Made by a program: the position numbers and the translations under genes. From positions 58,759 to 122,758 of the forward strand of contig DATLGJ010000020.1 of the NCBI GenBank assembly GCA_035540555.1: a stretch of DNA of 64,000 bases, read 5' to 3'. Positions 1-64,000 of this stretch are shown here, one piece after another. Below the pieces are notes generated by a model that did no database searches, was not told the DNA's origin, and saw nothing but the letters and a program-made list of their open reading frames with translations. This DNA is from Candidatus Limnocylindrales bacterium. Its GTDB lineage: Bacteria; Chloroflexota; Limnocylindria; Limnocylindrales; CSP1-4. Numbering within the stretch: position 1 is the first letter of the stretch; each line of letters starts with the position of its first letter.

Positions 1-3000
1 CACGATCGATCCACCTGATCCATACGACTGCACTCGAAGTTGATCGGTCGCCGTCGATTCACTGCGCACGGCGGTGGGATCACTGACGCTGTACGTGACC
101 GTGTGGGAGAGCGCATTGTTGCCAGTGTCCCGGGGATCTGTCACGCGGTTCAGCAAGCTGCCCGACGCGTAGCTGAACTTGTGGCAGCCAGATGCCTGGC
201 CGCTTGCCGCGCAGGCGGCGCTTCGTCTTGCGGGTATCACGGTGACAAGGTTGTTGGACGCGTCTCGGGCGAAGTCCGTGTAGCGCCCCGTCGCGCCGCT
301 CAGCGCTTCGGTGAAGCGCACGGACGAGGTCCCATAAGTAACCTGCAACTGCCTAGTCGCTGTGCCGCTCGCGAGCGGCTCGCCGTCAGAGGCCGCCCGA
401 ACCGTTGCCAAGCTGATGGTCTGCGCCGAATAGTCATAAGTCCACGTGAGTCGGGTCGAGTTCCCGCTTGGGTCAGTCGAGAGCGTCATGACACCGTCGC
501 GGTTGAAGAAGCGTCGCGCTCCACCACGCTCGGTGAGTTCGAAGTCGTCAGCAACGGTCGCCGCGTACGAGGCGCCAAGGTTGGTCAGGGAGCGAAGTTG
601 GGAGGTGTCGAACAGCGCGTAGTTCCCGTCGCGCGCGATCAGGCGGAGGCCGGTCAGGTGGACAGGATCCGCAATCGGCCCCGCCCCCGGTGTCTCGGAA
701 TTGCCTCCCTCGGCATCGTTGTAGTAGCCCAGTACCTGGCGTGCGTCGTCGAGCAGGTTGCGCGTAACGACCATCCACTCCGTTGGAGCAGTCGGTGAGA
801 TCTGCAGTTGATTGGTGTACGTTCCGGGCGCAAGTGCGGGGCCGGCATAGTAGGTGATGGTCGACGAGGCGTTAGTGCGCGCGTTCTTGACGTGGAATGC
901 GAAAGCGACATGGTCGCCGCCGACCTTCTTCCATGCCCATGAAACGAACGGATGAACGATCAGGTTGTCATTTCTGCAGGCCACACAGTTAGGACTCGCA
1001 GCTTCGGATGCGGGCAGCACCTTGATTGCGCCGGTGCCGGCGTGCCGATCGGTGGTGCTCAGCGACGAGTTACCGGCATTCGCCGTCCAAGCCAAGTTGG
1101 CGTCGTTGATGATGTCGGCCTTGGTCCCCTCGAAGCGGATGGCGTCGAACTGGAGATTTCCGCTCTCCGTAGTCCCCCAGAACTTCATCGCCGTGATGCT
1201 GAAGTTGTCGTTAACGGTTCCTATCGCCTGGCTGACGGCATCGGCTCGGATGTCCCGCCCTTGAATGTGGCGCCAACTTGTGATAGACCCGCCCAGCGCG
1301 ACCTTCTTGGTCACGCCGGAGATCGCAAAATCGGTGCCCAGCGTATATGCGAGCCAGGTACTTGCGCCCGTCGTCTCGTTGACGATCTGGAAGCCGATTG
1401 CGCCCCTCGTCGCGCTGCCGGTACGGATGACAGCGAATGATCCGAGCGGGTAGTGGTCAAGGTCAATCTTCGGAAAAGCACCCGTTGATGCGCCGGTCGC
1501 ATTGTTGGCGGCGATCTGGTACACGCGCCCTCCGCTGAAGGCGGTACCGCTCGCGATCAGTGACGCCGTGCCGCTCCATCCGGTGAGCCAGTTCTCGTCG
1601 AAGATCGTGTGGCGGACCCGCTCGAGACGAACGGGGGCTGCGCTGATCAGCTGGCCACTCGGTGCGGCCGCTACCAGGTATCGATTGCCGTCCGCGTCCA
1701 CATAGATGTAGTCAGCACCCTCGACGCCCGCGCCGGAGCGGAATCCTTCGTCGAAGTTGGTCCCCCATCCGCAAGCGCGGAGAATTCCGGTGCAATCGGT
1801 GCGGTTGGCGCTGTCGTAGTAGTAGGCCAGTGACAGCAGCCCTCCGCGATCGGAGAAGCCCACGCCCCCGGCCCCGTCAAAGCGCAGGTTGCGCGACCAC
1901 AGGTTTATACCGAGCGACGATCCGTCTGGCAGCTCGACGCTGCTCGTGTCGCCGATCGCGGTACCCCCGCCCGAGACAACCGACACGCCGAAGTCGGCTC
2001 GTTCGACGACCGAAGCCCCGACCCATCGGGTGTTCGAGTCGTCAAGGCTGTACTTCTTGCGAGCGTAATAGGCGCTTGGCTTGGCCCAGTCAGATCCCCA
2101 GAGGTTGGTCCCTCCCCTGACATGGACCAGGTCGAGGCGCAATCCGAACTGGCCAACGACGGGCGGGGCATCCACTGCGACGTTGAAGATGCTGCTCGTG
2201 GCACCTGAGTTGATCGCGGTCGGCAGGTTGACTACCTTCCAACTGGTGAATCCGGAGATGGCCAGCGGGCGGCCTGCCGCGTCAAGCCAACGGTACCCAA
2301 AGGCGTAGTAGTCGTTGGGGTTGGCTCCCGACAGATTGAACGTGAAGCCAGCGTCATTGCGCACACGCACCGGTAGTGATGTGCTCTTACCAGCGACCAT
2401 CGTCGTCGGAACGAAGTTGTCGCCAAGAGCGGGATCGAAGTCGATGCCCGCGGCGGGCACCACATAACTGACAGACAGACGCGGCCGCCGGTCCAGGTTG
2501 TCGGCCCTCTGACTCGCGTACCGAACTTCGTTCTGCGACTCGGTCTGCTGTCGCACGCGAATGCCGAAGTTGGGCTGCCAGCTGGCGCGACTGCGGGTAT
2601 ACCAGCTTCGGACCATGCTGGTCACGTCTTGGGTGAGATAGCCAGACGATGCGAACACCGTGACCGGAGTGGTAGCTGATCCGGACAGAACCGACGGCTG
2701 GTTGTTCCATGTCGCTTGCATGTTCCAGCCGCTGCTGACCTGTTCGAAGTAGACCTTCTGGGTTCCGTTGCCCCAGTTGTTGTTCTGGTAGAGCTGGAGC
2801 GACGCGTCGGTAACCTGAGCGCCGTCTTCCAGGGCGAGATTCGGGAAATAGAGGAGTCCGCGCATGACGCCATAGCTCCCGCCGTCGCCGCTATCGGCGT
2901 CGGTGCCGACCCGGATTCGGTTCCAACCGGTCTGCCAGCTGTTCGGCATGCCACTCAGGACGAAGTGGTCGAGAATGTCGCCTGCGGTGTAAACGCTGCT

Positions 3001-4296
3001 GCAGCCGGTGGGCGTACCCGTCTGCCCATACTGGAGGCAGATCGTCGGATCGAGCACGACCGGATACACGCGGGCCGGATCCGCCAGCCAAGCCGGATCG
3101 ATCGTGTAGGTCAGCACGATCTCGTCGGGCCCCAGGCGGCCATCGGTCAAGTCCGGCGCCGTCGGATCCGTCGGTGATGGGGACTCAGGCGCCGCGGTGT
3201 CGAGCGGAAGGTCTGTCGGCTCTGGCTCAGTCGGTTGGGTAGTCGCGTCAGCCGCCGGGGTCTCGACCGGCGCGGTCGCGTCCGGCGCAATCGTCGGCTC
3301 CGCCGGAAGCGTCGGACCGGGCAGGATGGGCGCCAGGGTCTCGACGGTAGGGGTGGCCAGGACCGGCGACGGGGTAGGCAGGGGCGGTCGCGGCGCTGGG
3401 TCGATGCGCGTACTCAGTGTGGTGGTAACCGCTGTCTCTGGGGCGAAGCTGTCTATCGCATCGATGGCCCATGGAGGACTGACCGTTCCGGCGATCTCGC
3501 CATCGGCGTTGCGTAGCAGCACGCCGCGACCGTCAGGCGCGACCTCGGCACGCAGACCACCGGTATCGAGGATGAACTGGTAACTGTTAGCCAAGCCGGG
3601 CTCAGCCAGCGTGACGGAAAAGGCCAGCCCTTCGGGAACCGGGATTAGCGAGACTTCGCCGCTGCCCGGGCGGGCCGGGATGCGGACTTGGTCTGGCAGG
3701 GTTATCGGAGCCAGCACACCCCGGTCGACTTGGCGTAGACGAAGGGTGCCATGAGGACTCCGTATCTCTGCGAGCCGGTCGGTGTTCCCCTTGGACGAGA
3801 GGCTCACTCCGACATCGTTGGCCCGTGTCCTTTTGCCGTACTCCCCGGCCTCGTCAGTCAGGCTCAGGTCGATGGGTTGCCACTTACCTTCGCTGTCCAG
3901 GTAGTTGATGCGACCCATAAAGAATTCGGCGGTGTGGGTTCCGTCGGGCCCCACGACTACCCTGCTGTAGGCGGTCCGAAGGGCTTCATCTTCTGTCGCT
4001 GCGCGCGGCAGAGCGTCTACGCTCCGCGGCGAGCGAAGCTCTGCCCCGAGACTTGGCAGGTACCCGCGTTCACCGCCGATGACTTCAATAGGCGCGGGCG
4101 AGCGCTCAAGGAACAAAGGCACCGAGTTCTCGATGGCGGGAACGCGGGGGTCCGAGGCCGCAGCATCATCGTCTTGAAGCACGGCTATCGCAGCCGGGAC
4201 GGGTGGGCCAAGCACTGAGAGAGCGAGGACGAGCGCCAGGAGACTGGACCGCGCTCGGCCATGGCGAGCGCGCTGACTCGGAAATTGGAAGTGCAT
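1..4296 (-). CDS. Large secreted RHS/YD-repeat (WapA-like) protein, N-terminal 1432 codons. The gene runs off the window start, so the C-terminus and any toxin/immunity module lie outside.
   Basis: Manual reverse-complement translation shows an uninterrupted frame from ATG at 4296 to position 1 (codon starts are multiples of 3). No listed ORF on either strand explains the region. The N-terminus has a signal-peptide-like sequence (MHFQFPSQRARHGRARSSLLALVLALSVLGPPVPAAIA). A Pro/Thr-rich linker sits near 3200-3450. The distal part contains YD/RHS-like repeats (LTWTYDYSAQ, RVTDPRDTGN...TVTYS). The ORF track omits it because the stop is outside the window. Confidence 0.6.
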   Translation of the reverse strand, partial: MHFQFPSQRARHGRARSSLLALVLALSVLGPPVPAAIAVLQDDDAAASDPRVPAIENSVPLFLERSPAPIEVIGGERGYLPSLGAELRSPRSVDALPRAATEDEALRTAYSRVVVGPDGTHTAEFFMGRINYLDSEGKWQPIDLSLTDEAGEYGKRTRANDVGVSLSSKGNTDRLAEIRSPHGTLRLRQVDRGVLAPITLPDQVRIPARPGSGEVSLIPVPEGLAFSVTLAEPGLANSYQFILDTGGLRAEVAPDGRGVLLRNADGEIAGTVSPPWAIDAIDSFAPETAVTTTLSTRIDPAPRPPLPTPSPVLATPTVETLAPILPGPTLPAEPTIAPDATAPVETPAADATTQPTEPEPTDLPLDTAAPESPSPTDPTAPDLTDGRLGPDEIVLTYTIDPAWLADPARVYPVVLDPTICLQYGQTGTPTGCSSVYTAGDILDHFVLSGMPNSWQTGWNRIRVGTDADSGDGGSYGVMRGLLYFPNLALEDGAQVTDASLQLYQNNNWGNGTQKVYFEQVSSGWNMQATWNNQPSVLSGSATTPVTVFASSGYLTQDVTSMVRSWYTRSRASWQPNFGIRVRQQTESQNEVRYASQRADNLDRRPRLSVSYVVPAAGIDFDPALGDNFVPTTMVAGKSTSLPVRVRNDAGFTFNLSGANPNDYYAFGYRWLDAAGRPLAISGFTSWKVVNLPTAINSGATSSIFNVAVDAPPVVGQFGLRLDLVHVRGGTNLWGSDWAKPSAYYARKKYSLDDSNTRWVGASVVERADFGVSVVSGGGTAIGDTSSVELPDGSSLGINLWSRNLRFDGAGGVGFSDRGGLLSLAYYYDSANRTDCTGILRACGWGTNFDEGFRSGAGVEGADYIYVDADGNRYLVAAAPSGQLISAAPVRLERVRHTIFDENWLTGWSGTASLIASGTAFSGGRVYQIAANNATGASTGAFPKIDLDHYPLGSFAVIRTGSATRGAIGFQIVNETTGASTWLAYTLGTDFAISGVTKKVALGGSITSWRHIQGRDIRADAVSQAIGTVNDNFSITAMKFWGTTESGNLQFDAIRFEGTKADIINDANLAWTANAGNSSLSTTDRHAGTGAIKVLPASEAASPNCVACRNDNLIVHPFVSWAWKKVGGDHVAFAFHVKNARTNASSTITYYAGPALAPGTYTNQLQISPTAPTEWMVVTRNLLDDARQVLGYYNDAEGGNSETPGAGPIADPVHLTGLRLIARDGNYALFDTSQLRSLTNLGASYAATVADDFELTERGGARRFFNRDGVMTLSTDPSGNSTRLTWTYDYSAQTISLATVRAASDGEPLASGTATRQLQVTYGTSSVRFTEALSGATGRYTDFARDASNNLVTVIPARRSAACAASGQASGCHKFSYASGSLLNRVTDPRDTGNNALSHTVTYSVSDPTAVRSESTATDQLRVQSYGSGGSIV

Positions 4297-4599
4297 GTCG
4301 CTCCCTCGCACCTCGGCGCAGGCAGCACCGAGCCCCTAGCCCCCACGAATCAGCGTGCCGCCCCTCGGGCACGACGCGACGGTGGGGCCCCGCGCGGGCT
4401 GCCGCAAGCAGGGAGAACCCTATGTTCCGTCGGGGGTTTCGCCTTGAGCCCCGGCCGCTCGCGCGCTTGGGGCCGGCGTTCCTAGAAGCCTCTGGCTGCC
4501 GGCCGGCCTCTGGCGCAGTACCGCACCGGCGGCGGTTGCTCGGTTGGACTTCGCGCTCCGGCCCTGACCTGGCACCGCCTTCAACCGCCGGCCCCTACC

Positions 4600-4860
4600 T
4601 TATCGTTCAGGCGGCTCTTCGTTCGGATCCAACGCTGACAAGGGCACGCCGTACAACTTCGCGAGAAGGATAGCTTCGGCGAAGAGCAGCGACCGCCGGC
4701 CTGTTTCCAACTTGCCGATCCAGCTCTGCGGCTTGCCCACGCGCTGCGAGACCTGGACTTGGGTCAGGCCGGCCCGGCGGCGCAGTTGCGCCAGTCGGTC
4801 TGCGAGTGCCGTTCGGTCGGCAGCACTCTCAGGTGGCGGGCTGACCCGCGGCCGATTCAT
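4600..4860 (-). CDS. XRE-family helix-turn-helix transcriptional regulator (86 aa), divergent from the FtsH-like gene
   Basis: HTH_3-type motif LRRRAGLTQVQVSQRVGKPQSWIGKLETGRRSLLFAEAILLAKLYGV. A 190-bp divergent intergenic region separates it from the gene starting at 5051. Confidence 0.75.
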   Translation of the reverse strand: MNRPRVSPPPESAADRTALADRLAQLRRRAGLTQVQVSQRVGKPQSWIGKLETGRRSLLFAEAILLAKLYGVPLSALDPNEEPPER

Positions 4861-5050
4861 GGCTCACATGGTGATGCCCACATCGAAGCGCCGCACCGCA
4901 CTTTGGCGCACACCGGGGGCCAGTCGCTCACTCGCCGACAACGGCGCGCGTCACCCCTCGTGTCCGCCTTGGAGCCCGCCCTTGACAGCGCCTGCGGCTC
5001 TAGGATAGCGTCGACCGCCGTTATCCCGAATCCGAATAGGAGGCGTCAAG

Positions 5051-6484
5051 GTGAGTGCCGACAAGTCACGGCCGGACGAGATAGATCAGCTCCTGGCCGA
5101 TGCGCTGTACCAGGGACCGAGCGTCACTGCCGACCAGCTGGTAGGTGTCGATGCCTGTCTGCGCCAACTGGCCGGTCAGCTGACGCTGCTTGAGCGACCC
5201 GAGCTAGGCGTGCGACTTGGCATCCAACCATCTGGTTCGCTGTTTCTCGGCCCGCCCGGCACGGGCAAGACATTGCTCGCGCGGTTTCTGGCCGGGCAAC
5301 TGGGCGTTCCTATGTACCAACTGAGCGCCGATCAGTTCGGCGATGATCCGGCTCAACTTCATCGCATCTTCGGGCGCCTGAGCCGCCAGCGCGCCGTTCT
5401 CTTCATCGACGAGATCTCCATCCTCTGCCAGCGTCGCGACTGGTCGAGCGCCGAGGAGAGGCGCATGCTCGCAGCCCTGCTGACCGAGCTTGATGGACTT
5501 TCCAGCCTTGCGGCAGGAGAGCGCCTTTGGGTCATCGGGGCGTGTACGCCCGATATCCACCTCGATCCTGCCATTCATCGCTCGGGTCGCCTGGGGGTAA
5601 CGGTCGAGTTCGCCCTGCCGTCGGTGGAACATCGAGCCCAGTTGCTGCGCCTGTATCTGGCGGCTGTTCCGAACGCGCTGTCGGAAGAGGACATTGCCAG
5701 GCTAGCCGAGATGTCAGGCGGGGTCAGCGGGGCCGATGTTCGTGACTACATCAACCAGGCGGCCAGCCTGGTCCTGGCTGAGGCGGTGGATGTGGCCGAT
5801 CCTGTCATCGAGTATCGACACCTCGAGATCGTCTTCGGCCGGCGTGGATTCGTTGCCGCCGAGGGCCGGCCGGGACGCGAGCCGGACTGGGAGACTGCGG
5901 TCCACGAGGCCGGCCATGCCGTCATCGCATATGTCCTGTTTGGCCGCCCTGCGCTTGCGCAAGTCACGATCGGCTTTGGCCCGGTCGGCCGGCGTCGTAT
6001 GCCGACGAGAGGCCACTTCTCCGTATCGGATGATTGGGCCGAGAAGAACCACCCGACGTCGCTCAGCTGGAGCGACCATGTAGCGGTCAAGCTCGCCGGG
6101 GTCTGTGCCGAGGAACTGATTCTCGGTTACCGCGGCTCGGGCGCCTCGAGCGACATCGCTGCTGCCACCTCGCTCATCCTCGACCAGTTCGATCAAGGCG
6201 ACCCCTCATTCGGCCCCTCCCGGACCGAGATGGAGGGCGGCCCGGGCGCACGCATCGGGGGGGCCGGCTCCGAAGCCATGCGCGCCACCGCGTGGCATCT
6301 GGTCCGATCGCGATTTGGAGAATGCTGGTCCCGAACAGGCAGCTTGGTGAGCGAGCACAGATATGCCATCGAGCGGCTGGCCTCCGCCTTGCTCGAGAGC
6401 AAGAGTCGCCTGACTGGCGACGAGATCGTCGAGGTGCTCGACACCGGCGTGGTCGCAACCGGCGCTTCTGGCGCGGCAGCGTAG
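5051..6484 (+). CDS. Soluble (transmembrane-less) FtsH-like AAA+ ATPase fused to an M41 zinc-metallopeptidase domain
   Basis: Walker A GPPGTGKT and Walker B LFIDEI. AAA second region of homology TPDIHLDPAIHRSGRLG. HEAGHAV (HEXXH) plus downstream GASSDI motif typical of FtsH peptidase M41. The N-terminus has no hydrophobic TM segment. GGAGG RBS 7 nt before the GTG start. Confidence 0.8.
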   Translation: MSADKSRPDEIDQLLADALYQGPSVTADQLVGVDACLRQLAGQLTLLERPELGVRLGIQPSGSLFLGPPGTGKTLLARFLAGQLGVPMYQLSADQFGDDPAQLHRIFGRLSRQRAVLFIDEISILCQRRDWSSAEERRMLAALLTELDGLSSLAAGERLWVIGACTPDIHLDPAIHRSGRLGVTVEFALPSVEHRAQLLRLYLAAVPNALSEEDIARLAEMSGGVSGADVRDYINQAASLVLAEAVDVADPVIEYRHLEIVFGRRGFVAAEGRPGREPDWETAVHEAGHAVIAYVLFGRPALAQVTIGFGPVGRRRMPTRGHFSVSDDWAEKNHPTSLSWSDHVAVKLAGVCAEELILGYRGSGASSDIAAATSLILDQFDQGDPSFGPSRTEMEGGPGARIGGAGSEAMRATAWHLVRSRFGECWSRTGSLVSEHRYAIERLASALLESKSRLTGDEIVEVLDTGVVATGASGAAA

Positions 6485-6670
6485 GCTGCCGCGATCTCTC
6501 GCCGGCTCCACAGTCCTGTACCTGGAGAGGCGTCACGAGAGAGGCGCACAGCGAATCGCGAAAGGGGGTTGACTCCCCTAAAGACCTGCCTACAGAAGGC
6601 CCCGACGCCGTTGGATCGGTCGGGATCGACCCGCACCGCCAGCGGCTCGCAAGGCTTTAGGAGGTAGAGA

Positions 6671-9430
6671 TTGCTGACCGAGCGAGGCTTTGAGCTCTGG
6701 GGCGCGAGGCTGCAACTCGCGGACCCCGTGCGTCGGCTGATCGCTGACGTCCGGAGCGCTCCCCCAGCGCGCCGAGTCGGCAGCCGTCGGCGCAATGTCT
6801 CGGGCCGCTACCCAAGCCGCAAGATGGGGCTGACCATCCAGTTCGAGTCGCACACCAGTGAGTTGGTGGGCATCTACTCCTACGAACATGACTCGCGTGT
6901 GGTCGAGTACTACGACCAACCCGCCCTCAGCGCGAAGCTCAACTATGTGCGAGGAGACGGGCGACGCGTCAGCTACGCCGTAACGCCCGATTTCCTCGTT
7001 CTTGAGCGCGACGGCGCTTTCCTCGACGAGTGGAAGACGGAGACAGAGCTGGTCCGGCTTGCGGCCAAAGATCCCGCGTTGTACACCAAGGAGGATGGCG
7101 CTTGGCGCTCGCCTCCGCGAGAGGAGGCAACTGAGCGGCTAGGCCTCAGTTTCCGGCTGCGGACGCGCGACAGCGTCGGCGACATCCTCGACCGCAATCT
7201 GCGGTTTCTTGATGACTACTTGCGTGCCGCGGTTGAGCCGGACCCAGCGCTCGCAGCCGCACTGACCGAGGCGGTCAGCACGGATCCCGGGATCAGCGCC
7301 GGGGAACTGTTGAGCGCGCTCATGCGCGAGGGTGCCGCCGATTGTCTATACGCGCTCATCGCCGGTGGGCAGCTATTCGTAGATCTGGCGACACAGCCGC
7401 TGGCTGAGCCATTCCATGCCGCGGTCTATCCGAGTGCCGAGCTGGCCGCGTCCCTGAGGAGTCCGGAACAACCAATCGGCACGTTGGTGCAACTGACGTC
7501 CGGCACCAGGCTGGAATGGGATGGTCGGCCGTGGGACGTGGTAAACCCGGGACCCGAAGGCGTAAGCCTTCGCGATGCGGCCGGTCAGCTGGTCACCCTC
7601 GACAACCACGAGTTCCAGTCACGGCTGCAAAACGCCAGCATCCGAGAGCTACCGCATTCTCAGGCCGAGGCGCTGCCGCCGGAAGGCGCGGCGCTGCTGC
7701 GGGCAGCCAGTCCTAAAGACCTTGACCTGGCAAATCAACGCTATCGCCAGATCGTCAGTCCGAATGACGACGAGAGCGCTCTGTCACCGCGTTCGCTCGC
7801 GCGCCTGCGCAGAAGCTACCGCGAAGCGCAGTTGCGGTACGGGTGCGGCTTCATCGGGCTGCTGCCCCAGCCCAGAAAGGGCAACAAGACTCGGAAGCGC
7901 GAGGCCCAGGTACTAGGTGTGATCGAAGAGCAGATCAGCACGTTCTATAGAAGCAAAGACGCGCCGGGAAAGACCGCGCTCTACGGGCTGGTCGTGGAGC
8001 ATTGTCAGCGCCTCGGCTTGGAGCCGCCCTCGTACAAGACCGTCAGCAAGGCTCTGCACGCTCATGACGCTCATACCGTCCAAGGTGATCGAGAGGGCCA
8101 GAAGGTCGCCTACGGCAGCGAGCAGTTCTACTGGCACCTCGACGCGAGCACACCTCGCCATGGTGACCGGCCCTGGGAAATCGGCCACGCGGACCACACT
8201 AAGCTGGACATCGAGCTGGTCTGCTCAAAGACGGGCACAAACCTCGGTCGTCCATGGCTATCACTGCTCGTCGACGCTCACAGTCGCCGCGTCCTGGCCT
8301 TCTGGCTGACGTTTGACCCGCCGAGCTATCGCTCGCTGATGATGCTCGTGCGGCGCTGCGTTGCGCTACACAGCCGCCTGCCCGAGACCATCGTCGTTGA
8401 TGGCGGTGCAGAGTTCGGCAGCATCTACTTCGAAACCTTGCTGGCCGCTTTCGAGATCACCAAGAAGGTGCGCCCTGGCGCTCCGCGGTTCGGCTCGGTC
8501 TGCGAGCGCCTCTTTGGCATGGCCGACGAGCGCCTGATCCACAACCTGCGCGGGAATACCAAGCTCATGCGCAACGTGCGCACCGTCACCGCCGAGGTGA
8601 CCCCAAGCAAGCGGGCGGTATGGGATCTGTGGTCACTCGACAACGCGCTCGGCGAGTGGTTTCACGAGGTCTACGACGGCCTCGATCATCCCAGCCTTGG
8701 GCAGAGCCCTCGCGATACCTACAACGCGCGCATCGAGCTCAGCGGCACACGCCCGCAGCGCTGGGTCGCCGACGACGAAACCTTTCGCATGCTGACCCTT
8801 CCGAGCACCCAGAAGGGCACAGTCAAAGTAGATCCTTCCCGCGGCGTTAAGGTCAACTACATCAACTACTGGAACCCGCGCTTTCGCGATCCCGCTCTCG
8901 GGCGCCGCGACCTTCCTGTCCGCTATGACCCGATCGATGTCCGCCACGCATTCGTCTTCGCCGATGGCGACTGGATCGAGTGCGAGTCGCAAGAGCTGCG
9001 TTCGCTGCCCCAGATCTCGGAACGCGAGTTGCGCTTCGCCACCGCCGAATTACTCCAGCGCAGACGCAATGTCGAGCGCCGTCGACCGTTGACTGCTCGG
9101 GACATAGCGGTCTTCCTAAAGCAGCAGAAGGACAACGAGAACTTGCTCCTTTTGCGATTGCGCGACTTCGCGCAACGCGAGGTGTTGGCTCCGCACCGTG
9201 CCAATCAGCTTCTTGGGTGGGGCGCGCCAGCGCCGTTTGAAGCCGATGCCATGGCACCGCCGACGGCGCTGGAGGTGGTCGACCAGCCAGATGCAGCAGC
9301 GTCCTCAGAGCCGCCCGAGCAAGAGATATCGGCTTCCGTGGTGATCGCGGGGGAGACCAACGACCATCACGAGCCCCAAGACAGTCAGGCAGTGTTCGGT
9401 GAGTACACCCTCCTGATGGAGCTCAGCTGA
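6671..9430 (+). CDS. tnsAB: Tn7-like transposase, a TnsA-like endonuclease domain fused to TnsB (DDE, Mu/rve-type) = TnsAB
   Basis: The N-terminal ~190 aa carry PD-(D/E)xK TnsA motifs (ESHTSELVGIYSYEHD...QP...YAVTPDFLVLERDGAFLDEWKTE; compare Tn7 TnsA TDFLV/QVK). The rest has a Mu-type DDE core (HADHTKLDIELV ... TIVVDGGAEFGS ... SVCERLFG). TTG start with AGGAGG RBS. The stop abuts the tnsC start at 9432. Confidence 0.8.
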   Translation: MLTERGFELWGARLQLADPVRRLIADVRSAPPARRVGSRRRNVSGRYPSRKMGLTIQFESHTSELVGIYSYEHDSRVVEYYDQPALSAKLNYVRGDGRRVSYAVTPDFLVLERDGAFLDEWKTETELVRLAAKDPALYTKEDGAWRSPPREEATERLGLSFRLRTRDSVGDILDRNLRFLDDYLRAAVEPDPALAAALTEAVSTDPGISAGELLSALMREGAADCLYALIAGGQLFVDLATQPLAEPFHAAVYPSAELAASLRSPEQPIGTLVQLTSGTRLEWDGRPWDVVNPGPEGVSLRDAAGQLVTLDNHEFQSRLQNASIRELPHSQAEALPPEGAALLRAASPKDLDLANQRYRQIVSPNDDESALSPRSLARLRRSYREAQLRYGCGFIGLLPQPRKGNKTRKREAQVLGVIEEQISTFYRSKDAPGKTALYGLVVEHCQRLGLEPPSYKTVSKALHAHDAHTVQGDREGQKVAYGSEQFYWHLDASTPRHGDRPWEIGHADHTKLDIELVCSKTGTNLGRPWLSLLVDAHSRRVLAFWLTFDPPSYRSLMMLVRRCVALHSRLPETIVVDGGAEFGSIYFETLLAAFEITKKVRPGAPRFGSVCERLFGMADERLIHNLRGNTKLMRNVRTVTAEVTPSKRAVWDLWSLDNALGEWFHEVYDGLDHPSLGQSPRDTYNARIELSGTRPQRWVADDETFRMLTLPSTQKGTVKVDPSRGVKVNYINYWNPRFRDPALGRRDLPVRYDPIDVRHAFVFADGDWIECESQELRSLPQISERELRFATAELLQRRRNVERRRPLTARDIAVFLKQQKDNENLLLLRLRDFAQREVLAPHRANQLLGWGAPAPFEADAMAPPTALEVVDQPDAAASSEPPEQEISASVVIAGETNDHHEPQDSQAVFGEYTLLMELS

Positions 9431-9431
9431 C

Positions 9432-10520
9432 ATGGACGCAGATCAGCGGCGCGAGGCGCTCTCAGGCTTTAAGCGGTATGTCGTGGCCCACCCCAACCTG
9501 GTCGATACCGTAGCAACAGTGAATGGCTCCATCATGGAGCCGGCGGGTGCCGCGGTGACGATGCTCTACGGTCCGACCGGTGTGGGCAAGAGCACGGTCG
9601 TCCGGGCGGTCATGACCGAGGCGAACCGCGAGCTCATGCCTGAACTTGCCGCCGATCCAGGCAAGTTCGGTGTCATCAAGCTCGATGCTCCCGCGCCGAC
9701 AGGCGGGAGTTTCAGCTGGAAACAGTTCTTCATCAAGTTGCTCGTGGCTCTTGGTGAGCCGATCGCGGATGCGCGCCTCGAGCGCCCCGGAAGAGCGGTT
9801 GGCCAGCGGCTCCGCAGCGGCGAAGAAGCGCGCAGTCAGGCCGAGCAGGCATTGGCACAGCGGCGGCCGAAAGCTGTGCTGATCGACGAGGCAACGCATA
9901 TCGCCAACTTGGTGTCGGGTGAGCGGCTCCTCAACCAGCTCGACCTATTGAAGTCGCTGGCCGACAGCACGGGCACTCACTTCGTGCTCGTCGGTACATA
10001 CGACCTGCTTGCCTTTCGCAACCTGAGCGGTCAGCTCGGCCGGCGAACTCAGGACGTGCACTTTCAGCGTTACCTGCCGAACGAAGGGGATATGGGCAAG
10101 TTCCAAACGGTCGTCCGCTCCTTCGGCCGAGCGCTCCCGGTCGACGCGGTCGACCTGACCGAGCATTTCGAGTTTCTGTATGAACGTTCACTTGGCTGCG
10201 TCGGCATGCTGCGCGACTGGCTGACACGGGCACTCAACAGTGCCCTGGCCCTCGAACGGCCGTTCCTCTCCGCGGACCTGCTTCGCGCCAATGCCTTGCC
10301 CATGGGAGCGCTCATGGCCGCCGCAGAAGAGATCAGCTACGGCGAGGCAAAGCTGGCCGACGCTGAGCGCGACCAGTTGCGCCTGCGCGAACTGCTCGGC
10401 ATCGCTCCATCCCAGGGAGCGGCAGCTCTCGAGCCCGCAGCGCCCCGCCTCCGCGCCGGCGTCACTGGCCGCGTCGGCACGCGCCAGCCAAGCCGCGATC
10501 CTGTCGGCGTCGAGACATGA
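9432..10520 (+). CDS. tnsC: TnsC-like AAA+ transposition regulator
   Basis: Walker A GPTGVGKST and Walker B VLIDEAT. It occupies the TnsC/TniB position between the transposase and tniQ. Its stop overlaps the tniQ start (ATGA). Confidence 0.75.
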   Translation: MDADQRREALSGFKRYVVAHPNLVDTVATVNGSIMEPAGAAVTMLYGPTGVGKSTVVRAVMTEANRELMPELAADPGKFGVIKLDAPAPTGGSFSWKQFFIKLLVALGEPIADARLERPGRAVGQRLRSGEEARSQAEQALAQRRPKAVLIDEATHIANLVSGERLLNQLDLLKSLADSTGTHFVLVGTYDLLAFRNLSGQLGRRTQDVHFQRYLPNEGDMGKFQTVVRSFGRALPVDAVDLTEHFEFLYERSLGCVGMLRDWLTRALNSALALERPFLSADLLRANALPMGALMAAAEEISYGEAKLADAERDQLRLRELLGIAPSQGAAALEPAAPRLRAGVTGRVGTRQPSRDPVGVET

Positions 10521-11851
10521 ATGAGCAGTTCGCATTGGTCGCCGATCAGTCCGTGTTAGGACCGCGAAGCCGCCTTCATCGCTTGGAGCCTCAAGGTCTG
10601 GGCACTCCTGGTGTCGAGGCGATGACCAGCTACCTGCTCCGGCTGGCCGCAAGCCATGCGTTACCCGTGGGAAGCCTGGCCGTGGATCTGGTCGGGCCGG
10701 AACTCGGGCGCACTCGCGTCTATGGCGAGGCGCGCACCGATCGCTCCAGCTTCTTCAACTCCTCCATTTACCGAGGGCCGCAGGCCATCAACGGAGTTGG
10801 CGATTACGGCGAATTGTGGCTGGGAGCGATTCAGCGCTTGGTGCTGCGCGATGACCTAGCGCCCTTGAGCATGGTGTCCTGGCGAAGAGCGCTTTCGGCC
10901 CGCGGTCTACTGCGCGATCACTTGGCAGCGTGCGCCCATTGCCTGCACGAAGCAGCGGTCGCGGGGCGGACGATCCATGAGCCCCTGCTCTGGTCAATCG
11001 CGCAGGTGACCACGTGTCCGCTGCACGGTTGCCAGCTTCTACAGAGCTGTCCGCACTGCGCGACGCGCTCGCCACTCTTGGGCTGGGACGCCCAGGTGGG
11101 TCATTGCCGGCGATGTGGCAGCTGGCTAGGAAGCAGCATCTGTGACGAACAGCCTGGGAGCGAATGGGAGAGCTGGATATCGGCCAGCGTTGGCCGACTT
11201 CTTGAGTTGCCGCTCGAGCGACGGATCGCTGGCGGAACAATGGCTCGAGCCATCACGCAGGCGGTAGCCCGCAGCACCAATGGCAACGCTGCCGCCTTTG
11301 CCCGCGCGATCGGGCGCTCCAAGAGCCTGGTGACCGAATGGCGCCAGGGCCGAGCCGCGCCAACGCTCGAGTCACTGCTTCGCATCGCGGCATACGCGCG
11401 CCTGGACTTTGTGGCACTCGTGCGTGGCTCAGCCGTCGCTGACCCGGAGCCGCCGGCCCGATCGACATTGGGCGCCTGGGCCAGGGAAGTTAAGAGCGCG
11501 CGCGACTGGGGCGTGGTCGAGAGCCAACTGGAAGCGGCCCTAGCACTCGATCCACCGCAATCCTTCGCGGCGCTGTGTAGAGATTTACGCCTTGATGCTC
11601 AATCTGTTCGCGAGCGCTTTCCCGCTCTGGCGGGCCAGCTTGTGTCAAGGCGCCGCCGGTGGTCAGAGCATCAGAGGAACGAGCGATGCGAGGTGTTAGC
11701 CGGAGCGGTCCACGCGGCCGTCGTGGCAATCTGCGAGGTCGGCGAGCATCCCAGTCGTCGACGGGTCGAGGCGCTTCTTCCGACCGGCGCATCTCTTCGC
11801 GAGGACGCTCTTCGCACCGCCTGGCGCGAGTCGATCGCCACTCATCAGTAG
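10517..11851 (+). CDS. tniQ: TniQ/TnsD-family target-site selector
   Basis: N-terminal TniQ-like motif TSYLLRLAASHALPVGSLAV. Cys/His zinc-finger cluster (CAHCLHE...CPLHGC...CPHCATR...CRRCG). C-terminal XRE-like HTH (ARAIGRSKSLVTEWRQGRAAPTLESLLRIAAYARL). Confidence 0.7.
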   Translation: MNEQFALVADQSVLGPRSRLHRLEPQGLGTPGVEAMTSYLLRLAASHALPVGSLAVDLVGPELGRTRVYGEARTDRSSFFNSSIYRGPQAINGVGDYGELWLGAIQRLVLRDDLAPLSMVSWRRALSARGLLRDHLAACAHCLHEAAVAGRTIHEPLLWSIAQVTTCPLHGCQLLQSCPHCATRSPLLGWDAQVGHCRRCGSWLGSSICDEQPGSEWESWISASVGRLLELPLERRIAGGTMARAITQAVARSTNGNAAAFARAIGRSKSLVTEWRQGRAAPTLESLLRIAAYARLDFVALVRGSAVADPEPPARSTLGAWAREVKSARDWGVVESQLEAALALDPPQSFAALCRDLRLDAQSVRERFPALAGQLVSRRRRWSEHQRNERCEVLAGAVHAAVVAICEVGEHPSRRRVEALLPTGASLREDALRTAWRESIATHQ

Positions 11852-11949
11852 GGGGCGTCGCTGTCTCTCAGCTGCAAACACGCTAACCCGGTCCGCGCCC
11901 AATGCCGCTCCAGCACTGGTTGGTCAACAACAGAGGCCATGCTGGTTAT

Positions 11950-12312
11950 CTAGATCGCATAGTTGCGATACGACCCCCGTCCGTAGTCGTAAAGCGAGAT
12001 GCTGGAACCCGAGACCGTCCCAGAGAAGTGCGACGAAGTGCCGTAGTCGTAGCCCTCAAACCGATCCCCGGCGATCTTGAGTGCAACGTGATGACCGCGG
12101 CCGTAGTGGTACAGACTCAGGTTAGGCCGACTGCCTGACCCGCCGAAGTAGCATCCCGTGTCGTAGTCGTAGACGTTGACGGTTGTGGACGTCACTTCGC
12201 CGCTGATGCTGCGGTATTGGCCGAGGTCGTAGTCGTACACGGCGCTGGCAACCTTGCCTGTGATCAGTCGGGCAGCGACGTAGCCGACGAGGGCCGCAAC
12301 GTCATCGTGCAT
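11950..12312 (-). CDS. Small hypothetical protein (120 aa) built from five ~20-aa tandem repeats with an aromatic Y-D/H-Y-D/G core
   Basis: Sequence ...VYDYDLGQYRSISGEVTSTT / VNVYDYDTGCYFGGSGSRPN / LSLYHYGRGHHVALKIAGDR / FEGYDYGTSSHFSGTVSGSS / ISLYDYGRGSYRNYAI. Composition is not Arg/Ala-spurious. GGAG about 12 nt upstream of the ATG. It is the last gene before the transposon end and is transcribed inward from that end. Confidence 0.45.
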   Translation of the reverse strand: MHDDVAALVGYVAARLITGKVASAVYDYDLGQYRSISGEVTSTTVNVYDYDTGCYFGGSGSRPNLSLYHYGRGHHVALKIAGDRFEGYDYGTSSHFSGTVSGSSISLYDYGRGSYRNYAI

Positions 12313-12413
12313 CGTGACTCACATCTCCAAGCGACGTGCCGTATGCGCGAGCGTAGCAATGCCGCGGGATGGCGCGTCATAGGCGGGCTTAACACATGGC
12401 CGCGCCGGCTCGC

Positions 12414-12609
12414 TGGAAGCTTGGGCCGGCCGGACGTCCATCGGATCAGCTCGCGCCGAACGTGAGCCGGCGAGGTTCAGACGAGCGCCTCCAGTGGAAG
12501 CATCAGCTGGCACTTTGTCAGAACCGGTCGATTCTGAGCGTGACTACTTGCGTCGTCGCGAAAGTGGAAGCATGTGCTGTCCGTTGTCGACTGGAAGCAT
12601 GAGCTGTCC
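12414..12609 (+). repeat. Four direct repeats of a ~18-bp core TGGAAGCAT(C/G)(A/T)GCTG(G/T)CC, putative TnsB-binding sites of the transposon end. Copies at 12414 (degenerate), 12495, 12565 and 12592.
   Basis: Found by reading directly: ccagTGGAAGCATCAGCTGGCac (12495-12513), aaagTGGAAGCATGTGCTGTCC (12565-12582), gacTGGAAGCATGAGCTGTCC (12592-12609), gcTGGAAGCttgggcc (12414-). All point the same way toward the terminus. This is a gene-free, lower-GC segment. Confidence 0.55.
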
Positions 12610-12665
12610 AAAAGTGCCAACTTATGGTTCCAATCACAGGCCCGCCGAGGGCGTGCGCAAGATCG

Positions 12666-13039
12666 TGGTGGAGATGGGGGAGGGTCGAACTCCCCGTCCA
12701 AGGCGTTCAGCCGGAGACCAGCTACGAGCGTAGTCGATGCTTTGTCGTCAATCGGTCAGGCCGCCATCGACAGCGTCCCGCCCGATCCATCCACGCTCCC
12801 TTGCGGGCTTTGCGATCAGTCACGTGGCCTCGCCGATCGCGCATCCCCGCTGATTGACGCTTCCACAGCCCGCGGGGATGAGGCTGCTTCCACGTTCACC
12901 TAGCTGCTGTTAGGCAGCGAGGGGAAGAGAAGTCTGGCGGTTGCCAGTTACTTCGTTTTGCCGCCTTTTTCCGAGGCCAGAGCGGCATCCTCGACTCGCG
13001 TTCTCCGGGGATCCGGCCCTGTCGAAACCACTCATCCCC
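12666..13039 (-). ncRNA. ssrA: tmRNA (transfer-messenger RNA), 374 nt
   Basis: Minus-strand 5' end GGGGATGAGTGGTTTCGACAGGG (compare E. coli GGGGCUGAUUCUGGAUUCGACGGG). 3' end GGACGGGGAGTTCGACCCTCCCCCATCTCCACCA with T-arm GGGGAG/TTCGACC/CTCCCC. The acceptor CATCTCC pairs with 5' GGGGATG, including a G3-U wobble. Internal ...GGCCTCGGAAAAAGGCGGCAAAACGAAGTAACT GGC AAC CGC CAG ACT TCT CTT CCC CTC GCT GCC TAA gives a predicted tag GNRQTSLPLAA. smpB is immediately upstream. Confidence 0.7.
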
Positions 13040-13134
13040 AGACCACTAATCCTAGCATCCGAACGCCTGTTCTGGAAAGGGGTTCCGGGGAATGAGGGAG
13101 TGGACGCATCTGGCCCTGTGGTGGCGCGGCTCGC

Positions 13135-13596
13135 TCAGCGCCCGCGCTGGGCGTCGGCCATCTCGCGCTCGACCTCGCGGCGCATGTCCCGCTCCGCGAT
13201 GGAGCGTCTTTTGTCGTGGAGCTGCTTTCCGCGTGCGAGCCCCAGCTCCAGCTTGGCGCGTCCCCTGTCATTGATGTAGAGCCTCAGGGGCACGACCGTC
13301 AGACCCTTGGCCGACGCACGGCCGAGCAACTGGTCAATCTCGGCACGGTGGAGCAGCAACTTGCGATCCCGGCGCGGCTCGTGGTTCCACCGATTGCCGG
13401 CTTCGTACGGCGCGATGTGGGCGCCGATAAGCCACGCCTCGCCCTTCTCCACGCGGGCGTAGGCATCAGCCAGGTTGGCCTTGCCCGCTCGAATGCTCTT
13501 GATCTCCGTGCCGGTCAGGACGATGCCGGCCTCGAAGGTGTCGCTGATCTGGTACTCATGGCGGGCTCTGCGGTTGACCGCCACCGTCTCGGACAT
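13135..13596 (-). CDS. smpB: SsrA-binding protein SmpB
   Basis: [17 protein letters not shown]...[13 protein letters not shown]...[20 protein letters not shown]. Start taken at the internal Met; the track ORF extends 28 codons further upstream. Confidence 0.85.
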
Positions 13597-13827
13597 TCTG
13601 TGCTGCTCCTGCCGTCCTGCGCCGGATCGGGGAAATGGCGCCGGACGCGGTGACGCCGGCCCTTTGTGGGCCGGCGTCACATGGCTGCGTTCACCACTTC
13701 TCAGGCGTCAGCTCAGGCGAGCGTCCCCCGAGAGGCGGTGCAGCGAGAACTGTCTGACACTGCACATCACCTCCTTTCGTTCGAAGGGACGATACCCGAC
13801 CTGCAGTCATTGCGCAAGGAGCGGTGC

Positions 13828-15171
13828 TCAGGCGGCGCGGGCCAGCCGGTGCAACGGATGCTCGGCCTCCTCCAGCGCGGCTCGCAGCAGCTCGATCGCC
13901 TGGTCGAGCACCGGATCCTGGCCGGCAGGGGTGCCCTCGGGCACCTCGACGACGAGGTCTGGCGTTAGCCCCTCCCCGTGGATCCACGTCTGGTCCGGGG
14001 TAAGCCACTTGCGAACGGAGAGGCGGTATCCGCCGGCACCCTCGAGCTCCTTCCACTCCTGGATGGTGCCCTTGCCGTACGTCCGCTGCCCGACCAGCTG
14101 CGCTCGCCCGCTGCCCTGCAGGGAGCCCGCCACGATCTCGCTGGCCGACGCCGTGCCGCCGTTGACCAGGACCACGAGCGGGATTGAAGGATCCGTCGCG
14201 GCGCCCCCGGGGATGGGCTCGATGGCCAGCGGTTCACTGCGCGCGCCCTGCTCCCAATACAGCGGGCTGGTGGCGACGAATTCGCTGGCTATGCGCCGCG
14301 CCGCATCGACGTAGCCGCCCGGGTCGTCGCGCAGGTCCAGGATCAGCGCCCGAACGCGGTGCTCCTCGACCAGCTCACGCAGCAGATCGTGCAGGTCCTG
14401 GGCCGCACCCGAGCTGAAGTTCTCGACCTTGAGATAGCCGATCGCGCCGTCGGCCAGGACGTCGCTCCGCACGTGCTCGCTCTGGATCACGTCTCGCACG
14501 ATGCGCAGCTCGAGCGGGTCCCCCGCGCGGTCGATCGACAGCGTCACCGACGTGCCCTTGGTGCCGCGAATGAGTGGAATCACCACGTCCAGGCTCGAGT
14601 CAAGCGTGGAGCGCCCATCCACGGCCAGGATGACGTCGTCCACCTGCAGGCCGGCGGCCAGCGCGGGCGATCGTCGAAGCACGCGCGTGACGGTGAGCCG
14701 GCAGCTGTGGGTGATGGTCGTGCAGGCATTCCCATCGGGCTCCCGCGTGGCCATCTCGGCGCCGATGCCTTCGAACTCGCCCGACAAATGACTCAGGCTG
14801 CCGCGGTACTCATCGGAGGTCATGTACCCCGAGAACGGGTCGCCGAGCGCCTGGAAGACGCCCTGAATGGCCCCCTCCACCAGGCGGCGCTCGTCGATCT
14901 CGCCTACATAGCTGTGGGTGATGTCGTTATAGGCGTCCCAGAAGGGCTGGAACAGCTCCTGCCGCGATTCACCGGTACCGGCCGTGGTTCCCTGAAGCTG
15001 GCCAAGCGCGAAGCCCGATACGAACAGCCCGCTGCCGGCGATGATCGCGACGAGGGCAGCGGCCACGTAGACCGCCGCTCGGCCAGGCCCTTCGCGGCGG
15101 TCGCGCTCGCCCGACGGGTCGACTCCATCGGTCGATAGGTGCCGGTCAGGCGTGGGATGGGGTTCCTGCAT
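13828..15171 (-). CDS. ctpA: Carboxy-terminal processing protease (S41, PDZ domain)
   Basis: N-terminal membrane anchor, PDZ region, catalytic-Ser motif VLVNGGTASASEIV and TYGKGTIQ. Confidence 0.8.
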   Translation of the reverse strand: MQEPHPTPDRHLSTDGVDPSGERDRREGPGRAAVYVAAALVAIIAGSGLFVSGFALGQLQGTTAGTGESRQELFQPFWDAYNDITHSYVGEIDERRLVEGAIQGVFQALGDPFSGYMTSDEYRGSLSHLSGEFEGIGAEMATREPDGNACTTITHSCRLTVTRVLRRSPALAAGLQVDDVILAVDGRSTLDSSLDVVIPLIRGTKGTSVTLSIDRAGDPLELRIVRDVIQSEHVRSDVLADGAIGYLKVENFSSGAAQDLHDLLRELVEEHRVRALILDLRDDPGGYVDAARRIASEFVATSPLYWEQGARSEPLAIEPIPGGAATDPSIPLVVLVNGGTASASEIVAGSLQGSGRAQLVGQRTYGKGTIQEWKELEGAGGYRLSVRKWLTPDQTWIHGEGLTPDLVVEVPEGTPAGQDPVLDQAIELLRAALEEAEHPLHRLARAA

Positions 15172-15253
15172 CGGAGGGTGCGTTCATACCGGGTGCGGAC
15201 GGACGAGCAGCAAGTGTAGGCGGCCGGGCCGATTCCTTCCCTCCGACCCGGGG

Positions 15254-16358
15254 TCAGGCTGCCTCGTCGGTAGCCAGGCGCTCCAGCTCCGCCAGCATGA
15301 AGCCGTCGAGGTCGCCGTCCAGGACGTCGCCCGTGCTGCTGGTTTCGTGCTCGGTGCGGTGGTCCTTGACCATCTGGTAGGGGTGCAGAACGTAGGAGCG
15401 GATCTGGTTGCCCCAACCGGCTTCGACGTGATCACCCTTGATCGCCGCCAGCTCTCGTTCGCGCTCCTCCAGCTTCCGTTCCAGCAGGCGGGCCCTGAGC
15501 ACCTTCATCGCAACGTCACGGTTCTGGTGCTGGGAGCGCTCGTTCTGGCTCTGCGCCACGATGCCCGTCGGCAGGTGCGTGATGCGGACCGCCGAGTCGG
15601 TCTTGTTGACGTGCTGTCCGCCCGCCCCCTGCGCTCGGAATGTGTCGACCTTGAGCTCGTCCTCCGGGATCTCGCCGACTTCGACGTCATCTTCGACCTC
15701 GGGCAGCACCTCGACCAGGGCGAACGTCGTATGGCGCCGCTTCTGGGAGTCGTACGGGCTGATCCGAACGAGGCGGTGAACGCCGCGCTCAGCGCGAAGG
15801 TGGCCGTAGGCGTTGCGTCCCTCGACGGCAAAGGTCGCGCTTTTCAGGCCCGCCTCCTCCCCCTCCAACTGGTCGAGGATCTCCGTGCCGAAGCGATGGC
15901 GTTCGGCCCAGCGCAGGTACATCCGCAGGAGCATGGCGGCCCAGTCGGTCGCCTCTGTGCCACCGGCCCCCGCGCTGATCGAGACGATCGCGCTGCGCTC
16001 GTCGTATGGCCCGTTGAACATCAGGCTCATGCGCTGGCGCTCAAACTCGGCGCGGAGCGCGACGTGCTCGGCCGAAAGGCCTGTCAGCATCTCCTGGTCG
16101 CCGGAATCGCCGGCCAGCTCTGCCAGCTCGACCAGATCGTCGGCGCGCTGCACCAGTGAGCGCCAGACCCCGATCTCCTCGCGCAGGCTCTCGGCCGTGC
16201 GCAGCACCTGCTGGGCGTTGCGTTGGTCCGACCAGAAATCGGCCGCGCTGGCCTGCTCGTCGAGGTCGGCCAGCCGCTCTTCGCGAGCAGCTAGGTCAAA
16301 GGCGCCCCGAGGTCGCGTGGATGCGCTCGGCCAGGGCGCGCAGCTCTCCTATATCCAA
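15254..16358 (-). CDS. prfB: Peptide chain release factor 2, requires a +1 programmed frameshift at CTT TGA C (16301-16295)
   Basis: Frame-0 leader from TTG at 16358 (RBS AGAGGAA) encodes (M)DIGELRALAERIHATSGRL then stop. The +1 frame continues DLAAREERLADLDEQASAADFWSDQRNAQQVLRTAESLREE... and includes GGQ. SD-like GGGG lies 3 nt upstream of CTT. Confidence 0.85.
16295..16308 (-). other. prfB autoregulatory +1 frameshift site (GGGG CGC CTT TGA C)
   Basis: Read directly from the reverse complement of 16295-16308. Matches the canonical RF2 recoding cassette. Confidence 0.8.
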
Positions 16359-16374
16359 GCTGACGTTCCTCTGG

Positions 16375-16662
16375 CTAGTTTCTCGAGCGCACTTCCTGGA
16401 GCAGGATCGGCCGCAGCTCGATGATGCGCAGCGCGGTCTTGCTCCGTGCGACGACGGGGTTCACGCAGGGACAGTATCCGTTGTGCGGGCAAACGCCGCA
16501 GTTTCCATCACAGTCGAGCGACGCGGCGTAGCTGCAGGTGCGGCACTCTCGCTCGCAGGCGATAAGGTCTACGAACGACAATGCGGCGCGTGCCTCTTCC
16601 GCCGCCGGGTTGGGCTTCACGGCAACCGAGACTCCCTCTCTGACCCGGACCACCCTTGGCAC
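16375..16662 (-). CDS. Small cysteine-rich hypothetical protein (8 Cys: CERECRTC...CDGNCGVCPHNGYCPC), possible metal-binding or zinc-ribbon protein
   Basis: Composition is unlike the Arg/Ala-rich spurious ORFs on the opposite strand. The stop is 17 nt before the prfB start. No family recognised. Confidence 0.3.
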   Translation of the reverse strand: MPRVVRVREGVSVAVKPNPAAEEARAALSFVDLIACERECRTCSYAASLDCDGNCGVCPHNGYCPCVNPVVARSKTALRIIELRPILLQEVRSRN

Positions 16663-16766
16663 TCCGGGGGATCCTCAAGGTTTGCCGGAGGAGGCACGGC
16701 CTCCGGGTGGTTCTGCCGAGTGTAGCGACGGATCGCCGCACACTCAAGAGGCAAGTTGCCAGAATT

Positions 16767-17984
16767 TCAGATGGCTGCCGCCGCGATCTCCTCGCGCACC
16801 TGGCCGGGGGTGATCTGCTCGGTCAGCAGTCGGAAGAACTGTCGGCGCTGAGCGTCCTCGTCTCCGCCGGCACGGCACCATTCCGAGAGCAGCCTCTCGC
16901 CACCGGCATAGCAGAAGACATAGGTCCGCCAGAGCGGGTGGTTGATGAACTCGAGCAGCTTCGTTGCCCGCTCGTGGCTCGCCAGAGCGCGCCGCTCGAG
17001 GAACTCAACCACCTCATCGGCCGGCCTGCCCTCGGCGTGGAGCATCAGCGAGGCATCGCCACCGCTTCCGCGCATGGCATGAAGAGCGTCCTCGATCTCC
17101 CATTGGCGGGCCGGCTCATCCGGCCCGAGCGCGATGCCGGCCCGCTCACACAGCTCGGCGAAGAGCTCCGCCCAGCGTGTCCGGCCGATGATCAGGCGGC
17201 CACCGAGCTCGCCAAGGCCCTCGCTGATGTAAGCCTCAGGGGTGTTGATCAGCTGTACGCTCACCTCAGCTCGGCCGTGCTCGCGGTAGAGCCGCTGCTC
17301 TTTCCAGGCATGCTCGAGATGGTGGCCCGGGAAGCATTCGTGGGTGATCAGCCCGATAAGGCTGTTCGCGCGCACCGGGAGATCGGTGTTGATCTCCACC
17401 CGCGAGCGCAGTTGGCCGTCGTACCAGTTGTAGCCTGACCAGGGCTGGTCGGAGACCAGGTCGACCTGCAGCGACTGACCTTCGGGCAGGGGATAGTGGC
17501 GGGCGCATTCGGTGCGTACGGCGTCGACCAACCAATCGACGATCGCGGGCAGCCGGTCCACCGGCACGGTCAGCCGCCGCCCTCGCGCCTCGACTCGCTC
17601 GCGGAGTTCGATGCCGGGCGGCAGCAGCTCGTCCAGCTGGCGATGGGCCAGATCGTAATCGACTGCCGCGGTGGCCTCCGGCGCCGCATCGAAGCAACGC
17701 TCGACCTCGGTCAGGTAGTCGAGCTGGTTGCCGGCGAGCCGCCGCATCATCGTTTCCACAGCCACCAGCTGTCCGTCCAGCCAGCGGCGGCGGTCGGGCT
17801 CGATGTCGTCTGTCAGGCGCCCGCGCAGGCTCGCCGCTGCCAGAGCGACATCCTCGGGCGAGCCCGCCGATGCCTCGGCCTCATGGCGCAGCTCGGCCGG
17901 GCCGTAGTAGGCATCGACGATACCGTCGTAGTGCTTGCCCGCGGCCAGCGCCACACGGAGGTACTCGCGCCCAAGCGCGTCCAT
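16767..17984 (-). CDS. Conserved hypothetical metallopeptidase-like protein (HECFPGHH motif, DUF885-like)
   Basis: Start chosen at the Met 17 nt after the secA stop. The 54 upstream codons in the track ORF are Arg/Pro-rich and overlap secA. Confidence 0.5.
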   Translation of the reverse strand: MDALGREYLRVALAAGKHYDGIVDAYYGPAELRHEAEASAGSPEDVALAAASLRGRLTDDIEPDRRRWLDGQLVAVETMMRRLAGNQLDYLTEVERCFDAAPEATAAVDYDLAHRQLDELLPPGIELRERVEARGRRLTVPVDRLPAIVDWLVDAVRTECARHYPLPEGQSLQVDLVSDQPWSGYNWYDGQLRSRVEINTDLPVRANSLIGLITHECFPGHHLEHAWKEQRLYREHGRAEVSVQLINTPEAYISEGLGELGGRLIIGRTRWAELFAELCERAGIALGPDEPARQWEIEDALHAMRGSGGDASLMLHAEGRPADEVVEFLERRALASHERATKLLEFINHPLWRTYVFCYAGGERLLSEWCRAGGDEDAQRRQFFRLLTEQITPGQVREEIAAAAI

Positions 17985-18000
17985 CAGTGCTGGGTGGCGC

Positions 18001-20940
<2,940 letters not shown>

Positions 20941-20994
20941 CGGCCGCCAAGTATAGGCTTCGAGCGGCCATCGGCCGCTAGCGAACAGCCCTTC

Positions 20995-21231
20995 CTACGT
21001 GATCGGGCCCCAGATGCCGACGCCGTAGCCGACGAGCAGGATGACGAAGGTCAAGGCGGCCAGGCCCACCCAGAAGGCGACGGCCAGTCGGCCGCTGGTG
21101 GGCTCCAGCTCTGGGTTGTTGAGCGGCGCGGCGTTCCATCGTCGAGAGCGCAGTCGGCTGCGCCAGGTCCGCACCTGGACCGGATTGGGCTCCAGCCCGG
21201 AGGGGCCGGGTCGATACGTCTTGAGGCTCAT
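20995..21231 (-). CDS. Small hypothetical membrane protein (one TM helix) upstream of secA
   Basis: AVAFWVGLAALTFVILLVGYGVGIWG hydrophobic segment. Weak call. Confidence 0.25.
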   Translation of the reverse strand: MSLKTYRPGPSGLEPNPVQVRTWRSRLRSRRWNAAPLNNPELEPTSGRLAVAFWVGLAALTFVILLVGYGVGIWGPIT

Positions 21232-21288
21232 CGCGGACCATCATGCCGCGTCCCGCCGTAGAACGTCGGCCGGCGGCTCCTACCGTGA

Positions 21289-22338
21289 TCAGGCGGCACT
21301 GTTCTCTTCCTCGTCCCAGAGCAGCATCTCCTGGGCCAGCTCCTGCTCGCTCGAGAACAGCGCGCCGACCGATTCACCGCGGTGGATGCGCCTGATCGCC
21401 TCGCCGATCAGCGGAGCGACCGACAGCACTTTGATCTTGGGCAGGCGGCGGGACGGGGAGAGCGGGATCGTATCGGTCAGGACGACCTCGCCCAGCTCGG
21501 AGTCGCGGATGCGCTCGACTGCCGGATCCGACAACACGCCGTGGGTCGCGCAAGCATGGATCTCGGTGACCCCTTCGCGGATGAGCGCTCGGACCACCTC
21601 CATCAGCGTGCTTGCCGTGTCGATCTCGTCGTCGACGATGATCGCGCGCCTGCCGCGCACCTCGCCGATGACGTTCAGCAGCTCGGCCTTTCCAAGGTCG
21701 GCCGGGCTGGCGCCGGTTCCCGGGCGACGCTTCTCGATGACCGCCAGCGGAGCGTCGAGCAGCTCGGCGAAGGTGCGCGCCTTCTTGGCGAAGCCCAGGT
21801 CGGTCACCACCACCGGGTCGGCGATGCGCTGCTGGATGAAATAGTTGGAAAGCAGGTGGACGGCAGTCAGCTCATCGACCGGAATGGAGAAGAAGCCCTG
21901 GATCTGGCCCTGGTGCAGGTCCATCGTCAGCACTCGATCGGCGCCGGCCACGCTGATCATGTCGGCAACCAGCCGGGCCGTGATCGGCACCCGCGGCTGG
22001 TCCTTCTTGTCCGAACGGCCGTAGGCGTAGTACGGCACGACCGCCGTGATGCGCCCCGCGCTGGCGCGCTTGAAGGCGTCGATCATGATCAATAGCTCCA
22101 TGATCGACTTCTGGACCGGGCGGCAGGTCGGCTGGATGACGAAGACATCGCGGTCGCGCGCGTTGTCCTCGATGCGCACGAAGATGTTCTCGTTGGCGAA
22201 CTCGAACACCTCCGCCCGGCCCAGGTCGCGGCTCAGGTAGCGACCGATCTTGCGCGCCAGGTCCGGGTTGGCGTTGCCGGTATAGAGGTCGTAGTGGTCG
22301 CTGAAACCACTCGCCGCGCGACTACCGAACGCGCTCAC
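21289..22338 (-). CDS. prs: Ribose-phosphate pyrophosphokinase
   Basis: YTGNANPDLARKIG N-terminus and PRPP-binding VVTDLG...IIVDDEIDTASTL. Start set at GTG 22338, just after the gyrA stop, with GGAG upstream. Confidence 0.85.
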   Translation of the reverse strand: MSAFGSRAASGFSDHYDLYTGNANPDLARKIGRYLSRDLGRAEVFEFANENIFVRIEDNARDRDVFVIQPTCRPVQKSIMELLIMIDAFKRASAGRITAVVPYYAYGRSDKKDQPRVPITARLVADMISVAGADRVLTMDLHQGQIQGFFSIPVDELTAVHLLSNYFIQQRIADPVVVTDLGFAKKARTFAELLDAPLAVIEKRRPGTGASPADLGKAELLNVIGEVRGRRAIIVDDEIDTASTLMEVVRALIREGVTEIHACATHGVLSDPAVERIRDSELGEVVLTDTIPLSPSRRLPKIKVLSVAPLIGEAIRRIHRGESVGALFSSEQELAQEMLLWDEEENSAA

Positions 22339-22351
22339 GGCTCCGCTCCGC

Positions 22352-24907
22352 TCAGTTGGCTGCCGGCCCTGGTCCGGGGCCGCCCTCCAGGTCGTCATTC
22401 TCACCCATCTGGCGCTGTTCGGCCAGCCCTGCCCGGAAGACCGCGATGCCGGCGACGCTGTCGCCCTCGTTGAGGCGCATGACGATCACCCCGCGCGCGG
22501 CGCTGCTCTGGCGGCTGACGCTCCGCACGTCGGTTCGCACGATCTGGCCTGAGGCGCTGATGAGGAGCAGCTCCTCGTCCTGTTCGGAGACCATGTGCGC
22601 TGCCGCCACACGGCCGGTCTTCGCCCCCTCGAGCGGGATCAGGCGCACGCCCTGCCCGCCACGGTGCTTGCGCCGGAATTCGGACAGTGCCACACGCTTG
22701 CCGCGACCAGTCTCGGTCAGGACGAGCAGGTAGTCGTCGGCCGATGGCACGCCCATGAAGACGACCTCGTCACCTTGCCGAGCCAGCCTGATACCGATCA
22801 CGCCGCCTGCATCGCGGCCCATCGGACGGACCTCACGCTCGCCGAAGCGAGCCAGCCGACCAAGCGCCGTCACCAGCACGACGTCGTCGTTGCCCGACGA
22901 AACGGCCACCCACGCCAGCTCGTCGTCCGGGGCGACCGTGATCGCCCGGATGCCCGTCGAGCGAACCCTCTCGAAGTGCTCGATGGGCGTCTTCTTGATG
23001 ACGCCTCGGCGGGTCGCCATGACCATGTTGTGACCCTGCTCGAAGTTGGGGATGGTGGCAACCGCGAGCACGTGCTCGCCTGCTTCGACCTGCACGCCCT
23101 CCAGGTTGATGATCGGGATGCCCTTGGCCTGGCGTGAGGCGTCGGGGATGTAGTGAACCTTCGAGCTGAAGACGCGCCCGCGGTTGGTGAAGAACAGCGC
23201 CCAGTCGTGGGTGTTGGCCACGAGCAGGTGCTTGACGGCGTCCTCCTCGACCGTCGTCGCGCCGATGATGCCCTTGCCCCCGCGTGCCTGGCGCCGATAC
23301 GTGGCCAACGGCTGACGCTTGATGTAGCTGCGCGAGGAGACGGTGATCACGACGTCCTCGTCGGCGATCAGGTCCTCGTCGGTCATCTCGCGGTCGGCGT
23401 CGTCTTCGACGCGAGTCCGGCGGGGGCCAGCGTACTTGTTGGCGATCTCGTCGAGCTCGTCCTTGATGATGCGCAACACGCGCGCCGGGTTGGCCAGGAT
23501 GTCCTCCAGCTCGGCGATCAGCTGGATGGTGGCCAGGTACTCGTCTTCGATCTTCTTGCGCTCGAGGGCGGCCAGTCGGCGCAGCTGCATCTCGAGGATC
23601 GCGTTGGCCTGGACTTCACTCAGCTCGAACCGCTCGATCAGTCGGCGACGGGCGGTGTCCACATCGGCCGACTCGCGAATGGTGCTGATGACCGCGTCGA
23701 GGTTGTCGAGAGCGATCTTGAGGCCCTCGAGGATGTGCGCGCGATCGCGCGCCTTGGCCAGATCGAACTCGGTCCGTCGGCGGACCACCTCGCGCCGCCA
23801 GTCGATGTGGTGCTGGATGACCTGCTTCAGCGAAAGCGTCTGAGGCTGGCCGTCGACCAGGGCGAGCATGTTCAGGTTGAAGGCGACGCGCAGGGCCGTG
23901 TGCTTGAAGAGGTTGTTCAGCACCTTGTGCGGATTTACGTCGCGCTTGCACTCGATGACCAGACGCATCCCGTCGCGATCCGACTCGTCGCGAAGGTCCG
24001 CGATGCCGTCCACCTTCTTGTGCTGAACGAGGTCGGCGATCTTCTCGGCCAGGGCGGCCTTGTTGACCTGGTAGGGCAGCTCGGTGACGACGATCGCCAT
24101 CCGTCCCGCACGCGTCTCCTCGAAGGCGCACTGGGCCCGCATCACCACGCGGCCGCGGCCGCTGGCGTACATCTCGCGGATCGCGTCGACCTGCTCGTGC
24201 TGGCCGGTCAGCGTGTTGCGCCGCTTCTCGTAACGGAAGATCGTCGCACCGGTGGGGAAGTCCGGGCCGTGGACGTACTCGCACAGCTCGTCGTTGGTCA
24301 GCTGTGGGTCTTCGATCAGGGCGATCGTGGCGTCGGCCACCTCGCGCAGATTGTGCGGCGGGATATTGGTCGCCATCCCGACGGCAATGCCGGCGCTGCC
24401 GTTGACAAGCAGGTTGGGGAGCTTGGCCGGCAGCACCGACGGCTGCATGCGGCTGCCGTCGTAGTTCTCGACGAAGTCAACGGTGTCCTTGTCGATGTCC
24501 GCCAGCAGCTCGCCGGCGATTGCCGTCATGCGTGCTTCCGTGTAGCGCATCGCGGCCGGCGGATCGCCGTCGACCGAGCCGAAGTTTCCCTGCCCGTCGA
24601 CGAGGGGATAGCGCATCGAGAAGTCCTGCGCCAGCCGCACGAGAGCGTCGTAGAGAGCGACATCGCCGTGCGGGTGGTACTTGCCCATCACCTCACCGAC
24701 GATTGCGGCGCACTTGCGATAGCTCGAGGTGGACGACAGGCCCATCTCGTTCATCGTGTGCAGGATCCGTCGGTGGACTGGCTTGAGGCCATCCCGAACG
24801 TCGGGCAGCGCGCGGCTGACGATGACGCTCATGGCGTAGTCGAGATAGGAGCCGCGCAGCTCGTCCTCGATGCGGATGGGCAGCACGCGCCCGATGCTCT
24901 CGGTCAC
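22352..24907 (-). CDS. gyrA: DNA gyrase subunit A
   Basis: [21 protein letters not shown] active-site Tyr region, C-terminal beta-pinwheel repeats. Confidence 0.95.
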
Positions 24908-28725
<3,818 letters not shown>

Positions 28726-28729
<4 letters not shown>

Positions 28730-29529
28730 GCCGTTACCACGCTGTCTGAAGGATCCTTGGCCTGGCTTTGCCGGTGGCCACGCAGCTCGTCGGCAAGCGC
28801 TCGATATGCCTGCGCTCCGCGGGAATCGGGGCTGTAGCGGGCGATCGGGCGGCCATAGCTGGGCGCTTCTGCCAGACGCACGCTACGCGGCACCACGGTA
28901 GTAAAGACGCGACCGCCGAGGTGATTTCGTACCTCCGCCGCAACGTCGGCCGAGAGCGTGGTGCGGCCGTCGTACATCGTCAGCAGCACTCCCGCCAGGC
29001 GGAGGCGCGGATTCAGGTGCTCGCGCACGAGGTCAATGGTCGAGAGCAACTGGCTCAGGCCTTCCAACGCGTAGTACTCGCACTGGATCGGGACGAGAAC
29101 GCCGTCGGCTGCTGTGAGGGCATTGACGGTGAGGAGGCCCACCGCCGGTGGGCAGTCAAGCAAGACGTGGTCATATCCGTCTCGGATGCCAGCGAGCGCA
29201 CGTTCGAGGCGGCGCTCGCGATGCTCGATCGCAACCAGCTCGACCTCAGCGCCCGCCAGGTCGCGAGCTGACGGAATGATCCAAAGTCCCTCCACCTGTG
29301 TCCCCCTGACCAGGCCCTCGGCCGGCTCGTCCCCGACGAGCGCCTGGTAAACAGAGGACTCCTCGATGTTGCGGTCAAGCCCAAGGCCACTCGTCGCGTT
29401 GCCCTGAGGGTCGAGATCGACCACCAGGACCCGCTCGCCGGCCAGCGCGAGATAGGTGGCCAAATTGATGACCGTAGTGGTCTTGCCGACGCCGCCCTTC
29501 TGGTTCGCGCAGGCGATGACTTCGCCCAC
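28726..29529 (-). CDS. parA: Chromosome partitioning ATPase ParA/Soj
   Basis: Deviant Walker A NQKGGVGKTT. Confidence 0.9.
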
Positions 29530-29643
29530 TCAACGGCCGAGGCGGTATGCATCCACGTCGATTGATTCTACCGGAGACGCTCCGGTCACGGGTGGTGACA
29601 CGGCTTCACGGTGCCCGCACTTGCTTAGCCCCCGCTTCGACGC

Positions 29644-29659
29644 TGTTTCACGTGAAACA
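29644..29659. promoter_or_regulatory. parS centromere site TGTTTCACGTGAAACA (perfect 16-bp palindrome)
   Basis: Exact match to the canonical parS consensus, 115 bp upstream of parA. Confidence 0.75.
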
Positions 29660-29808
29660 CTGCGATGCATGGCCCGAAAAGACCACGGCGACCTGCTGCG
29701 ACCCACGACGGGGGGCACGCCCGAGCCGTTCTATACTGATCGCTCGGTGCACCGGCCGACGACGTCAGCCGACCCGCGACGGCAGGTGCTCGCGGAGATT
29801 GCCACACC

Positions 29809-30306
29809 TTGACCCTGCCTTTCGCTGCGCTGGGCGCGCTGGTCGCAGCCTTGATCGAGACGAGCATCGCGCCGGAGCTGACCCTCGTCGGCGCCCAGGC
29901 GGATGTCGTTCTCACGCTGGCCGTGCTGGCGGCGTTCCTCATGGGATTCGAGGACGGCCTCGTCTGGGCCTTCCTGGGGGGATTGATGTTGGACCTGCTG
30001 ATCCCGGGGCGGCCCATCGGCGCTACCGCGCTCACTCTACTGCTCATTGTCGGGCTGGTAGGGCTGGCCGCTCGGGTGCCCGGCCCTCGCAAGACGCTTG
30101 CGGTGGCCGCGGTCTTCGCCATGACGTGGCTATTTCATCTGCTGCTCATCGGGATCATGGCGGCCACCGAGGGGGTGATGCTGGGCTCGTTCCAGCCGAT
30201 CGTTGTGCTGTCGGCCGCGTTCCTGAACTCGTTGATGGCGCTAGTTGCCGCGCTCGGGTTCGACGCTCTCGGACGCCGTCTGGCACCCGAGCGCGCGGAA
30301 TGGTAG
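29809..30306 (+). CDS. mreD: Rod shape-determining protein MreD
   Basis: 165-aa polytopic membrane protein immediately upstream of PBP2 and RodA. TTG start. Confidence 0.6.
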   Translation: MTLPFAALGALVAALIETSIAPELTLVGAQADVVLTLAVLAAFLMGFEDGLVWAFLGGLMLDLLIPGRPIGATALTLLLIVGLVGLAARVPGPRKTLAVAAVFAMTWLFHLLLIGIMAATEGVMLGSFQPIVVLSAAFLNSLMALVAALGFDALGRRLAPERAEW

Positions 30307-30316
30307 CGGCGACGTC

Positions 30317-32212
30317 ATGACCGACATGCCTGGATTCCCGCCCCCGCGTCAGCGTCTGCTCTTCAGGTTCGGCGTATTCGGCCTATGCCTGGTGCTGGTG
30401 CTCGGAGTGCTCACCACACGCCTGTTCACCCTGCAGATTGCAGGCGGCGGCCCGTCTGGCGGCCGGGCCAGCGAGGCTCGGCTCACGCTGCAGCCGATCC
30501 GGTCGCCACGTGGCTTGATCTACGACCGAGCCGGGCGCCTGCTGGCCTTCAACGTGCCCTCCTACGTCGTCCGGGTCAGGCCTGCGGACCTGCCCCTTCC
30601 TCAGCGGCCAGAAGTGGTCGGCCGGCTTTCTGCGCTGTTGGACATGCCGCAGCAGCAGATCATCGAAGCGCTGGACCGCAACGCCGGGCTGCTGTATGAC
30701 CCCGTTCGTATCGCTTCGGACATTCCGATCGAGGTGGCAAGCATCCTCGAAGAGGAGGCCCGCTTCCTGCCCGGCGTTGAAGTTGTGGTGGAGGACCGCC
30801 GCCAGTACGACTACGGCCCGCTCGTCAGCCAGGTGCTGGGCTACACCGGTTCGGTGACGCCCAGCGATCTGAACCGGCTGGCGGGGATGGGCTACCTCAA
30901 CAACGACGTTCTGGGCAAGGCCGGCGTCGAGGCTACCTTCGAGGAGCGCCTGCGCGGCTCGTATGGTGTCGAGCAGGTGGAGCGGGACGGCTCCGGCAGG
31001 GTCATCCGGACCGTCTCTGTGGTCCAGCCGCCCGAGGCGGGAAGCTCGATCGAGCTGACGATCGATGTTGAGATGCAGCAGCAGGCGGAGCAGGCCCTCG
31101 GTTGGGCGATGGAGCTGATCGGACTTGAGCGGGGCGTGGTCATCGTGATGAACCCGCAGACGGGCGAGATCCTCGCGATGGTCTCGCTGCCGACCTACGA
31201 CAACAACACTTTCGCGCGCGGCATCTCCCAGGACGACTATCAGGCTCTGCTCAACGATCCGCGCAAACCGCTTGTGAACCACGCCATCAGCGAGCAGTAC
31301 CCGCCGGGCTCGACGTACAAGATGGTTACCGGCGCCGGTGCTCTGCAGGATGGCATCGTCACTGCCCGCCAGAAGCTCGAGACGGCGCCATACCTCGAGA
31401 TCAACGGATACAAGTTCTGGGAATGGAACCGTAAAGGCTTCGGGCCGATGGACCTCTATGACGCCTTCGGTCGGTCTGCGGGCACGTACTTCTTTCAGCT
31501 CGCCGGCCGGATGGGCATCGATCGGCTGGCACACTGGGCCCACCAGTTCGGCTTCGGACACCGGACCGGCATCGATCTCCCCGGGGAAGCCCGGGGGATC
31601 ATCCCGACTGACAAGTGGAAGCGGGAGGTCTTCAACCAGCCGATCTACCCGGGCGAGGTCTACCAGGCGGGGATCGGACAGGGCTACAACACCTCGACGG
31701 TCCTGCAGGTCCTCAACGCCTACTGCGCGCTGGCCAACGGGGGCAGCCTGCTCAAGCCGCAGATCGTCCGCCGTGTGCTGGACAACAGCGGCGAGGTGGT
31801 CCGTGACTTCCAGCCGGAGCTGATCCATGAGCTCGAGCTGGACGACCAGGTTCTGCTCGAGCTCCGTCGCGCAGCCCGGCGGACCGTCACCATCGGCCAT
31901 ACCGGCAACCTCGTTGATATGCCGATCGTGGTATCCGGCAAGACCGGCACCGCCGAGTTCGGCGTTCGCGACTCCGAGGGCAGGCTGCCCATCCACTACT
32001 GGTTCACCGGCTATGTGTCGAAGCCGGCTGCGGACGGGCAGGCTGATCCGGAGGCCGCCACCTCGGAGCTGGCAATCGTCGCGTTTGCCTACAACGCCAA
32101 GACGCGCGGCAATGCGGCGACCGAGATCGTGAAGTATTTCCTCCAGCTCCACTATGGATTGGAGGAGGACTACCGAAGGGTCGATCTGCTGACCGAGTAC
32201 GGCGGCACCTGA
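30317..32212 (+). CDS. mrdA: Penicillin-binding protein 2 (elongasome transpeptidase)
   Basis: SxxK (GSTYKM), SGKTGTAE KTG motif, N-terminal TM anchor. Start moved to ATG 30317, after the mreD stop. Confidence 0.9.
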   Translation: MTDMPGFPPPRQRLLFRFGVFGLCLVLVLGVLTTRLFTLQIAGGGPSGGRASEARLTLQPIRSPRGLIYDRAGRLLAFNVPSYVVRVRPADLPLPQRPEVVGRLSALLDMPQQQIIEALDRNAGLLYDPVRIASDIPIEVASILEEEARFLPGVEVVVEDRRQYDYGPLVSQVLGYTGSVTPSDLNRLAGMGYLNNDVLGKAGVEATFEERLRGSYGVEQVERDGSGRVIRTVSVVQPPEAGSSIELTIDVEMQQQAEQALGWAMELIGLERGVVIVMNPQTGEILAMVSLPTYDNNTFARGISQDDYQALLNDPRKPLVNHAISEQYPPGSTYKMVTGAGALQDGIVTARQKLETAPYLEINGYKFWEWNRKGFGPMDLYDAFGRSAGTYFFQLAGRMGIDRLAHWAHQFGFGHRTGIDLPGEARGIIPTDKWKREVFNQPIYPGEVYQAGIGQGYNTSTVLQVLNAYCALANGGSLLKPQIVRRVLDNSGEVVRDFQPELIHELELDDQVLLELRRAARRTVTIGHTGNLVDMPIVVSGKTGTAEFGVRDSEGRLPIHYWFTGYVSKPAADGQADPEAATSELAIVAFAYNAKTRGNAATEIVKYFLQLHYGLEEDYRRVDLLTEYGGT

Positions 32213-32215
32213 TCG

Positions 32216-33367
32216 ATGGGTGCGATGCGCGTCGAACGCGGCATGAGCGACACGTTCACGGCCCGGGCGCCGGCGGCTTCGTGGCGCTCGTTCGATGTCC
32301 AGCTGGCGTTCTACGCCCTGGCGCTGGCCGTTCTCGGTCTGATGATGGCCTACACCAACAGCGTCGGGGCGCCGCTGGCGGCAGGCTCCGTCTTCACCCG
32401 CGGCCTGATGTGGTTCGCCATCGCGCTGGTGGTCTATGTCGTCGCGGCCGCCTTCGACTACCGCTGGCTGCGAACGCTGGCCTGGCTCGTCTACCTCGTC
32501 AACATCGTTCTGCTGATCGTGACGCTTGCCGTTGGCAGCGGTGTGGGCGGTGTCTCGCGCTGGGTGTCGATCTTCGGCCTGCAGTTCCAGTTCTCAGAGG
32601 TCGCCAAGATCCTGATGATCGGCGTGCTTGCCGCGTACGTGGCTGCCCGACGGGACAGCATGAACCGGCTATCGACCCTGATCGGGGCGGGGATCCTGAT
32701 GGGCCCGCCGTTCGTGCTGGTCATGATCCAGCCGGACCTCGGGACCTCGCTCGTGTTCGTGGCTGTCTTCTTCGGCATCCTTTTCATGAGCGGGATGCGC
32801 CTTCGCTGGCTGCTCCTGCCGGTGGCGGCCGCGCTGGCCGCATTTCCCATTCTCTGGACCATCCTGCAGGACTACCAGAAGCGGCGCCTTCTGTCCTTCC
32901 TGGATCCGAGCGCCGATCCCCTGGGCGCCGGTTTCCAGGTCATCCAATCGCAGCTGGCCGTCAGTGCAGGCGGCATGTTCGGGCGCGGCCTGAGCGGGGG
33001 AGGGACGGGCACCGAGCTTCTGCCCGTGCAGTCGACCGACTTTGCCGCCGCCGTGCTCTTCCAGGAGCTCGGCTTCGTCGGTGGAGTGGTGACTTTCGCC
33101 CTGTTCGGCCTGCTGATCTGGCGGATCCTTGTCGTCGGCTGGCGATCCGACGATCTCTTCGGGTTGGCTTTCGCCGCTGGAGTGGCGTCGATGCTCCTCT
33201 TCCAGCTGATCGTCAACGTCGGCATGGTGTTGGGGATCATGCCCGTTACGGGGATCCCCCTGCCCTTCGTGACGCACGGCGGGGCGTCGCTGATCAGCAT
33301 CGCGCTGGGTCTCGGGCTCCTTCAGGCCGTGGCGATGCGCCGCACGATCCCCGACTGGCAGGACTAG
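32216..33367 (+). CDS. rodA: SEDS-family peptidoglycan polymerase RodA
   Basis: FtsW/RodA family polytopic membrane protein adjacent to mrdA. Confidence 0.85.
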   Translation: MGAMRVERGMSDTFTARAPAASWRSFDVQLAFYALALAVLGLMMAYTNSVGAPLAAGSVFTRGLMWFAIALVVYVVAAAFDYRWLRTLAWLVYLVNIVLLIVTLAVGSGVGGVSRWVSIFGLQFQFSEVAKILMIGVLAAYVAARRDSMNRLSTLIGAGILMGPPFVLVMIQPDLGTSLVFVAVFFGILFMSGMRLRWLLLPVAAALAAFPILWTILQDYQKRRLLSFLDPSADPLGAGFQVIQSQLAVSAGGMFGRGLSGGGTGTELLPVQSTDFAAAVLFQELGFVGGVVTFALFGLLIWRILVVGWRSDDLFGLAFAAGVASMLLFQLIVNVGMVLGIMPVTGIPLPFVTHGGASLISIALGLGLLQAVAMRRTIPDWQD

Positions 33368-33406
33368 CGCCACTCGCGCTCTTATGCCTGAGGCCCTTGA
33401 CAACAC

Positions 33407-33431
33407 CTGCCGCGGCGGGGTGATATATCAC
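33407..33431 (+). promoter_or_regulatory. Putative promoter, TTGACA -35 and TATAT-like -10, giving a near-leaderless transcript for the GntR gene
   Basis: TTGACAacacctgccgcggcggggTGATATATcacATG read directly. Confidence 0.3.
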
Positions 33432-34109
33432 ATGCCACTGCCCCAGCGTCCTCCATCCGAGCGGGTTCTCATGCGCCAGGAGGCTTACCAGGAGCTCCGT
33501 CGCCTGATCCTCAGTGGCGAACTCGACGCCGGCGAGCGGCTACGGGATCACGAGATCGCGCGCTGGCTATCGGTCAGTCGGACGCCGGTGCGCGAGGCGC
33601 TGACGCGGCTGGTCGATGACGGGCTCGTCGAGATGGCACCCAACCGCTACACGCGCGTCCGCCCCATCGACCCACGTGATGTGGCCGGCTATCCGGTCGC
33701 GGCGGCGCTCCACGGCCTGGTAGCACTCCACGCCGCCGCTTCGCCGGCGCTCGGCGACGCTCTCGACTCCCTGTCGGAAGCCGCCGAGCGGTATGCCTGG
33801 GCGAGGCTGCGCGAGGACGGCCCGGAGCTGATCGCTGCGGATGACGAGCTCCACGCGATCCTGGCGCAGGTAGCAGGAAACCCGGTCCTGGAGGAGGAGC
33901 TGTCCCGCCTCGGGCCCCGCCTGCGGCGGCTTGAGCTCGCCGCCGGGCAGGAGCTGGCGGCCGTGCGGCCCGACGGGCACGGGTTGCTGCTCGATGCGCT
34001 GGCCGCCGGTGACGGTGACGCGGCGAGGAGCCTCGCGGAAAGGGAGCTGACCGAGCTGGCAGCGCGGGTCGAGTCTGTCCTCAGGCGCGGCGGCCCAGCA
34101 GCTCCGTGA
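33432..34109 (+). CDS. GntR-family transcriptional regulator (FadR-like C-terminal domain)
   Basis: GntR HTH region LRDHEIARWLSVSRTPVREALTRLVDDGLVE. Confidence 0.75.
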   Translation: MPLPQRPPSERVLMRQEAYQELRRLILSGELDAGERLRDHEIARWLSVSRTPVREALTRLVDDGLVEMAPNRYTRVRPIDPRDVAGYPVAAALHGLVALHAAASPALGDALDSLSEAAERYAWARLREDGPELIAADDELHAILAQVAGNPVLEEELSRLGPRLRRLELAAGQELAAVRPDGHGLLLDALAAGDGDAARSLAERELTELAARVESVLRRGGPAAP

Positions 34110-34541
34110 TCTCGGTCCGGTACTGGCGTCCAGCGGGGACGCGCATCAGCCACTCGAGAAAGTCCGGGTCGCTGCGCTTGACCTGGCCAAGGGTCCAGCC
34201 GGCGTAGCGCCCAAACTCCAGGACGCTGCCCTCTGGCGGTCCGGGAGGCATGCCGGCGGGGCCAAGCGGCACATCGCCGGGACGCTTGAGGATTCGGTCG
34301 GTCGCTCGTCGATCGCGCCGAAGCGACAGCTCATGGTCGTAGGCCGCCCGCTGGATCGGATCGCGAGCGATGGCGTATGCCTCGTTGATCTCGCGCATCC
34401 GGCGCGCGGCCTCGGCACTCGGGTCCGCGTCCGGGTGGTAGCGACGAGCGAGCTTGCGGTAGACGGCGTGAATGATCTCGGCGTCTGCCTCTTGGTCGAC
34501 CATGAGCACCTTGTAGATGGTGCGGCGCGGATCGACGATCA
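34081..34541 (-). CDS. J-domain (DnaJ-like) protein
   Basis: YKVLMV...AVYRKLARRYHPDAD HPD motif. Start at MIVDPRR with GAGGGGAAG RBS. The track ORF has a spurious upstream extension. Confidence 0.7.
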
Positions 34542-34799
34542 TCTTCCCCTCATCAGATGACGCATGGATGTTTCCAGCGACTTCGAGCGATGATGCTTGC
34601 CGTCCCCGGCTGGCGCCACAGGACCTTCGTGTTGCGCCAGGGCGCCAGCATACCCACCCAGGCGGGGCTGATTGACGCTTGGGCTGCTCGACGGTACCAT
34701 CGCTGATCGCGCCCGCAGTCTGGCACACGTCGGCAGCGCGCGCCTCCAGTCCCAACAGTCCGACGCCCACTCAACGTGCGCCCGGCAACCCGGAGAGAA

Positions 34800-35474
34800 A
34801 TGTACGCAGTCATCGAAACAAGCGGCCGCCAGTACCGCGTCGAGCTGGGCAGCGAGATCGAGCTGGACCAGCTGGATGCCGAGCCGGGCTCGACCATCGA
34901 GCTCGGGCGTGTGCTGCTGGTCGCCGACGGTGACGATGCCCACATCGGCCAGCCGGTCGTCGACGGCGCCCGCGTCACGGGTGAGGTCGTGCGCCACGAT
35001 CGGGGCGACAAGATCGTCGTGTTCAAGTACCGGCCCAAGGCGCGAACGCGCGTCAAGAAGGGCCATCGCGCCGACCTGACCATCGTGCGCATCTCGGACA
35101 TCGTGCTCAACGGGCGCAGCGCGGCCGACCAGGCCGATGCGCAGGCGCGCAGGGAGGCCGAGGCACGCCAGGCGGCCGAGAAGGAGGCTGCGCGGAAAGC
35201 AGCTGCCGACAAGGCGCTCGCCGACAGGCTGGCTGCGGAACACGCCGCCGAGTCAGCGACTGACGAGCCCGAGCAGGCGACCGGCACTGCCAGGTCGCGC
35301 GGCTCGGGGAAGGGGACGGCACGAGCGAACACCGCGGAGAAGGCCGGTAAGTCCTCCAAGGCGAACCAGGCCAAAGGTCAGAGCGAGCCCAAGCGTCGAA
35401 CGACGCGGGCAACGGCCGCATCCGATGAGGCCTCCGAGGCGGATACCGATACCGATAACGAGAAGGACGAGTAA
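34800..35474 (+). CDS. rplU: 50S ribosomal protein L21 with a ~125-aa Ala/Glu/Lys-rich C-terminal extension
   Basis: [14 protein letters not shown]... Core ~100 aa, then a low-complexity tail. GGAG RBS. Confidence 0.9.
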
Positions 35475-35479
35475 CCGAA

Positions 35480-35767
35480 ATGGCTCACAAGAAGGCTGGC
35501 TCAAGCTCGAAGAACGGCCGCGACAGCGTTGGCCAGCGCCTCGGTGTCAAGGCTGGCGACGGACAGCTCGTGTCAGCCGGATCGATCATCGTCAGGCAGC
35601 GCGGGATGACCTTCCTGGCCGGCCCGGGCACCGACCTCGGCCGTGACTACACGCTGTTCGCAACCATCGATGGACGGGTGAAGTTCGAGCACCAGCGGCG
35701 CGACAAGAAGCGCGTTCGCGTTGTGGCCGACGAGCCGGTCTCGGCCGGTACGGGTGACGCGGCATGA
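35480..35767 (+). CDS. rpmA: 50S ribosomal protein L27
   Basis: [16 protein letters not shown]. Confidence 0.95.
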
Positions 35768-35976
35768 AGGCAGACACTCATCCCGCCTACCACCGTGCGC
35801 AGGTGACCTGCGGGTCGTGCCACACCACGTTTGAGGTTGGCTCGACGCAGACCACCCTGCGCGTGGAAATCTGCTCGAACTGCCATCCCTTCTTCACGGG
35901 CAAGCAGACCATCGTGGACACCGCCGGCCAGGTCGAGCGCTTCCAGCGCCGTCTCGAGCGGTCCGCGCGCGCCTGA
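35764..35976 (+). CDS. rpmE: 50S ribosomal protein L31 (zinc-binding type)
   Basis: CGSCH...CSNCH motifs. Confidence 0.9.
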
Positions 35977-36025
35977 TACCCATCGCTTGAGCGCCGCCAG
36001 CCCGGCGCGCACGTAGACTCTGCCG

Positions 36026-37042
36026 ATGGCACGCGTCGATTACGGCGGACAGGCACTCCTGGAGGGGGTGCTCATCCGCGGCCGCAATGCGATCGGGGTT
36101 GCCCTGCGTCACCCCGACGGCTCGATCGTCGCCACGGCCGAGTCGCTCAACTCGATCCTCCATCGCAACCGCTTTGCACGCGCGCCGTTCTTCCGCGGGC
36201 TCATCGTCCTCTACGAGATGCTCGTGATCGGCACCCGCTGGCTGATGCGCTCGGGCCAGGTCCAGGCTCGCGCCGCTGGCGAAGAGATGGGCCGCGGCGC
36301 GATCGCACTGACCCTCTTGCTCACGCTGGGCCTGGCGATCGGCCTGTTCGTGCTGCTGCCGCTGCTGATCGCCACCTTCACCACCCGTGCGACGGTGGGC
36401 GCGGACCAGACCCTGATCGAGCACCTGCTCGAGGGCCTCATCCGGGTGGTCGTCTTCGTCGGCTACCTGCTGCTGGTCAGCCAATCGGGCGAGATCCGGC
36501 GGGTGTTCCGCTACCACGGCGCCGAGCACATGACCATTCATGCCTTCGAGCACGGCGACCCGTTGACCGTTCAGAACGTGCGCCGCTATCCGACCGCCCA
36601 CCAGCGCTGCGGCACGGAGTTTCTGGTGGTCTTCATCATCCTGAGCATCCTGCTGTTCAGCATGCTGGCTGGTCAGGACCTGCTGATCAGCATCGTCGGC
36701 CGTCTGGCGCTGCTGCCGGTCATTGCCTCGATCGCCTACGAGATCCTGCGCTTCGGTGCTCGACATCGGCATCGCTGGTGGATCCGCTGGCTGTTCATGC
36801 CGGGCATCTGGCTGCAGGCGATCACTACCAAGCAGCCGGATGACGACATGATCGAGGTGGCCATCGCCTCGATGCGCGAGGCGCTGGCGGCCAACGGGGA
36901 CCCCGCGCCCGAGGGCAGCATCGATCCGGTGCGCCGCCCGATCCCCGAAGCCGAGGAGAGGCCGGCATCCCGGCCGGTCGAGGGCACCGGACTGGAGCCT
37001 GGCAGCGAGCCGTCGGGGTCGGCCGACAGCCTCGCCCAATGA
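36026..37042 (+). CDS. DUF1385-family membrane protein
   Basis: YHGAEHM motif. Conserved neighbour of prfA. Confidence 0.65.
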
Positions 37043-38136
37043 CCCTCGAACAGCGGCTCGACGAGGTTGAGCGACGGCTGGACGAGATCGAGCAACAATG
37101 GGCGCAGCCGGACGTGCTGGCCGACCAGGACGCCGCGCGCAGGCTCGGCCAGGAGCACGCGCAGCTGAGCCCGATAGTCGACGAGTACCGCGCACTGCGG
37201 AGGACGCGAGAAGAGCTCGCCAGCGTCCGCCAGTCGCGCGAGACCGAGGCCGATCCCGAGCTGCGCCGCATGGCCCAGGAGCTGCTCGAGGAAGCCGAGC
37301 GCGAGGAGGAGGAACGACTCCGCCGGTTGCGCCTGCTGCTGCTGCCGCAGGACCCGAACGACGAGCGCAACGTCATCGTGGAGATCCGCGCCGGCACCGG
37401 CGGTGAGGAGGCCGCCCTGTTTGCCGCCGAGCTCTTTCGCATGTATACGCGCTACGCCGAGCGTCACCGCTGGCAGACCGAGCTGCTCAGCGCCAGTGAG
37501 ACGGGTATCGGCGGGTTGCGCGAGGTGATCTTCGAGGTTCGCGGGCAGGGCGCCTACAGCCGCTTGAAGTACGAAGGCGGCGTGCATCGCGTGCAGCGCG
37601 TGCCGCAGACCGAATCCAGTGGCCGGATCCATACCTCCACCGCTACGGTGGCGGTGCTGCCCGAGGCGGAGGAGGTCGACGTCCAGATCGACGAGAAGGA
37701 CCTCAAGATCGATGTCTATCGCTCGCAGGGCCCGGGCGGCCAGAGCGTCAACACGACCGACTCTGCCGTCCGGATCACTCACCTGCCGACCGGGCTCGTC
37801 GTCGCGATCCAGGACGAGAAGAGCCAGCACAAGAACAAGGCCAAGGCGATGACCGTACTTCGCTCACGGCTGCTCGAGATGGAGCAGCGCAGGGCGCACG
37901 AAGCTGAGGCCCAGGCGCGTCGCAGCATGGTCGGCTCGGCGGAGCGCTCCGAGAAGATTCGTACGTACAACTTTCCCCAGGATCGCCTGACCGATCACCG
38001 CATCGGCCGAGACCTGCACAACCTGCCGGGGGTTCTCGACGGCGAGCTCGACCGCCTGCTTGACGAGCTGATCGAGATCGACCAGGCCGAGCGACTGGCC
38101 CAGGCAACGGACGAGGCGGGCGGTGCGGCGGCCTGA
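37039..38136 (+). CDS. prfA: Peptide chain release factor 1
   Basis: GGQ motif, RF1-type sequence. Confidence 0.95.
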
Positions 38137-38145
38137 CCGACAGAG

Positions 38146-39069
38146 GTGAGGGCCGGGGAGAGCAGCGGAACCAGCGCCACCATCGGCGGGCTGCTGACAG
38201 AGGCCACCGGGCGTCTGCGTCAGAGCGGATCCGAAAGCGCCGCGCTCGACGCGCAGCTGCTACTAGGGCACGTTCTGGGGATGGCCCGCGCGGGTGTCCT
38301 GGCCCACACCGAGCTGGTCGTGCCTGCGGCTCAGGCGGCAGCCTTCCGGGCGGCCGTGGAGAGACGCGGCCGTGGTGAGCCTGTCGCCTATATCCGCGGG
38401 ATCAAAGAATTTTTCGGGCTTGCCTTCAGCGTCGATCCGCGTGCGCTCATCCCTCGCCCCGAGACCGAGTCGCTGGTCGAGCTGTGCCTTGAGCGGCTGC
38501 GGGCCCTGCTGACCGGTCGACCCCGACCGGCAGGCAGCGCGCCGCTGCTGGTCTGGGACGTCGGCACGGGCAGCGGTGCCATTGCCGTGAGCCTGGCGGT
38601 GGAGTGCCGGCGACGCGGCTACGCCGCCGATGTCCGTCTCCTGGCGACAGACCTCTCGTCGGATGCCCTCTCGCTGGCCACCGAGAACGCCGTCGGTCAC
38701 GGCGTCGCGGACATGATCACCTTCGGCGTCGCGGACCTGCTGGAGCCGGCGTCGATGCCGGCCGACATTGTCGTGGCCAACCTGCCCTACGTCCCGTCGG
38801 CCGTGGTGCCCAGCCTGTCGGTGGCAGCCAGCTTCGAGCCGACCCTCGCGCTTGACGGTGGCTCGGACGGACTCGATCTGATCCGCCGGCTGCTGGCCAA
38901 TCTGCCATCTGCGCTGGCGGCCGATGGCATGGCGCTGCTCGAGATCGGCGCGGACCAGACGGACGCGCTGAGGGCCGAGGTTCAGCACCGCCTGCCCGGC
39001 TGGCAGATTGCCTTCCACGCCGACCTGGGCGGCCATCCGCGCGTCGCCGAGCTGGCCCGGCCGACATGA
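38146..39069 (+). CDS. prmC: Release factor glutamine N5-methyltransferase PrmC/HemK
   Basis: SAM-MTase with VANLPYVPS (NPPY-type) motif, directly after prfA. Confidence 0.8.
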
Positions 39070-39127
39070 TCGGCGCTGGTTCGGTCACAGTCGCCGTCGA
39101 GCCGCTCGCCGCTACACTTGGCCAACC

Positions 39128-40408
39128 ATGAGCGCACCTTCGGCCAGCCAGGCTGCCTGGGCGCCGATCGCCGATGTCGATCCAGAGCTGTGGTCCGCGA
39201 TGCTCGGCGAGGCAGAGCGCCAGCGCTGGAAGATCGAGCTGATCGCGAGCGAGAACTACGCCTTCGCCGCCGTGCTCGAGGCACAGGGCTCGTGGCTCAC
39301 CAACAAGTACGCCGAGGGCCTGCCCGGCCGACGCTACTACGGCGGTTGCGAGTACGTGGACGAGGCGGAGCGGCTGGCCCAGCAGCGGGCGCTTGCCCTC
39401 TTCCCCGGCGCCGAGCACGTCAACGTCCAGCCGCACTCCGGCGCCCAGGCGAACATGGCCGCTTACCTCGCCGTGCTGGAGATCGGCGATCGCATCCTGG
39501 GCATGAACCTGGCCCACGGTGGCCATCTCACCCACGGCTCGCCCGTCAACTTCAGTGGCAGGTGGTTCGATGTCCACGCCTATGGCGTCAGGGAGCAGGA
39601 CGGCCTGATCGACTACGACGCCCTGGCTGAGCAGGCCCGCCAGGTGCGCCCGCGCATGCTCGTGGCGGGCGCCAGCGCGTATCCCCGCATCATTGACTTC
39701 GAGCGGATGGCAGCCATCGCCAGCGAAGTCGGGGCGCTGCTGATGGTCGATATGGCCCACATCGCCGGGCTCGTCGCCGCAGGCCTGCATCCGAGCCCCT
39801 TCCCTCACGCCGACCTGGTCACGACTACCACGCACAAGACGCTGCGCGGACCGCGTGGCGGCATGGTCTTCTGCCGCGCAGACCTGGCCAAGCAGGTCGA
39901 CAAGTCGGTTTTTCCCGGGGTGCAGGGTGGGCCGCTGATGCACGTCATCGCGGGCAAGGCCGTGGGCCTGCTGCTTGCAGCCGCTGAGGAGTTCCGGACC
40001 GACATGCAGCGCACCGTCGGGAACGCGGTCCTCTTGGCCCAGACGCTGGCCGAGCAGGGCGCTCGAGTGGTCTCCGGCGGCACGGACAACCATTTGGCGC
40101 TGGTCGACGTGACCCCGCTCGGCGTCACCGGTCGAGAGGCCGAGAGCCTGCTCGACGGCGTCGGCATCACCGTCAACAAGAACGCAATCCCCTTCGACGC
40201 CAATCCTCCCAACATCGCATCGGGTATCCGCGTCGGGACGCCCGCAACCACCACCCGCGGGTTCGGCACCGAGGAGATGCGAGCTATCGGCCGGCTGATC
40301 GTTGAGGCGATCACGACGCGCGACGACGAGAGCGCCCGGCAACGGCTGGCGGACGAGGTGCGCCAGATGTGCGCGCGCTTCCCGGTCCCGGGCCTGCCGC
40401 AGACTTGA
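39128..40408 (+). CDS. glyA: Serine hydroxymethyltransferase
   Basis: IELIASENY..., PLP-Lys region [14 protein letters not shown]. Start at ATG 39128. Confidence 0.9.
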
Positions 40409-40446
40409 CCCAGGCCGCCCTCAACGCCGTCACGACGCACCTGCCC

Positions 40447-41652
40447 ATGGTGCTGCTCGCTGCCGGAGCGGCGGCGTTGGCGAGCTTCCTGTTGACGCCG
40501 CTGGCGATCCGCTTCGCGCCGCGCCTTGGCACGATTGACCAGCCGGGTGCGGAACGTCGGATCCACAAGCGACCGATCCCGCGGAGTGGCGGCCTGGCCA
40601 TCGCGCTGGCGATGGTCGGCGTCGGCGCGGCGGGACTGCTTGCGAACCAGATGCTTGGTTTCGCCCCGCCACTTGGTGCCGTCCGGTCACAGCACGTGCT
40701 CGGCCTCTTTGGCGGTGTGGCCGTGGGGGCGATCCTGGGCTACCTCGACGATCGGTATGAGCTGCGCGCGCGCTGGCAGTTCGCAGGCCAGCTGCTGCTC
40801 GCCGGGATCGCCATCTTCAGCGGTGTGCTGATCACCAACATGGTCAATCCGCTGGGCGGCTCGCCGCTGCAGTTCGCCGGTCCGGCAGCGATGGCGGTCA
40901 CGACGCTGTGGATCATCGGGATGATCAACAGCGTCAACTTCATCGACGGCCTGGATGGCCTGTTGACCGGTATAGCCGTGATCGGCGCGATCACGCTGGG
41001 CGCCGTGTCGTTGCTGATCCCGCCGATCCAGCCCGCCGTCGCCATCCTGTGCGCGTTGCTGGCCGGGGCGCTGCTCGGGTTCCTGCCCTACAACTTCCAC
41101 CCGGCCCGCGTGTTCCTGGGCACCGCTGGCGTCTTCGTCATCGGCTACTCGCTGGCGACCCTATCGGTCATCGGGTCGGCGAAGATCGCCGTGGCCCTGC
41201 TCGTTCTGGGCGTCCCGATCATCGACACGTTCTGGATCATCGTCCGCCGGCTGTCAGAGAGACGCTCGCCGTTCTCTCCCGACCGCGGTCACTTCCACCA
41301 TCGGCTGCTTGACCTGGGGCTCTCCCACAGCCGAGCGGTGCTGGTCATCTACGCAATATGCGTGGTCCTGGCCGTGCTCAGCCTGACGCTATCCGGCCGT
41401 GGCCAGATATCGGCCTTCGTGATCATCGTGGTGGTCGGAGGCGTGGCGCTCTATCTGCTCACCCGACGCGCGCAGGGCGCGCTGGATCGGAGCAGCTATC
41501 CCGAGGAGTCCGAGCCGGGCACCCTGGCAGAGCTTCGCGATGCGGTCATGGAGCCGGCCGAGGAGCGGTCCGAAGACCGCCCGGACGAGCCGCCCGAAAG
41601 TCCCCACCAGCGGACCTCAGTCGGGGTAGCCGGTGAACGGGGCAAGACATGA
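40447..41652 (+). CDS. Glycosyltransferase family 4 polyprenyl-phosphate sugar-1-phosphate transferase (WecA/TagO/MraY family)
   Basis: LGYLDDRYEL, NSVNFIDGLDGL motifs, about 10 TM segments. Confidence 0.75.
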   Translation: MVLLAAGAAALASFLLTPLAIRFAPRLGTIDQPGAERRIHKRPIPRSGGLAIALAMVGVGAAGLLANQMLGFAPPLGAVRSQHVLGLFGGVAVGAILGYLDDRYELRARWQFAGQLLLAGIAIFSGVLITNMVNPLGGSPLQFAGPAAMAVTTLWIIGMINSVNFIDGLDGLLTGIAVIGAITLGAVSLLIPPIQPAVAILCALLAGALLGFLPYNFHPARVFLGTAGVFVIGYSLATLSVIGSAKIAVALLVLGVPIIDTFWIIVRRLSERRSPFSPDRGHFHHRLLDLGLSHSRAVLVIYAICVVLAVLSLTLSGRGQISAFVIIVVVGGVALYLLTRRAQGALDRSSYPEESEPGTLAELRDAVMEPAEERSEDRPDEPPESPHQRTSVGVAGERGKT

Positions 41653-41689
41653 GTGGCTGCTATACTCGGGCCGCGTTGCCGGGAGGCCG

Positions 41690-41911
41690 ATGAACGAGCT
41701 GGGGCGGCTGGGAGCCTACCTGGCCCTCTTCTCGGAGATCGCGATCACCTTGCTGGTCGCGACGCTTATCGGGGTTCTGCTCGGATACTGGCTGGACCAG
41801 TCCCTGGGAACGCTGCCCATCTTCGTGGTGGTGGGTTTGCTCCTCGGTTTCGGGGGTGGCGGTTACGGCGTATACCTGCTGATCACCCGCTTCCTGGCCC
41901 GGTTCGAGTAG
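41690..41911 (+). CDS. AtpZ/AtpI-like small membrane protein preceding the ATP synthase operon
   Basis: Two TM helices with GxxLD motif (GVLLGYWLDQ), directly upstream of atpB. Confidence 0.5.
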   Translation: MNELGRLGAYLALFSEIAITLLVATLIGVLLGYWLDQSLGTLPIFVVVGLLLGFGGGGYGVYLLITRFLARFE

Positions 41912-42001
41912 AGACGACCTGACAAAGACGGCCCCAGCCAAATTGAGCCCAGAACAGACCGTTCAGCGCGCGGCCGAGCCGCTGCGCCGATTGGGGAGAG
42001 C

Positions 42002-43096
42002 GTGAGCGAAGAAACGCCCGACAAGCGGATGAAGGAGGCGCTCGGCCCGGAGCTCGGCAGCGACGCGGTCGAGGCCACCGGCCAGGTCGTCTTCGGCTTC
42101 CCGCGCAACCGCTTCATGCTGCTGGTGGCCGCCATAGTGGCGATCGTCGCGATGCAGCTGGCGGCGCTGTTCATCGTGCCGCCCTACGCCTGCGAGCCCG
42201 GCGTCGTACCGTGCGAGCCGGCCGCGGATCCCAACCAGGGATTCGCCTTCCCGCGAGATGCCATCCTGGCCAACTTCGAGATGCCCGCCCCGCATGTCGT
42301 CTTCGGCGAGGCGCCCTCGGCGGACATCCTGACCTTCCAGCTCAGCGTGCCAGCGTCGATCTTCACCGGTTGGATCGTGATGTTGGTGATCATCGTGCTT
42401 GCGATCCTGCTGGCGCGCCGAATCGAGATCGTTCCGGGCGGACGGCAGAACGTTCTCGAGTACGTGTACGAGGGACTGGCTAACCTTGCCACCTCGCTCG
42501 GTGGGCCGGCCGCGCGGCGCTATGTGCCCGTCTTCCTGGCCTTCTTCATCTTCATCGTGATGAGCAACTGGAGCGGCCTGCTGCCCTTCGTCGGGCGGAC
42601 CTACGAGCTGCGGGCACCGACGTCGGACGTCAACGTCACCATCGGCTTGGCGCTCGTCGCCTTCACGATGTTCCACGTCGAGGGCGTCCGTCGCCTGGGC
42701 TTCGGCGGCTACTTTGGCAAGTTCTTCAACTTCGGCGCCTTCAGGCAGGGGATCGGCGCCGGCATCATCGGCCTCTTCGTTGGCCTGCTCGAGTTCCTGC
42801 TCGAGTTCGTCAAGCCGGTCACCCTGTCGATGCGTCTCTTCGGCAACATCTACGCCGGCGAGATCGCTCTCGGCGTGATCAGCGCGCTGACCATCTTCCT
42901 GATCCCGGTGGCCATGTTCGGCCTCGAGGTGCTGCTCAACTTCATGCAGGCGCTCATCTTCTCGGCGCTGGCGCTGATGTTCACCCTTGCCGCGATCGAG
43001 CCGCATCACGAGGAGCACCACGACGACGCCGAGCATCCACCGATGCCCGAAGGCAACATCCAACCCGCCCCCAACGGCCAGGCGGCTCACGCCTGA
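42002..43096 (+). CDS. atpB: F0F1 ATP synthase subunit a. Possible ~93-aa N-terminal extension; alternative start ATG 42281.
   Basis: RLFGNIYAGEI motif. The core ~270 aa begin near MPAPHVV. Confidence 0.85.
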   Translation: MSEETPDKRMKEALGPELGSDAVEATGQVVFGFPRNRFMLLVAAIVAIVAMQLAALFIVPPYACEPGVVPCEPAADPNQGFAFPRDAILANFEMPAPHVVFGEAPSADILTFQLSVPASIFTGWIVMLVIIVLAILLARRIEIVPGGRQNVLEYVYEGLANLATSLGGPAARRYVPVFLAFFIFIVMSNWSGLLPFVGRTYELRAPTSDVNVTIGLALVAFTMFHVEGVRRLGFGGYFGKFFNFGAFRQGIGAGIIGLFVGLLEFLLEFVKPVTLSMRLFGNIYAGEIALGVISALTIFLIPVAMFGLEVLLNFMQALIFSALALMFTLAAIEPHHEEHHDDAEHPPMPEGNIQPAPNGQAAHA

Positions 43097-43158
43097 GCCG
43101 CTGTCAACCAAGGTCCAAGCACCGGGCGCAGCCCGGACAACAGGAGGAACAGGCAAAC

Positions 43159-43371
43159 ATGGAAATCCTCGGAGCAGGCCTCGCTGCGCTCGGCGTCACC
43201 GGGCCGGCCCTCGCTGTCGGCATCCTGACCGGCATGTCGAGCTCGGCCATCTCGCGCAACCCGGACGCGGCCGGCCAGATCCGCGCGACGTTCATCATCG
43301 GGGCAGCCTTCGCAGAAGGCCTGGGCGTGCTCGCGGTGGTCGTCGGCATCCTGATCATCTTCCTGGCCTAG
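43159..43371 (+). CDS. atpE: ATP synthase subunit c
   Basis: Two-helix proteolipid. Confidence 0.9.
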   Translation: MEILGAGLAALGVTGPALAVGILTGMSSSAISRNPDAAGQIRATFIIGAAFAEGLGVLAVVVGILIIFLA

Positions 43372-43401
43372 GCAGCCGCAGTCGCCGGGAGGTAGTCCAG
43401 C

Positions 43402-43995
43402 GTGGAGCAGCTGTTGGCCGTGATGGTGCCCGCCGGCGAGGCGGTGACCACCGCCCTCGACGCCGAGGCCGGCTTCCAGATCAACCTGTTCTGGGTCGTC
43501 ACGCAGGCGGCCACGTTCCTGCTGTTCCTTGCCATCCTGTGGCTGGTTGCCTTCCGGCGCATCGGCGGAGTGCTCGAAGAGCGCCGCGCGCGCATCGAGC
43601 AGGGCCTGCGCGACGCGGACGAGGCGCGCCAGGACCGGGAAAGAGCCGCGATGGAGCGGGCGGCCGCGCTTACCGCCGCGCGCCAGGAGTCCAACGAGAT
43701 CCTGGCCCGTTCCCAGCGCCTGGCCGAGGAGACGCGCGAGCGCGACCTGGCCGAGACTCGTGCGGAGCTCGAGCGGCTGCGCGAGCGCGCGATGGCCGAC
43801 ATCGAGAACGAACGCCAGCGGGCAATGGCGGACGTGCGAGCTCAGGTAGCCGACCTGGCCTTGCTTGCCGCCGGCCGCGTTGTCGGTGAGACGATGAGCG
43901 ACGAGCGCCAGCGCCGGATGGTCGACGAGTTCCTGCGCGAGGTTGCCGCCGAGCGCAGCGCAGGCCGCGGTCGTCCGGCCGGAGCAGGTGGCTGA
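43402..43995 (+). CDS. atpF: ATP synthase subunit b
   Basis: N-terminal TM plus long charged helix. Confidence 0.85.
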   Translation: MEQLLAVMVPAGEAVTTALDAEAGFQINLFWVVTQAATFLLFLAILWLVAFRRIGGVLEERRARIEQGLRDADEARQDRERAAMERAAALTAARQESNEILARSQRLAEETRERDLAETRAELERLRERAMADIENERQRAMADVRAQVADLALLAAGRVVGETMSDERQRRMVDEFLREVAAERSAGRGRPAGAGG

Positions 43996-44537
43996 TGGCA
44001 CGTCCCTCCAGCTCAGCCCGACGTTACGCTGAGGCAGCCTTCGAGATTGCCGAGCGTGACGGCACAACCGAGCAGTGGCTCGACCAGCTGACCCGGCTTG
44101 GCCAGGCGCTGTCCGACGCGCAGCTCGTCAGGCAGCTGGAGGATCCCGCCGCGCCGCTCGAGGCACGCAGCTCGGCCCTCGTCGGCGCGCTCGGCGCGGA
44201 GATCCTGCCGCCAGTACGCAGACTGCTCGAGCTGGTGCTCCGGCGGCGTCGGCTGGAGGACATCCCGCGCATCGCGACCGAGTTCCGCCGCCTGTACAAC
44301 CGGCGCGCCGGTATCGTCCAGGCGACCGCCATCAGTGCGGCTCCCCTTTCAGACACCGACGTCGCGGAGCTGCGCACCCGTCTCGTTGACATCGCCGGCA
44401 GCCAGGTCGACCTCAGCCTCGAGGTCGACCCTTCGCTCATTGGCGGCATCGCCGTTCGCATCGGCGACCGGCTGATCGACGGCAGCGTCCGCGGTCGCCT
44501 GGAGCGACTGCGCAACCGACTCACAGCGACCGCCTGA
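43995..44537 (+). CDS. atpH: ATP synthase subunit delta
   Basis: OSCP/delta family, by position and sequence. Confidence 0.85.
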
Positions 44538-44548
44538 CAGGAGATCCC

Positions 44549-46081
<1,533 letters not shown>

Positions 46082-46084
46082 CCG

Positions 46085-48374
<2,290 letters not shown>

Positions 48375-48552
48375 TCGTCCGCCGCGCCGGCGGGTCCTGG
48401 CCTGCGGCCGTGGCCAGCGCCTCGGGCCCGGCGCTAAGCGCCGATGACGGCCCTCGGGCTGGCGCAGCGCCGTGCGGTCACCCGCCGACCGCGAGACCCC
48501 TCTCTCGCCCAATACCAGCCAACTCCTTCTGCGCACGCCGCCGGACCGTCTG

Positions 48553-48981
48553 ATGCCACTTTTGCTCGAGATCGTCACTCCGGAGCGATTGGCCTACAGC
48601 GAGCAGGTCGACAGCGTCGTGTGCCCCGGCATCCAGGGTGAGCTGGGCATCCTGCCGCACCACGCGCCGCTGCTGACCACGCTCGGTGTCGGCGAGTTGC
48701 GCATCAGGCGAGGGGGCGACGAGGAGTACTTCGCCATCGCCGGCGGGTTCCTTCAGGTTCGACCGGACAAGGTGGTGGTCATGGCCGAGACTGCAGACAT
48801 GGCCGCCGAGATCGACCTCGAGAAGGCCGAGGAGGCACGGCGTGAGGCCGAGCGTGCCCTGGCCGAGGGCTTCGACGAACCAGCCGACCTTGCCCGCGCC
48901 CGGGCCTCCCTGCAACGCGCGTTGCTGCGCATCAGGGTCGCCGAGCGTCGCCGACGGGAGGGACCGCGCTCGCGCGGTTAG
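48553..48981 (+). CDS. atpC: ATP synthase subunit epsilon
   Basis: Start at MPLLLEIVTPE. The track ORF has a 27-codon upstream extension. Confidence 0.85.
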   Translation: MPLLLEIVTPERLAYSEQVDSVVCPGIQGELGILPHHAPLLTTLGVGELRIRRGGDEEYFAIAGGFLQVRPDKVVVMAETADMAAEIDLEKAEEARREAERALAEGFDEPADLARARASLQRALLRIRVAERRRREGPRSRG

Positions 48982-48985
48982 GCCT

Positions 48986-50332
48986 TTGGCCGGCGATCGC
49001 CTGTTCCACTGGGAGTACCAGGAGCCACCCGTCGCACCGCAGGCGTTCCGCGTCTCGGGCGGCCAGCCCCTGCGCGGCACCGTCCGGGTGAGCGGCGCCA
49101 AGAACGCGGCGCTGAAGCTGCTGGCCGCGGCCACGCTGACCGGCGAGAGATGCCGCTTCACGAACGTGCCCGAGATCGAGGACGTGAGGGTCATGGTCGA
49201 GGTGCTGCGCGACCTGGGCGTGCTGGTGGATCATCCGTCGCCGGGCACGTACGAGGTCGCAGCGGGTGATGTGGAGTGGCTCTTCGTGCCGCTCGAGGCG
49301 GCGGCCAAGATGCGCGCAAGCTTCATCCTGCTTGGCCCGCTGCTCGGCCGCTTCGGCCGGGCGATCATCAGCAACCCCGGCGGTGACCGCATCGGGCGAC
49401 GCCCGGTCAACCTGCACGTGGAGGCAATGCGCCGGCTCGGCGCCGAGATCGAGTACCGCAACGGCTACTACTTCGCGCGCGCGCCGGGCAGGCTGCGCGG
49501 CGCGGAGCTGACCTTTCCGCAGGTGACCGTGATGGGCACCGAGAATGCGATCCTGGCGGCCACGCTTGCCGACGGTACGACCACCATTCGCCCGGCCGCT
49601 CGGGAGCCGGAGGTCGACGACCTCATCGCCTTCCTGCAGAAGATGGGCGCGGAGGTGGAGCGGGCCGATCCGGACACGGTGGTGGTGAGCGGGCGGCGGC
49701 GGCTGCGCGGGGCCGACCATCGCGTGATCTCGGACCGGATCGAGGCCGGCACGTTCGTCGTCGCGGCCGCCGTGACCGGGGGTGAGGTGACCCTTGAATC
49801 GGCGCCATGTGACAACCTCGGGTCCTTCCTCGAGATCTTGGCCCGGGCCGGCGTCTCCATCGCATGCGGCCATGACAGGATCGAGGTTCGCGGCGCGCCG
49901 CTGGGCAGCGGGGCATACGAGGCGTGTGAGGTCGAGACGGCGCCGTACCCGGGTTTGGCGACGGACCTTCAGCCGCCGACCTCGGTCCTGCTGAGCCAGG
50001 CGCGCGGTACGAGCCGCATCCACGAGACGATCTTCGAAGATCGGCTGGAATGGCTCTCACAGTTGGGCCGGCTGGGCGCCCGGATAGAGCTGGTCGACGA
50101 TCACAACGCGCTGATCCATGGTCCGGCCGATCTGCACGGCGCAGAGGTGTCGATGGGCGACCTCCGCGCCGGAGCCTCCATGATCGTGGCGGCCCTCGCC
50201 GCCCAGGGCGAGAGCGTCATTCACGGTGGCCATCACGTCCGACGGGGGTATGAGAACATCGAGCGCAAGTTCCTCGATCTCGGCGCGCAGATCGAGATCG
50301 TCTCGGACACTCAGTCAGGCAGGCCCGCATGA
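48986..50332 (+). CDS. murA: UDP-N-acetylglucosamine 1-carboxyvinyltransferase
   Basis: [17 protein letters not shown], catalytic region. Start uncertain; TTG 48986 is the first start after atpC. The track ORF start at 48686 overlaps atpC. Confidence 0.8.
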
Positions 50333-51318
50333 AGATCGGTATTGACCTGGGAACGGCCAATATCCTCGTCTACGTCAAGGGACGGGGAGTGGTCATCCAG
50401 GAGCCCAGCGTCGTTGCCGTCAGCGACGACAACCACATCGTCGCCGTGGGCGATGAAGCGCGCGAGATGATCGGCCGTACTCCCGGCAACATCAGCGCCA
50501 TCCGACCGATGAAGGACGGCGTCATCGCGGACTACGTCATCACCGAGGCGATGCTGCGCTACTTCATCAAGAAGGCGGGTCGCTCGTTCACCAAGCCGGA
50601 CGTGATGATCAGCGTCCCGTCGGGAGTGACCAGCGTCGAGAAGCGCGCCGTGCGCGACGCGGCCCTGAAGGCGGGCGCGGGGGAGGCCTACCTGATCGAG
50701 GAGCCACTGGCCGCGGCGATCGGCGCCAACGTGCCCATCAGCAGCCCTTCGGGCAACCTGATCATCGACATCGGCGGGGGCACGAGCGAGATCGCGGTGA
50801 TCTCGCTGGGCGGCATCGTCGTCGCCCGCTCCGTGCGCGTGGGAGGGAACCGCTTCGACGAGTTCATTGCCAACTACGTGCGCAAGAAGTACAACCTGAT
50901 GATCGGCGAGCGGACGGCGGAGGAGATCAAGATCACCATCGGGACTGCCCTGCCCCTCGATCGCGAGCTGCACATGGAAGTGCGCGGGCGCGACCTGATC
51001 GCCGGCCTGCCGCGGACGATCCCGCTGACCAGCTCGGAGGTCACCGAGGCGCTCGAGTCACCCCTGCAGCAGATCGTGGCCACGGTCCGCGCGGTGCTCG
51101 AGGAGACTCCGCCGGAACTGTCGAGCGACATCATCGACAAGGGCATGGTGATGACCGGCGGCGGATCGCTGCTGCGCAACATCGACAAGCTTCTGACCCA
51201 GGTCACGGGCGTTCCCTGCCACGTAGCCGAGAACCCGCTCAACTGCGTGGCACTGGGCACCGGCCTGGCCCTCGAGCACTTCGACTTCTTCAAGAAGTCG
51301 CTCGTGCAAAAGGTCTGA
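50329..51318 (+). CDS. mreB: Actin-like rod-shape protein MreB (Mbl-like position after murA)
   Basis: [16 protein letters not shown]... Confidence 0.95.
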
Positions 51319-51326
51319 GCGGTTCC

Positions 51327-52052
51327 ATGCTCGGCCCGGACACGGGCTCTGGACGACAGCGCTCGTTCATCGACCTGCACTGCCACACGGCGGCTTCCTT
51401 CGACAGCCTCAGCCGGCCCGAGGCGGTTGCCCGCACTGCCGCGGCCCGCGGCCTGACCCACCTGGCCATCACCGACCACGAACGGATCGATGGCGCGCTG
51501 CAGGCGCGCGAGGCTGCGCCGCCGGGGCTGTCGGTTATCGTCGGTCAGGAGGTGCGCACGCGCGGAGGGGATCTCATCGGCCTGTACCTTGAGCGGCCGA
51601 TACCGCCGGGGCTGGCCGCCAGCGAGACAGCCGACGCCATTCACGAGCAGGGTGGTCTCGTCGGCCTGCCGCACCCCTTCGACCGCTTCCGTGCGAGCGG
51701 CGCACGCCGCAACAGCGATCGTGACTGGCTTGCGCTCTTGGAGCGGGTCGACTACATCGAGGCCTGGAACGCACGGATCATGGTCGGCGACGGCAACCTC
51801 CGTGCCGCCGAGCTGGCCCACGAGCGAGGACTACCGGGCGTGGCTGCCTCCGATGCGCACACCTTGATGGAGGTGGGCGTCGCCTACACCGCGGTCGAGG
51901 GGCACATTACTAACGCCGCACAGCTGCGCGCCGCCTTCGCCCAAGCGAACCTCGTCACCGGCCGATCTTCTCGGCTGATCCGCGCCGGCATGCCGCTGGC
52001 CAAGGGTCTCCAATGGCTGCGCGGCAACCGCCGTCTGCAGGTCGGCGCCTGA
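51327..52052 (+). CDS. PHP-domain metal-dependent phosphoesterase
   Basis: HCHTAASFDS...ITDHE motifs. Confidence 0.7.
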   Translation: MLGPDTGSGRQRSFIDLHCHTAASFDSLSRPEAVARTAAARGLTHLAITDHERIDGALQAREAAPPGLSVIVGQEVRTRGGDLIGLYLERPIPPGLAASETADAIHEQGGLVGLPHPFDRFRASGARRNSDRDWLALLERVDYIEAWNARIMVGDGNLRAAELAHERGLPGVAASDAHTLMEVGVAYTAVEGHITNAAQLRAAFAQANLVTGRSSRLIRAGMPLAKGLQWLRGNRRLQVGA

Positions 52053-52063
52053 CGAGGAAGACG

Positions 52064-53167
52064 ATGAGCCACAGTTCGGAGCATCTGCCGGAGGAGGAGC
52101 ATTCGCCGGAGGAGGAGCAGCCCGAGCAGCTGAGCGAGCGCGAGCAGCTCTCGCTCGCCCGGCGCCTGCGAGATCCGCGCACGATCGTCTCGATCGTCCT
52201 GCCGCTCCTTCTGCTCGGCCTGCTCGCGTCCCAGCTGCCAGGATTCCGCCTGGAAGAAGCGGCCCAGCGCATCGGCCAGGCCGATCCGTGGCTGTTGGTT
52301 GCCGCCTTCCTGGTCTACTACCTTGGCTTCCCGCTGCGTGGCTATCGGTGGCAGCTGCTGCTGAGGAGCGCCGGCACGCGTGTCGGGGTGCGCGACTCGA
52401 CCGAGATCATCTTCATCAGCTGGCTGGTCAACTGCCTGGTGCCGGCGAAGCTCGGTGATGTCTACCGCGCCTGGCTGCTGCGGGCCAACTTCCTGGTCTC
52501 GCTGAGCCGAACCTTCGGCACGGTATTCATCGAGCGCATCTTCGACCTGTTCGCGATCGCGATCCTTGGGCTCGCCGCCGGCTTCTGGTCGTTCCGAGCA
52601 GGCCTGCCGCCGGAGGTCCAGATCGTCATCGGCATAGGGCTGGCAGTGGTCATCGCGCTGAGCATCGGCCTCTACACGGTGCGCAGCTTCGGTCGGCGCT
52701 TCATCTTCCGCGCGCCGCTGCCCGCCAAGCAGCGGGTGCTGGAGTACTACGAACGCTTCGAGCAGGGGGTCTTCGCAGTTGGGCGACGGCAGGTGCCGTG
52801 GCTCGCGCTCATAACGGCTCTGATCTGGGCAACCGAGGCGATGCGCCTGCTACTCGTGATCCAGGCCCTTGGCTTTACCGACGTCCACCTCGGCATCAGC
52901 GGCGCCTTCTTCGTGGCGCTGGCCGCTTCGCTGCTGACGGCAATCCCATTCACGCCGGCCGGCCTGGGGGTGGTCGAGCTGGGCGTTGTGGGCATCCTCA
53001 CGATCATCTACGGCGTTGGTCTGGGGGATGCGGCGGCGATCACGGTGGTCGATCGCACGATCAGCGTGCTGTCGATCATCGCGCTGGGCAGCGTCGCCTA
53101 TCTCGCCTCGAGCAAGACCAGGGGCAGCCGTGAGCGACGCGAGGCCGACATCAGCCCGGCGACGTAG
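52064..53167 (+). CDS. Lysylphosphatidylglycerol-synthase-TM-like (UPF0104) flippase-like membrane protein
   Basis: Polytopic, with PAKLGDVYRAWLL motif. Start at Met 52064. Confidence 0.5.
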   Translation: MSHSSEHLPEEEHSPEEEQPEQLSEREQLSLARRLRDPRTIVSIVLPLLLLGLLASQLPGFRLEEAAQRIGQADPWLLVAAFLVYYLGFPLRGYRWQLLLRSAGTRVGVRDSTEIIFISWLVNCLVPAKLGDVYRAWLLRANFLVSLSRTFGTVFIERIFDLFAIAILGLAAGFWSFRAGLPPEVQIVIGIGLAVVIALSIGLYTVRSFGRRFIFRAPLPAKQRVLEYYERFEQGVFAVGRRQVPWLALITALIWATEAMRLLLVIQALGFTDVHLGISGAFFVALAASLLTAIPFTPAGLGVVELGVVGILTIIYGVGLGDAAAITVVDRTISVLSIIALGSVAYLASSKTRGSRERREADISPAT

Positions 53168-53211
53168 CGCGCGGCGTCGCCAAGCGACCCACCATGGGGG
53201 CCACATAAAGA

Positions 53212-53243
53212 TGCGATGCCGGTCCCCAGATAAACCGGCATCG
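53212..53243. terminator. Perfect 11-bp inverted repeat GCGATGCCGGT-n10-ACCGGCATCGC between convergent genes, possible bidirectional terminator
   Basis: Read directly. No flanking T-run, as is usual in high-GC genomes. Confidence 0.35.
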
Positions 53244-53282
53244 CAGGGGGGCAGCTCGGTCAGCCGGCGGCGCCGGCGGATG

Positions 53283-53699
53283 TCAGCGACTGTGAGGCGT
53301 CGAGCCGTTGGCGGAGACGGGGCGGCGCATCCCCTCGCGGGCGGCAGCCAGCCTGCGCATCCGCAGCGCGAGGTAGTACTCCATGACCTGGCGGACCTGC
53401 GGCTCGCTGAGCAGGTCGTCCGCTCGGAGGGCGTATTCGACACGTGCAGTGGGATGGGTCACGGCGGAGCCCATCAGCCCGAAATACTGCGGCGCGTCCG
53501 ACTCGTCGCGAAGTTCGCGCAGCCCACGGGCCAGCTTCGATGCTGTGCCCAGTGACGGCGTGCGGTCACCGCGGACCAGCCGCGAGATGGTGGAATGATC
53601 TACGCCCGACTGCTGTGCCAGCTGGCGCTGCGACATCTTCTTTGCCTTCAGCTGGGTCCTCAACCATTCGTTGAAGGCCCGCCCATTCTGGACGCTCAT
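53283..53699 (-). CDS. XRE-family HTH transcriptional regulator
   Basis: MSQRQLAQQSGVDHSTISRLVRGDRTPSLGTASKLARGL. Start at the internal Met. Confidence 0.7.
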   Translation of the reverse strand: MSVQNGRAFNEWLRTQLKAKKMSQRQLAQQSGVDHSTISRLVRGDRTPSLGTASKLARGLRELRDESDAPQYFGLMGSAVTHPTARVEYALRADDLLSEPQVRQVMEYYLALRMRRLAAAREGMRRPVSANGSTPHSR

Positions 53700-53931
53700 G
53701 GGCTGATGTTTTCTCCGCTGGTGACGGTCGGCGGGGTCCCCTTTCCCCGGTCGCTGCTGGTGGCGACGTGCGCATGATCCGGTGCCCGCGGGCGCCACCG
53801 ATATAGGCCCTTGGTACGCCTGAGCCGGAACCGTCAGGTGCAGCGGTCGAGTGGTGTTGTGTGGACTCGGCTGGGGCAGGTGCGCGGTGCTGGCGAGCTC
53901 GCGCCCAAGCCACGGGCAGTCGGCCCGCCGC

Positions 53932-54963
53932 TCAGCTGGTTGCGCTGCCCGGCGGCGCGCTGCGAGAGCGTGAGCCGCGCACCTCGAAGGCCTCCGGCGG
54001 GAGGTCGGGCAATGGCTCGCCGGCGATCAGCAGCCGCACTCGGTCCATGTTGACCGCGTCGTACCCGAGATCCATGCCCGGAGTCTCCAGATAGGCGGGC
54101 AGCCGCCCCAGCCACGGATGCTCGAGCAACCGACGCAGAGCCCGCGGCCCGATCTGGCCTGCCCCAATGTGCTCGTGGCGGTCGACCCGGGACCCGCAAG
54201 CCGTGCGCGCATCATTGAGATGAAGCATCACGAGTCGGTCTCCGAGCAGCTCTCGAGCGCGATCCGCCAGGTCGTCGATCGCCTCCGGCGTATCGATGCG
54301 ATGCCCGGCTGCCCACAGATGGGCAGTGTCCAGGCACAACCCGACCCGATCCGAGGCACCACCCGCATGAGACGTCGCTTCCAGGATCTCGGCCATCTCC
54401 TCCAGAGTGCTGCCCAGGCCATCGCCGCTTCCGACCGAGTTCTCCAGTACTAGCATCGGGCTGGGTGAGCCGTCCGACAGCGAGCGGGGCAGATCTACCA
54501 GCACGCGGGACACGCCCTCGCCGAGACGCCGTATGCCCGCATCTCGGTCCAGCCCGCGGTGCGACCCGACGTGTATGTTCATGAAGCGCGCCCCGTAGGC
54601 GGCCGCCAGCCGCATGTCGGTGACCAACGTCGCGATCGAGCGCTGCCAGAACGTGTCGTCGCCACCGGCCAGGTTGACCAGGTAGGGACCATGCACCGCG
54701 AGAGGCCCAATTCCAGAACGCGTCAGTGCCCGCCGAAATTCCTGAAGCTTGGGCGGGGCGTCGGCACGTCGTCGCCATGCGGTCGGGTTATCGGTGAAGA
54801 CCTGGACGGTTGCCGCCCCGAGCTCAGCTGCGCGTTGCGCTGCCCTGGCGAGGCCTTGTCCGAGCGGCAGGTGCGGGCCGATCAGCCGGCCACCCAGGGC
54901 TCGACGGGCTTCGCTGGTCATCAACTCGATGGTAGCGCCGGACCGGCGTTTGACGGTCGTCAA
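53932..54963 (-). CDS. nfo: Endonuclease IV (AP endonuclease family 2)
   Basis: VHGPYLVNL, ENSVGSG, HLNDARTACGSRVDRHEHIGAGQIG match Nfo signature blocks. The N-terminal start may be the second Met. Confidence 0.85.
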   Translation of the reverse strand: MTTVKRRSGATIELMTSEARRALGGRLIGPHLPLGQGLARAAQRAAELGAATVQVFTDNPTAWRRRADAPPKLQEFRRALTRSGIGPLAVHGPYLVNLAGGDDTFWQRSIATLVTDMRLAAAYGARFMNIHVGSHRGLDRDAGIRRLGEGVSRVLVDLPRSLSDGSPSPMLVLENSVGSGDGLGSTLEEMAEILEATSHAGGASDRVGLCLDTAHLWAAGHRIDTPEAIDDLADRARELLGDRLVMLHLNDARTACGSRVDRHEHIGAGQIGPRALRRLLEHPWLGRLPAYLETPGMDLGYDAVNMDRVRLLIAGEPLPDLPPEAFEVRGSRSRSAPPGSATS

Positions 54964-55012
54964 ATCGGAAGCCTATGGTTGCAGCGCTGTGAATGAGGAC
55001 CTGCTGACGTCG

Positions 55013-55579
55013 ATGAAGGCACTTTCGGACGCTTCGCGCCTGCGCATCGTGGGGCTGCTTGCCGGCGGTCGCGCGATGTCCGTGGCCGACCTCGCGGAGA
55101 ACCTGCGCTTGACGCCGGGTACGGTGGTCCACCATCTGAAGCGTCTGTCCGAGGCCCGGCTTGTCGAGTCTCGGCCGAGGGCACCCTACGTCGATTACTC
55201 GCTGCGGCTCGAACGACTCGCCCAGATCGGCGCCCAGCTGCATACGCTGTCACGCAGCCAAGATCCCGTCATAGACGGCTCCATGGACGCTCCCGAATGG
55301 GCCTCCCCTGACCAGGCGCGCGTGCTGCGCAGCTTCATGAAAGAAGGCCGATTGACTGGTATCCCGGCCCAGCACGGCAAACGACTGGTGGTCCTTCGCC
55401 ACGTGGCCGAGATGACTTTCGAGCCCGGTGTCGAGTACCCGGAGAAGGAAGTGAATCAGCGCCTGGCGCTGCTTCACCCGGACACAGCCTCGTTCCGCCG
55501 CTACCTGGTTGATGAGGGCTTCATGTCGCGTGAGAGAGGCCTGTATACGCTGCTGCCCAGAAGGAACTGGCCGCTCTAG
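55013..55579 (+). CDS. ArsR-family HTH regulator with a C-terminal DUF2087-like domain
   Basis: MKALSDASRLRIVGLLAGG...VADLAENLRLTPGTVVHHLKRL. Divergent from nfo. Confidence 0.6.
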   Translation: MKALSDASRLRIVGLLAGGRAMSVADLAENLRLTPGTVVHHLKRLSEARLVESRPRAPYVDYSLRLERLAQIGAQLHTLSRSQDPVIDGSMDAPEWASPDQARVLRSFMKEGRLTGIPAQHGKRLVVLRHVAEMTFEPGVEYPEKEVNQRLALLHPDTASFRRYLVDEGFMSRERGLYTLLPRRNWPL

Positions 55580-56229
55580 CGCTCTCTCGCCAGGGCCAGC
55601 GCCGACACTGCGGCCACCCCGGCTCCGTACAGGGCGGCTGCGCAACCGACCAAGGTGGAGCCGGTTGTCGAGACATCGTCGATGAGCACGATCCACCTGC
55701 CGGCAATCTGGGTGAGGTACTGCTCTCGGACGTCGAATACCCGGCCGACGTTCGCCTGGCGGGCTGAGCGGCTCAGGCCGTGCTGGGCGGCGGTACGCTC
55801 GGTGCGCCGAAGCGCTGACACCACCGGCAGGCCCAGCTGACGACCCACTTCGCGCGCCAGCAGCTCCGCTTGGTCGAAGCCACGCTCCCGCTGCCGCGCA
55901 GCGTGAACCGGGACCGGCACAAGGACCTCCCCGCCGACTCCTGCCCGCCGCCACCGCGCTGCCATCAGCTGCCCGAGCGGACCCGCGAGTCGCTGCTCGC
56001 CGTCGTACTTGAGCGCGTGCAGGCTGCTGCGGGCGGGGCCCGCATAGGGGCCGCACCACTCTATCTGCACGATGCCGGCCGGCTGGGCCGACTGGAGCCC
56101 GATCGGCACGCCCGGCGGCTCGTTCATGCGCCGCCCCATGCTGCGCAGGCAGGCGGTACACAGCAGCTGGCCTTCCAGGCCGCAGCCGGGGCACTGGGGG
56201 GGCATCAGCACGTCGAGGAGGCGCCGCAT
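55576..56229 (-). CDS. comF: ComF-family phosphoribosyltransferase-domain protein
   Basis: N-terminal CPGC...CTAC zinc finger and PRTase motif VLIDDVSTTGSTL. Confidence 0.7.
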   Translation of the reverse strand: MRRLLDVLMPPQCPGCGLEGQLLCTACLRSMGRRMNEPPGVPIGLQSAQPAGIVQIEWCGPYAGPARSSLHALKYDGEQRLAGPLGQLMAARWRRAGVGGEVLVPVPVHAARQRERGFDQAELLAREVGRQLGLPVVSALRRTERTAAQHGLSRSARQANVGRVFDVREQYLTQIAGRWIVLIDDVSTTGSTLVGCAAALYGAGVAAVSALALARER

Positions 56230-56399
56230 TGGGCGGATGATGGCGAAATCCGCTTAGCCTGCAGTTGCACCCGGTGAGTACACATATGCCCCCGCCCCAT
56301 TTGCCTTGGGCTGAGCCAGACCGTCCCCGGCTGGCGGCCGCCGCGGCCGCCCTCAACCGCCCTTGGGGGCGCCGTTCCGGTGGGCCATCGAACTTTGGA

Positions 56400-56771
56400 T
56401 CACGGCCAAGGGCTGATGCGCAGGAGATCGCCTACGCGAACGCCGCGTTCCCGGACCGAGCTCGCAGGCAGCTCGATGGCGCCCTGTGCGCCGGCGACGC
56501 GGACGACGAGACCTGTCCACGGCCGCAGGTGCTCGCGAATGTCGACGACCTGAAGCGCGCCGGTGCCATCTGGGCGCGTAACGAACAGGCAGTCGATCGG
56601 AAATCTCATGAACAGCATGTGGATCCCGGTATCGCCCGGCAGGTACAGCCCCTCGTCATCGTCCAACCGGGCCCTGCCCATCAGGCCGCGGAGTCGGGCG
56701 GTGAAAGTGCGCGCCACCACGACGCGGCCGAAGAGCACCTCGCCCCCTGCGTTCGACAGGGCTACATGCAC
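56400..56771 (-). CDS. DUF192-family protein
   Basis: Typical DUF192 length and G..MLFMRFPID..F block. Co-directional, 10 nt downstream of tadC. Confidence 0.55.
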   Translation of the reverse strand: MHVALSNAGGEVLFGRVVVARTFTARLRGLMGRARLDDDEGLYLPGDTGIHMLFMRFPIDCLFVTRPDGTGALQVVDIREHLRPWTGLVVRVAGAQGAIELPASSVRERGVRVGDLLRISPWP

Positions 56772-56780
56772 CGTCCTGAG

Positions 56781-57704
56781 CTACCGGCCCGCGGGCATCT
56801 CGGTCATGATCAGGATCATCGGCGGGCCCAGGAGGACGATGAAGAGCGACGGGAAGATGCATCCAACGAGCGGGAAGAGCATCTTGATCGGCGCCTTGTT
56901 AGCCATCTCCTCGGCGCGTTGACGACGTTCGATGCGCAGCTGCTCGGACTGGACCTGAAGCACCTTGCTGATCGACACGCCCAGTTGCTCAGCCTGGATG
57001 ATCGCGCCGATGAAGTTGCTCAGCGCGGGTACGTCAGCTCGCTCCGCCAGATCCCGCAGCGCATCCCGCCGCGCGCGACCAACGCGAACCTCCGCAAGCA
57101 CGCGTTGGAACTCGTCCGACAGCGGGCCTCGGAGCTTCTCCACCACCTTGGCCAGAGCTCCGTCGAAAGAGAGACCGGCCCGCACGGAGATCGTCAGCAG
57201 GTCGAGCGTGTCGGGAACGGCCAGCAGGATCCGCTTCTGGCGCTGTCGGATGCGACGGGATAGCCACATCTCTGGGGCTACGAAGCCAAGCAAACCCGCG
57301 ACGAAGCCGATCGGCAGCGACCTCAGCCCGCCGCCCAAGAGCATGAGCGCAGCGACGGCCACTCCTGCCACGACGACCATCGCCAGCAGCTTGAGGGCAA
57401 CGAAATCCACCGCGCGCAGGCCGGCCGGGTTACCGGCCATCAGCAGGCGCCGATCCGTGCGACTCACTCGCTTCGGGCTCGCGATGCGCCTGGCAAATCC
57501 GGTGAGCCGACGAAGCAGCGGCCGTACAGTTCGGTCGAAGAGCGGCTCATCCAGCTCGATCTCCTCGAGCGAGCGAGTCTTCATCGCCCCGAGCTGCACA
57601 AGCCGAGCCTGCACAGGATCGACTGAGGCAGCTCCGAACAGCGCGTATGCGATCAACAGGACCCCGAGGCCGGCCAAGCCTGCCAGGAGTAGCGTCAGCT
57701 CCAT
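56781..57704 (-). CDS. tadC: Tad pilus inner-membrane platform protein TadC (GspF-like)
   Basis: T2SSF-family polytopic protein following tadB. Confidence 0.8.
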   Translation of the reverse strand: MELTLLLAGLAGLGVLLIAYALFGAASVDPVQARLVQLGAMKTRSLEEIELDEPLFDRTVRPLLRRLTGFARRIASPKRVSRTDRRLLMAGNPAGLRAVDFVALKLLAMVVVAGVAVAALMLLGGGLRSLPIGFVAGLLGFVAPEMWLSRRIRQRQKRILLAVPDTLDLLTISVRAGLSFDGALAKVVEKLRGPLSDEFQRVLAEVRVGRARRDALRDLAERADVPALSNFIGAIIQAEQLGVSISKVLQVQSEQLRIERRQRAEEMANKAPIKMLFPLVGCIFPSLFIVLLGPPMILIMTEMPAGR

Positions 57705-57707
57705 GCC

Positions 57708-58718
57708 CTAGATCTCGATGTCGACGATGCGGCGGATGAGCAGGAAGCCGACCATCATGCTGAATACCCCGGCCGCCAGAAACGCCACGCCCAATGGCGC
57801 ACCGAGAAAGGCCGGGGGATTCCGGAACATCGGCTCCATGAAAGTGGGAGAGACGAGGCTGATGATGATCACCAGACCGACCGGCAGGCCGCCGACGACG
57901 TACCCGGATATTCGCTGCTGAGCCGTCAGGCTGCGGATCTCGCCCTTGATACGTACTCGCTCTCGGATCGTGAACGCGATGGCGTCGAGAATTTCCGCCA
58001 GATTTCCACCAACCTGATATTGGATGGTGATGGCGGTGGCCATCAGGTCCAGGTCCTCCGACTTGACGCGCCGCGTCATGTTGACCAGCGCCTGCTCCAG
58101 ATCGAGGCCGAGGTTCACCTCGCGGACGACTCGCCCGAACTCGGTCGAGATCGGTGGACGTGTTTCTCGCACGACCATTTCCACAGCCTGGAGGAACGAG
58201 GATCCTGCGCGCAGAGAGTTCGCCAGCAGGGTGATCGTGTCTGCCAGGCCGGAGTTGAAGGCTTTCAGTCGCTGCGCCTGTCGCCGGCGGATCCAGAAGC
58301 GAGGCGCGAAAAACCCAACGGCGACACCGATGAGCCAGAAGATCGGGTTGGCGAACGCAGTCACGAACGGACTGAGGACGAATACGAGCAGTGGCGTCGC
58401 GACAACGGCACCGAGTCTCAGGGCCAGATACTCGCTCGGCTTGAGCGTCAGATCTGCCCTCGCGAGCTCGCGAGCCATGTTGGCAGCCCAGTTCTGCTCA
58501 TCGACCGCCTTGTTGAGATTGGCGACGGCACTTGAGGACGCGAGCGCTTCACCGAACGACTGGCGCGACGCCTTGTGACTGTGCTGTTCGGGCTGAGCTG
58601 CGGCGTAACGCTGGAGCCGCTGACTGACCGATGAGCCGCCAAGCAGCCCAGCGAATATCAGCAGCACGGAAAGGCCGGCGAGCGCGGCCAATCCCAGCAC
58701 AATGAGCTCTTGGGGCAT
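57708..58718 (-). CDS. tadB: Tad pilus inner-membrane platform protein TadB (GspF-like)
   Basis: T2SSF-family protein following cpaF. Confidence 0.8.
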   Translation of the reverse strand: MPQELIVLGLAALAGLSVLLIFAGLLGGSSVSQRLQRYAAAQPEQHSHKASRQSFGEALASSSAVANLNKAVDEQNWAANMARELARADLTLKPSEYLALRLGAVVATPLLVFVLSPFVTAFANPIFWLIGVAVGFFAPRFWIRRRQAQRLKAFNSGLADTITLLANSLRAGSSFLQAVEMVVRETRPPISTEFGRVVREVNLGLDLEQALVNMTRRVKSEDLDLMATAITIQYQVGGNLAEILDAIAFTIRERVRIKGEIRSLTAQQRISGYVVGGLPVGLVIIISLVSPTFMEPMFRNPPAFLGAPLGVAFLAAGVFSMMVGFLLIRRIVDIEI

Positions 58719-58719
58719 G

Positions 58720-60180
58720 TCAGAAGTTCGAGCCGAAGAGGTTCGGCGGCAGATGGATCCCGAGAGCCTGGAACTTCTCTGAGAAGCGCGGCCTCACGCC
58801 GGTCGGCCTCAGGCGTCCCTGAACCTTGCCGTCGGAGACCCCCGTCTGCTCATAGATGAAGACGTCCTGCATGACGATGACGTCCCCCTCCATGCCCTGC
58901 ACCTCGGTGATGTTGGTGATCTTCCGCTGCCCGTCACGCAGGCGCTCCTGGTGGACGATCAGGTCCACCGCTGAAGCGATCTGCTCGCGGATGGCACGCA
59001 GTGGAAGCTCGACGCCAGCCATCAGGACCATCGTCTCGAGGCGGGACAGCATGTCGCGCGGCGAATTCGCGTGGCCGGTGGACATCGAGCCATCGTGGCC
59101 CGTGTTCATGGCCTGCAGCATGTCGAGCGCCTCGCCGCTGCGGCACTCACCGACGATGATCCGGTCGGGGCGCATGCGGAGGGCGTTGCGTACCAGCTCA
59201 CGGATCGGGATCGCGCCCTTCCCCTCGATGTTGGGCGGGCGTGACTCGAGCGTCACGACGTGCTCCTGGCGTAGCTGCAACTCGGCGGCGTCCTCGATCG
59301 TGACAATGCGCTCGTCGTTCGGGATGTACGAAGAGAGGACGTTGAGCATCGTCGTCTTGCCCGAGCCCGTACCGCCGGAGACAAAGACGTTGAGGCGTGC
59401 CTCGACGCAGGCCCTGAGGAAGTCAAACATCTCGGGGGTTGCAGTGCCGAACCGAATCAGGTCTTCGGTCGTAAGCGGCGAAGCGGCAAATTTGCGGACG
59501 GTGAGAACCGGACCGACCAGGCTGAGCGGTGGGATGATCGCGTTCACGCGCGACCCGTCGACAAGACGGGCGTCGACCATCGGGCTCGATTCGTCGATCC
59601 GCCGGCCAATCGGGCTGATGATCCGATCGATGATGCGCATGACGTGCTCGTCGTTCTGGAAGGTGACGTTGGTCAGCTCCAGGCGGCCGCCGCGCTCGAT
59701 GTAGACCTGGCGCGCGCCATTGACCATCACCTCTGTGATGCTCTCGTCGCGCAGCAGCGGCTCCAGCGGACCGAGGCCTACGATCTCGTCAACGATCTGC
59801 TCGAGCATCCGCGCGCGCTCGGCGCGAGTCAGCGCGAGGCCCTCGTCGTCCAGGGCGCGGTTGAAGATCTCCTCGATCTCGCGCCGCACCTCGATCTGGT
59901 TGGCCAGATCGAGCTTGGGGTTCATCTCGTTGATGACGCGCTGCTGGATGCGAAGCTTGGCGTCGCGGAAGTTCTCCCGCAACGGCACCTGGCTGAGCAT
60001 TCGGGGCGACGCAGTCGGGGGCTTGGCCCCCTCCGGCCCGCGCGGAATGGCCGATGGCGCAACCGCCGGCAGTCCGGGATTGGCAGCCGGAGGCGGTGCG
60101 ATGGGCGCGCCCTCCTGGCCCATCGGCGCTGGCCCCTCGGTCGCCGGCCGGGCACTCTCGATCCTTCTAAGGAGCGACAT
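58720..60180 (-). CDS. cpaF: Tad pilus assembly ATPase CpaF/TadA
   Basis: VSGGTGSGKTT Walker A, T2SSE-like secretion ATPase. Confidence 0.9.
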   Translation of the reverse strand: MSLLRRIESARPATEGPAPMGQEGAPIAPPPAANPGLPAVAPSAIPRGPEGAKPPTASPRMLSQVPLRENFRDAKLRIQQRVINEMNPKLDLANQIEVRREIEEIFNRALDDEGLALTRAERARMLEQIVDEIVGLGPLEPLLRDESITEVMVNGARQVYIERGGRLELTNVTFQNDEHVMRIIDRIISPIGRRIDESSPMVDARLVDGSRVNAIIPPLSLVGPVLTVRKFAASPLTTEDLIRFGTATPEMFDFLRACVEARLNVFVSGGTGSGKTTMLNVLSSYIPNDERIVTIEDAAELQLRQEHVVTLESRPPNIEGKGAIPIRELVRNALRMRPDRIIVGECRSGEALDMLQAMNTGHDGSMSTGHANSPRDMLSRLETMVLMAGVELPLRAIREQIASAVDLIVHQERLRDGQRKITNITEVQGMEGDVIVMQDVFIYEQTGVSDGKVQGRLRPTGVRPRFSEKFQALGIHLPPNLFGSNF

Positions 60181-60229
60181 CAGGCGTTCCCCTCCTGTTG
60201 GTTAAGACGAAGTGTACCGGTGCATGCAA

Positions 60230-61477
60230 TCAACGCCATGCGAGTAGCGACCTCCGCGCGGCCGGCGCCTTTTCGGTGGCCGTCGGAGCGACCTTGGCGG
60301 ACGGCGCGACGAGGGCTCTGGCCATGCGCATGACGTCCTGGCTGACCTTCGCCTGGGGGGTGGCCAGGACGAACGGGGTGCCTCGATTGAGGGCCGTCAC
60401 CACCGTGCGCCCGTCTGAGACGACCGTGTGCTCGATCCGCCTCCCAATCGAGCGCTCGACGTCCTGCTGGCGGATGCCGTAGGAGGCATCCGCGCGGTTG
60501 AGCAGCAGCTGCACCTTGTCGCCCGAGTAGCCCAGCTGCTCGACGACAGCCAGGAACTGACGGCAGTTCTTGATGCTCGTGATCTCGAGCGTGAGCATGG
60601 CCAGGACCACGTCGGCCTGATCGAGGAATGCCAGCGTGGTGTCGTGCAGCCAGGGCCACGCATCAATGACCACCAGGTCATGGGTGCGGCGCAGCGCTGC
60701 GGCGATCTTCTCGACCTGGTCCGCTGTCACGAGCTCTGCCATCTCGGGGCTCGGCGGGGCCATGAGGATGTCGAAGCCGGCGACGTGGCTGACCAGGCTG
60801 CCTTCCAGGGGGTCGCTCTCGCCGTTGCCCACCGCCCGCGCCACATCGGCAATCGACTTGTTCTTGGGATCGAGATTGAGCATCATCGCGACGTCGCCGA
60901 ACTGCAGGCTGCCGTCGACCAGCACCACCTTCTGCTCGAGGGCCGCCGCAGCCGCCGCCAGGTTCACTGCCACGGTGGTCCTGCCCACCCCGCCCTTGGC
61001 CGCAAACACGGTGATGATCCGCCCGGCCCGGTTCTCCTCGGCGCCGTCAGACTGACTCGGCGGTGCCTCGCTGCTGACGGCAAAGCGGCTGAGCTTATCG
61101 CGCTCACGCGCGACCACCTGGCGGATGGAGGCCACCAGCTCATCGGAGCTGAAGGGCTTGACGAGGAACTCGCGCGCGCCTGCCAGCATGGATCGGCGCA
61201 GATAGTCTGCCTCGCCCTGAACGCTCATCATGATGACCGCGGTGGTCGGCGCGCGTGCAGTGAGCTGCTCGGCGGTGACGATGCCGTCCATCTCGGGCAT
61301 GTTGATGTCCAGCAGGAGCGCGTCTGGCCGCAGCTCCTCGGCCATGTCCAGCGCCTCTGGTCCCGATCCAGCCGCGCCCACAACCCGTATGTCTGGCTCG
61401 AAGCTGAGTAGCTTGGCCAGGTGCTCGCGGGTCTCTGGGATGTCGTCGACGATCAGGACGCCGATCGGCTCAGCCAT
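60230..61477 (-). CDS. cpaE: CpaE/TadZ-like protein, an N-terminal response-regulator receiver domain fused to a ParA/MinD-type ATPase
   Basis: IGVLIVDDIPETRE...LLLDINMPEMDG (REC), then AAKGGVGRTTVAVNLAAA deviant Walker A. GGAG RBS. Confidence 0.8.
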   Translation of the reverse strand: MAEPIGVLIVDDIPETREHLAKLLSFEPDIRVVGAAGSGPEALDMAEELRPDALLLDINMPEMDGIVTAEQLTARAPTTAVIMMSVQGEADYLRRSMLAGAREFLVKPFSSDELVASIRQVVARERDKLSRFAVSSEAPPSQSDGAEENRAGRIITVFAAKGGVGRTTVAVNLAAAAAALEQKVVLVDGSLQFGDVAMMLNLDPKNKSIADVARAVGNGESDPLEGSLVSHVAGFDILMAPPSPEMAELVTADQVEKIAAALRRTHDLVVIDAWPWLHDTTLAFLDQADVVLAMLTLEITSIKNCRQFLAVVEQLGYSGDKVQLLLNRADASYGIRQQDVERSIGRRIEHTVVSDGRTVVTALNRGTPFVLATPQAKVSQDVMRMARALVAPSAKVAPTATEKAPAARRSLLAWR

Positions 61478-61527
61478 GGTTGGTTGCTCCTCGGCGGTGA
61501 AGGCGCTTCAAGGCGGGCTCCGGACTG

Positions 61528-61539
61528 TGACAGCTGTCA
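61528..61539. promoter_or_regulatory. 12-bp perfect palindrome TGACAGCTGTCA about 50 bp upstream of the cpaE start, candidate operator
   Basis: Read directly in the cpaE 5' region. Confidence 0.3.
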
Positions 61540-61630
61540 GCGAACTGGGGCCCGGGCAGGCGCCCGGACCGACTGTTCGAATTCGACCAGGACCGGCACG
61601 GCGCTGGTCGCCACTCCGCAAATGAGTGAA

Positions 61631-61665
61631 GCGGTACCGATCCGAGGAGGATGGATCGGTACCGC
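61631..61665. other. 13-bp-stem perfect hairpin GCGGTACCGATCC-n9-GGATCGGTACCGC between the flp pilin gene and cpaE, a terminator- or attenuator-like element
   Basis: Read directly. About 115 nt downstream of the flp stop on the minus strand. Confidence 0.4.
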
Positions 61666-61778
61666 TCCGCTGCCAGAGGAGTGGGCCCCTCTCACCACGC
61701 CGGCGAACCGGTCTGTTGCTAGGCTGCACCGGCGGCGCGGAGCTGGGTATGACCCACTCGTACCAGCGGGTCCGGCGA

Positions 61779-61955
61779 TCAGTTGATGGTGTCGGCGATG
61801 GTGGAGAGGATGTCGCTCAGCTGGGTACCGAAGAAGCTCAGTGCGACGAGTGCCACGACGACGATCAGCCCGACGATCAGGACGTACTCCGCCAACGCCT
61901 GGCCGCGAGTCAGCTCGGACTCGGGGGTACCACTGTGCGGCTCGGCTGCGGGCAT
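61779..61955 (-). CDS. flp: Flp-family type IVb pilin (prepilin); alternative GTG start at 61982
   Basis: Leader ...ELTRG then QALAEYVLIVGLIVVVALVALSF, the G/xxxxEY Flp motif plus a hydrophobic helix. Confidence 0.7.
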   Translation of the reverse strand: MPAAEPHSGTPESELTRGQALAEYVLIVGLIVVVALVALSFFGTQLSDILSTIADTIN

Positions 61956-62039
61956 GGCCCCGATGCTAGCAGCGAGCGTCACCTGCTGCGGAAAGAGAAA
62001 CGCCGGCCCGCGGGCCGGCGTTTCGTACTTGCGCCGCGA

Positions 62040-62201
62040 CTAGATCGCCTCGGCGACCTCCGACATGATCGAGTCGATCTGTTCGCCAAGGAACGTCACC
62101 GCGAGGATGACGGCCACTGCGATGAGCGCCAGAATCAGCGCGTATTCGGCCAGACCCTGGCCTCGTTCGTCGCGCGCCAGCAGGCGCTGGAAGCTGATCA
62201 T
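62040..62201 (-). CDS. flp: Second Flp-family pilin (53 aa), not in the ORF track
   Basis: Hand translation: MISFQRLLARDERGQGLAEYALILALIAVAVILAVTFLGEQIDSIMSEVAEAI. Strong RBS GGAGGATAAGAGGGA before the ATG. Confidence 0.65.
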   Translation of the reverse strand: MISFQRLLARDERGQGLAEYALILALIAVAVILAVTFLGEQIDSIMSEVAEAI

Positions 62202-62289
62202 TCCCTCTTATCCTCCGACTGCGTTTCGCCCCGGCGTGACGGGATCCGATGCAACGCTACGGTGCCCCCGGGTGCCGTGAAATGGGAAA

Positions 62290-63492
62290 TTAGTCCTCAT
62301 GTACGCTGGTGTCAATGGCTAAGTTGACTTCGAGCGACAGCTCCAGGCTGAGCCTGTTGTCCTTGTCGCGGAGCGTCACGCCTGCCGCTGAGGCACGCTC
62401 GTGCAGTGCGTCCACGGCCTGCCGTCCGAGCGCATAGCGAGCGGTCCAAGCCTCCCCGGACGCCGCGCGCGCCGCGTCCTGCTCGGTGATCATTGACTGA
62501 AGTGCCTCTGGTAGTCCGGAAGATGTCTTTTCCGGGGGGGCCGGAGAGGCGTCAAACGGCACAGGAAGGGACCGAACCGTTGCCTCCATGCGAGCGTCAG
62601 TCCAGTTGAGACGAAGCGCGACTTCCGCGGGCACTTTCGCGAGGTAGGCTTCGAGGGCGTCGTCGATCAACCTGAAAAGTTGTGTTTCCACCTCGCGGTT
62701 CAGCCTGCGGTCAGGACCCACTGACTCGAATCGAACCGGCACACCCGATCTGCGCTGGCGCTCGGCAGCGGCCCGACGCAGGGTGGGAACAAGACCGAGG
62801 TCGTCGAGGACCATCGGACGTACTTCGAAAATGAAGCTCTTGGTTGCCTCGAGGGCGTGCTGAACCATGCCGCGCAGAGCGGCCAGCTCGCGCTGAGCTG
62901 CGACCGGATCGCCCGCCAGCAGGCGTTGCACAACCTCTGCCTGGAGCGCGATGTTGGCGATGCTCTGAGCAGGGCCGTCGTGCATCTGCCGGGCAATCGC
63001 CCGACGCATCTCCTCCTGGGCGTTGAGGACCGCGTTCGATTGGGAGCGGCCAGGGAGCGCGCCGCCATCGGAAGTCAGCGGCGGGCTCGCTTCGCGTGTG
63101 GCAGGGCTTGCGAGGTCCGCCACGCCCGCCGACTCGAGCGCGTGCAGCACCTCGGACAGGCTGGACTCGAGCCGCTGGAGCACCTTTTGCTTTCCCTCGA
63201 GGACCTCCATCTGCGAGCTCATGAGCGCGCTGCGCTGGTACTGGAGGATGAGCGCCGCGTGTGCCTCGCGGAGTTCCGCCGGCACCGAGTGCTGGTCCAT
63301 GAGCGCCTTGAACCGCTCGTCCGCCGCTTCGCGCCTTGCCGCGTGCCGATCGGCTTCGATGCGGGCCTGGCGCATCAGCAGGTCGATCTCCTCGAGCTCC
63401 CGGCGCGACGCCGCCTCCCTCGCCGCAAGCACCTCGGCCAGCCTGCCCCCGTCACTGGCCACGCCGATCAGTCCTCTGGGATCCGGATCCAA
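62290..63492 (-). CDS. Cytoplasmic sensor histidine kinase (HisKA_3 / NarX-type)
   Basis: H-box ARQMHDGPAQ, HATPase region, N-terminal coiled coil, no TM segments. Confidence 0.8.
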   Translation of the reverse strand: MDPDPRGLIGVASDGGRLAEVLAAREAASRRELEEIDLLMRQARIEADRHAARREAADERFKALMDQHSVPAELREAHAALILQYQRSALMSSQMEVLEGKQKVLQRLESSLSEVLHALESAGVADLASPATREASPPLTSDGGALPGRSQSNAVLNAQEEMRRAIARQMHDGPAQSIANIALQAEVVQRLLAGDPVAAQRELAALRGMVQHALEATKSFIFEVRPMVLDDLGLVPTLRRAAAERQRRSGVPVRFESVGPDRRLNREVETQLFRLIDDALEAYLAKVPAEVALRLNWTDARMEATVRSLPVPFDASPAPPEKTSSGLPEALQSMITEQDAARAASGEAWTARYALGRQAVDALHERASAAGVTLRDKDNRLSLELSLEVNLAIDTSVHED

Positions 63493-64000
63493 CCCTGCTT
63501 CATGGCGTAGACGACCGCCTGAGTGCGGTCGTTCACGGACAGCTTGCGCAGGATGGAGCTCATGTGGTTCTTGACTGTCTGCTCGCTGATGGAAAGGGCG
63601 TAGGCGACCTGCTTGTTGGTCATGCCCTTGGCGATGTTGTCCAGGATCTCGACTTCGCGGGGCGACAACGGGGCGAAGATCGGCGCCGCCTCCTGGCCGT
63701 AGACGGCAAGCTCGCGAAATTCCTTCAGCACGCGGCTCGCGACGGCTGGCCGCGAGAAGACCTTGTCGTTGATCAGGTACTCGCCGGCCCGGACTCGACG
63801 GATGATCGTGACCAGGTCGTCGGGGTTGATGTCCTTGAGGATGAACGCAGCGGCCCCTGCCTTGATGGCTTCGAACAGCTGGTCCTCGTCCTCGGCGACG
63901 GCCAGCGCGATGATGCCCACGCTCGGGATCTCGCGCTTGACGCGCTGCGTGGTCTCGATGCCACCCGGTGCCGGTAGCGACAGGTCGAGGAGGACAATGT
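63468..64000 (-). CDS. NarL/LuxR-family response regulator, 5'-truncated by the window end
   Basis: Receiver-domain sequence continues to position 64000. C-terminal LuxR HTH LSPREVEILDNIAKGMTNKQVAYALSISEQTVKNHMSSILRKL. Confidence 0.8.
   Translation of the reverse strand, partial: IVLLDLSLPAPGGIETTQRVKREIPSVGIIALAVAEDEDQLFEAIKAGAAAFILKDINPDDLVTIIRRVRAGEYLINDKVFSRPAVASRVLKEFRELAVYGQEAAPIFAPLSPREVEILDNIAKGMTNKQVAYALSISEQTVKNHMSSILRKLSVNDRTQAVVYAMKQGWIRIPED

What the first reader, a model, noticed from the sequence alone, without database searches (positions are those of the whole stretch)
4600..6484. Divergent XRE repressor and a membrane-less FtsH-like AAA+/M41 protease immediately upstream of tnsAB, a possible protease-controlled switch
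The 477-aa protein has a complete AAA module (Walker A/B, SRH) and an FtsH-type M41 zinc peptidase (HEAGH, GASSDI). It has no N-terminal transmembrane or periplasmic region, so it is a cytosolic FtsH paralogue. It is paired head-to-head with an 86-aa XRE regulator across a 190-bp intergenic region. It is also co-directional with tnsAB 186 bp downstream. By analogy with the ImmR/ImmA and DdrO/IrrE modules, where a metalloprotease inactivates an XRE repressor to derepress a mobile element or stress regulon, this pair could gate transposition or cargo expression. Alternatively it could be an abortive-infection-type module. I do not recognise this arrangement from any described system.
Basis: inference. 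Interest (0 to 1): 0.65.

Follow-up and report, generated by a model that had tools for sequence, protein, structure and literature searches.

The report
Transposon-borne soluble FtsH-like protease with repressor
A jumping-gene element in an uncultured soil Chloroflexota genome carries its own membrane-free, ATP-driven FtsH-like protease next to a small repressor at the head of its transposition genes; the pairing recurs in related mobile elements and looks like a built-in control module for mobility, but its target has not been tested.

Summary
Window 4600-4860 (-) encodes an 86-aa XRE repressor. Window 5051-6484 (+) encodes a 477-aa AAA+/M41 protease with all catalytic residues and no membrane anchor. 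It lies 190 bp from the XRE gene and 186 bp upstream of a TnsA-TnsB fusion.

It is not housekeeping FtsH. It belongs to a tight, uncharacterised family of about 60 clusters from Limnocylindria/Chloroflexia and soil metagenomes.

In 13 distinct loci the gene sits in mobile-element mobility modules:
- 7 next to Tn7-like tnsAB-tnsC-tniQ triads of two unrelated lineages
- 3 next to large serine recombinases
- 1 next to a tyrosine integrase, and 1 about 8 kb from one
- 1 with no recombinase nearby

Seven loci have an XRE-type divergent regulator. For the six tested, it co-diverges with the protease (r=0.85, Mantel p=0.003).

The window's element is a CRISPR-less relative of the PmcCAST TnsAB. It is inserted 27 bp downstream of ssrA, and the pair lies inside it.

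The "protease-controlled switch" idea is plausible and fits the contexts better than its rivals, but it is unproven. No result shows XRE is the substrate. A ClpX-like transpososome-disassembly role and a defence role remain open.

I found no prior description. Verdict: new variant of a known kind, interest about 0.6.

The parts
4600..4860 (-). XRE-family HTH regulator, 86 aa, divergent from the protease gene
   Evidence: HTH_31 at 1.6e-14. Orthologues of 49-70% identity sit next to AAA-M41 genes in L090, L001, L002, L096 and L008.
4981..5043 (+). Promoter-like block (TTGACA 4982-4987, 18-nt spacer, TAGCGT 5006-5011), a 24-bp imperfect palindrome (5003-5026), and the AGGAGG ribosome-binding site (5038-5043)
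   Evidence: The block is conserved with the corresponding region of L090 (local score 59; shuffles 19±3, max 30). The E. coli-type consensus scan found nothing. Function is inferred.
5051..6484 (+). Soluble FtsH-like AAA+/M41 zinc protease, 477 aa
6671..9430 (+). TnsA-TnsB fusion transposase, 919 aa
   Evidence: Tn7_TnsA-like_N, rve and Mu-transpos_C domains. E=1.6e-209 over the full length to PDB 9bw1 chain M. I take 9bw1 to be the PmcCAST TnsABCD transpososome entry described; the output labels the chain only 'Integrase'.
9432..10520 (+). TnsC/TniB-type AAA+ regulator, 362 aa
   Evidence: AAA_22 at 2.5e-18 and TniB at 3e-8.
10517..11851 (+). TniQ/TnsD-type target selector, 444 aa
   Evidence: TniQ at 6.5e-14.
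11950..12312 (-). 120-aa ORF with YDY repeats, between tniQ and the transposon end; function unknown
   Evidence: only a sub-threshold DUF5334 match in Pfam, 22.1 bits against a cut-off of 25; nothing in PHROGs. Also called as a gene in public assemblies.
12495..12638 (.). Transposon end. It has three direct TGGAAGCATNAGCTG-type repeats (12495, 12565, 12592) and one inverted terminal copy (12611-12632). It ends ...CACA at 12635-12638, 27 bp from the ssrA 3' end.
   Evidence: L008 has the same architecture and the same 27-bp spacing.
12666..13039 (-). tmRNA gene (ssrA), the attachment-site landmark
   Evidence: ARAGORN and Rfam RF00023 at 122 bits.
1..4296 (-). 5' part of a gene for an RHS/YD-repeat polymorphic toxin of more than 3,691 aa. 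It is probably cargo of the same element.
   Evidence: Stop-free frame over 1-4335. Pfam RHS_repeat, TEN_YD-shell and PT-HINT on the full gene in L005.

Best explanation
The pair is the minimal form of a portable control module for mobile-element mobility in Limnocylindria/Chloroflexia.

Shown:
- The protease is a soluble, catalytically intact FtsH-type AAA+/M41 enzyme.
- It is encoded inside a Tn7-like element that sits 27 bp downstream of ssrA.
- It is the first gene of the rightward gene string AAA-M41, tnsAB, tnsC, tniQ.
- Its orthologues occupy the same position in front of Tn7-like transposases, large serine recombinases and a tyrosine integrase.
- The divergent XRE gene is co-inherited with it.

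Inferred mechanism:
1. XRE binds the 190-bp divergent control region and keeps the rightward promoter (TTGACA-N18-TAGCGT) off.
2. When repression lapses, the protease is made together with the recombination proteins.
3. As a hexameric unfoldase-protease it removes a DNA-bound element protein. The most likely target is the XRE repressor itself.
4. A transient derepression thereby becomes a committed burst of transposition or excision.

This would be an ATP-dependent, self-encoded counterpart of ImmA/ImmR, and of host FtsH acting on lambda CII or ClpXP acting on the Mu repressor.
For: - Enzyme identity and integrity.
- Distinct, narrow family: about 60 clusters at 47-75% identity, then a drop to 34% (CDC48). 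Only 2 loci were found in 185,579 species-representative genomes. No members were found in IMG/VR, PLSDB or INPHARED.
- Context: of 13 distinct loci, 7 are Tn7-like (window/L005, L090, L008, L094, L092, L096, L179), 3 have a serine recombinase (L001, L002, L178), 1 has a tyrosine integrase (L004), 1 has an integrase 8 kb away (L091), and 1 has none (L093).
- In 6 of the 7 Tn7-like loci the protease gene is co-directional with the transposase gene and directly upstream of it. Outer flanks differ between loci, so the unit travels together.
- The protease tree does not follow recombinase type. The window's nearest relative (73%) sits before a serine recombinase. This points to a recombinase-independent, swappable function.
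- XRE and protease pairwise distances correlate (r=0.85, exact Mantel p=0.0028, 6 loci).
- Several loci have a cI/cro-like layout: a divergent XRE, then a co-directional second HTH, then the protease.
- The promoter-like block is conserved between the window and L090.
- The pair lies inside the element. The only cluster of transposase-site-like repeats is at 12495-12638 next to ssrA. None occurs in 4340-4600, in 6485-6670, or in 5 kb further left.
Against: - No result identifies the substrate.
- The HTH partner is not universal. Two loci have HTH_17 and 4 have no adjacent HTH.
- No operator motif is shared among XRE-orthologue loci.
- Co-divergence could reflect physical linkage alone.
- A protease made only after derepression cannot itself be the primary sensor.
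- The 13 loci are a convenience sample biased towards long contigs.
- Half of the contexts are Tn7-like, which equally suits a transposase-directed role.
Confidence: 0.4

Rival explanations
1. Transpososome remodeller. The AAA+ protease is an element-encoded equivalent of host ClpX. It unfolds or degrades TnsAB and/or TnsC in the very stable post-transposition complex so that gaps can be repaired. Alternatively it turns over the transposase.
For: - In 6 of 7 Tn7-like loci the gene lies directly upstream of the transposase gene and is co-directional with it. This holds in two transposase lineages that BLASTP cannot align.
- TnsAB is MuA-related (Mu-transpos_C). It matches a solved 898-aa chain (9bw1_M), which I take to be the PmcCAST TnsAB, at E=1.6e-209.
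- ClpX disassembles the Mu complex and raises CAST genomic integration about 100-fold (PMC10055298).
Against: - Close orthologues (60-73% identity) sit in front of serine and tyrosine recombinases. To my knowledge those have no comparably stable product complex.
- The protease co-diverges with XRE, not with the recombinase.
- In the CAST experiments unfolding without proteolysis was sufficient. Here the protease site is invariant.
Confidence: 0.2
2. Defence, abortive-infection or anti-defence cargo. The protease is a mobile-element-borne effector that degrades phage or host proteins, with the HTH as its transcriptional control. It lies next to recombinase genes because accessory genes accumulate there.
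For: - Several loci carry defence genes nearby: Bub-type ubiquitin-like system, Kiwa KwaAB, TIR, PycTM, RES, Mrr, AbiTii.
- The ATPase domain resembles IetA (PADLOC 1.7e-22; NCBIfam IteA).
- A distant AAA-M41-like protein on a Rhodobacter plasmid lies between SIR2 and GIY-YIG genes and a serine recombinase.
Against: - No PADLOC system model covers the protease domain, and no IetS-type partner is present.
- The position is fixed at the head of the mobility operon rather than in variable cargo.
- The gene is retained across elements whose cargo differs completely.
- No family members occur in phage or plasmid collections.
Confidence: 0.2
3. Generic proteostasis or fitness cargo, or turnover of a recombination directionality factor. 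The gene would be an extra quality-control protease carried by the element, with no specific link to XRE.
For: - From my own knowledge: FtsH paralogues are known on mobile heat-resistance or protein-quality-control islands, and host FtsH and Lon degrade lambda Xis.
- Conserved small ORFs of about 100 aa lie between the protease and recombinase genes in other loci and could be such factors.
Against: - The family is confined to mobility modules.
- It co-diverges with XRE.
- The window lacks the small accessory ORFs.
Confidence: 0.1

Closest known systems
FtsH / m-AAA / i-AAA proteases (AAA+ fused to M41 zinc peptidase)
   Same: - Same two-domain architecture and fold over the full length.
- Walker A/B, Arg fingers, HExxH and the Asp that aligns with FtsH's GAxND are all conserved.
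   Different: - No transmembrane or periplasmic N-terminus in any family member.
- TIGR01241 scores 145 bits against a cut-off of 600.
- The AAA domain scores better against p97/AFG2 than against FtsH.
- Pore loop 1 is shortened.
- The gene is carried by mobile elements, not a housekeeping locus.
ImmR/ImmA (ICEBs1, phi105), CapH/CapP (CBASS), DdrO/IrrE
   Same: - A small XRE-type repressor is paired with a dedicated metalloprotease that controls a mobile element or stress/defence regulon.
- XRE gives a weak capH match (5e-6).
   Different: - Those proteases are ATP-independent M78/COG2856 enzymes that clip the repressor. Here the enzyme is an ATP-dependent unfoldase-protease (M41).
- Gene order differs. 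In ICEBs1, immR-immA-int are co-transcribed (my knowledge). Here XRE is divergent and the protease is co-directional with the recombinase.
- Cleavage of XRE is untested.
Host AAA+ proteases controlling mobile elements: FtsH on lambda CII/CIII/Xis; ClpXP on the Mu repressor; ClpX on the MuA transpososome and CAST complexes
   Same: - An AAA+ unfoldase or protease decides the fate of an HTH regulator or of a MuA/TnsB-family transposase complex (PMC10055298).
- TnsAB here is MuA-related.
   Different: In all of those cases the protease is a host factor. Here the element encodes its own.
PmcCAST (type I-B2) TnsAB-TnsC-TnsD, which homes downstream of tRNA genes
   Same: - The TnsA-TnsB fusion aligns over its full length at E=1.6e-209 to PDB 9bw1 chain M, which I take to be the PmcCAST TnsAB.
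- Insertion is at a fixed short distance (27 bp) downstream of a tRNA-like gene, ssrA. CyCAST and PmcCAST home downstream of tRNA genes; 30-33 nt was measured for CyCAST.
   Different: - No cas genes or CRISPR array are in the part seen.
- The tns genes point towards the attachment-site-proximal end.
- An AAA-M41 gene heads the operon. It is not mentioned in the Tn7 surveys checked.
IetAS anti-plasmid/phage system
   Same: The AAA ATPase domain is similar to IetA.
   Different: - IetS is a separate S8 serine protease.
- Here an M41 domain is fused, there is no IetS, and scores are far below the NCBIfam cut-off (71 against 510).

Membership tests
FtsH proper (TIGR01241 / PRK10733) | N-terminal membrane anchor (two TM helices flanking a periplasmic domain) | tested here: not met
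   The ORF cannot extend upstream. There is no hydrophobic 19-mer in 45 family members. The model starts at the AAA linker.
FtsH proper (TIGR01241 / PRK10733) | Score at or above the curated equivalog cut-off | tested here: not met
   TIGR01241 scores 144.9 bits against 600. NF008004 scores 100.9 against 1008.
AAA+/M41 protease superfamily | Classic-clade AAA module with Walker A, Walker B and second-region-of-homology arginines | tested here: met
   PF00004 at 1.2e-23. G67/G70-K73 and R177/R180 are invariant, and D120/E121 are at least 90% conserved.
AAA+/M41 protease superfamily | M41 peptidase with HExxH plus a downstream Asp zinc ligand | tested here: met
   PF01434 at 3.7e-13. H285, E286, H289 and D368 are invariant. 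The region aligns to FtsH HEAGH and GAxND. Assignment of that Asp as the third Zn ligand is from my recollection of the FtsH structures.
AAA+/M41 protease superfamily | Hexameric assembly and ATP-dependent proteolysis | not testable with these tools
   Only a monomer model was made. Testing needs biochemistry or a multimer prediction.
ImmR/ImmA-type (M78) repressor-antirepressor module | Protease of the M78/COG2856 family | tested here: not met
   There is no Peptidase_M78 match; the domain is M41. True HTH-M78 genes occur elsewhere in L001, L004 and L178.
ImmR/ImmA-type (M78) repressor-antirepressor module | The protease cleaves its cognate XRE repressor | not testable with these tools
   Only co-inheritance is shown.
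Tn7-like transposon | TnsA + TnsB (DDE, Mu-transpos_C) + TnsC (AAA+) + TniQ/TnsD | tested here: met
Tn7-like transposon | Two ends carrying arrays of transposase-binding repeats and 5'-TGT...ACA-3' termini, flanked by a 5-bp duplication | tested here: inconclusive
   One end was found at 12495-12638. The other end is not in the window or in 5 kb further left. The duplication could not be checked.
IetAS defence system | IetA ATPase together with an IetS S8 protease | tested here: not met
   Only the ATPase domain matches. No S8 partner is adjacent in the window.
CRISPR-associated transposon (type I-B2) | Cascade genes and a CRISPR array inside the element | tested here: inconclusive
   None occur between 1 and 12638. 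The element continues beyond the window's left edge.

The most novel reading that the evidence does not exclude
A clade of Tn7-like transposons, including close relatives of the PmcCAST transposase, and other integrative elements of Chloroflexota encode their own AAA+ unfoldase-protease as a core mobility factor. It would either destroy the element's repressor to commit to transposition, or strip the transposase complex from DNA after integration. Either way it would be the first self-encoded counterpart of the host ClpX/FtsH functions that Mu, lambda and CASTs depend on.
Probability: 0.3. Interest if true: 0.8.

Novelty: new variant of a known kind. Interest (0 to 1): 0.6.

Why it matters
Mobile elements are known to rely on host AAA+ proteases: FtsH for lambda CII and Xis, ClpXP for the Mu repressor, and ClpX for Mu and CAST transpososome disassembly. 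They are also known to use small ATP-independent proteases that clip XRE repressors (ImmA, CapP, IrrE). An element-encoded, soluble FtsH-type machine placed at the head of transposase and recombinase operons would combine the two ideas.

The hypothesis is directly testable with a handful of constructs. The adjacent TnsAB appears closely related to the structurally characterised PmcCAST transposase. ClpX supply is a known bottleneck for CAST activity in heterologous cells. A dedicated unfoldase that co-evolved with such a transposase could therefore be of practical interest as well.

If the protease instead proves to be defence cargo, it would add a new effector type (AAA+/M41) to that field.

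Tried and rejected
1. Metagenome scan for family loci. The tool chose generic Walker-A/SRH patterns and returned 80 ordinary FtsH loci (27-33% identity).
2. Viral (IMG/VR), plasmid (PLSDB) and phage (INPHARED) searches. They returned only ordinary FtsH at 33% identity or less, so the family is not seen in recognised phages or plasmids.
3. Search for the second transposon end. I used exact and degenerate motif searches, a position weight matrix built from the four sites, and 'TGTGATTG' terminus searches in the window and related loci. General inverted-repeat searches were swamped by GC-rich noise. The end was not found, so the element's left boundary is unknown.
4. E. coli-type promoter and terminator scan of 4300-6800: nothing.
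5. Search for a palindromic operator shared by the XRE-orthologue control regions: nothing above shuffles.
6. Housekeeping FtsH was rejected on the cut-offs, the lack of an anchor and the contexts.
7. A functional link to tmRNA tagging (FtsH degrades ssrA-tagged proteins) was considered and set aside. Only 2 of 13 loci are next to ssrA.
8. Pfam and PHROGs gave no hits for the accessory 'up' proteins (about 145-195 aa), and PHROGs gave none for the 'dn' proteins (about 100 aa), which had no precomputed Pfam hit either.
9. Literature searches for a soluble or mobile-element FtsH-like protease, or for Tn7-like elements at ssrA, found no description.
Full report
**1. What is in the sequence**

The window is high-GC (about 62-72%).

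- Window 4600-4860 (-) encodes an 86-aa protein with an XRE-type helix-turn-helix (HTH_31 at 1.6e-14).
- Window 5051-6484 (+) encodes a 477-aa protein with an AAA domain (PF00004, 1.2e-23) and an M41 peptidase domain (PF01434, 3.7e-13).
- The GTG at 5051 is the first start codon after an in-frame stop, and AGGAGG lies 7 nt upstream. The protein therefore cannot have a longer N-terminus.
- The two genes are divergent across 190 bp.
- The protease gene ends 186 bp before a 919-aa ORF that carries TnsA-like, rve and Mu-transposase-C domains. This is followed by a TniB/AAA_22 protein (TnsC) and a TniQ protein.

The exact protease sequence exists in public assemblies. It is annotated only as 'AAA family ATPase' of a Candidatus Limnocylindrales bacterium, phylum Chloroflexota.

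**2. The protease is intact and soluble**

- A 45-sequence family alignment has invariant Walker A residues (G67, G70-K73), arginine fingers (R177, R180), H285-E286-x-x-H289 and D368. Walker B D120-E121 is conserved in at least 90% of sequences.
- D368 lies in the GASSDI motif, which aligns with the GAxND motif of FtsH. That this Asp is FtsH's third zinc ligand is my recollection of the crystal structures.
- The AlphaFold model is confident (pLDDT 89.7). It matches the whole cytosolic region of FtsH, AFG3L2 and YME1.
- No family member has a hydrophobic segment that could span a membrane.
- It is not FtsH proper. The FtsH equivalog model scores 145 bits against a cut-off of 600. The AAA domain scores better against p97/AFG2 than against FtsH.
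- Pore loop 1 is five residues shorter than in p97/AFG2 but retains an aromatic-glycine pair.

**3. The family**

Only about 60 clusters at 90% identity exist among 5.8 billion proteins. All are 47-75% identical to the query and 438-525 aa long. Identity then drops abruptly to 34% for CDC48 proteins.

Two loci were found among 185,579 species-representative genomes, both in Chloroflexota. None were found in IMG/VR, PLSDB or INPHARED.

A profile search of 1.84 billion representatives shows more distant anchor-less AAA-M41 proteins of similar length, and tandem-AAA versions. I could not inspect their contexts. The exception is one Rhodobacter plasmid protein, found separately in the plasmid search, that lies next to a serine recombinase.

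**4. Genomic contexts**

I obtained 13 distinct loci, chosen for long contigs, so they are a convenience sample.

- Seven carry a Tn7-like triad next to the protease gene.
  - Four have a transposase alignable to the window's: window/L005, L090 (68% TnsAB identity), L008 (40%) and L094 (40%, divergent orientation).
  - Three have a second, BLAST-unrelated triad of an 861-874-aa transposase, an AAA_22 protein and a TniQ protein: L092, L096 and L179.
- Three carry a large serine recombinase: L001, L002 and L178.
- One carries a tyrosine integrase just downstream: L004.
- One has an integrase 8 kb away: L091.
- One has none: L093.

In six of the seven Tn7-like loci the protease gene is co-directional with the transposase gene and immediately upstream of it. 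The outer flanks differ between loci, so the unit moves together.

The protease tree does not sort by recombinase type. The window's closest relative (73%) precedes a serine recombinase.

**5. The XRE partner**

- Orthologues of the window's XRE (49-70% identity) are divergently placed next to the protease operon in L090, L001, L002, L096 and L008.
- L179 has an XRE-type HTH in the same position.
- Two loci have an HTH_17 protein instead, and four have no adjacent HTH.
- Over the six loci with orthologues, XRE and protease pairwise distances correlate (r=0.85). Only 2 of 720 label permutations do as well. The two genes are therefore inherited as a pair, even though the recombinase changes.
- Several loci add a second, co-directional HTH, giving a cI/cro-like layout. 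They also add two further conserved small proteins: an 'up' protein of about 145-195 aa and a 'dn' protein of about 100 aa. The window has the minimal form, XRE plus protease only.
- A promoter-like block (TTGACA, 18 nt, TAGCGT) in front of the protease gene is conserved between the window and L090, well above shuffled controls. The E. coli-type scan did not call it.
- I found no operator shared across loci.

**6. The element**

- A tmRNA gene lies at 12666-13039 (-), followed by smpB.
- Between tniQ and ssrA there are three direct copies and one inverted terminal copy of a 22-bp repeat (expected by chance: 0). They end ...CACA at 12635-12638, 27 bp from the ssrA 3' end.
- L008 holds a diverged element (TnsAB 40%, TniQ 32%) in a genome whose SmpB is 80% identical. 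Its end has the same architecture but a different repeat (GAGACT), and the same 27-bp spacing. ssrA is therefore the attachment landmark of this lineage.
- The transposase aligns over its full length to PDB 9bw1 chain M at E=1.6e-209. I take this entry to be the type I-B2 PmcCAST TnsABCD transpososome described. That CAST homes downstream of tRNA genes.
- No matching repeats occur between XRE and the RHS gene, between the protease and tnsAB, or in 5 kb further left. The XRE-protease pair therefore lies inside the element, between the tns genes and cargo. The cargo includes an RHS toxin gene encoding more than 3,691 aa.
- The distal end was not found.

**7. Mechanism**

The data support a mobility-control module. 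They do not say what the protease degrades.

- I favour the repressor-removal switch (confidence 0.4). It is the only model that explains three things together: the recombinase-independent distribution, the co-inheritance with XRE, and the cI/cro-like layout.
- The ClpX-like transpososome-disassembly model (0.2) is attractive because half of the contexts are Tn7-like, and because ClpX is a known requirement or booster for Mu and CASTs. It does not explain the serine- and tyrosine-recombinase loci.
- A defence or anti-defence role (0.2) is suggested by neighbouring defence genes and the IetA-like ATPase. However, the gene's position is fixed rather than cargo-like, and no known system model fits.
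- Generic proteostasis or directionality-factor turnover is least supported (0.1).

**8. Comparison with known systems, and novelty**

- By architecture this is an AAA+/M41 protease. It fails two defining tests for FtsH proper: the membrane anchor and the curated score.
- It works like, but is not a member of, the ImmR/ImmA, CapH/CapP and DdrO/IrrE class. Those proteases are M78 and ATP-independent.
- The closest functional precedents use host enzymes: FtsH on lambda CII and Xis, and ClpXP/ClpX on the Mu repressor and MuA.
- The Tn7 surveys I checked mention neither such a gene nor ssrA targeting. Text searches found no description.

I rate it a new variant of a known kind, with interest 0.6. 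The finding is real, conserved, undescribed and readily testable, but its function rests on context alone.

Noticed in passing
window 12495-13039; L008 16738-17326: Two diverged Tn7-like elements (TnsAB 40% identical, different end repeats) both end ...CACA exactly 27 bp downstream of the tmRNA gene. ssrA therefore appears to be a dedicated attachment site for a CRISPR-less relative of the PmcCAST TnsAB fusion. ssrA targeting is not mentioned in the Tn7 surveys I checked.
   Followed up: partly
window 6671-12638: The tns genes are transcribed towards the attachment-site-proximal end, so tniQ lies next to ssrA. This is the opposite of canonical Tn7 and CAST, where the transposase-proximal end abuts the target (my knowledge). 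The end also has an unusual layout of several direct repeats plus one inverted terminal copy, and L008 shares this layout.
   Followed up: partly
window 1-4296 (-); L096 1-6676; L008 430-2808: Very large RHS/YD-repeat polymorphic toxin genes lie on the XRE side of three of the seven Tn7-like loci. The window's encodes more than 3,691 aa with PT-HINT, L008's has a Tox-REase-7 tip, and L096's has a CDI_toxin_EC869-like tip. This suggests that RHS toxin cassettes are recurrent cargo of these elements.
   Followed up: partly
window 11950-12312 (-): A 120-aa ORF with repeated YDY/YxYG motifs lies between tniQ and the transposon end. It has only a sub-threshold DUF5334 match in Pfam (22.1 bits against a cut-off of 25) and no PHROGs hit. 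It is absent from L008.
   Followed up: partly
L179 8349-12282; L096 10001-12501; L093 2400-3800: Some loci carry several protease-like genes in a row. L179 has a second AAA-M41 paralogue (36% identity) followed by an M41-only protein of about 290 aa. L096 has an M41-only protein of about 320 aa. L093 has two AAA-M41 copies 6 kb apart. This may point to hetero-oligomeric FtsH-like complexes.
   Followed up: partly
L001 9424-10020 and 11398-11712; L002 9562-10008 and 13029-13355; L090 11554-11877; L094 7207-7803 and 9583-10014; L096 9423-10004: Two further conserved small-protein families without any domain hit accompany the protease in other loci. An 'up' protein of about 145-195 aa overlaps the protease start. 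A 'dn' protein of about 100 aa lies just before the recombinase gene. Both are missing from the window.
   Followed up: partly
L180 (Rhodobacter sp. CZR27 plasmid NZ_CP023549.1, 463728-468502): A 781-aa 'AAA family ATPase' with a distant AAA-M41-like C-terminal part (31% identity) lies just upstream of a serine recombinase and downstream of SIR2 and GIY-YIG genes. Anchor-less AAA-M41 proteins next to recombinases may therefore extend beyond Chloroflexota.
   Followed up: no
L001 17005-18816 and 19593-20690; L004 16297-18093 and 18837-19952; L094 1-943: Defence systems occur in the same islands as the protease family: a Bub-type ubiquitin-like system (BubE, ThiF/DUF6791, Multi_ubiq), an HTH-Peptidase_M78 fusion, and Kiwa KwaAB.
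   Followed up: no

Follow-up and report, generated by a model that had tools for sequence, protein, structure and literature searches.

A probable Tn7-like transposon of the TnsAB-fusion clade adjoining ssrA in Candidatus Limnocylindria (Chloroflexota): its target-proximal part

The window (the whole 64-kb stretch of DNA analysed here) very probably carries, at a probability of roughly 0.8, that part of a TnsAB-fusion-clade, Tn7-like transposon which lies nearest its target, integrated downstream of the tmRNA gene ssrA in Candidatus Limnocylindria (Chloroflexota). This clade also holds the type I-B2 and I-D CASTs as well as cyanobacterial tRNA-homing elements. Judged from its sequence, the element looks intact. 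Its machinery is well studied, and the ssrA landing site, together with a conserved neighbouring protease gene, look like its sole new features; ssrA was not mentioned as a landing site in the surveys that could be searched.

Three genes form a compact row on the + strand: tnsAB (6671-9430, 919 aa, a TnsA-type endonuclease domain fused to a TnsB DDE transposase), tnsC (9432-10520, 362 aa, an AAA+ regulator) and tnsD (10517-11851, 444 aa, the target selector). A gap of 1 nt separates the first two and an overlap of 4 nt (ATGA) joins the last two. The coupled genes described at 6671-11851 by the first-pass annotation were found where it had placed them. The start codon of tnsAB is TTG, located 6 nt 3' of an AGGAGG motif (6659-6664). 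The annotated span of the element, 6671-12638, was right at one side only: 12638 is the true transposon end, but 6671 is merely the start of tnsAB and not an element boundary, since conserved genes of the element precede it and no right end is contained in the window.

A natural TnsA-TnsB fusion of the Tn7 family had been proposed, and this was borne out by the single 919-aa ORF, by matches of the three proteins to TnsAB, TnsC and TnsD of PmcCAST and by intact catalytic residues. In Pfam searches, residues 74-136 matched the Tn7_TnsA-like_N model (PF08722) just above its cut-off (27.7 versus 26.5 bits) and residues 711-768 matched Mu-transpos_C (25.8 bits versus 21.7). Among the models that had been suggested for the three proteins, TniB and TniQ were also matched (see below), whereas rve, at residues 524-599 of TnsAB, remained under its cut-off (21.4 versus 32.6). 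Both parts of the TnsA hallmark that had been read from the sequence were recovered, VTPDFLV at residues 104-110 and EWK at 120-122. The TnsA catalytic residues (E64, D107 and K122) and the DDE triad (D508, D577 and E612, with DD35E spacing) occupied columns that were invariant among 37 aligned full-length homologues, as did E59 and E120.

TnsAB aligned with its PmcCAST counterpart (PDB 9bw1_M) over residues 6-839 (E 1.6e-209) and displayed marginal similarity to Tn7 TnsB (E 0.32). Fused TnsAB proteins, previously held to be rare, proved not to be so: the search returned 688 significant matches, and a large clade is already published. The best 120 of these 688 matches measured about 880-930 aa, with roughly 41-47% identity, and bore names from Cyanobacteria, Chloroflexota and Acidobacteria. 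In the literature the fusion marks off one of the three main branches of Tn7-like elements in cyanobacteria, and every I-B2 and I-D CAST falls within it, along with many elements that home to tRNA genes (PMC9881144). A cryo-EM structure (9BW1) is available for this branch.

The tnsC product matched AAA_22 (2.5e-18) and TniB (3e-08) in Pfam and displayed a Walker A motif (GPTGVGKS, residues 47-54) and a Walker B motif (D152, E153). It aligned with PmcCAST TnsC (8fcu, 9bw1) over residues 7-361 (E 5e-71). The assignment of the third gene as a TnsD-type TniQ selector was likewise upheld, by a TniQ domain at residues 27-174 (53 bits, 6.5e-14, Pfam), two Cys/His zinc clusters (C139, C142, C167, H170 and C178, C181, C197, C200) and a near full-length match to PmcCAST TnsD (8v32, 9bw1; E 6e-54 over residues 13-438). 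The small TniQ that couples to Cascade aligned over residues 15-215 only. An XRE-type HTH at residues 259-294 was weak (HTH_3 0.013, below the Pfam threshold); the protein also has a C-terminal region. The TnsDs associated with ssrA were about 30% identical to each other and did not form an obvious single clade.

The left end of the transposon (12492-12638, + strand) contains four TnsB-type sites and terminates in ...ATCACA. Three of the sites, with a TGGAAGCATNNGCTG core, are direct (12492-12518, 12562-12588 and 12589-12615) and the terminal one is inverted (12609-12635); pattern and PWM scans revealed no comparable match to the four elsewhere in the 64 kb. The left end of a related element (L001) repeats both the 70/27-nt site spacing and the inverted terminal site, and the sites in both orientations, the ACA terminus and the target-facing layout at nearly 30 bp recurred in L001, L026 and L100. 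Such a mixture of site orientations at the left end has been published as a trait of the TnsAB-fusion clade (PMC9881144). In published members the left end adjoins the target, and the elements home to a point 30-33 nt beyond a tRNA gene (PMC9881144, PMC10293859).

Between the element and ssrA lies a spacer of 27 bp (12639-12665), the first 5 bp of which (GGCCC, 12639-12643) would be the expected copy of the target-site duplication. The ssrA gene itself (12666-13039, - strand; called by ARAGORN; Rfam RF00023, 122 bits over the full model) is intact and its 3' tRNA-like end points toward the element. The distance from its T-loop motif GGTCGAAC (12683-12690) to the element end is 45-52 bp, which agrees with the conserved target motif published at 40-50 bp from the left end of tRNA-homing relatives (PMC11837452) and was counted in favour of homing to ssrA. 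The adjoining host gene smpB (13135-13680, - strand; Pfam SmpB 1.7e-61) encodes a protein whose closest relatives were found in Candidatus Limnocylindria (Chloroflexota) MAGs, and served both for placing the host lineage and as probe for empty ssrA sites. Including the window, five independent occupied sites were found (the others being L001, L017, L026 and L100), all at 27-28 bp: the spacer measured 27 bp in each of them save L100, where it measured 28 bp, and its sequence was not conserved.

A conserved gene is located directly 5' of tnsAB, on the same strand. Its soluble, FtsH-like product joins an AAA+ ATPase to an M41 metalloprotease (5051-6484, + strand; AAA 1.2e-23 and Peptidase_M41 3.7e-13, Pfam), with a Walker A motif at residues 67-74, DEI at 120 and HEAGH at 285. 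The protein has no membrane anchor, and the NCBIfam FtsH model was matched from model position 158 onward. An AAA plus M41 gene also occurred upstream of tnsAB and co-directional with it in L001 (67% identity), L026 (55%), L101 (35%) and L103 (30%). Transcribed divergently from this protease-tns row is a gene for an XRE-family HTH regulator (4600-4860, - strand; HTH_31 1.6e-14, HTH_3 6.7e-11, Pfam), a homologue of which occupies the same place in L001 (71% identity) and L026 (46%). Both the protease and the regulator may be cargo or may have accessory functions.

Farther upstream, positions 1-4296 (- strand) belong to a giant gene for a secreted RHS/YD-repeat toxin, of which the N-terminal 1432 codons are present as an uninterrupted frame that starts with the ATG at 4296 and continues to base 1. 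The gene leaves the window at its left edge and codes for 3691 aa in the matching ENA contig; a gene call for it in L002 bears RHS_repeat, TEN_YD-shell and PT-HINT domains. Probably the toxin gene is cargo of the element, or else it has an accessory function. The genes found after ssrA at empty sites in other genomes were all missing from this part of the window. Minor cargo is represented by a small ORF with repeated YDYD motifs (11950-12312, - strand, 120 aa) between tnsD and the left end; it was called in three assemblies, with a sub-threshold match to DUF5334 only.

The element continues past the left edge of the window. A PWM search found no right-end sites in the whole 64 kb, including the 12.6 kb upstream of the left end, and no right end in the 10 kb that precede tnsAB of L001 or in the corresponding 9.5 kb of L026. 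The same PWM detected clusters of right-end sites just upstream of tnsAB in L099 and L104, which were used as positive controls. The element is therefore possibly very long, or its right end has been lost. A right end would bear inverted TGGAAGCAT-type sites, a TGT terminus and the GGCCC duplication.

Loss of the right end by deletion or rearrangement after insertion at ssrA would leave a stranded fossil, in which tns genes and left end persist and autonomous movement has ceased. This reading, which we regard as unlikely, draws on the lack of right-end sites in a window searched with a PWM that detects them in the two controls, and on L017, where left-end-like sequence is followed by an HTH gene about 770 bp on, with no tns genes between; from its sequence L017 looks like an internally deleted derivative. 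Yet the three tns ORFs of the window are intact and their catalytic residues are kept. Moreover, comparison with L001 showed a left-end block that is well conserved, far better than the diverged spacer adjoining it, and this suggests continued selection. No right end lies close by in any of three divergent elements (those of the window, L001 and L026), a pattern better accounted for by a shared long architecture than by three independent losses.

Empty ssrA sites were found in about 14 Limnocylindria MAGs with common downstream synteny. These, with the four other occupied sites at 27-28 bp, substantiated the link to ssrA that was implicit in the earlier suggestion to compare genomes with an empty ssrA locus. 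Four divergent elements at 27-28 bp and some 14 empty sites indicate homing guided by TnsD, with the tRNA-like end of the tmRNA gene as its target. The position at ssrA might instead reflect common descent of the hosts from a single ancient insertion passed on vertically: the window, L001, L017 and L026 all belong to class Limnocylindria and share an identical 27-bp offset. Such descent is very improbable given the patchy occupancy, since L018 and L027 are empty (ssrA 88% identical) whereas L026 is occupied (85%). TnsAB identity to the window (68% in L001) fell to 40% in L026 while SmpB remained at about 80%, and the TnsB-site sequences are wholly different between elements, those at L017, L026 and L100 having co-varied. 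The L100 site, at 28 bp, belongs to a lower-GC bacterium with different neighbouring genes (SmpB 63% and TnsAB 45% identical).

That the element is a CAST, with cas genes and array in the part left of the window and TnsD reserved for homing, is the least credible alternative: the closest solved relatives do belong to a type I-B2 CAST and the element extends past the window, but the second small TniQ found beside tnsC/tnsD in I-B2 and I-D CASTs is absent. The absence of cas genes and CRISPR array noted in the first-pass annotation holds for the visible 12.6 kb of the element, where gene calls and a tandem-array search revealed neither of these nor a second TniQ; cas genes, repeat array and a second small TniQ were also missing from the approximately 22 kb that precede the left end in L001 and from 9.5 kb of L026. 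Two other classes were rejected. A Tn5053/Tn402 TniABQ(R) element, already set aside in that annotation, is ruled out by the TnsA domain with its catalytic residues and by CAST/Tn7-like proteins being the closest solved relatives; no resolvase was encountered among the called genes. An integrase-type ssrA island, whose far boundary would fall outside the window, was rejected because the ssrA 3' end is not repeated anywhere in the window and no integrase is among the called genes.

A transposition pathway for the homing Tn7-like element can be proposed by homology with PmcCAST and McCAST. TnsD would bind the DNA of the tmRNA gene at its tRNA-like 3' end (T-arm and acceptor region) and recruit the TnsC ATPase, which would act as a bridge, positioning and activating TnsAB on the element ends. 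Insertion would then take place at a fixed 27-28 bp past the CCA end, with the left end toward ssrA and a 5-bp duplication, leaving the essential RNA gene intact. Cut-and-paste movement is predicted because the TnsA catalytic residues are intact; it is not guaranteed, since PmcCAST TnsAB was reported to yield cointegrates in E. coli despite its TnsA domain.

PmcCAST (type I-B2, from the Peltigera membranacea cyanobiont) resembles the element in its fused TnsAB, its TnsC and its TnsD of about 450 aa, all alignable near full length, and in homing downstream of a tRNA-type gene. Its target is tRNA-Val in a cyanobacterial host instead of the tmRNA gene in Chloroflexota. It further differs by Cascade genes, a CRISPR array and a second small TniQ, none of which was seen in the visible element, and by the FtsH-like protease gene that precedes tnsAB here. 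McCAST (type I-D) displays its active-site aspartate at D106 of the fused TnsAB, as compared with D107 here. Together with the cyanobacterial tRNA-homing TnsAB elements, including the minimal Tn5469 (Hsieh & Peters 2022, PMC9881144), it shares the left end facing the target, sites in both orientations and a position about 30 bp past an RNA gene. The present element is set apart from them by its ssrA attachment site, its one TniQ-family gene and the fact that no right end lies beside tnsAB.

The same TnsAB, TnsC and TnsD core is found in the CRISPR-array-targeting Tn7-like family, in which TnsD of the clade was retargeted to other sequences; these have in common a tRNA-like motif, placed 40-50 bp away from the left end (PMC11837452). 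TnsDs of that family lack the C-terminal HTH region and its elements carry no cargo (PMC11837452), whereas the TnsD described here aligns with that of PmcCAST to its C-terminus. More distant is prototypic Tn7 (TnsABCDE, attTn7 downstream of glmS), which has in common the heteromeric TnsA plus TnsB chemistry, the TnsC bridge and a TnsD that recognises an essential, conserved gene; insertion follows at a constant distance downstream of that gene. It differs by separate TnsA and TnsB, a right end toward the target, a protein-coding target and the TnsE pathway. Finally, integrase-type genomic islands at ssrA, which Williams reportedly described in 2002 (cited in PMC11837452), likewise find in the tmRNA gene a safe and conserved place to land. 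Their tyrosine integrases recombine inside the ssrA 3' end and duplicate that end, in contrast to the element reported here, which has no integrase in its visible part and inserts 27 bp outside the gene.

The element is a bona fide Tn7-like transposon of the well-characterised TnsAB-fusion clade, apparently intact, and, judging from its sequence context, it homes to the tRNA-like 3' end of ssrA with no sign of CRISPR guidance. Its three genes all lie on the + strand, exactly at the coordinates of the first-pass annotation: tnsAB (6671-9430, 919 aa) is separated by 1 nt from tnsC (9432-10520, 362 aa), which overlaps tnsD (10517-11851, 444 aa) by 4 nt. The TTG start of tnsAB, six bases 3' of AGGAGG, is supported by the many family-invariant alignment columns held by residues 28-61. 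The TnsA, TnsC/TniB and TniQ assignments made in that annotation were confirmed by Pfam models. TnsAB displayed Tn7_TnsA-like_N (27.7 bits, cut-off 26.5) and Mu-transpos_C above its cut-off, with rve below its own; TnsC matched AAA_22 and TniB, and TnsD matched TniQ.

At the sequence level, a PDB search settles the family of the three proteins. TnsAB aligned over residues 6-839 with 9BW1 chain M (E 1.6e-209), TnsC matched its counterpart from PmcCAST, a type I-B2 CRISPR-associated transposon (E 5e-71), and residues 13-438 of TnsD matched PmcCAST TnsD (E 6e-54), whereas the match to the small Cascade-coupling TniQ of PmcCAST was confined to TnsD residues 15-215. The TnsA hallmarks noticed at first reading are present in TnsAB (VTPDFLV at 104-110, EWK at 120-122). 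Among 37 aligned full-length homologues, the TnsA residues E64, D107 and K122 were invariant, as were the DDE residues D508, D577 and E612 (D577-E612 spacing of 35 residues). E64 and K122 presumably correspond to E63 and K132 of Tn7 TnsA. D107 is the counterpart of the aspartate D106 of the type I-D element McCAST, where the D106A substitution turned transposition into cointegrate formation (PMC9881144). TnsC displayed Walker A and Walker B motifs, and TnsD two Cys/His clusters together with a weak XRE-type HTH.

Downstream of tnsD, three direct copies of a TnsB-type site (TGGAAGCATNNGCTG-type) occurred at 12495, 12565 and 12592, followed by an inverted terminal site (12616-12632) abutting the terminus at 12638 (...ATCACA). 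When the whole 64-kb window was scanned with a PWM derived from these left-end sites, nothing comparable appeared elsewhere. The inverted terminal site looks odd at first sight, but left ends with sites in both orientations are a published trait of this clade (PMC9881144), and position 12638 is the left end of the transposon. The ssrA (tmRNA) gene lies immediately beyond (12666-13039, - strand; ARAGORN, Rfam 122 bits) and is followed by smpB. The distance from the element end to the ssrA 3' CCA is 27 bp, or 30 nt when counted from the discriminator base, and within the tRNA-like domain the T-loop motif (12683-12690) is 45-52 bp from the element end. For comparison, CyCAST homing takes place 30-33 nt past the tRNA gene (PMC9881144, PMC10293859).

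Two further features were observed between tnsD and this end. The segment 12519-12561, between the first and second sites, is nearly identical in the window and in L001, a JGI metagenome contig; it includes the hairpin-like CAGAACCGGTCGATTCTG, is not a TnsB-type site, and might bind a host factor, act as a promoter or encode a small RNA. A 120-aa ORF (11950-12312, - strand) with repeated YDYD motifs is an annotated gene in three assemblies and matched no family; in L001 its place is taken by 6.8 kb of unrelated cargo.

The comparison with related genomes proposed in the first-pass annotation yielded about 14 empty ssrA loci versus several occupied ones. A genome scan with TnsD alone returned no relatives, and the host was identified instead by an SmpB-based scan (one genome per species), which placed it in Candidatus Limnocylindria, Chloroflexota. 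The proteins of L001 are 68% (TnsAB), 70% (TnsC) and 55% (TnsD) identical to those of the window, and its left end has identical spacings (70 and 27 nt, then the inverted terminal site) and likewise lies 27 bp from ssrA, with a well conserved end block and a diverged spacer. L026, a complete MAG chromosome, harbours an HTH gene, an AAA+/M41 gene and more distant TnsAB (40%), TnsC (40%) and TnsD (32%); its sites, the terminal one inverted, follow a different motif with a TGAGAC core, and its end begins with TGTG exactly 27 bp past CCA. L017, the closest host, displayed a diverged left-end-like sequence likewise 27 bp from ssrA. The contig L100 (210 kb) comes from a lower-GC bacterium (SmpB 63% identical to that of the window, smpB beside ribosomal and rpoA genes) and encodes TnsAB (45%), TnsC and an intact 461-aa TnsD; its element end has two direct sites and one inverted terminal site and is 28 bp from the tmRNA gene. 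These tmRNA genes (L001, 22017-22387; L017, 11097-11468; L026, 10513-10884; L100, 15353-15709) all matched Rfam RF00023 with 135-194 bits. ARAGORN called none in L001, and blastn or Rfam was needed to place those of L017, L026 and L100, a tool caveat for any ssrA-adjacency screening. The about 14 other Limnocylindria MAGs displayed no tns genes after ssrA and shared conserved downstream genes.

An alternative to repeated homing is a single ancestral insertion inherited by these hosts. Occupancy was patchy, the elements were far more diverged than their hosts and the sites of each element co-varied with it, a pattern that repeated site-specific homing explains better than one inherited insertion. 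Guidance by CRISPR would fit the kinship with PmcCAST, but was rejected for the visible element, where the earlier statement that cas genes and arrays are lacking held in both gene calls and array scan: neither a cas gene nor a second tniQ occurred among the called genes, and no tandem or CRISPR-like array was detected in 1-14000. An integrase island at ssrA was likewise rejected, as no integrase was called and the ssrA 3' end occurs only once in the window. A Tn402/Tn5053 identity, already set aside at first reading, is ruled out by the protein-family evidence, namely the PmcCAST proteins as PDB relatives, the invariant TnsA and DDE residues and the motifs of TnsC and TnsD.

Position 6671, originally taken as one boundary of the element, did not hold as such, conserved genes being found upstream. 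At 5051-6484 (+ strand) lies the gene for a soluble FtsH-like AAA+/M41 protease with Walker A, DEI and HEAGH motifs, and at 4600-4860 (- strand) an XRE/HTH gene transcribed divergently from it, an arrangement conserved in L001 and L026. On contigs L101 and L103, where no RNA gene was found, tnsAB likewise follows an AAA and M41 gene, upstream of which lies a divergent HTH_17 gene. Five divergent elements thus share the protease gene and the divergent HTH gene, the protease genes of the other four being likewise upstream of and co-directional with tnsAB (L001, 7941-9497; L026, 16474-18186; L101, 609-2003; L103, 8062-9528). Between L026 and the window, the protease is more conserved (55%) than TnsAB (40%). 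In PADLOC its AAA part resembles the IetA defence ATPase.

Further upstream lies the start of a gene (1-4296, - strand, open frame from 4296 to base 1) for a 3691-aa RHS/YD-repeat secreted protein that carries a PT-HINT domain, its C-terminal toxin domain, like any immunity gene, being beyond the window. The nearest relatives of its N-terminus were Chloroflexota 'DNRLRE domain' proteins (50% identity), and the toxin gene is probably cargo of the element. GC content is 64.4% in 1-12638 versus 67.4% in the remaining window. At empty sites, ssrA is followed by genes of which none is present in the window, L001 or L026. The whole window, L001 and L026 were scanned with exact and degenerate patterns and with the PWM, and the intergenic segments 4297-4599, 4861-5050 and 6485-6670 were read directly; no right-end sites emerged. 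The scanning itself works, since the same PWM recovered right ends as site clusters in two comparison loci, in L099 directly upstream of tnsAB and in L104 no more than about 1.5 kb from that gene. These right ends adjoin tnsAB, and the idea that cargo upstream of tnsAB is the norm was dropped. Either the element exceeds 12.6 kb and its right end lies beyond the window, or this end has been lost.

That the protease is a dedicated fourth transposon component, rather than cargo, seems to us an unlikely proposal. It might unfold and clear away the TnsAB complex that remains, very stably bound, after transposition, in the way that ClpX acts on the transposase of phage Mu. It might otherwise degrade the XRE repressor and thereby turn on the tns genes; ImmA/ImmR-type switches work by such repressor degradation. 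If true, protease and ssrA homing together would mark out a separate, deep-branching lineage of Tn7-like elements that encodes its own module for remodelling or induction. In a rough neighbour-joining tree, the M41-bearing elements occupied deep branches outside the cluster with cyanobacterial sequences; the ssrA-associated TnsDs displayed no clear grouping together.

Other loci displayed related arrangements. A metagenome scan with the terminal-site 19-mer, which recovered neither the source contig nor that of L001, gave 11 loci with similar sites and with no tns genes, tRNA or tmRNA. In five metagenome contigs (L007, L009, L010, L012 at 4340-4658, and L013), TnsB-like sites face each other in a cluster of about 320 bp with no tns genes nearby, which may be a miniature non-autonomous relative. 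L101 contains an 89-bp direct repeat, 90% identical (7281-7369 and 11738-11826), 3' of tnsD; it gives two left-end-like blocks 4.4 kb apart, on a contig that stops short of the target, and suggests that elements inserted in tandem, or one within another, at a single attachment site. Some TnsAB elements of other Chloroflexota lie against protein-coding genes, guaA in L097 (15816-15826), where the TniQ protein has 847 aa, and dnaN in L099 (15267-15343). The L099 element is minimal, at about 5.6 kb, and both of its ends can be seen, its flanking 5-6 bp matching only imperfectly.

An ssrA/tmRNA attachment site is mentioned neither in the main text of Hsieh and Peters 2022, nor in Faure et al. 2023 with supplements, nor in Benler et al. 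2021 including its supplement, nor in the accessible portions of other papers pairing 'tmRNA' and 'Tn7-like', a limited survey that leaves novelty unproven. The fusion itself, described at first as rare, proved widespread: TnsAB had 688 significant homologues, the best 120 of which were about 880-930 aa long and roughly 41-47% identical, with Cyanobacteria, Chloroflexota and Acidobacteria as named sources among these 120. Likewise, Faure et al. plotted tnsAB fusions across the TnsC tree, and Hsieh and Peters recognised fused TnsAB as one of three major cyanobacterial Tn7-like branches, to which every I-B2 and I-D CAST and many tRNA-homing elements belong (PMC9881144). Since detailed structures of the transposition machinery already exist, the element itself changes little. 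The additions made here are modest, namely ssrA as a landing site and an FtsH-like protease gene whose recurrence beside tnsAB in five divergent elements hints at a testable accessory function. The TnsAB clade extends into uncultured Limnocylindria with compact TnsAB-TnsC-TnsD sets that have a defined RNA-gene target. Used by at least five divergent elements in at least two clearly different bacterial lineages, ssrA can be added to the attachment sites of the Tn7 family, alongside tRNA genes, glmS and others, and its elements provide natural examples of TnsD retargeting within the tRNA-like fold.

What the first reader, a model, noticed from the sequence alone, without database searches (positions are those of the whole stretch)
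11950..12312. Small protein of five ~20-aa tandem repeats (Y-D/H-Y-D/G core), the last gene before the transposon end
Sequence is ...VYDYDLGQYRSISGEVTSTT VNVYDYDTGCYFGGSGSRPN LSLYHYGRGHHVALKIAGDR FEGYDYGTSSHFSGTVSGSS ISLYDYGRGSYRNYAI. The period is regular and Gly/aromatic-rich, with a reasonable RBS, and I cannot assign it to a known family. It loosely echoes YD-repeat chemistry but is far shorter. It occupies the Tn7 tnsA-like slot: first gene, transcribed inward from the end, with the promoter presumably inside the TnsB-site array. Expression could therefore be coupled to TnsB occupancy.
Basis: seen in the sequence. Interest (0 to 1): 0.55.

Follow-up and report, generated by a model that had tools for sequence, protein, structure and literature searches.

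The report
Small five-hairpin protein carried as transposon cargo
The 120-residue repeat protein is a real, conserved gene of unknown function that rides as cargo in a Tn7-like transposon and elsewhere sits mostly among anti-phage defence genes; it is not part of the transposition machinery.

Summary
ORF 12312..11950 (minus strand) encodes 120 aa with five Y-D/H-Y hairpin units of about 20 aa. The periodicity is far beyond chance.

The gene is real. It has 74 close homologues and about 920 clusters in a profile search, nearly all stand-alone proteins of 105-125 aa. dN/dS against the nearest orthologue is 0.23. AlphaFold gives pLDDT 97.6: an N-terminal helix plus a 10-strand beta meander. There is no significant PDB or viral fold match, and no Pfam, NCBIfam or PADLOC membership (only sub-threshold DUF5334).

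It does lie inside a Tn7-like element (TnsA-TnsB fusion, TnsC, TniQ) inserted 26 nt from the tmRNA gene, and it is the last gene before the end array (12495-12640). The "tnsA-like slot" idea fails. Four distinct related elements were read. Two have tniQ abutting the end, one has 6.6 kb of other cargo there, and one was not resolved. None encodes this family. None of 23 genomic loci carrying the family has Tn7 genes.

Instead the family sits in defence islands, prophages and integrase islands. It often forms tight operons with TIR (PADLOC PDC-S66), HEPN or Shedu genes.

Best reading: a horizontally acquired cargo gene, probably conflict-related, with unknown biochemistry. Coupling of expression to TnsB occupancy is untested.

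The parts
11950..12312 (-). CDS of the 120-aa protein: N-terminal helix (aa 3-18) followed by five beta-hairpin repeats of about 20 aa, each with a Y-D/H-Y motif just before the turn
   Evidence: ORF and translation. 74 homologues to E = 1e-47. About 920 clusters in the profile search. dN/dS 0.23 against L002. AF2 pLDDT 97.6 and pTM 0.91. Repeat statistics.
11852..12494 (.). Variable cargo slot between the tniQ stop and the innermost end site. Here it holds only the repeat-protein gene. Positions 12313-12494 are its unique 5' spacer, where a promoter would be expected.
   Evidence: blastn of the window against related element L025: homology ends at 11833 and resumes exactly at 12495, while L025 has 6.6 kb of other genes in between. 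No promoter or terminator consensus.
12495..12640 (.). Attachment-site-proximal transposon end. Three direct TGGAAGCATSWGCTG sites (12495, 12565, 12592) plus one inverted terminal site (12614-12638). Inferred terminus ...CAATCACA at 12640 (TGTGATTGG read inward).
   Evidence: Three matches against 0.36 expected by chance. The same architecture is present in L025 and L039 next to their tmRNA genes.
12666..13039 (-). tmRNA (ssrA) gene, the probable attachment target. Its 3' end lies 26 nt from the transposon terminus.
   Evidence: ARAGORN. Rfam RF00023, 122 bits.
10517..11851 (+). TniQ-family target selector (444 aa), the last gene of the tns operon and convergent with the repeat gene
   Evidence: Pfam TniQ 6.5e-14. 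55% identical orthologue in L025.
9432..10520 (+). TnsC/TniB-like AAA+ ATPase (362 aa)
   Evidence: Pfam AAA_22 and TniB.
6671..9430 (+). TnsA-TnsB fusion transposase (919 aa)
   Evidence: Pfam Tn7_TnsA-like_N, rve and Mu-transpos_C. 688 or more homologues, several named TnsA-N-terminal-domain proteins.
4600..6484 (.). HTH regulator (4600-4860, minus strand) plus soluble AAA+/peptidase-M41 protein (5051-6484, plus strand). This module is conserved upstream of tnsAB in this element and in L025.
   Evidence: Pfam. Gene calls. 67% aa identity to L025.

Best explanation
The ORF is a functional gene for a small, probably cytoplasmic protein. AlphaFold predicts an N-terminal helix packed against a 10-strand up-and-down beta meander made of five hairpin repeats. 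The conserved Tyr-Asp/His-Tyr-x-x-Gly motifs sit at the five hairpin turns at one pole of the molecule.

It belongs to a large, unnamed, horizontally mobile family of stand-alone proteins of about 120 aa. In this window it is a cargo gene. It was acquired, with its own 5' spacer, into the short interval between tniQ and the ssrA-proximal end of a Tn7-like (TnsAB-TnsC-TniQ) transposon. It is not a component or conserved accessory of the transposition machinery.

From its genomic company I infer that it acts in phage/mobile-element conflict. That company includes defence islands, prophages, and tight operons with TIR, HEPN and Shedu-nuclease genes. The most likely role is a small binding module that recognises a ligand or partner protein through the conserved Tyr/Asp pole. 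It would work either alone or as an adaptor/regulator of a neighbouring effector.

What is shown: the gene is real, under purifying selection and confidently folded; it lies inside the element; it is absent from related elements; its contexts are defence-rich.

What is inferred: cytoplasmic location, a binding function, a defence role, and the direction of that role (defence or counter-defence).
For: Reality of the gene:
- Homologues reach E = 1e-47, and 703 clusters score E <= 1e-10. Almost all are 105-125 aa and aligned end to end.
- dN/dS is 0.23 against the 73%-identical Chloroflexi orthologue.
- AF2 gives pLDDT 97.6 and pTM 0.91, with helix 3-18 plus 10 strands.

Cargo status:
- Homology with L025 stops at the tniQ 3' end and resumes at the first end site. 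The interval is filled there by cupin, GGACT, WYL and other genes.
- L036/37 and L039 have no gene between tniQ and the end.
- tblastn and an HMM of the family find nothing in five related loci representing four elements.
- Tn7 proteins are absent from 23 genomic loci that carry the family.

Horizontal mobility:
- Hits come from about eight phyla as judged from record titles (Chloroflexi, Geobacter, several Bacteroidota genera, gamma-, beta- and alpha-proteobacteria, Acidobacteriota, Paenibacillus, Pirellulaceae, Portnoybacteria), in unrelated contexts.

Conflict context:
- A DUF1883-TIR protein (PADLOC PDC-S66/ThsB-like) ends 3-21 nt upstream in four Bacteroidota loci with different flanks.
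- A weakly HEPN-like protein (RiboL-PSP-HEPN, about 21 bits, below the 28.4-bit cut-off) lies directly upstream in L008 and L011.
- Shedu SduA overlaps its start inside a type I R-M operon in L019.
- Also within a few kb: YaaC, OLD/AAA_21, SIR2, AIPR, RloB, GmrSD, patatin, Type ISP, reverse transcriptase, HEPN_Apea and AbiEi.
- Three loci are phage or prophage.
- By my tally, at least 16 of 28 contexts carry a recognised defence, R-M or Abi gene.
- Published work shows Tn7-like cargo is enriched in defence genes and in genes of unknown function (PMC8649781).
Against: - No experimental datum exists.
- The family matches no PADLOC model and no PHROG significantly.
- It was not found in 50,697 phage or 72,556 plasmid records.
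- About half of the loci show the gene solitary, and some contexts (L009, L013, L015, L017/18) have no obvious defence genes.
- The association is qualitative, with no background-corrected enrichment.
- Partner genes vary widely, which could mean mere co-residence in variable islands.
- In this window no effector gene is adjacent.
Confidence: 0.55

Rival explanations
1. The gene occupies a conserved end-proximal slot analogous to tnsA. It is transcribed from a promoter inside the TnsB-site array, so its expression is coupled to TnsB occupancy, and it serves the transposon as a regulator or accessory.
For: It is the first gene inward from the end and reads inward. TnsB-type sites lie 183-328 nt upstream of the ATG. 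From memory, unverified here: in Tn7 the tnsAB promoter lies in the right end.
Against: None of four related elements has the gene; two have tniQ abutting the end, one has unrelated cargo there, and one is unresolved. None of 23 other loci with the family has Tn7 genes. A 182-bp spacer not shared with L025 separates the gene from the array and could carry its own promoter. No promoter consensus was detected.
Confidence: 0.05
2. It is a counter-defence (anti-defence) protein of phage origin, for example a small oligomeric sponge or inhibitor. It is carried by mobile elements to neutralise host immunity, or kept beside effectors as a brake.
For: It is small and stand-alone, and is present on a phage contig and in prophages. 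It lies directly beside TIR and HEPN effectors. The nearest, though non-significant, fold neighbours are ligand-binding beta barrels of FABP type.
Against: It is absent from 50,697 sequenced phage records. Most loci are chromosomal defence islands rather than phage genomes. There is no similarity to viral predicted structures.
Confidence: 0.2
3. It is the antitoxin/immunity partner, or the toxin, of two-gene toxin-antitoxin-like cassettes. It appears here as an orphan.
For: It is translationally coupled (ATGA overlap or a gap of 21 nt or less) to an upstream gene in 11 of 25 loci, several of them toxic-effector families.
Against: The same conserved small protein pairs with unrelated effector families (TIR, HEPN, Shedu, unknown). 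That is atypical for a specific antitoxin. It is solitary in about half of the loci, including this one.
Confidence: 0.1
4. It is an ordinary accessory protein unrelated to conflict, such as a metal, small-molecule or stress-binding beta barrel, that merely hitch-hikes in variable genomic islands.
For: Conserved Asp/His/Tyr positions could chelate a cation. Some contexts lack defence genes.
Against: The recurrent tight linkage with defence effectors across phyla is hard to explain by chance.
Confidence: 0.09
5. It is a degraded fragment of a larger YD/RHS-repeat gene, or a spurious ORF in GC-rich DNA.
For: A giant RHS protein is encoded about 7.6 kb away. The Tyr-Asp hairpin repeats superficially resemble YD repeats.
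Against: No RHS_repeat hit even at E <= 1. Homologues are full-length and the same size. There is purifying selection and a compact, very confident fold.
Confidence: 0.01

Closest known systems
Pfam DUF5334 (PF17268), a family of unknown function
   Same: It is the only library family with any signal. Residues 26-56 (two Y-D-Y hairpins) align to profile positions 4-37, and 17 of 28 family members give E <= 0.1.
   Different: The score of 22.1 bits is below the 25-bit gathering cut-off. The profile is 71 positions against a 120-aa five-hairpin protein with an N-terminal helix. DUF5334 is itself uncharacterised and appears in no paper of the searched library.
[quoted passage not shown] 2021, PMC8649781)
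   Same: The gene lies between the core tns genes and an end, varies between related elements, and has no transposition homology. This is the class described there as enriched in defence genes and genes of unknown function.
   Different: This particular family is not named there as far as I read. Here the cargo slot lies between tniQ and the attachment-site-proximal end, whereas the main cargo of this lineage lies upstream of tnsAB.
Tn7 tnsA (first gene inward from the attachment-site-proximal end of canonical Tn7)
   Same: Position only: it is the first ORF inward from the end next to the attachment site and is transcribed inward.
   Different: There is no sequence or fold relation. TnsA here is the N-terminal domain of the 919-aa TnsAB fusion, and TnsAB fusions are a known variant (PMC10293859). 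The slot is empty or differently filled in relatives.
RHS/YD repeats (PF05593) and other beta-hairpin repeats such as MORN
   Same: Glycine/aromatic hairpin units of about 20 aa with a Tyr-Asp signature.
   Different: No HMM match at E <= 1. It has five units forming a closed small domain with a helix, not a large shell or extended sheet. The motif is Y-D-Y-x-x-G rather than the YD-repeat consensus (the latter from memory).
Ten-stranded up-and-down beta barrels (intracellular lipid-binding proteins/FABP, LolA-like)
   Same: They are the best Foldseek neighbours. They share the strand count, the meander topology and helix-plus-barrel packing.
   Different: TM-scores are 0.34-0.50, E >= 0.007, sequence identity is about 10% and rmsd is 4-8 Å. 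That is not significant, and the helix position differs. This is not evidence of homology.
PADLOC candidate system PDC-S66 (DUF1883-TIR) and HEPN/Shedu single-gene defences
   Same: These genes lie immediately upstream of family members in several loci and form conserved two-gene cassettes.
   Different: The repeat protein is not part of any PADLOC model. No such partner is adjacent in this window.

Membership tests
Tn7-like core or accessory transposition proteins (TnsA/B/C/D/E, TniQ) | Sequence homology to a Tns/Tni family | tested here: not met
   Pfam and NCBIfam scans of the 120-aa protein give no Tns/Tni hit.
Tn7-like core or accessory transposition proteins (TnsA/B/C/D/E, TniQ) | Conserved presence and position in related elements | tested here: not met
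   Absent from L025, L036/37, L038 and L039 by tblastn and family HMM. The slot is empty or holds other cargo.
Tn7-like core or accessory transposition proteins (TnsA/B/C/D/E, TniQ) | Family members co-occur with Tn7 genes elsewhere | tested here: not met
   There is no TnsAB, TnsC or TniQ within ±10 kb of 23 genomic loci encoding the family.
RHS / YD-repeat proteins (PF05593) | Match to the RHS_repeat profile | tested here: not met
   No hit at E <= 1. All 28 members scanned gave none at E <= 0.1.
Pfam DUF5334 (PF17268) | Score at or above the gathering threshold (25 bits) | tested here: not met
   22.1 bits, E = 1.9e-4, with no domain passing on its own. Sub-threshold hits in 17 of 28 members suggest a remote relation only.
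Known or candidate anti-phage defence system components (PADLOC-DB v2) | Match to a PADLOC protein model | tested here: not met
   Zero families for the window protein. One member of 28 hits BrxB at E = 0.057, which is noise.
Defence-island genes (guilt by association) | Recurrent location next to known defence genes in unrelated genomes | tested here: inconclusive
   By my tally, at least 16 of 28 contexts hold TIR, HEPN, Shedu, R-M, OLD, SIR2, AIPR, RloB, GmrSD, RT or Abi genes within about 4-5 kb. No background-corrected enrichment statistic was computed.
Defence-island genes (guilt by association) | Phage-resistance phenotype | not testable with these tools
   This requires an experiment.
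Phage protein families (PHROGs) | Significant match to a PHROG profile | tested here: not met
   None for the window protein. There are scattered weak hits in 4 or fewer of 28 members.
Calycin/FABP-like beta barrels | Significant structural superposition (TM > 0.5, low E-value) | tested here: not met
Secreted or membrane proteins | Signal peptide or transmembrane segment | not tested
   No predictor was run. By eye, the N-terminal segment carries a conserved Arg in its middle and is modelled as a helix packed on the sheet at pLDDT of about 97, so a cytoplasmic location is inferred.

The most novel reading that the evidence does not exclude
The ~120-aa five-hairpin protein defines a previously unrecognised, widespread conflict module with a fold not represented in the PDB. 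It would be either a single-gene anti-phage factor or a portable sensor/regulator that plugs into diverse effectors (TIR/PDC-S66, HEPN, Shedu). Tn7-like transposons, prophages and integrative islands would spread it across at least eight phyla.
Probability: 0.3. Interest if true: 0.65.

Novelty: new member of a known kind. Interest (0 to 1): 0.38.

Why it matters
As a transposon feature it is ordinary. It is one more variable cargo gene, and the suggested end-coupled 'tnsA slot' function is not supported.

Its value lies elsewhere. It flags an unnamed but large protein family of about 920 clusters at 50% identity. The family has a very confident, apparently unmatched small beta fold and repeatedly sits beside TIR, HEPN, Shedu and R-M genes. 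Such families are the raw material for discovering new defence or counter-defence functions. The conserved TIR+repeat and HEPN+repeat cassettes give directly testable constructs.

The window also documents an ssrA-targeting TnsAB-fusion Tn7-like lineage. It has a conserved end architecture and a conserved HTH plus AAA+/M41-protease module.

Tried and rejected
- DNA tandem-repeat search over the ORF found nothing. The repeat is at protein level only.
- NCBIfam, PADLOC and PHROGs scans gave no membership.
- A PDB sequence-profile search gave only spurious 15-18-bit hits to influenza PA.
- Literature searches for DUF5334 (0 papers) and DUF1883 (nothing relevant) led nowhere.
- tblastn of the window protein against phages and plasmids, of P0008 against phages, and of P0024 against plasmids gave no match.
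- A metagenome scan with TniQ peptides and another with the degenerate terminal DNA motif both returned nothing. Related elements had to be reached through protein look-ups instead.
- The other (left) transposon end was sought with the 15-mer, the 25-mer terminal sequence, an 8-mer core and short-word blastn. It was not found in the window or in the L025/L039 flanks. The element therefore extends beyond position 1 or has a divergent or lost left end.
- Promoter and terminator consensus scans were empty and uninformative for this GC-rich, probably Chloroflexi-like host.
- The 64-aa ORF 12319-12513 immediately upstream on the same strand was considered as an operon partner. I set it aside by judgement, without a dedicated test. 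It overlaps the end site and is typical of spurious GC-rich ORFs, and the neighbour-ORF clustering (ORFs of 70 aa or more) would not have captured it.
- The single 378-aa fusion protein P0110 has no Pfam domain in its N-terminal part and may be an ORF-calling artefact. It was not used as evidence.

Full report
**1. The observation**

The minus-strand ORF 12312..11950 encodes 120 aa.

- Y-[DH]-Y motifs fall at residues 26, 48, 68, 88 and 108.
- The BLOSUM62 self-score is 62, 73 and 50 at lags 20, 40 and 60. The maximum over all lags in 2,000 shuffles was 36.
- Only 17 of 20,000 shuffles reach even three such motifs.
- The repeat is not visible as a DNA tandem repeat.
- GC3 is 78% against 47% at position 2.
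- GGAG lies 12 nt upstream of the ATG. The start is better supported by the near-invariant Met1 in the family alignment.

**2. Is it a real gene?**

Yes.

- A search of 5.8 billion proteins returned 74 homologues with E down to 1e-47. Almost all are 115-123 aa, aligned over the full length, without Pfam domains, and called 'hypothetical'.
- A profile of 67 members found 920 clusters at 50% identity among 1.84 billion representatives. Of these, 703 score E <= 1e-10 and 129 score E <= 1e-30. Again they are almost all stand-alone proteins of about 120 aa.
- Longer entries among those inspected look like upstream-start calls. The one 378-aa fusion (P0110) has an N-terminal part without any Pfam match.
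- Against the closest orthologue (L002, a Chloroflexi MAG, 73% aa and 74% nt identity), dN/dS is 0.23.
- The alignment shows a conserved N-terminal segment (consensus MKxxTRxxVAYIAGRLISG) and five hairpin units. Invariant or near-invariant residues are the Tyr/Asp of each Y-D-Y and the turn glycines.

**3. Structure**

AlphaFold2 with the 67-sequence alignment gives pLDDT 97.6 and pTM 0.91. The model has helix 3-18 followed by ten strands: 24-27, 32-40, 44-49, 54-61, 64-69, 74-81, 84-89, 94-101, 104-109 and 114-119.

Each repeat is one hairpin. The Y-D/H-Y motif ends each odd-numbered strand just before the turn, so the conserved residues cluster at one pole of the molecule (inference from the strand map).

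- Foldseek against the PDB finds nothing with E <= 1e-3. The best neighbours are a designed protein (TMq 0.49), FABP-type ten-strand barrels (TMq 0.41-0.48, about 10% identity) and LolA (TMq 0.34).
- BFVD gives nothing.
- The PDB sequence-profile search gives only noise.

The fold is therefore a helix-capped ten-strand meander without a demonstrable solved relative. That search was incomplete.

**4. Family assignment**

- Pfam gives only DUF5334 at 22.1 bits, below the 25-bit cut-off. Sub-threshold hits occur in 17 of 28 members.
- NCBIfam, PADLOC and PHROGs give nothing meaningful.
- RHS_repeat does not match even at E <= 1, so the 'YD-repeat echo' is superficial.
- A giant RHS protein does lie at 4335 to beyond position 1 on the minus strand, but it is unrelated to this gene.

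**5. The transposon**

Upstream on the plus strand are three genes:

- a 919-aa TnsA-TnsB fusion (Tn7_TnsA-like_N, rve, Mu-transpos_C);
- a TnsC/TniB-like ATPase;
- a 444-aa TniQ.

Downstream of the repeat gene are three direct TGGAAGCATSWGCTG sites at 12495, 12565 and 12592, against 0.36 expected by chance. An inverted terminal copy follows, ending ...CAATCACA at 12640. That is 26 nt from the 3' end of the tmRNA gene at 12666-13039 on the minus strand.

Two other elements show the same architecture next to their own tmRNA/smpB loci: direct GGAAGCAT sites, one inverted terminal site, and a TGTGA/G terminus 26-32 nt from ssrA. These are L025 (TnsAB 68%, TniQ 55% identical) and L039 (TnsAB 45%). 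The end is therefore well defined.

I did not find the other end in the window. TnsAB fusions are a known variant of Tn7-like elements (PMC10293859).

**6. Is the gene a conserved occupant of an end-proximal slot?**

No.

- blastn of the window against L025 shows homology through the HTH gene, the AAA+/M41 protease gene and tnsAB-tnsC-tniQ up to 11833. It resumes exactly at 12495, the innermost end site.
- In between, L025 carries 6.6 kb of unrelated genes (cupin, GGACT, WYL regulator, polyketide cyclase-like, ABM and others). The window carries only the 363-bp gene plus unique spacers.
- In L036/37 the TniQ stop is 10 nt from guaA.
- In L039 the tniQ stop runs straight into the end sites.
- L038 also has no small gene after tniQ.
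- tblastn (best E = 0.02 over 35 residues) and an HMM built from the family find no homologue in any of these loci.
- Conversely, tblastn with TnsAB, TnsC, TniQ, the protease and SmpB finds nothing within ±10 kb of 23 genomic loci that encode the family.
- In this lineage the tns operon reads toward the attachment-site-proximal end and the bulk of the cargo lies upstream of tnsAB. A 'tnsA-like slot' therefore does not exist here.

The gene is variable cargo. Whether its promoter overlaps the TnsB sites cannot be decided. The 182-bp spacer 12313-12494 is unique to this element, and no sigma-70 or terminator consensus is present.

**7. Where the family lives**

The 23 genome loci, judged from their record titles, span about eight phyla: Chloroflexi, Geobacter, Bacteroidota, gamma-, beta- and alpha-proteobacteria, Acidobacteriota, Paenibacillus, Pirellulaceae and a Portnoybacteria MAG. 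Fictibacillus and Planomicrobium also appear.

Tight same-strand partnerships:

- A 256-aa DUF1883-TIR protein ends 3-21 nt upstream in four Bacteroidota loci with different flanks. It matches PADLOC PDC-S66 at 5e-74 and ThsB models.
- A 236-243-aa weakly HEPN-like protein lies directly upstream in a betaproteobacterium and a Bryobacterales MAG. Its RiboL-PSP-HEPN score of about 21 bits is below the 28.4-bit cut-off.
- Shedu SduA overlaps the start inside an hsdM-...-hsdS-hsdR operon in L019.
- Unknown 91-227-aa proteins with ATGA overlaps occur in L012, L032 and L034.

Genes within a few kb:

- YaaC and an integrase (L003);
- OLD/AAA_21 ATPase (L005);
- SIR2/DUF4917 and GIY-YIG-DUF4357 (L016);
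- AIPR (L032);
- AAA_21+RloB, an SF1 helicase and YobI (L034);
- GmrSD (L010);
- patatin and a second TIR-like protein (L023);
- DUF4062 (L006);
- Type ISP R-M (L011);
- a reverse transcriptase (L014);
- HsdM and DUF6119 (L002);
- HEPN_Apea and an integrase (L040);
- AbiEi_2 and SIR2_2 (L042)

.

Three loci are phage or prophage: L021, L022 and L029-31. About half of the loci show the gene solitary, and a few (L009, L013, L015, L017/18) lack obvious defence genes. The family was not found in the phage and plasmid record collections.

By my tally, at least 16 of 28 contexts hold a recognised defence, R-M or Abi gene. This is a qualitative count without a background model.

**8. Interpretation**

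The most economical reading is that this is a horizontally acquired cargo gene of a Tn7-like element. Such cargo is known to be enriched in defence genes and genes of unknown function (PMC8649781). It belongs to a large uncharacterised family of small, probably cytoplasmic beta-meander proteins that reside in conflict-related islands.

I propose that it is a binding module, for a ligand or a protein, using the conserved Tyr/Asp/His pole. It would act alone or modulate an adjacent effector. The direction (defence, regulator/brake, or counter-defence) is open. I give the cargo, non-transposition conclusion about 0.9 and the conflict-related role about 0.5, for an overall 0.55.

Rivals, with my confidence in each:

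- phage-type anti-defence protein, 0.2;
- toxin-antitoxin component, 0.1;
- unrelated accessory protein, 0.09;
- gene fragment or artefact, 0.01.

**9. Verdict**

The position and orientation are right. The conserved slot, the YD affinity and the TnsB coupling are not supported or not testable.

The finding is an ordinary cargo gene from the transposon's point of view. It also points to an unnamed, widespread family with a high-confidence fold and a defence-island association that merits experimental testing. Interest is 0.38. Novelty: new member of a known kind (an uncharacterised cargo or defence-island gene).

Noticed in passing
window 4600-4860 (-) and 5051-6484 (+); L025 2913-5632: An XRE-type HTH gene and a soluble AAA+/peptidase-M41 (FtsH-like, HEAGH motif, no N-terminal membrane segment) lie directly upstream of tnsAB. 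The module is conserved (67% aa) at the same place in the related ssrA-targeting element L025. It may be a lineage-specific accessory or defence module of these transposons.
   Followed up: partly
window 1-4335 (-): This is the N-terminal 1,445 aa of a giant RHS/YD-shell protein. The full gene call on the source contig is 3,691 aa, with CBM_4_9, Laminin_G_3, RHS_repeat, TEN_YD-shell and PT-HINT domains. It lies left of the transposon genes. Whether it is cargo or host flank is undecided.
   Followed up: partly
window 12495-12640; L025 17981-18125; L039 about 13245-13325: The end architecture is conserved across elements with 45-68% TnsAB identity. It has two or three direct GGAAGCAT-type sites followed by one inverted terminal site and a TGTGA/G terminus 26-32 nt from the tmRNA 3' end. 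The matching opposite end was not found in the window or in the fetched flanks.
   Followed up: partly
window 6671-11851; L036/37, L038, L039: In this TnsAB-fusion lineage the tns operon is transcribed toward the attachment-site-proximal end, with tniQ last. Cargo rich in defence genes (MTase plus helicase, AbiEii, RES-Xre, ThiF/E2/Ub-like genes, a DEAD/MZB helicase) lies upstream of tnsAB. Attachment sites seen are ssrA (window, L025, L039) and the guaA 3' end (L036/37).
   Followed up: partly
one search hit list (P0222-P0339): Many TnsAB-fusion homologues sit on contigs of about 5.5-6.1 kb. This is roughly the size of tnsAB-tnsC-tniQ alone and suggests abundant minimal, multi-copy elements that break metagenome assemblies.
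   Followed up: no
L004, L006, L010, L023 (about 9209-10363); L008, L011 (about 9257-10363): There are conserved two-gene cassettes: DUF1883-TIR (PADLOC PDC-S66) plus the repeat protein in four Bacteroidota genomes, and a weakly HEPN-like protein plus the repeat protein in two other phyla. PDC-S66 is listed as a single-gene candidate, so the second gene may be an overlooked component.
   Followed up: partly
window 12319-12513 (-): A 64-aa ORF ends 7 nt before the repeat gene's ATG and starts inside the innermost TnsB-type site. I judged it a likely spurious GC-rich ORF. Its conservation was not tested.
   Followed up: no
window 13135-16207: The host flank to the right of ssrA is smpB, a CtpB-like S41 protease and prfB. 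It is syntenic with L025 (79% nt identity), which indicates related hosts carrying independently loaded versions of the same transposon lineage.
   Followed up: partly

Follow-up and report, generated by a model that had tools for sequence, protein, structure and literature searches.

The sequence between positions 12490 and 12638 of the window, the 64-kb stretch of DNA analysed here, is best explained as the left end, lying nearest the target, of a Tn7-like transposon with a fused TnsA-TnsB transposase, which would home to the tmRNA gene (ssrA) through a TnsD-like TniQ protein (probability of about 0.85). The window belongs to a metagenome-assembled genome of Candidatus Limnocylindrales (Chloroflexota). 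The transposition gene set and the architecture of the end were observed directly, as was a fixed offset of 27 or 28 nt from the tmRNA gene in four loci. The same layout being present in three further, unrelated bacteria, this group of transposons very probably uses the tmRNA gene as its docking site.

Site array and transposon end

The end (minus strand, "A-type") has been delimited from its array of predicted TnsAB-binding sites and by comparison with other loci. Three plus-strand copies of the motif TGGAAGCAT..GCTG.C. start at 12495, 12565 and 12592 and constitute the inner sites: TGGAAGCATGAGCTGTCC (12592-12609, matrix score 25.3), TGGAAGCATGTGCTGTCC (12565-12582, 21.9) and TGGAAGCATCAGCTGGCA (12495-12512, 25.3). 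The terminal site, TGGAACCATAAGTTGGCA, lies at 12615-12632 on the minus strand and, with a score of 28.0, is the best match in the whole window. The weight matrix used for this ranking was trained solely on sites of other loci; among the approximately 128,000 window positions scored, its top four were 12615(-), 12592(+), 12495(+) and 12565(+), with scores of 22 to 28. Similarly, the 64-kb window contains four exact matches to TGGAASCAT, all of them within 12495-12632, against 0.37 expected by chance, and none of 100 shuffled windows contained four copies.

The original prediction described this region as four repeats in the same orientation. The copies at 12495, 12565 and 12592 are real, while the one placed at 12414 (TGGAAGCTTGGGCCGGCC, 12414-12431, plus strand) is marginal: it carries 3 mismatches over 15 positions, ranks eighth with a matrix score of 10.5, which resembles that of random matches, and has no counterpart in the related locus L004, whose similarity to the window begins at 12495. 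It is doubtful as a fifth site, and may be either a degenerate site or a chance match. The true fourth copy had been overlooked, being inverted, within the very terminal sequence that was quoted, TGTGATTGGAACCATAAGTTGG. Since the copy at 12615-12632 is inverted, the end is composed of one terminal site and three inner sites of opposite orientation, and not of four direct repeats. Reading the terminal inverted site as evidence of two abutting elements was considered and rejected, mixed orientation being a published trait of the fused-TnsAB clade, in which left-end sites occur in both orientations and insertion generates a 5-bp duplication (PMC9881144).

On the minus strand, starting at 12638 and moving inward, TGTGAT comes first, followed by the terminal site and by the three inner sites in the opposite orientation. 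On the plus strand, the ATCACA terminus (12633-12638) is immediately outside the terminal site, and comparison with three other loci supports the ...ACA terminus at 12636-12638, as had been anticipated. The surrounding region (12313-12665) is gene-free and has a GC content of 0.62 vs 0.67 for the window, in agreement with the initial description, and an intact tnsAB-tnsC-tniQ operon precedes the repeats by 640 bp.

On the other side of the terminus, a 27-nt host spacer (12639-12665) leads to the 3' CCA end of the tmRNA at 12666, a position confirmed by both ARAGORN and Rfam (122 bits). The gap, originally put at roughly 27 to 45 bp, is exactly 27 nt. The intact ssrA gene, the inferred attachment site, occupies 12666-13039 on the minus strand and is followed by smpB (13135-13596), ctpB and a release-factor gene. 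The first five nucleotides of the spacer, GGCCC (12639-12643), are predicted to be one copy of the target-site duplication.

It is well known that ssrA serves as an integration site for genomic islands (Williams 2002, as cited in PMC11837452), and a classical island inserted by a tyrosine recombinase would also be found beside this gene. Yet no integrase is present among the genes called between the Rhs gene at the start of the window and ssrA, ssrA is complete, the junction is 27 nt outside the gene, and no second copy of the ssrA 3' 30-mer exists in the 64-kb window. As there is neither an integrase nor a duplicated ssrA 3' segment, this interpretation can be set aside as extremely improbable.

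Another possibility is that the repeats have a regulatory role, as an array of operators or a palindrome of the REP type acting, for instance, in ssrA termination or in the control of the small divergent gene located nearby. The terminal site and the adjacent inner site do form an imperfect palindrome, a conserved palindrome (12518-12537) is present between two of the sites, and solitary 52-bp copies of the site pair are found between housekeeping genes in loci L007, L015 and L009. The predicted hairpin, however, has an unexceptional stability (z = -1.06), the sites end in TGT/ACA and, in locus L014, the ssrA terminator hairpin is in the spacer, outside the repeats. The same site family bounds complete elements with 5-bp duplications. 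A Caldilineaceae contig (L021) carries a complete 7.3-kb element with the duplication CCGGG on both sides; one of its ends contains TGTGACTTTACTCATAATTTGCC and direct sites, and the other a palindromic site pair ending in ...GTCACA. Both ends are thus formed by one site family, and one of them resembles that of the window. Locus L013 contains mini-elements in tandem, whose ends are of these two types as well; one of the mini-elements is flanked by AAAGC. A purely regulatory role is accordingly very improbable. With an intact tns operon nearby and the same sites bounding a complete element, the proposal of a Tn7-like transposon end is strengthened.

Transposition genes and recurrence at ssrA

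The tnsAB, tnsC and tniQ genes are on the plus strand, are transcribed toward ssrA and have intact reading frames. The fused TnsA-TnsB transposase (6671-9430, 919 aa) contains the TnsA-like N-terminal (PF08722), rve (PF00665) and Mu-transpos_C (PF09299) Pfam domains and matches PDB chain 9bw1_M over residues 6-839 (E = 1.6e-209). All the positions that do not vary among 12 homologues are retained in it, among them the catalytic-type residues D508, D577 and E612 as well as residues of the TnsA-like part. TnsC (9432-10520, 362 aa), an AAA+ adaptor ATPase with AAA_22 and TniB Pfam matches, is related to the TnsC of PDB entries 8fcu, 8v32 and 9bw1 (E = 5e-71). The TnsD-like TniQ target selector (10517-11851, 444 aa) has a TniQ domain (PF06527, 6.5e-14, residues 27-174), aligns over its full length with the TnsD chain of 8v32 and 9bw1 (residues 13-438 against 18-455, E = 6e-54) and conserves, at the sequence level, two Cys/His zinc-binding motifs.

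Two genes are found upstream of the transposase: on the minus strand, one for an HTH regulator (4600-4860) and, on the plus strand, one for a soluble FtsH-like AAA+/M41 protease (5051-6484). This pair (4600-6484) is an accessory module travelling with the tns operon; its products share 70% and 67% amino-acid identity, respectively, with their L004 counterparts. Between tniQ and the end, the only gene (11950-12312, minus strand) encodes a small protein of 120 aa with repeated YDYD/YDYG motifs, for which Pfam returned a sub-threshold match to DUF5334 alone; this gene is missing from L004. The ORFs scanned from 3751 to 12312 comprise the HTH, AAA/M41, TnsAB, TnsC, one TniQ and small repeat proteins, along with two products without a Pfam match. 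A similar AAA/M41 gene was also observed upstream of tnsAB in locus L032.

Close relatives of the window TniQ are very few. They include P0002 (55% identity), encoded on a JGI contig, L004, in which the gene order is HTH, FtsH-like protease, TnsAB, TnsC and TniQ, followed by 7 kb of unrelated cargo, the end, the tmRNA gene, smpB, ctpB and the release-factor gene. The L004 tmRNA was missed by ARAGORN and detected by Rfam. The two ends are 87.5% identical over 144 nt and have the same site spacing (70/27/23), whereas the spacers match at 11 of 27 positions although both flanks are conserved. Host genes are more similar between the two loci (SmpB 90%, tmRNA 93.5%, CtpB 77% identity) than the element genes, which fall below them (TnsAB 68%, TnsC 70%, TniQ 55%). 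Upstream of the conserved HTH gene, a Rhs gene is found in the window vs an S8 peptidase gene in L004. A single ancestral insertion could be the common origin of this pair.

The third locus, L014, from a lower-GC organism, was obtained by a pattern scan of metagenome contigs; the window and L004 contigs were not part of that set, and 7 of its 13 matches were due to chance. The L014 tmRNA gene is cut by the contig start and ends at position 242. It is followed by a 27-nt spacer, which holds the terminator hairpin mentioned above, and by TGTGGTTGGAACCATAAGTTGGCC, which begins at 270 and is accompanied by two inverted inner sites. The cargo, of at least 14.7 kb, encodes thermolysin-like peptidases and a kinase. 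The same type of scan performed on viral contigs gave no matches. The fourth locus, L023, was found through its TnsAB homologue (P0008, 45% identity). It carries tnsAB, tnsC and tniQ (the last one intact), then an end of this type, which 28 nt separate from the tmRNA gene, itself followed by smpB and a ribosomal-protein cluster.

The distance from the tmRNA CCA to the terminus is thus 27 nt in the window, L004 and L014, and 28 nt in L023, which supports the suggestion that ssrA is an attachment site. Except for the window and L004, the tmRNA genes of these loci are only 37-55% identical, their spacers are unrelated in sequence, and their cargo and host neighbourhoods differ. A fixed offset, unrelated spacers and this low tmRNA identity cannot, together, be explained by shared descent alone.

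One may nevertheless ask whether TniQ reads something other than ssrA nearby, or whether another guiding factor is involved, the nearness of ssrA being incidental. In favour of this idea, the window and L023 TniQ proteins are only about 30% identical (200 bits). Against it, the tmRNA 3' end is the only sequence common to all four loci to the right of the terminus, the genes past ssrA-smpB differ (ctpB and the release-factor gene vs the ribosomal-protein cluster of L023), and the offset agrees with that measured for tRNA homing by members of the clade (PMC10293859). Such a coincidence therefore appears quite improbable.

The TniQ comparison is informative in another respect. The L023 protein scores 253-290 bits against the TniQ proteins from guaA, parA-side, dnaN and tRNA-Val loci, the highest value being for the tRNA-Val locus L020. 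Since it is no closer to the window protein, no single ssrA-specific TniQ lineage ties the protein to its target. The closeness of the L023 and L020 sequences suggests either more than one shift to ssrA or an old divergence.

Other targets are used by the wider family. A genome scan with a two-sequence TniQ alignment retrieved three relatives at 30% identity, the source genome not being among the matches. Relatives adjoin guaA in L026 and L027 and dnaN in L028, while in a Chamaesiphon genome (L020) tniQ and the same end type are found 31 nt from a tRNA-Val gene without an encoded CCA. L014, L023, L021 and L020 all share the end architecture of the window; this arrangement is the norm in the family, across which TniQ varies with the target.

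Proposed target recognition and relation to known Tn7-like systems

The closest solved complexes are those of PDB entries 8v32 and 9bw1, whose chain names and citing papers point to the TnsABCD transpososome of PmcCAST (type I-B2). The window TnsAB, TnsC and TnsD-like TniQ are full-length homologues of the chains of this complex, which would represent the tRNA-Val homing pathway of PmcCAST. Both systems have a TnsD of about 450 aa and insert downstream of a tRNA-type 3' end. They differ in their target (a tmRNA gene in the window, a tRNA gene for PmcCAST), in their host (Chloroflexota vs a cyanobacterium) and by the lack, in the readable part of the window element, of a second small TniQ, of Cascade genes and of a CRISPR array. 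In fact, no Cas family was identified in the gene calls and Pfam searches covering 3751-12312, and no array-like repeats were seen in positions 1-13100. The possibility that the window element is itself a CAST was accordingly rejected as having no supporting evidence in the readable part. Identity between the window TnsAB and other members of the family is approximately 45%.

Elements of the fused-TnsAB clade mostly occupy tRNA attachment sites, which a TnsD-like protein recognises, and in over 99% of insertions it is their left end that adjoins the target (PMC9881144). That the end far from tnsA faces ssrA, which had been viewed as an oddity, is thus a known trait of the clade, because published fused-TnsAB elements place their left end at the target. 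Type I-D CASTs (McCAST and CyCAST) and other cyanobacterial fused-TnsAB elements directed to tRNA-Leu, tRNA-Val or tRNA-Ala, in place of ssrA in the window, provide a second point of comparison. TnsD homing by CyCAST leads to insertion 30-33 nt past the tRNA end (PMC10293859), to be compared with 27 nt plus CCA, i.e., 30 nt, in the window. In contrast to these systems, the cargo of the window element seems to be largely on the tnsAB side, and the HTH and FtsH-like protease module precedes tnsAB.

The likeness to Tn7 itself is more general. In Tn7, a TnsD-family protein reads the conserved 3' end of glmS, and the window TniQ would do likewise with ssrA; in both cases the gene is essential, and insertion at a fixed short offset leaves it unharmed. 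TGT...ACA ends, arrayed TnsB sites and a 5-bp duplication are also common features, the duplication being a predicted one in the window. Unlike the window element, Tn7 has separate TnsA and TnsB proteins, its tnsA-proximal right end faces glmS, the sites within one end share the same orientation, and its target is protein-coding.

By homology to the tRNA homing of PmcCAST, McCAST and CyCAST, the following mechanism can be proposed. The TnsD-like TniQ would bind the DNA of the ssrA 3' tRNA-like domain (T-arm and acceptor) and nucleate a TnsC ring. TnsC would then recruit TnsAB, bound to the arrayed sites at both ends, which would perform a cut-and-paste insertion about 30 bp past the end of the acceptor stem (27 nt past CCA), with the left end toward ssrA. 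The ssrA gene would be left intact after insertion. In this scheme, the window system operates in just the same way as the related elements that home to tRNA genes; members of the family often change their attachment site.

The sequence read by TniQ is presumably ssrA DNA, the likely recognition element being its 3' tRNA-like T-arm and acceptor region. In related elements, TnsD is presumed to recognise a conserved motif of the tRNA T-arm region, at 40-50 bp from the left end (PMC11837452), and the tmRNA T-arm (GGAGTTCGACCC) is likewise 40-50 bp from the left end. Cyanobacterial Tn7-like elements targeting CRISPR arrays belong to the same clade, and their preference is derived from a tRNA-targeting TnsD via a motif common to both targets (PMC11837452), a shift which the one from tRNA to the tRNA-like tmRNA end would parallel. 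These elements, which insert into CRISPR spacers, have lost a C-terminal part of TnsD, whereas the window TniQ aligns up to residue 438 of 444. On balance, it seems somewhat probable that a sub-group of TnsD-like selectors, or two that arose independently, shifted from tRNA genes to the tmRNA 3' domain, making ssrA a new safe-harbour site of the Tn7 type.

Known attachment genes of Tn7-type elements include glmS, several tRNA genes, comM, guaC, yciA, ffs and rsmJ. As the original prediction supposed, ssrA does not seem to have been described among them: it is not mentioned as a Tn7-like attachment site in Benler 2021, Faure 2023 or Hsieh and Peters 2022/23, nor in the main texts of the 2024 Annual Review and 2025 Mobile DNA articles, a listing in supplementary tables being possible. 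The tmRNA gene would thus join the conserved genes that serve as attachment sites, and would offer an example from nature of a TnsD selector that recognises a tRNA-like domain outside tRNA genes. Such a case bears on target switching, a published precedent being the replacement of tRNA genes by CRISPR repeats as targets. ssrA is single-copy and near-universal; therefore, a TnsAB/TnsC/TniQ set with ssrA specificity could be an integration tool. If so, the ssrA site might be used for integration in Chloroflexota and perhaps more widely, in phyla that are poorly tractable.

Cargo and distal end

The first 4296 positions of the window (minus strand) are occupied by the first 1432 codons of a gene encoding a Rhs/YD-repeat protein of 3691 aa (gene call and Pfam), with its start codon at 4296. 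This gene probably is cargo on the tnsAB side and, read as such, places the distal end beyond it. The other candidates for tnsAB-side cargo at ssrA are DISARM-like helicases (L023) and the S8 peptidase (L004).

Searches of the window with the motif allowing up to three mismatches, with two weight matrices and for perfect copies of the 9-mer did not reveal a partner end, the cluster close to ssrA being the only one to emerge. A lone matrix match at 62673 is inside an ORF and looks like chance. Neither window positions 1-12400 nor the 569 bases that precede the window in L001 contain a direct-repeat end, and none was detected within 6.1 kb (L004) or 10 kb (L023) upstream of tnsAB, while in the relatives L024, L028 and L029 this end is only 0.2-1.2 kb upstream of tnsAB. 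Either the ssrA elements carry a large tnsAB-side cargo, or their distal end has been lost.

The second alternative leads to the main competing explanation, in which the end and genes are real and the element, perhaps like those of L004 and L023, is an immobile fossil, deprived of its distal end and found at ssrA as the result of one or several old insertions inherited vertically. This would account for the lack of a distal end in the 12.6 kb (plus 0.57 kb) upstream, as well as in L004 and L023, when relatives have it so close to tnsAB, and for the host synteny (smpB, ctpB and release-factor gene) shared by the window and L004. However, the three tns frames are intact and keep the family-invariant residues, and conservation of the end reaches 87.5%, against matches at only 11 of 27 positions for the spacer next to it. 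The regions upstream of the HTH gene differ (Rhs vs S8 peptidase), as expected for variable cargo, and the presence of the end at the same offset from tmRNA genes down to 37-55% identity requires repeated site-specific insertion. A fossil origin is thus unlikely, and a homing transposon remains the preferred explanation. The window copy may still be mobile, and its 5-bp duplication would be GGCCC.

With a transposon of this kind, the variable island beside ssrA in Limnocylindrales genomes would be explained without an integrase, and genome-island finders keyed to integrases will miss such islands. The arrangement seen in L001 was also observed in locus L033.

Genes associated with the elements

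In three elements, that of the window, its closest relative L004 and L032, an HTH gene and a gene encoding a soluble FtsH-like AAA+/peptidase M41 protein, which is devoid of the membrane part, are located directly upstream of tnsAB (window 4600-6484; L004 2913-5632; L032 7519-9528). The HTH and FtsH-like proteins of the window and L004 are 67-70% identical. The gene pair seems to form a module, accessory or regulatory in nature, that is conserved in elements of this sub-group.

In the window, the minus strand also encodes a giant Rhs/YD-repeat protein of 3691 aa, whose gene starts at 4296, occupies positions 1-4296 and extends for another ~6.8 kb beyond the window start. This protein, which contains CBM, Laminin_G and PT-HINT domains and whose nearest homologue found is 50% identical and derives from a Chloroflexota MAG, is probably carried by the transposon as toxin cargo. 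A single gene (11950-12312, minus strand) separates tniQ from the transposon end. Its product of 120 aa shows recurring YDYD/YDYG/YHYG motifs, which are underlain by the DNA repeat GTCGTAGTCGTAG, and its only match is a sub-threshold one to DUF5334. This gene has no counterpart in L004.

Among the relatives, defence-type genes are abundant upstream of tnsAB in L023 (1-9838), another locus with an end just past the tmRNA gene, in L028 (1-9700), located at dnaN, and in L026 (1366-8502), located at guaA. They include DISARM-like helicases with an MZB domain, Prok-Ub/E2/ThiF, AbiE and RES-Xre genes, and a methyltransferase with a helicase. The L028 element itself measures 5.6 kb, its direct-repeat end being only 200 bp from tnsAB, and the defence-type genes of this locus lie outside it.

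Element ends, junctions and tmRNA detection

The left ends of the window and L004 elements share a near-perfect palindrome, TCAGAAYCG-NN-CGATTCTGA, located between inner sites 3 and 2 (window 12518-12537; L004 18004-18023). This palindrome may be bound by a regulator or by a factor of the host. At the dnaN locus, the dnaN stop codon, as called, lies within the outermost bases of the element (L028 15330-15345), and the last codons of dnaN seem to have been replaced by the element; no clean 5-bp duplication is readable at this junction.

The tmRNA of L004 (18152-18522) scores 146 bits with Rfam, yet it received no ARAGORN call; negative ARAGORN results for tmRNA are thus unreliable in these lineages. 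In the NCBI MAG of the organism from which the window comes, the contig begins within tniQ (HVM29953.1, a 203-aa partial protein), and this break within the transposon would fit either multiple copies of the element or strain polymorphism.

Solitary and possible nested ends, and mini-elements

Solitary palindromic pairs of ~52 bp were found in L007 (1348-1394), L015 (98-144) and L009 (860-906). Each consists of two terminal-type sites, arranged as TGTGATTGGAATCATGAGTTGGCC-GCGG-inverted copy, and is intergenic, with housekeeping genes (maf, NAD kinase, tlyA-like) as neighbours. These pairs may represent either what is left of former ends or minimal derivatives of the MITE type. A single degenerate copy of the innermost site and its flank (L004 16538-16569), 87.5% identical to window 12492-12523 and situated 1.4 kb inward of the current L004 end, may be the remnant of an earlier transposon end.

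In L014 (11313-11451), a second end-like cluster was observed 11 kb within the element that adjoins ssrA. It consists of TGTG and, after it, three sites in the same orientation (GGACA..TTATGCTTCCA). AT-rich DNA lies before the cluster and an HTH-IrrE (M78) gene after it, and the cluster may correspond to a nested or older element.

L013 contains a tandem array of non-autonomous mini-elements (2970-5700), each with a direct-repeat end on one side and a palindromic end on the other. Genes for an Mrr-like nuclease and a DnaA-like ATPase are present in one of them, and another, 0.9 kb long, lies between the copies of a duplication, AAAGC.
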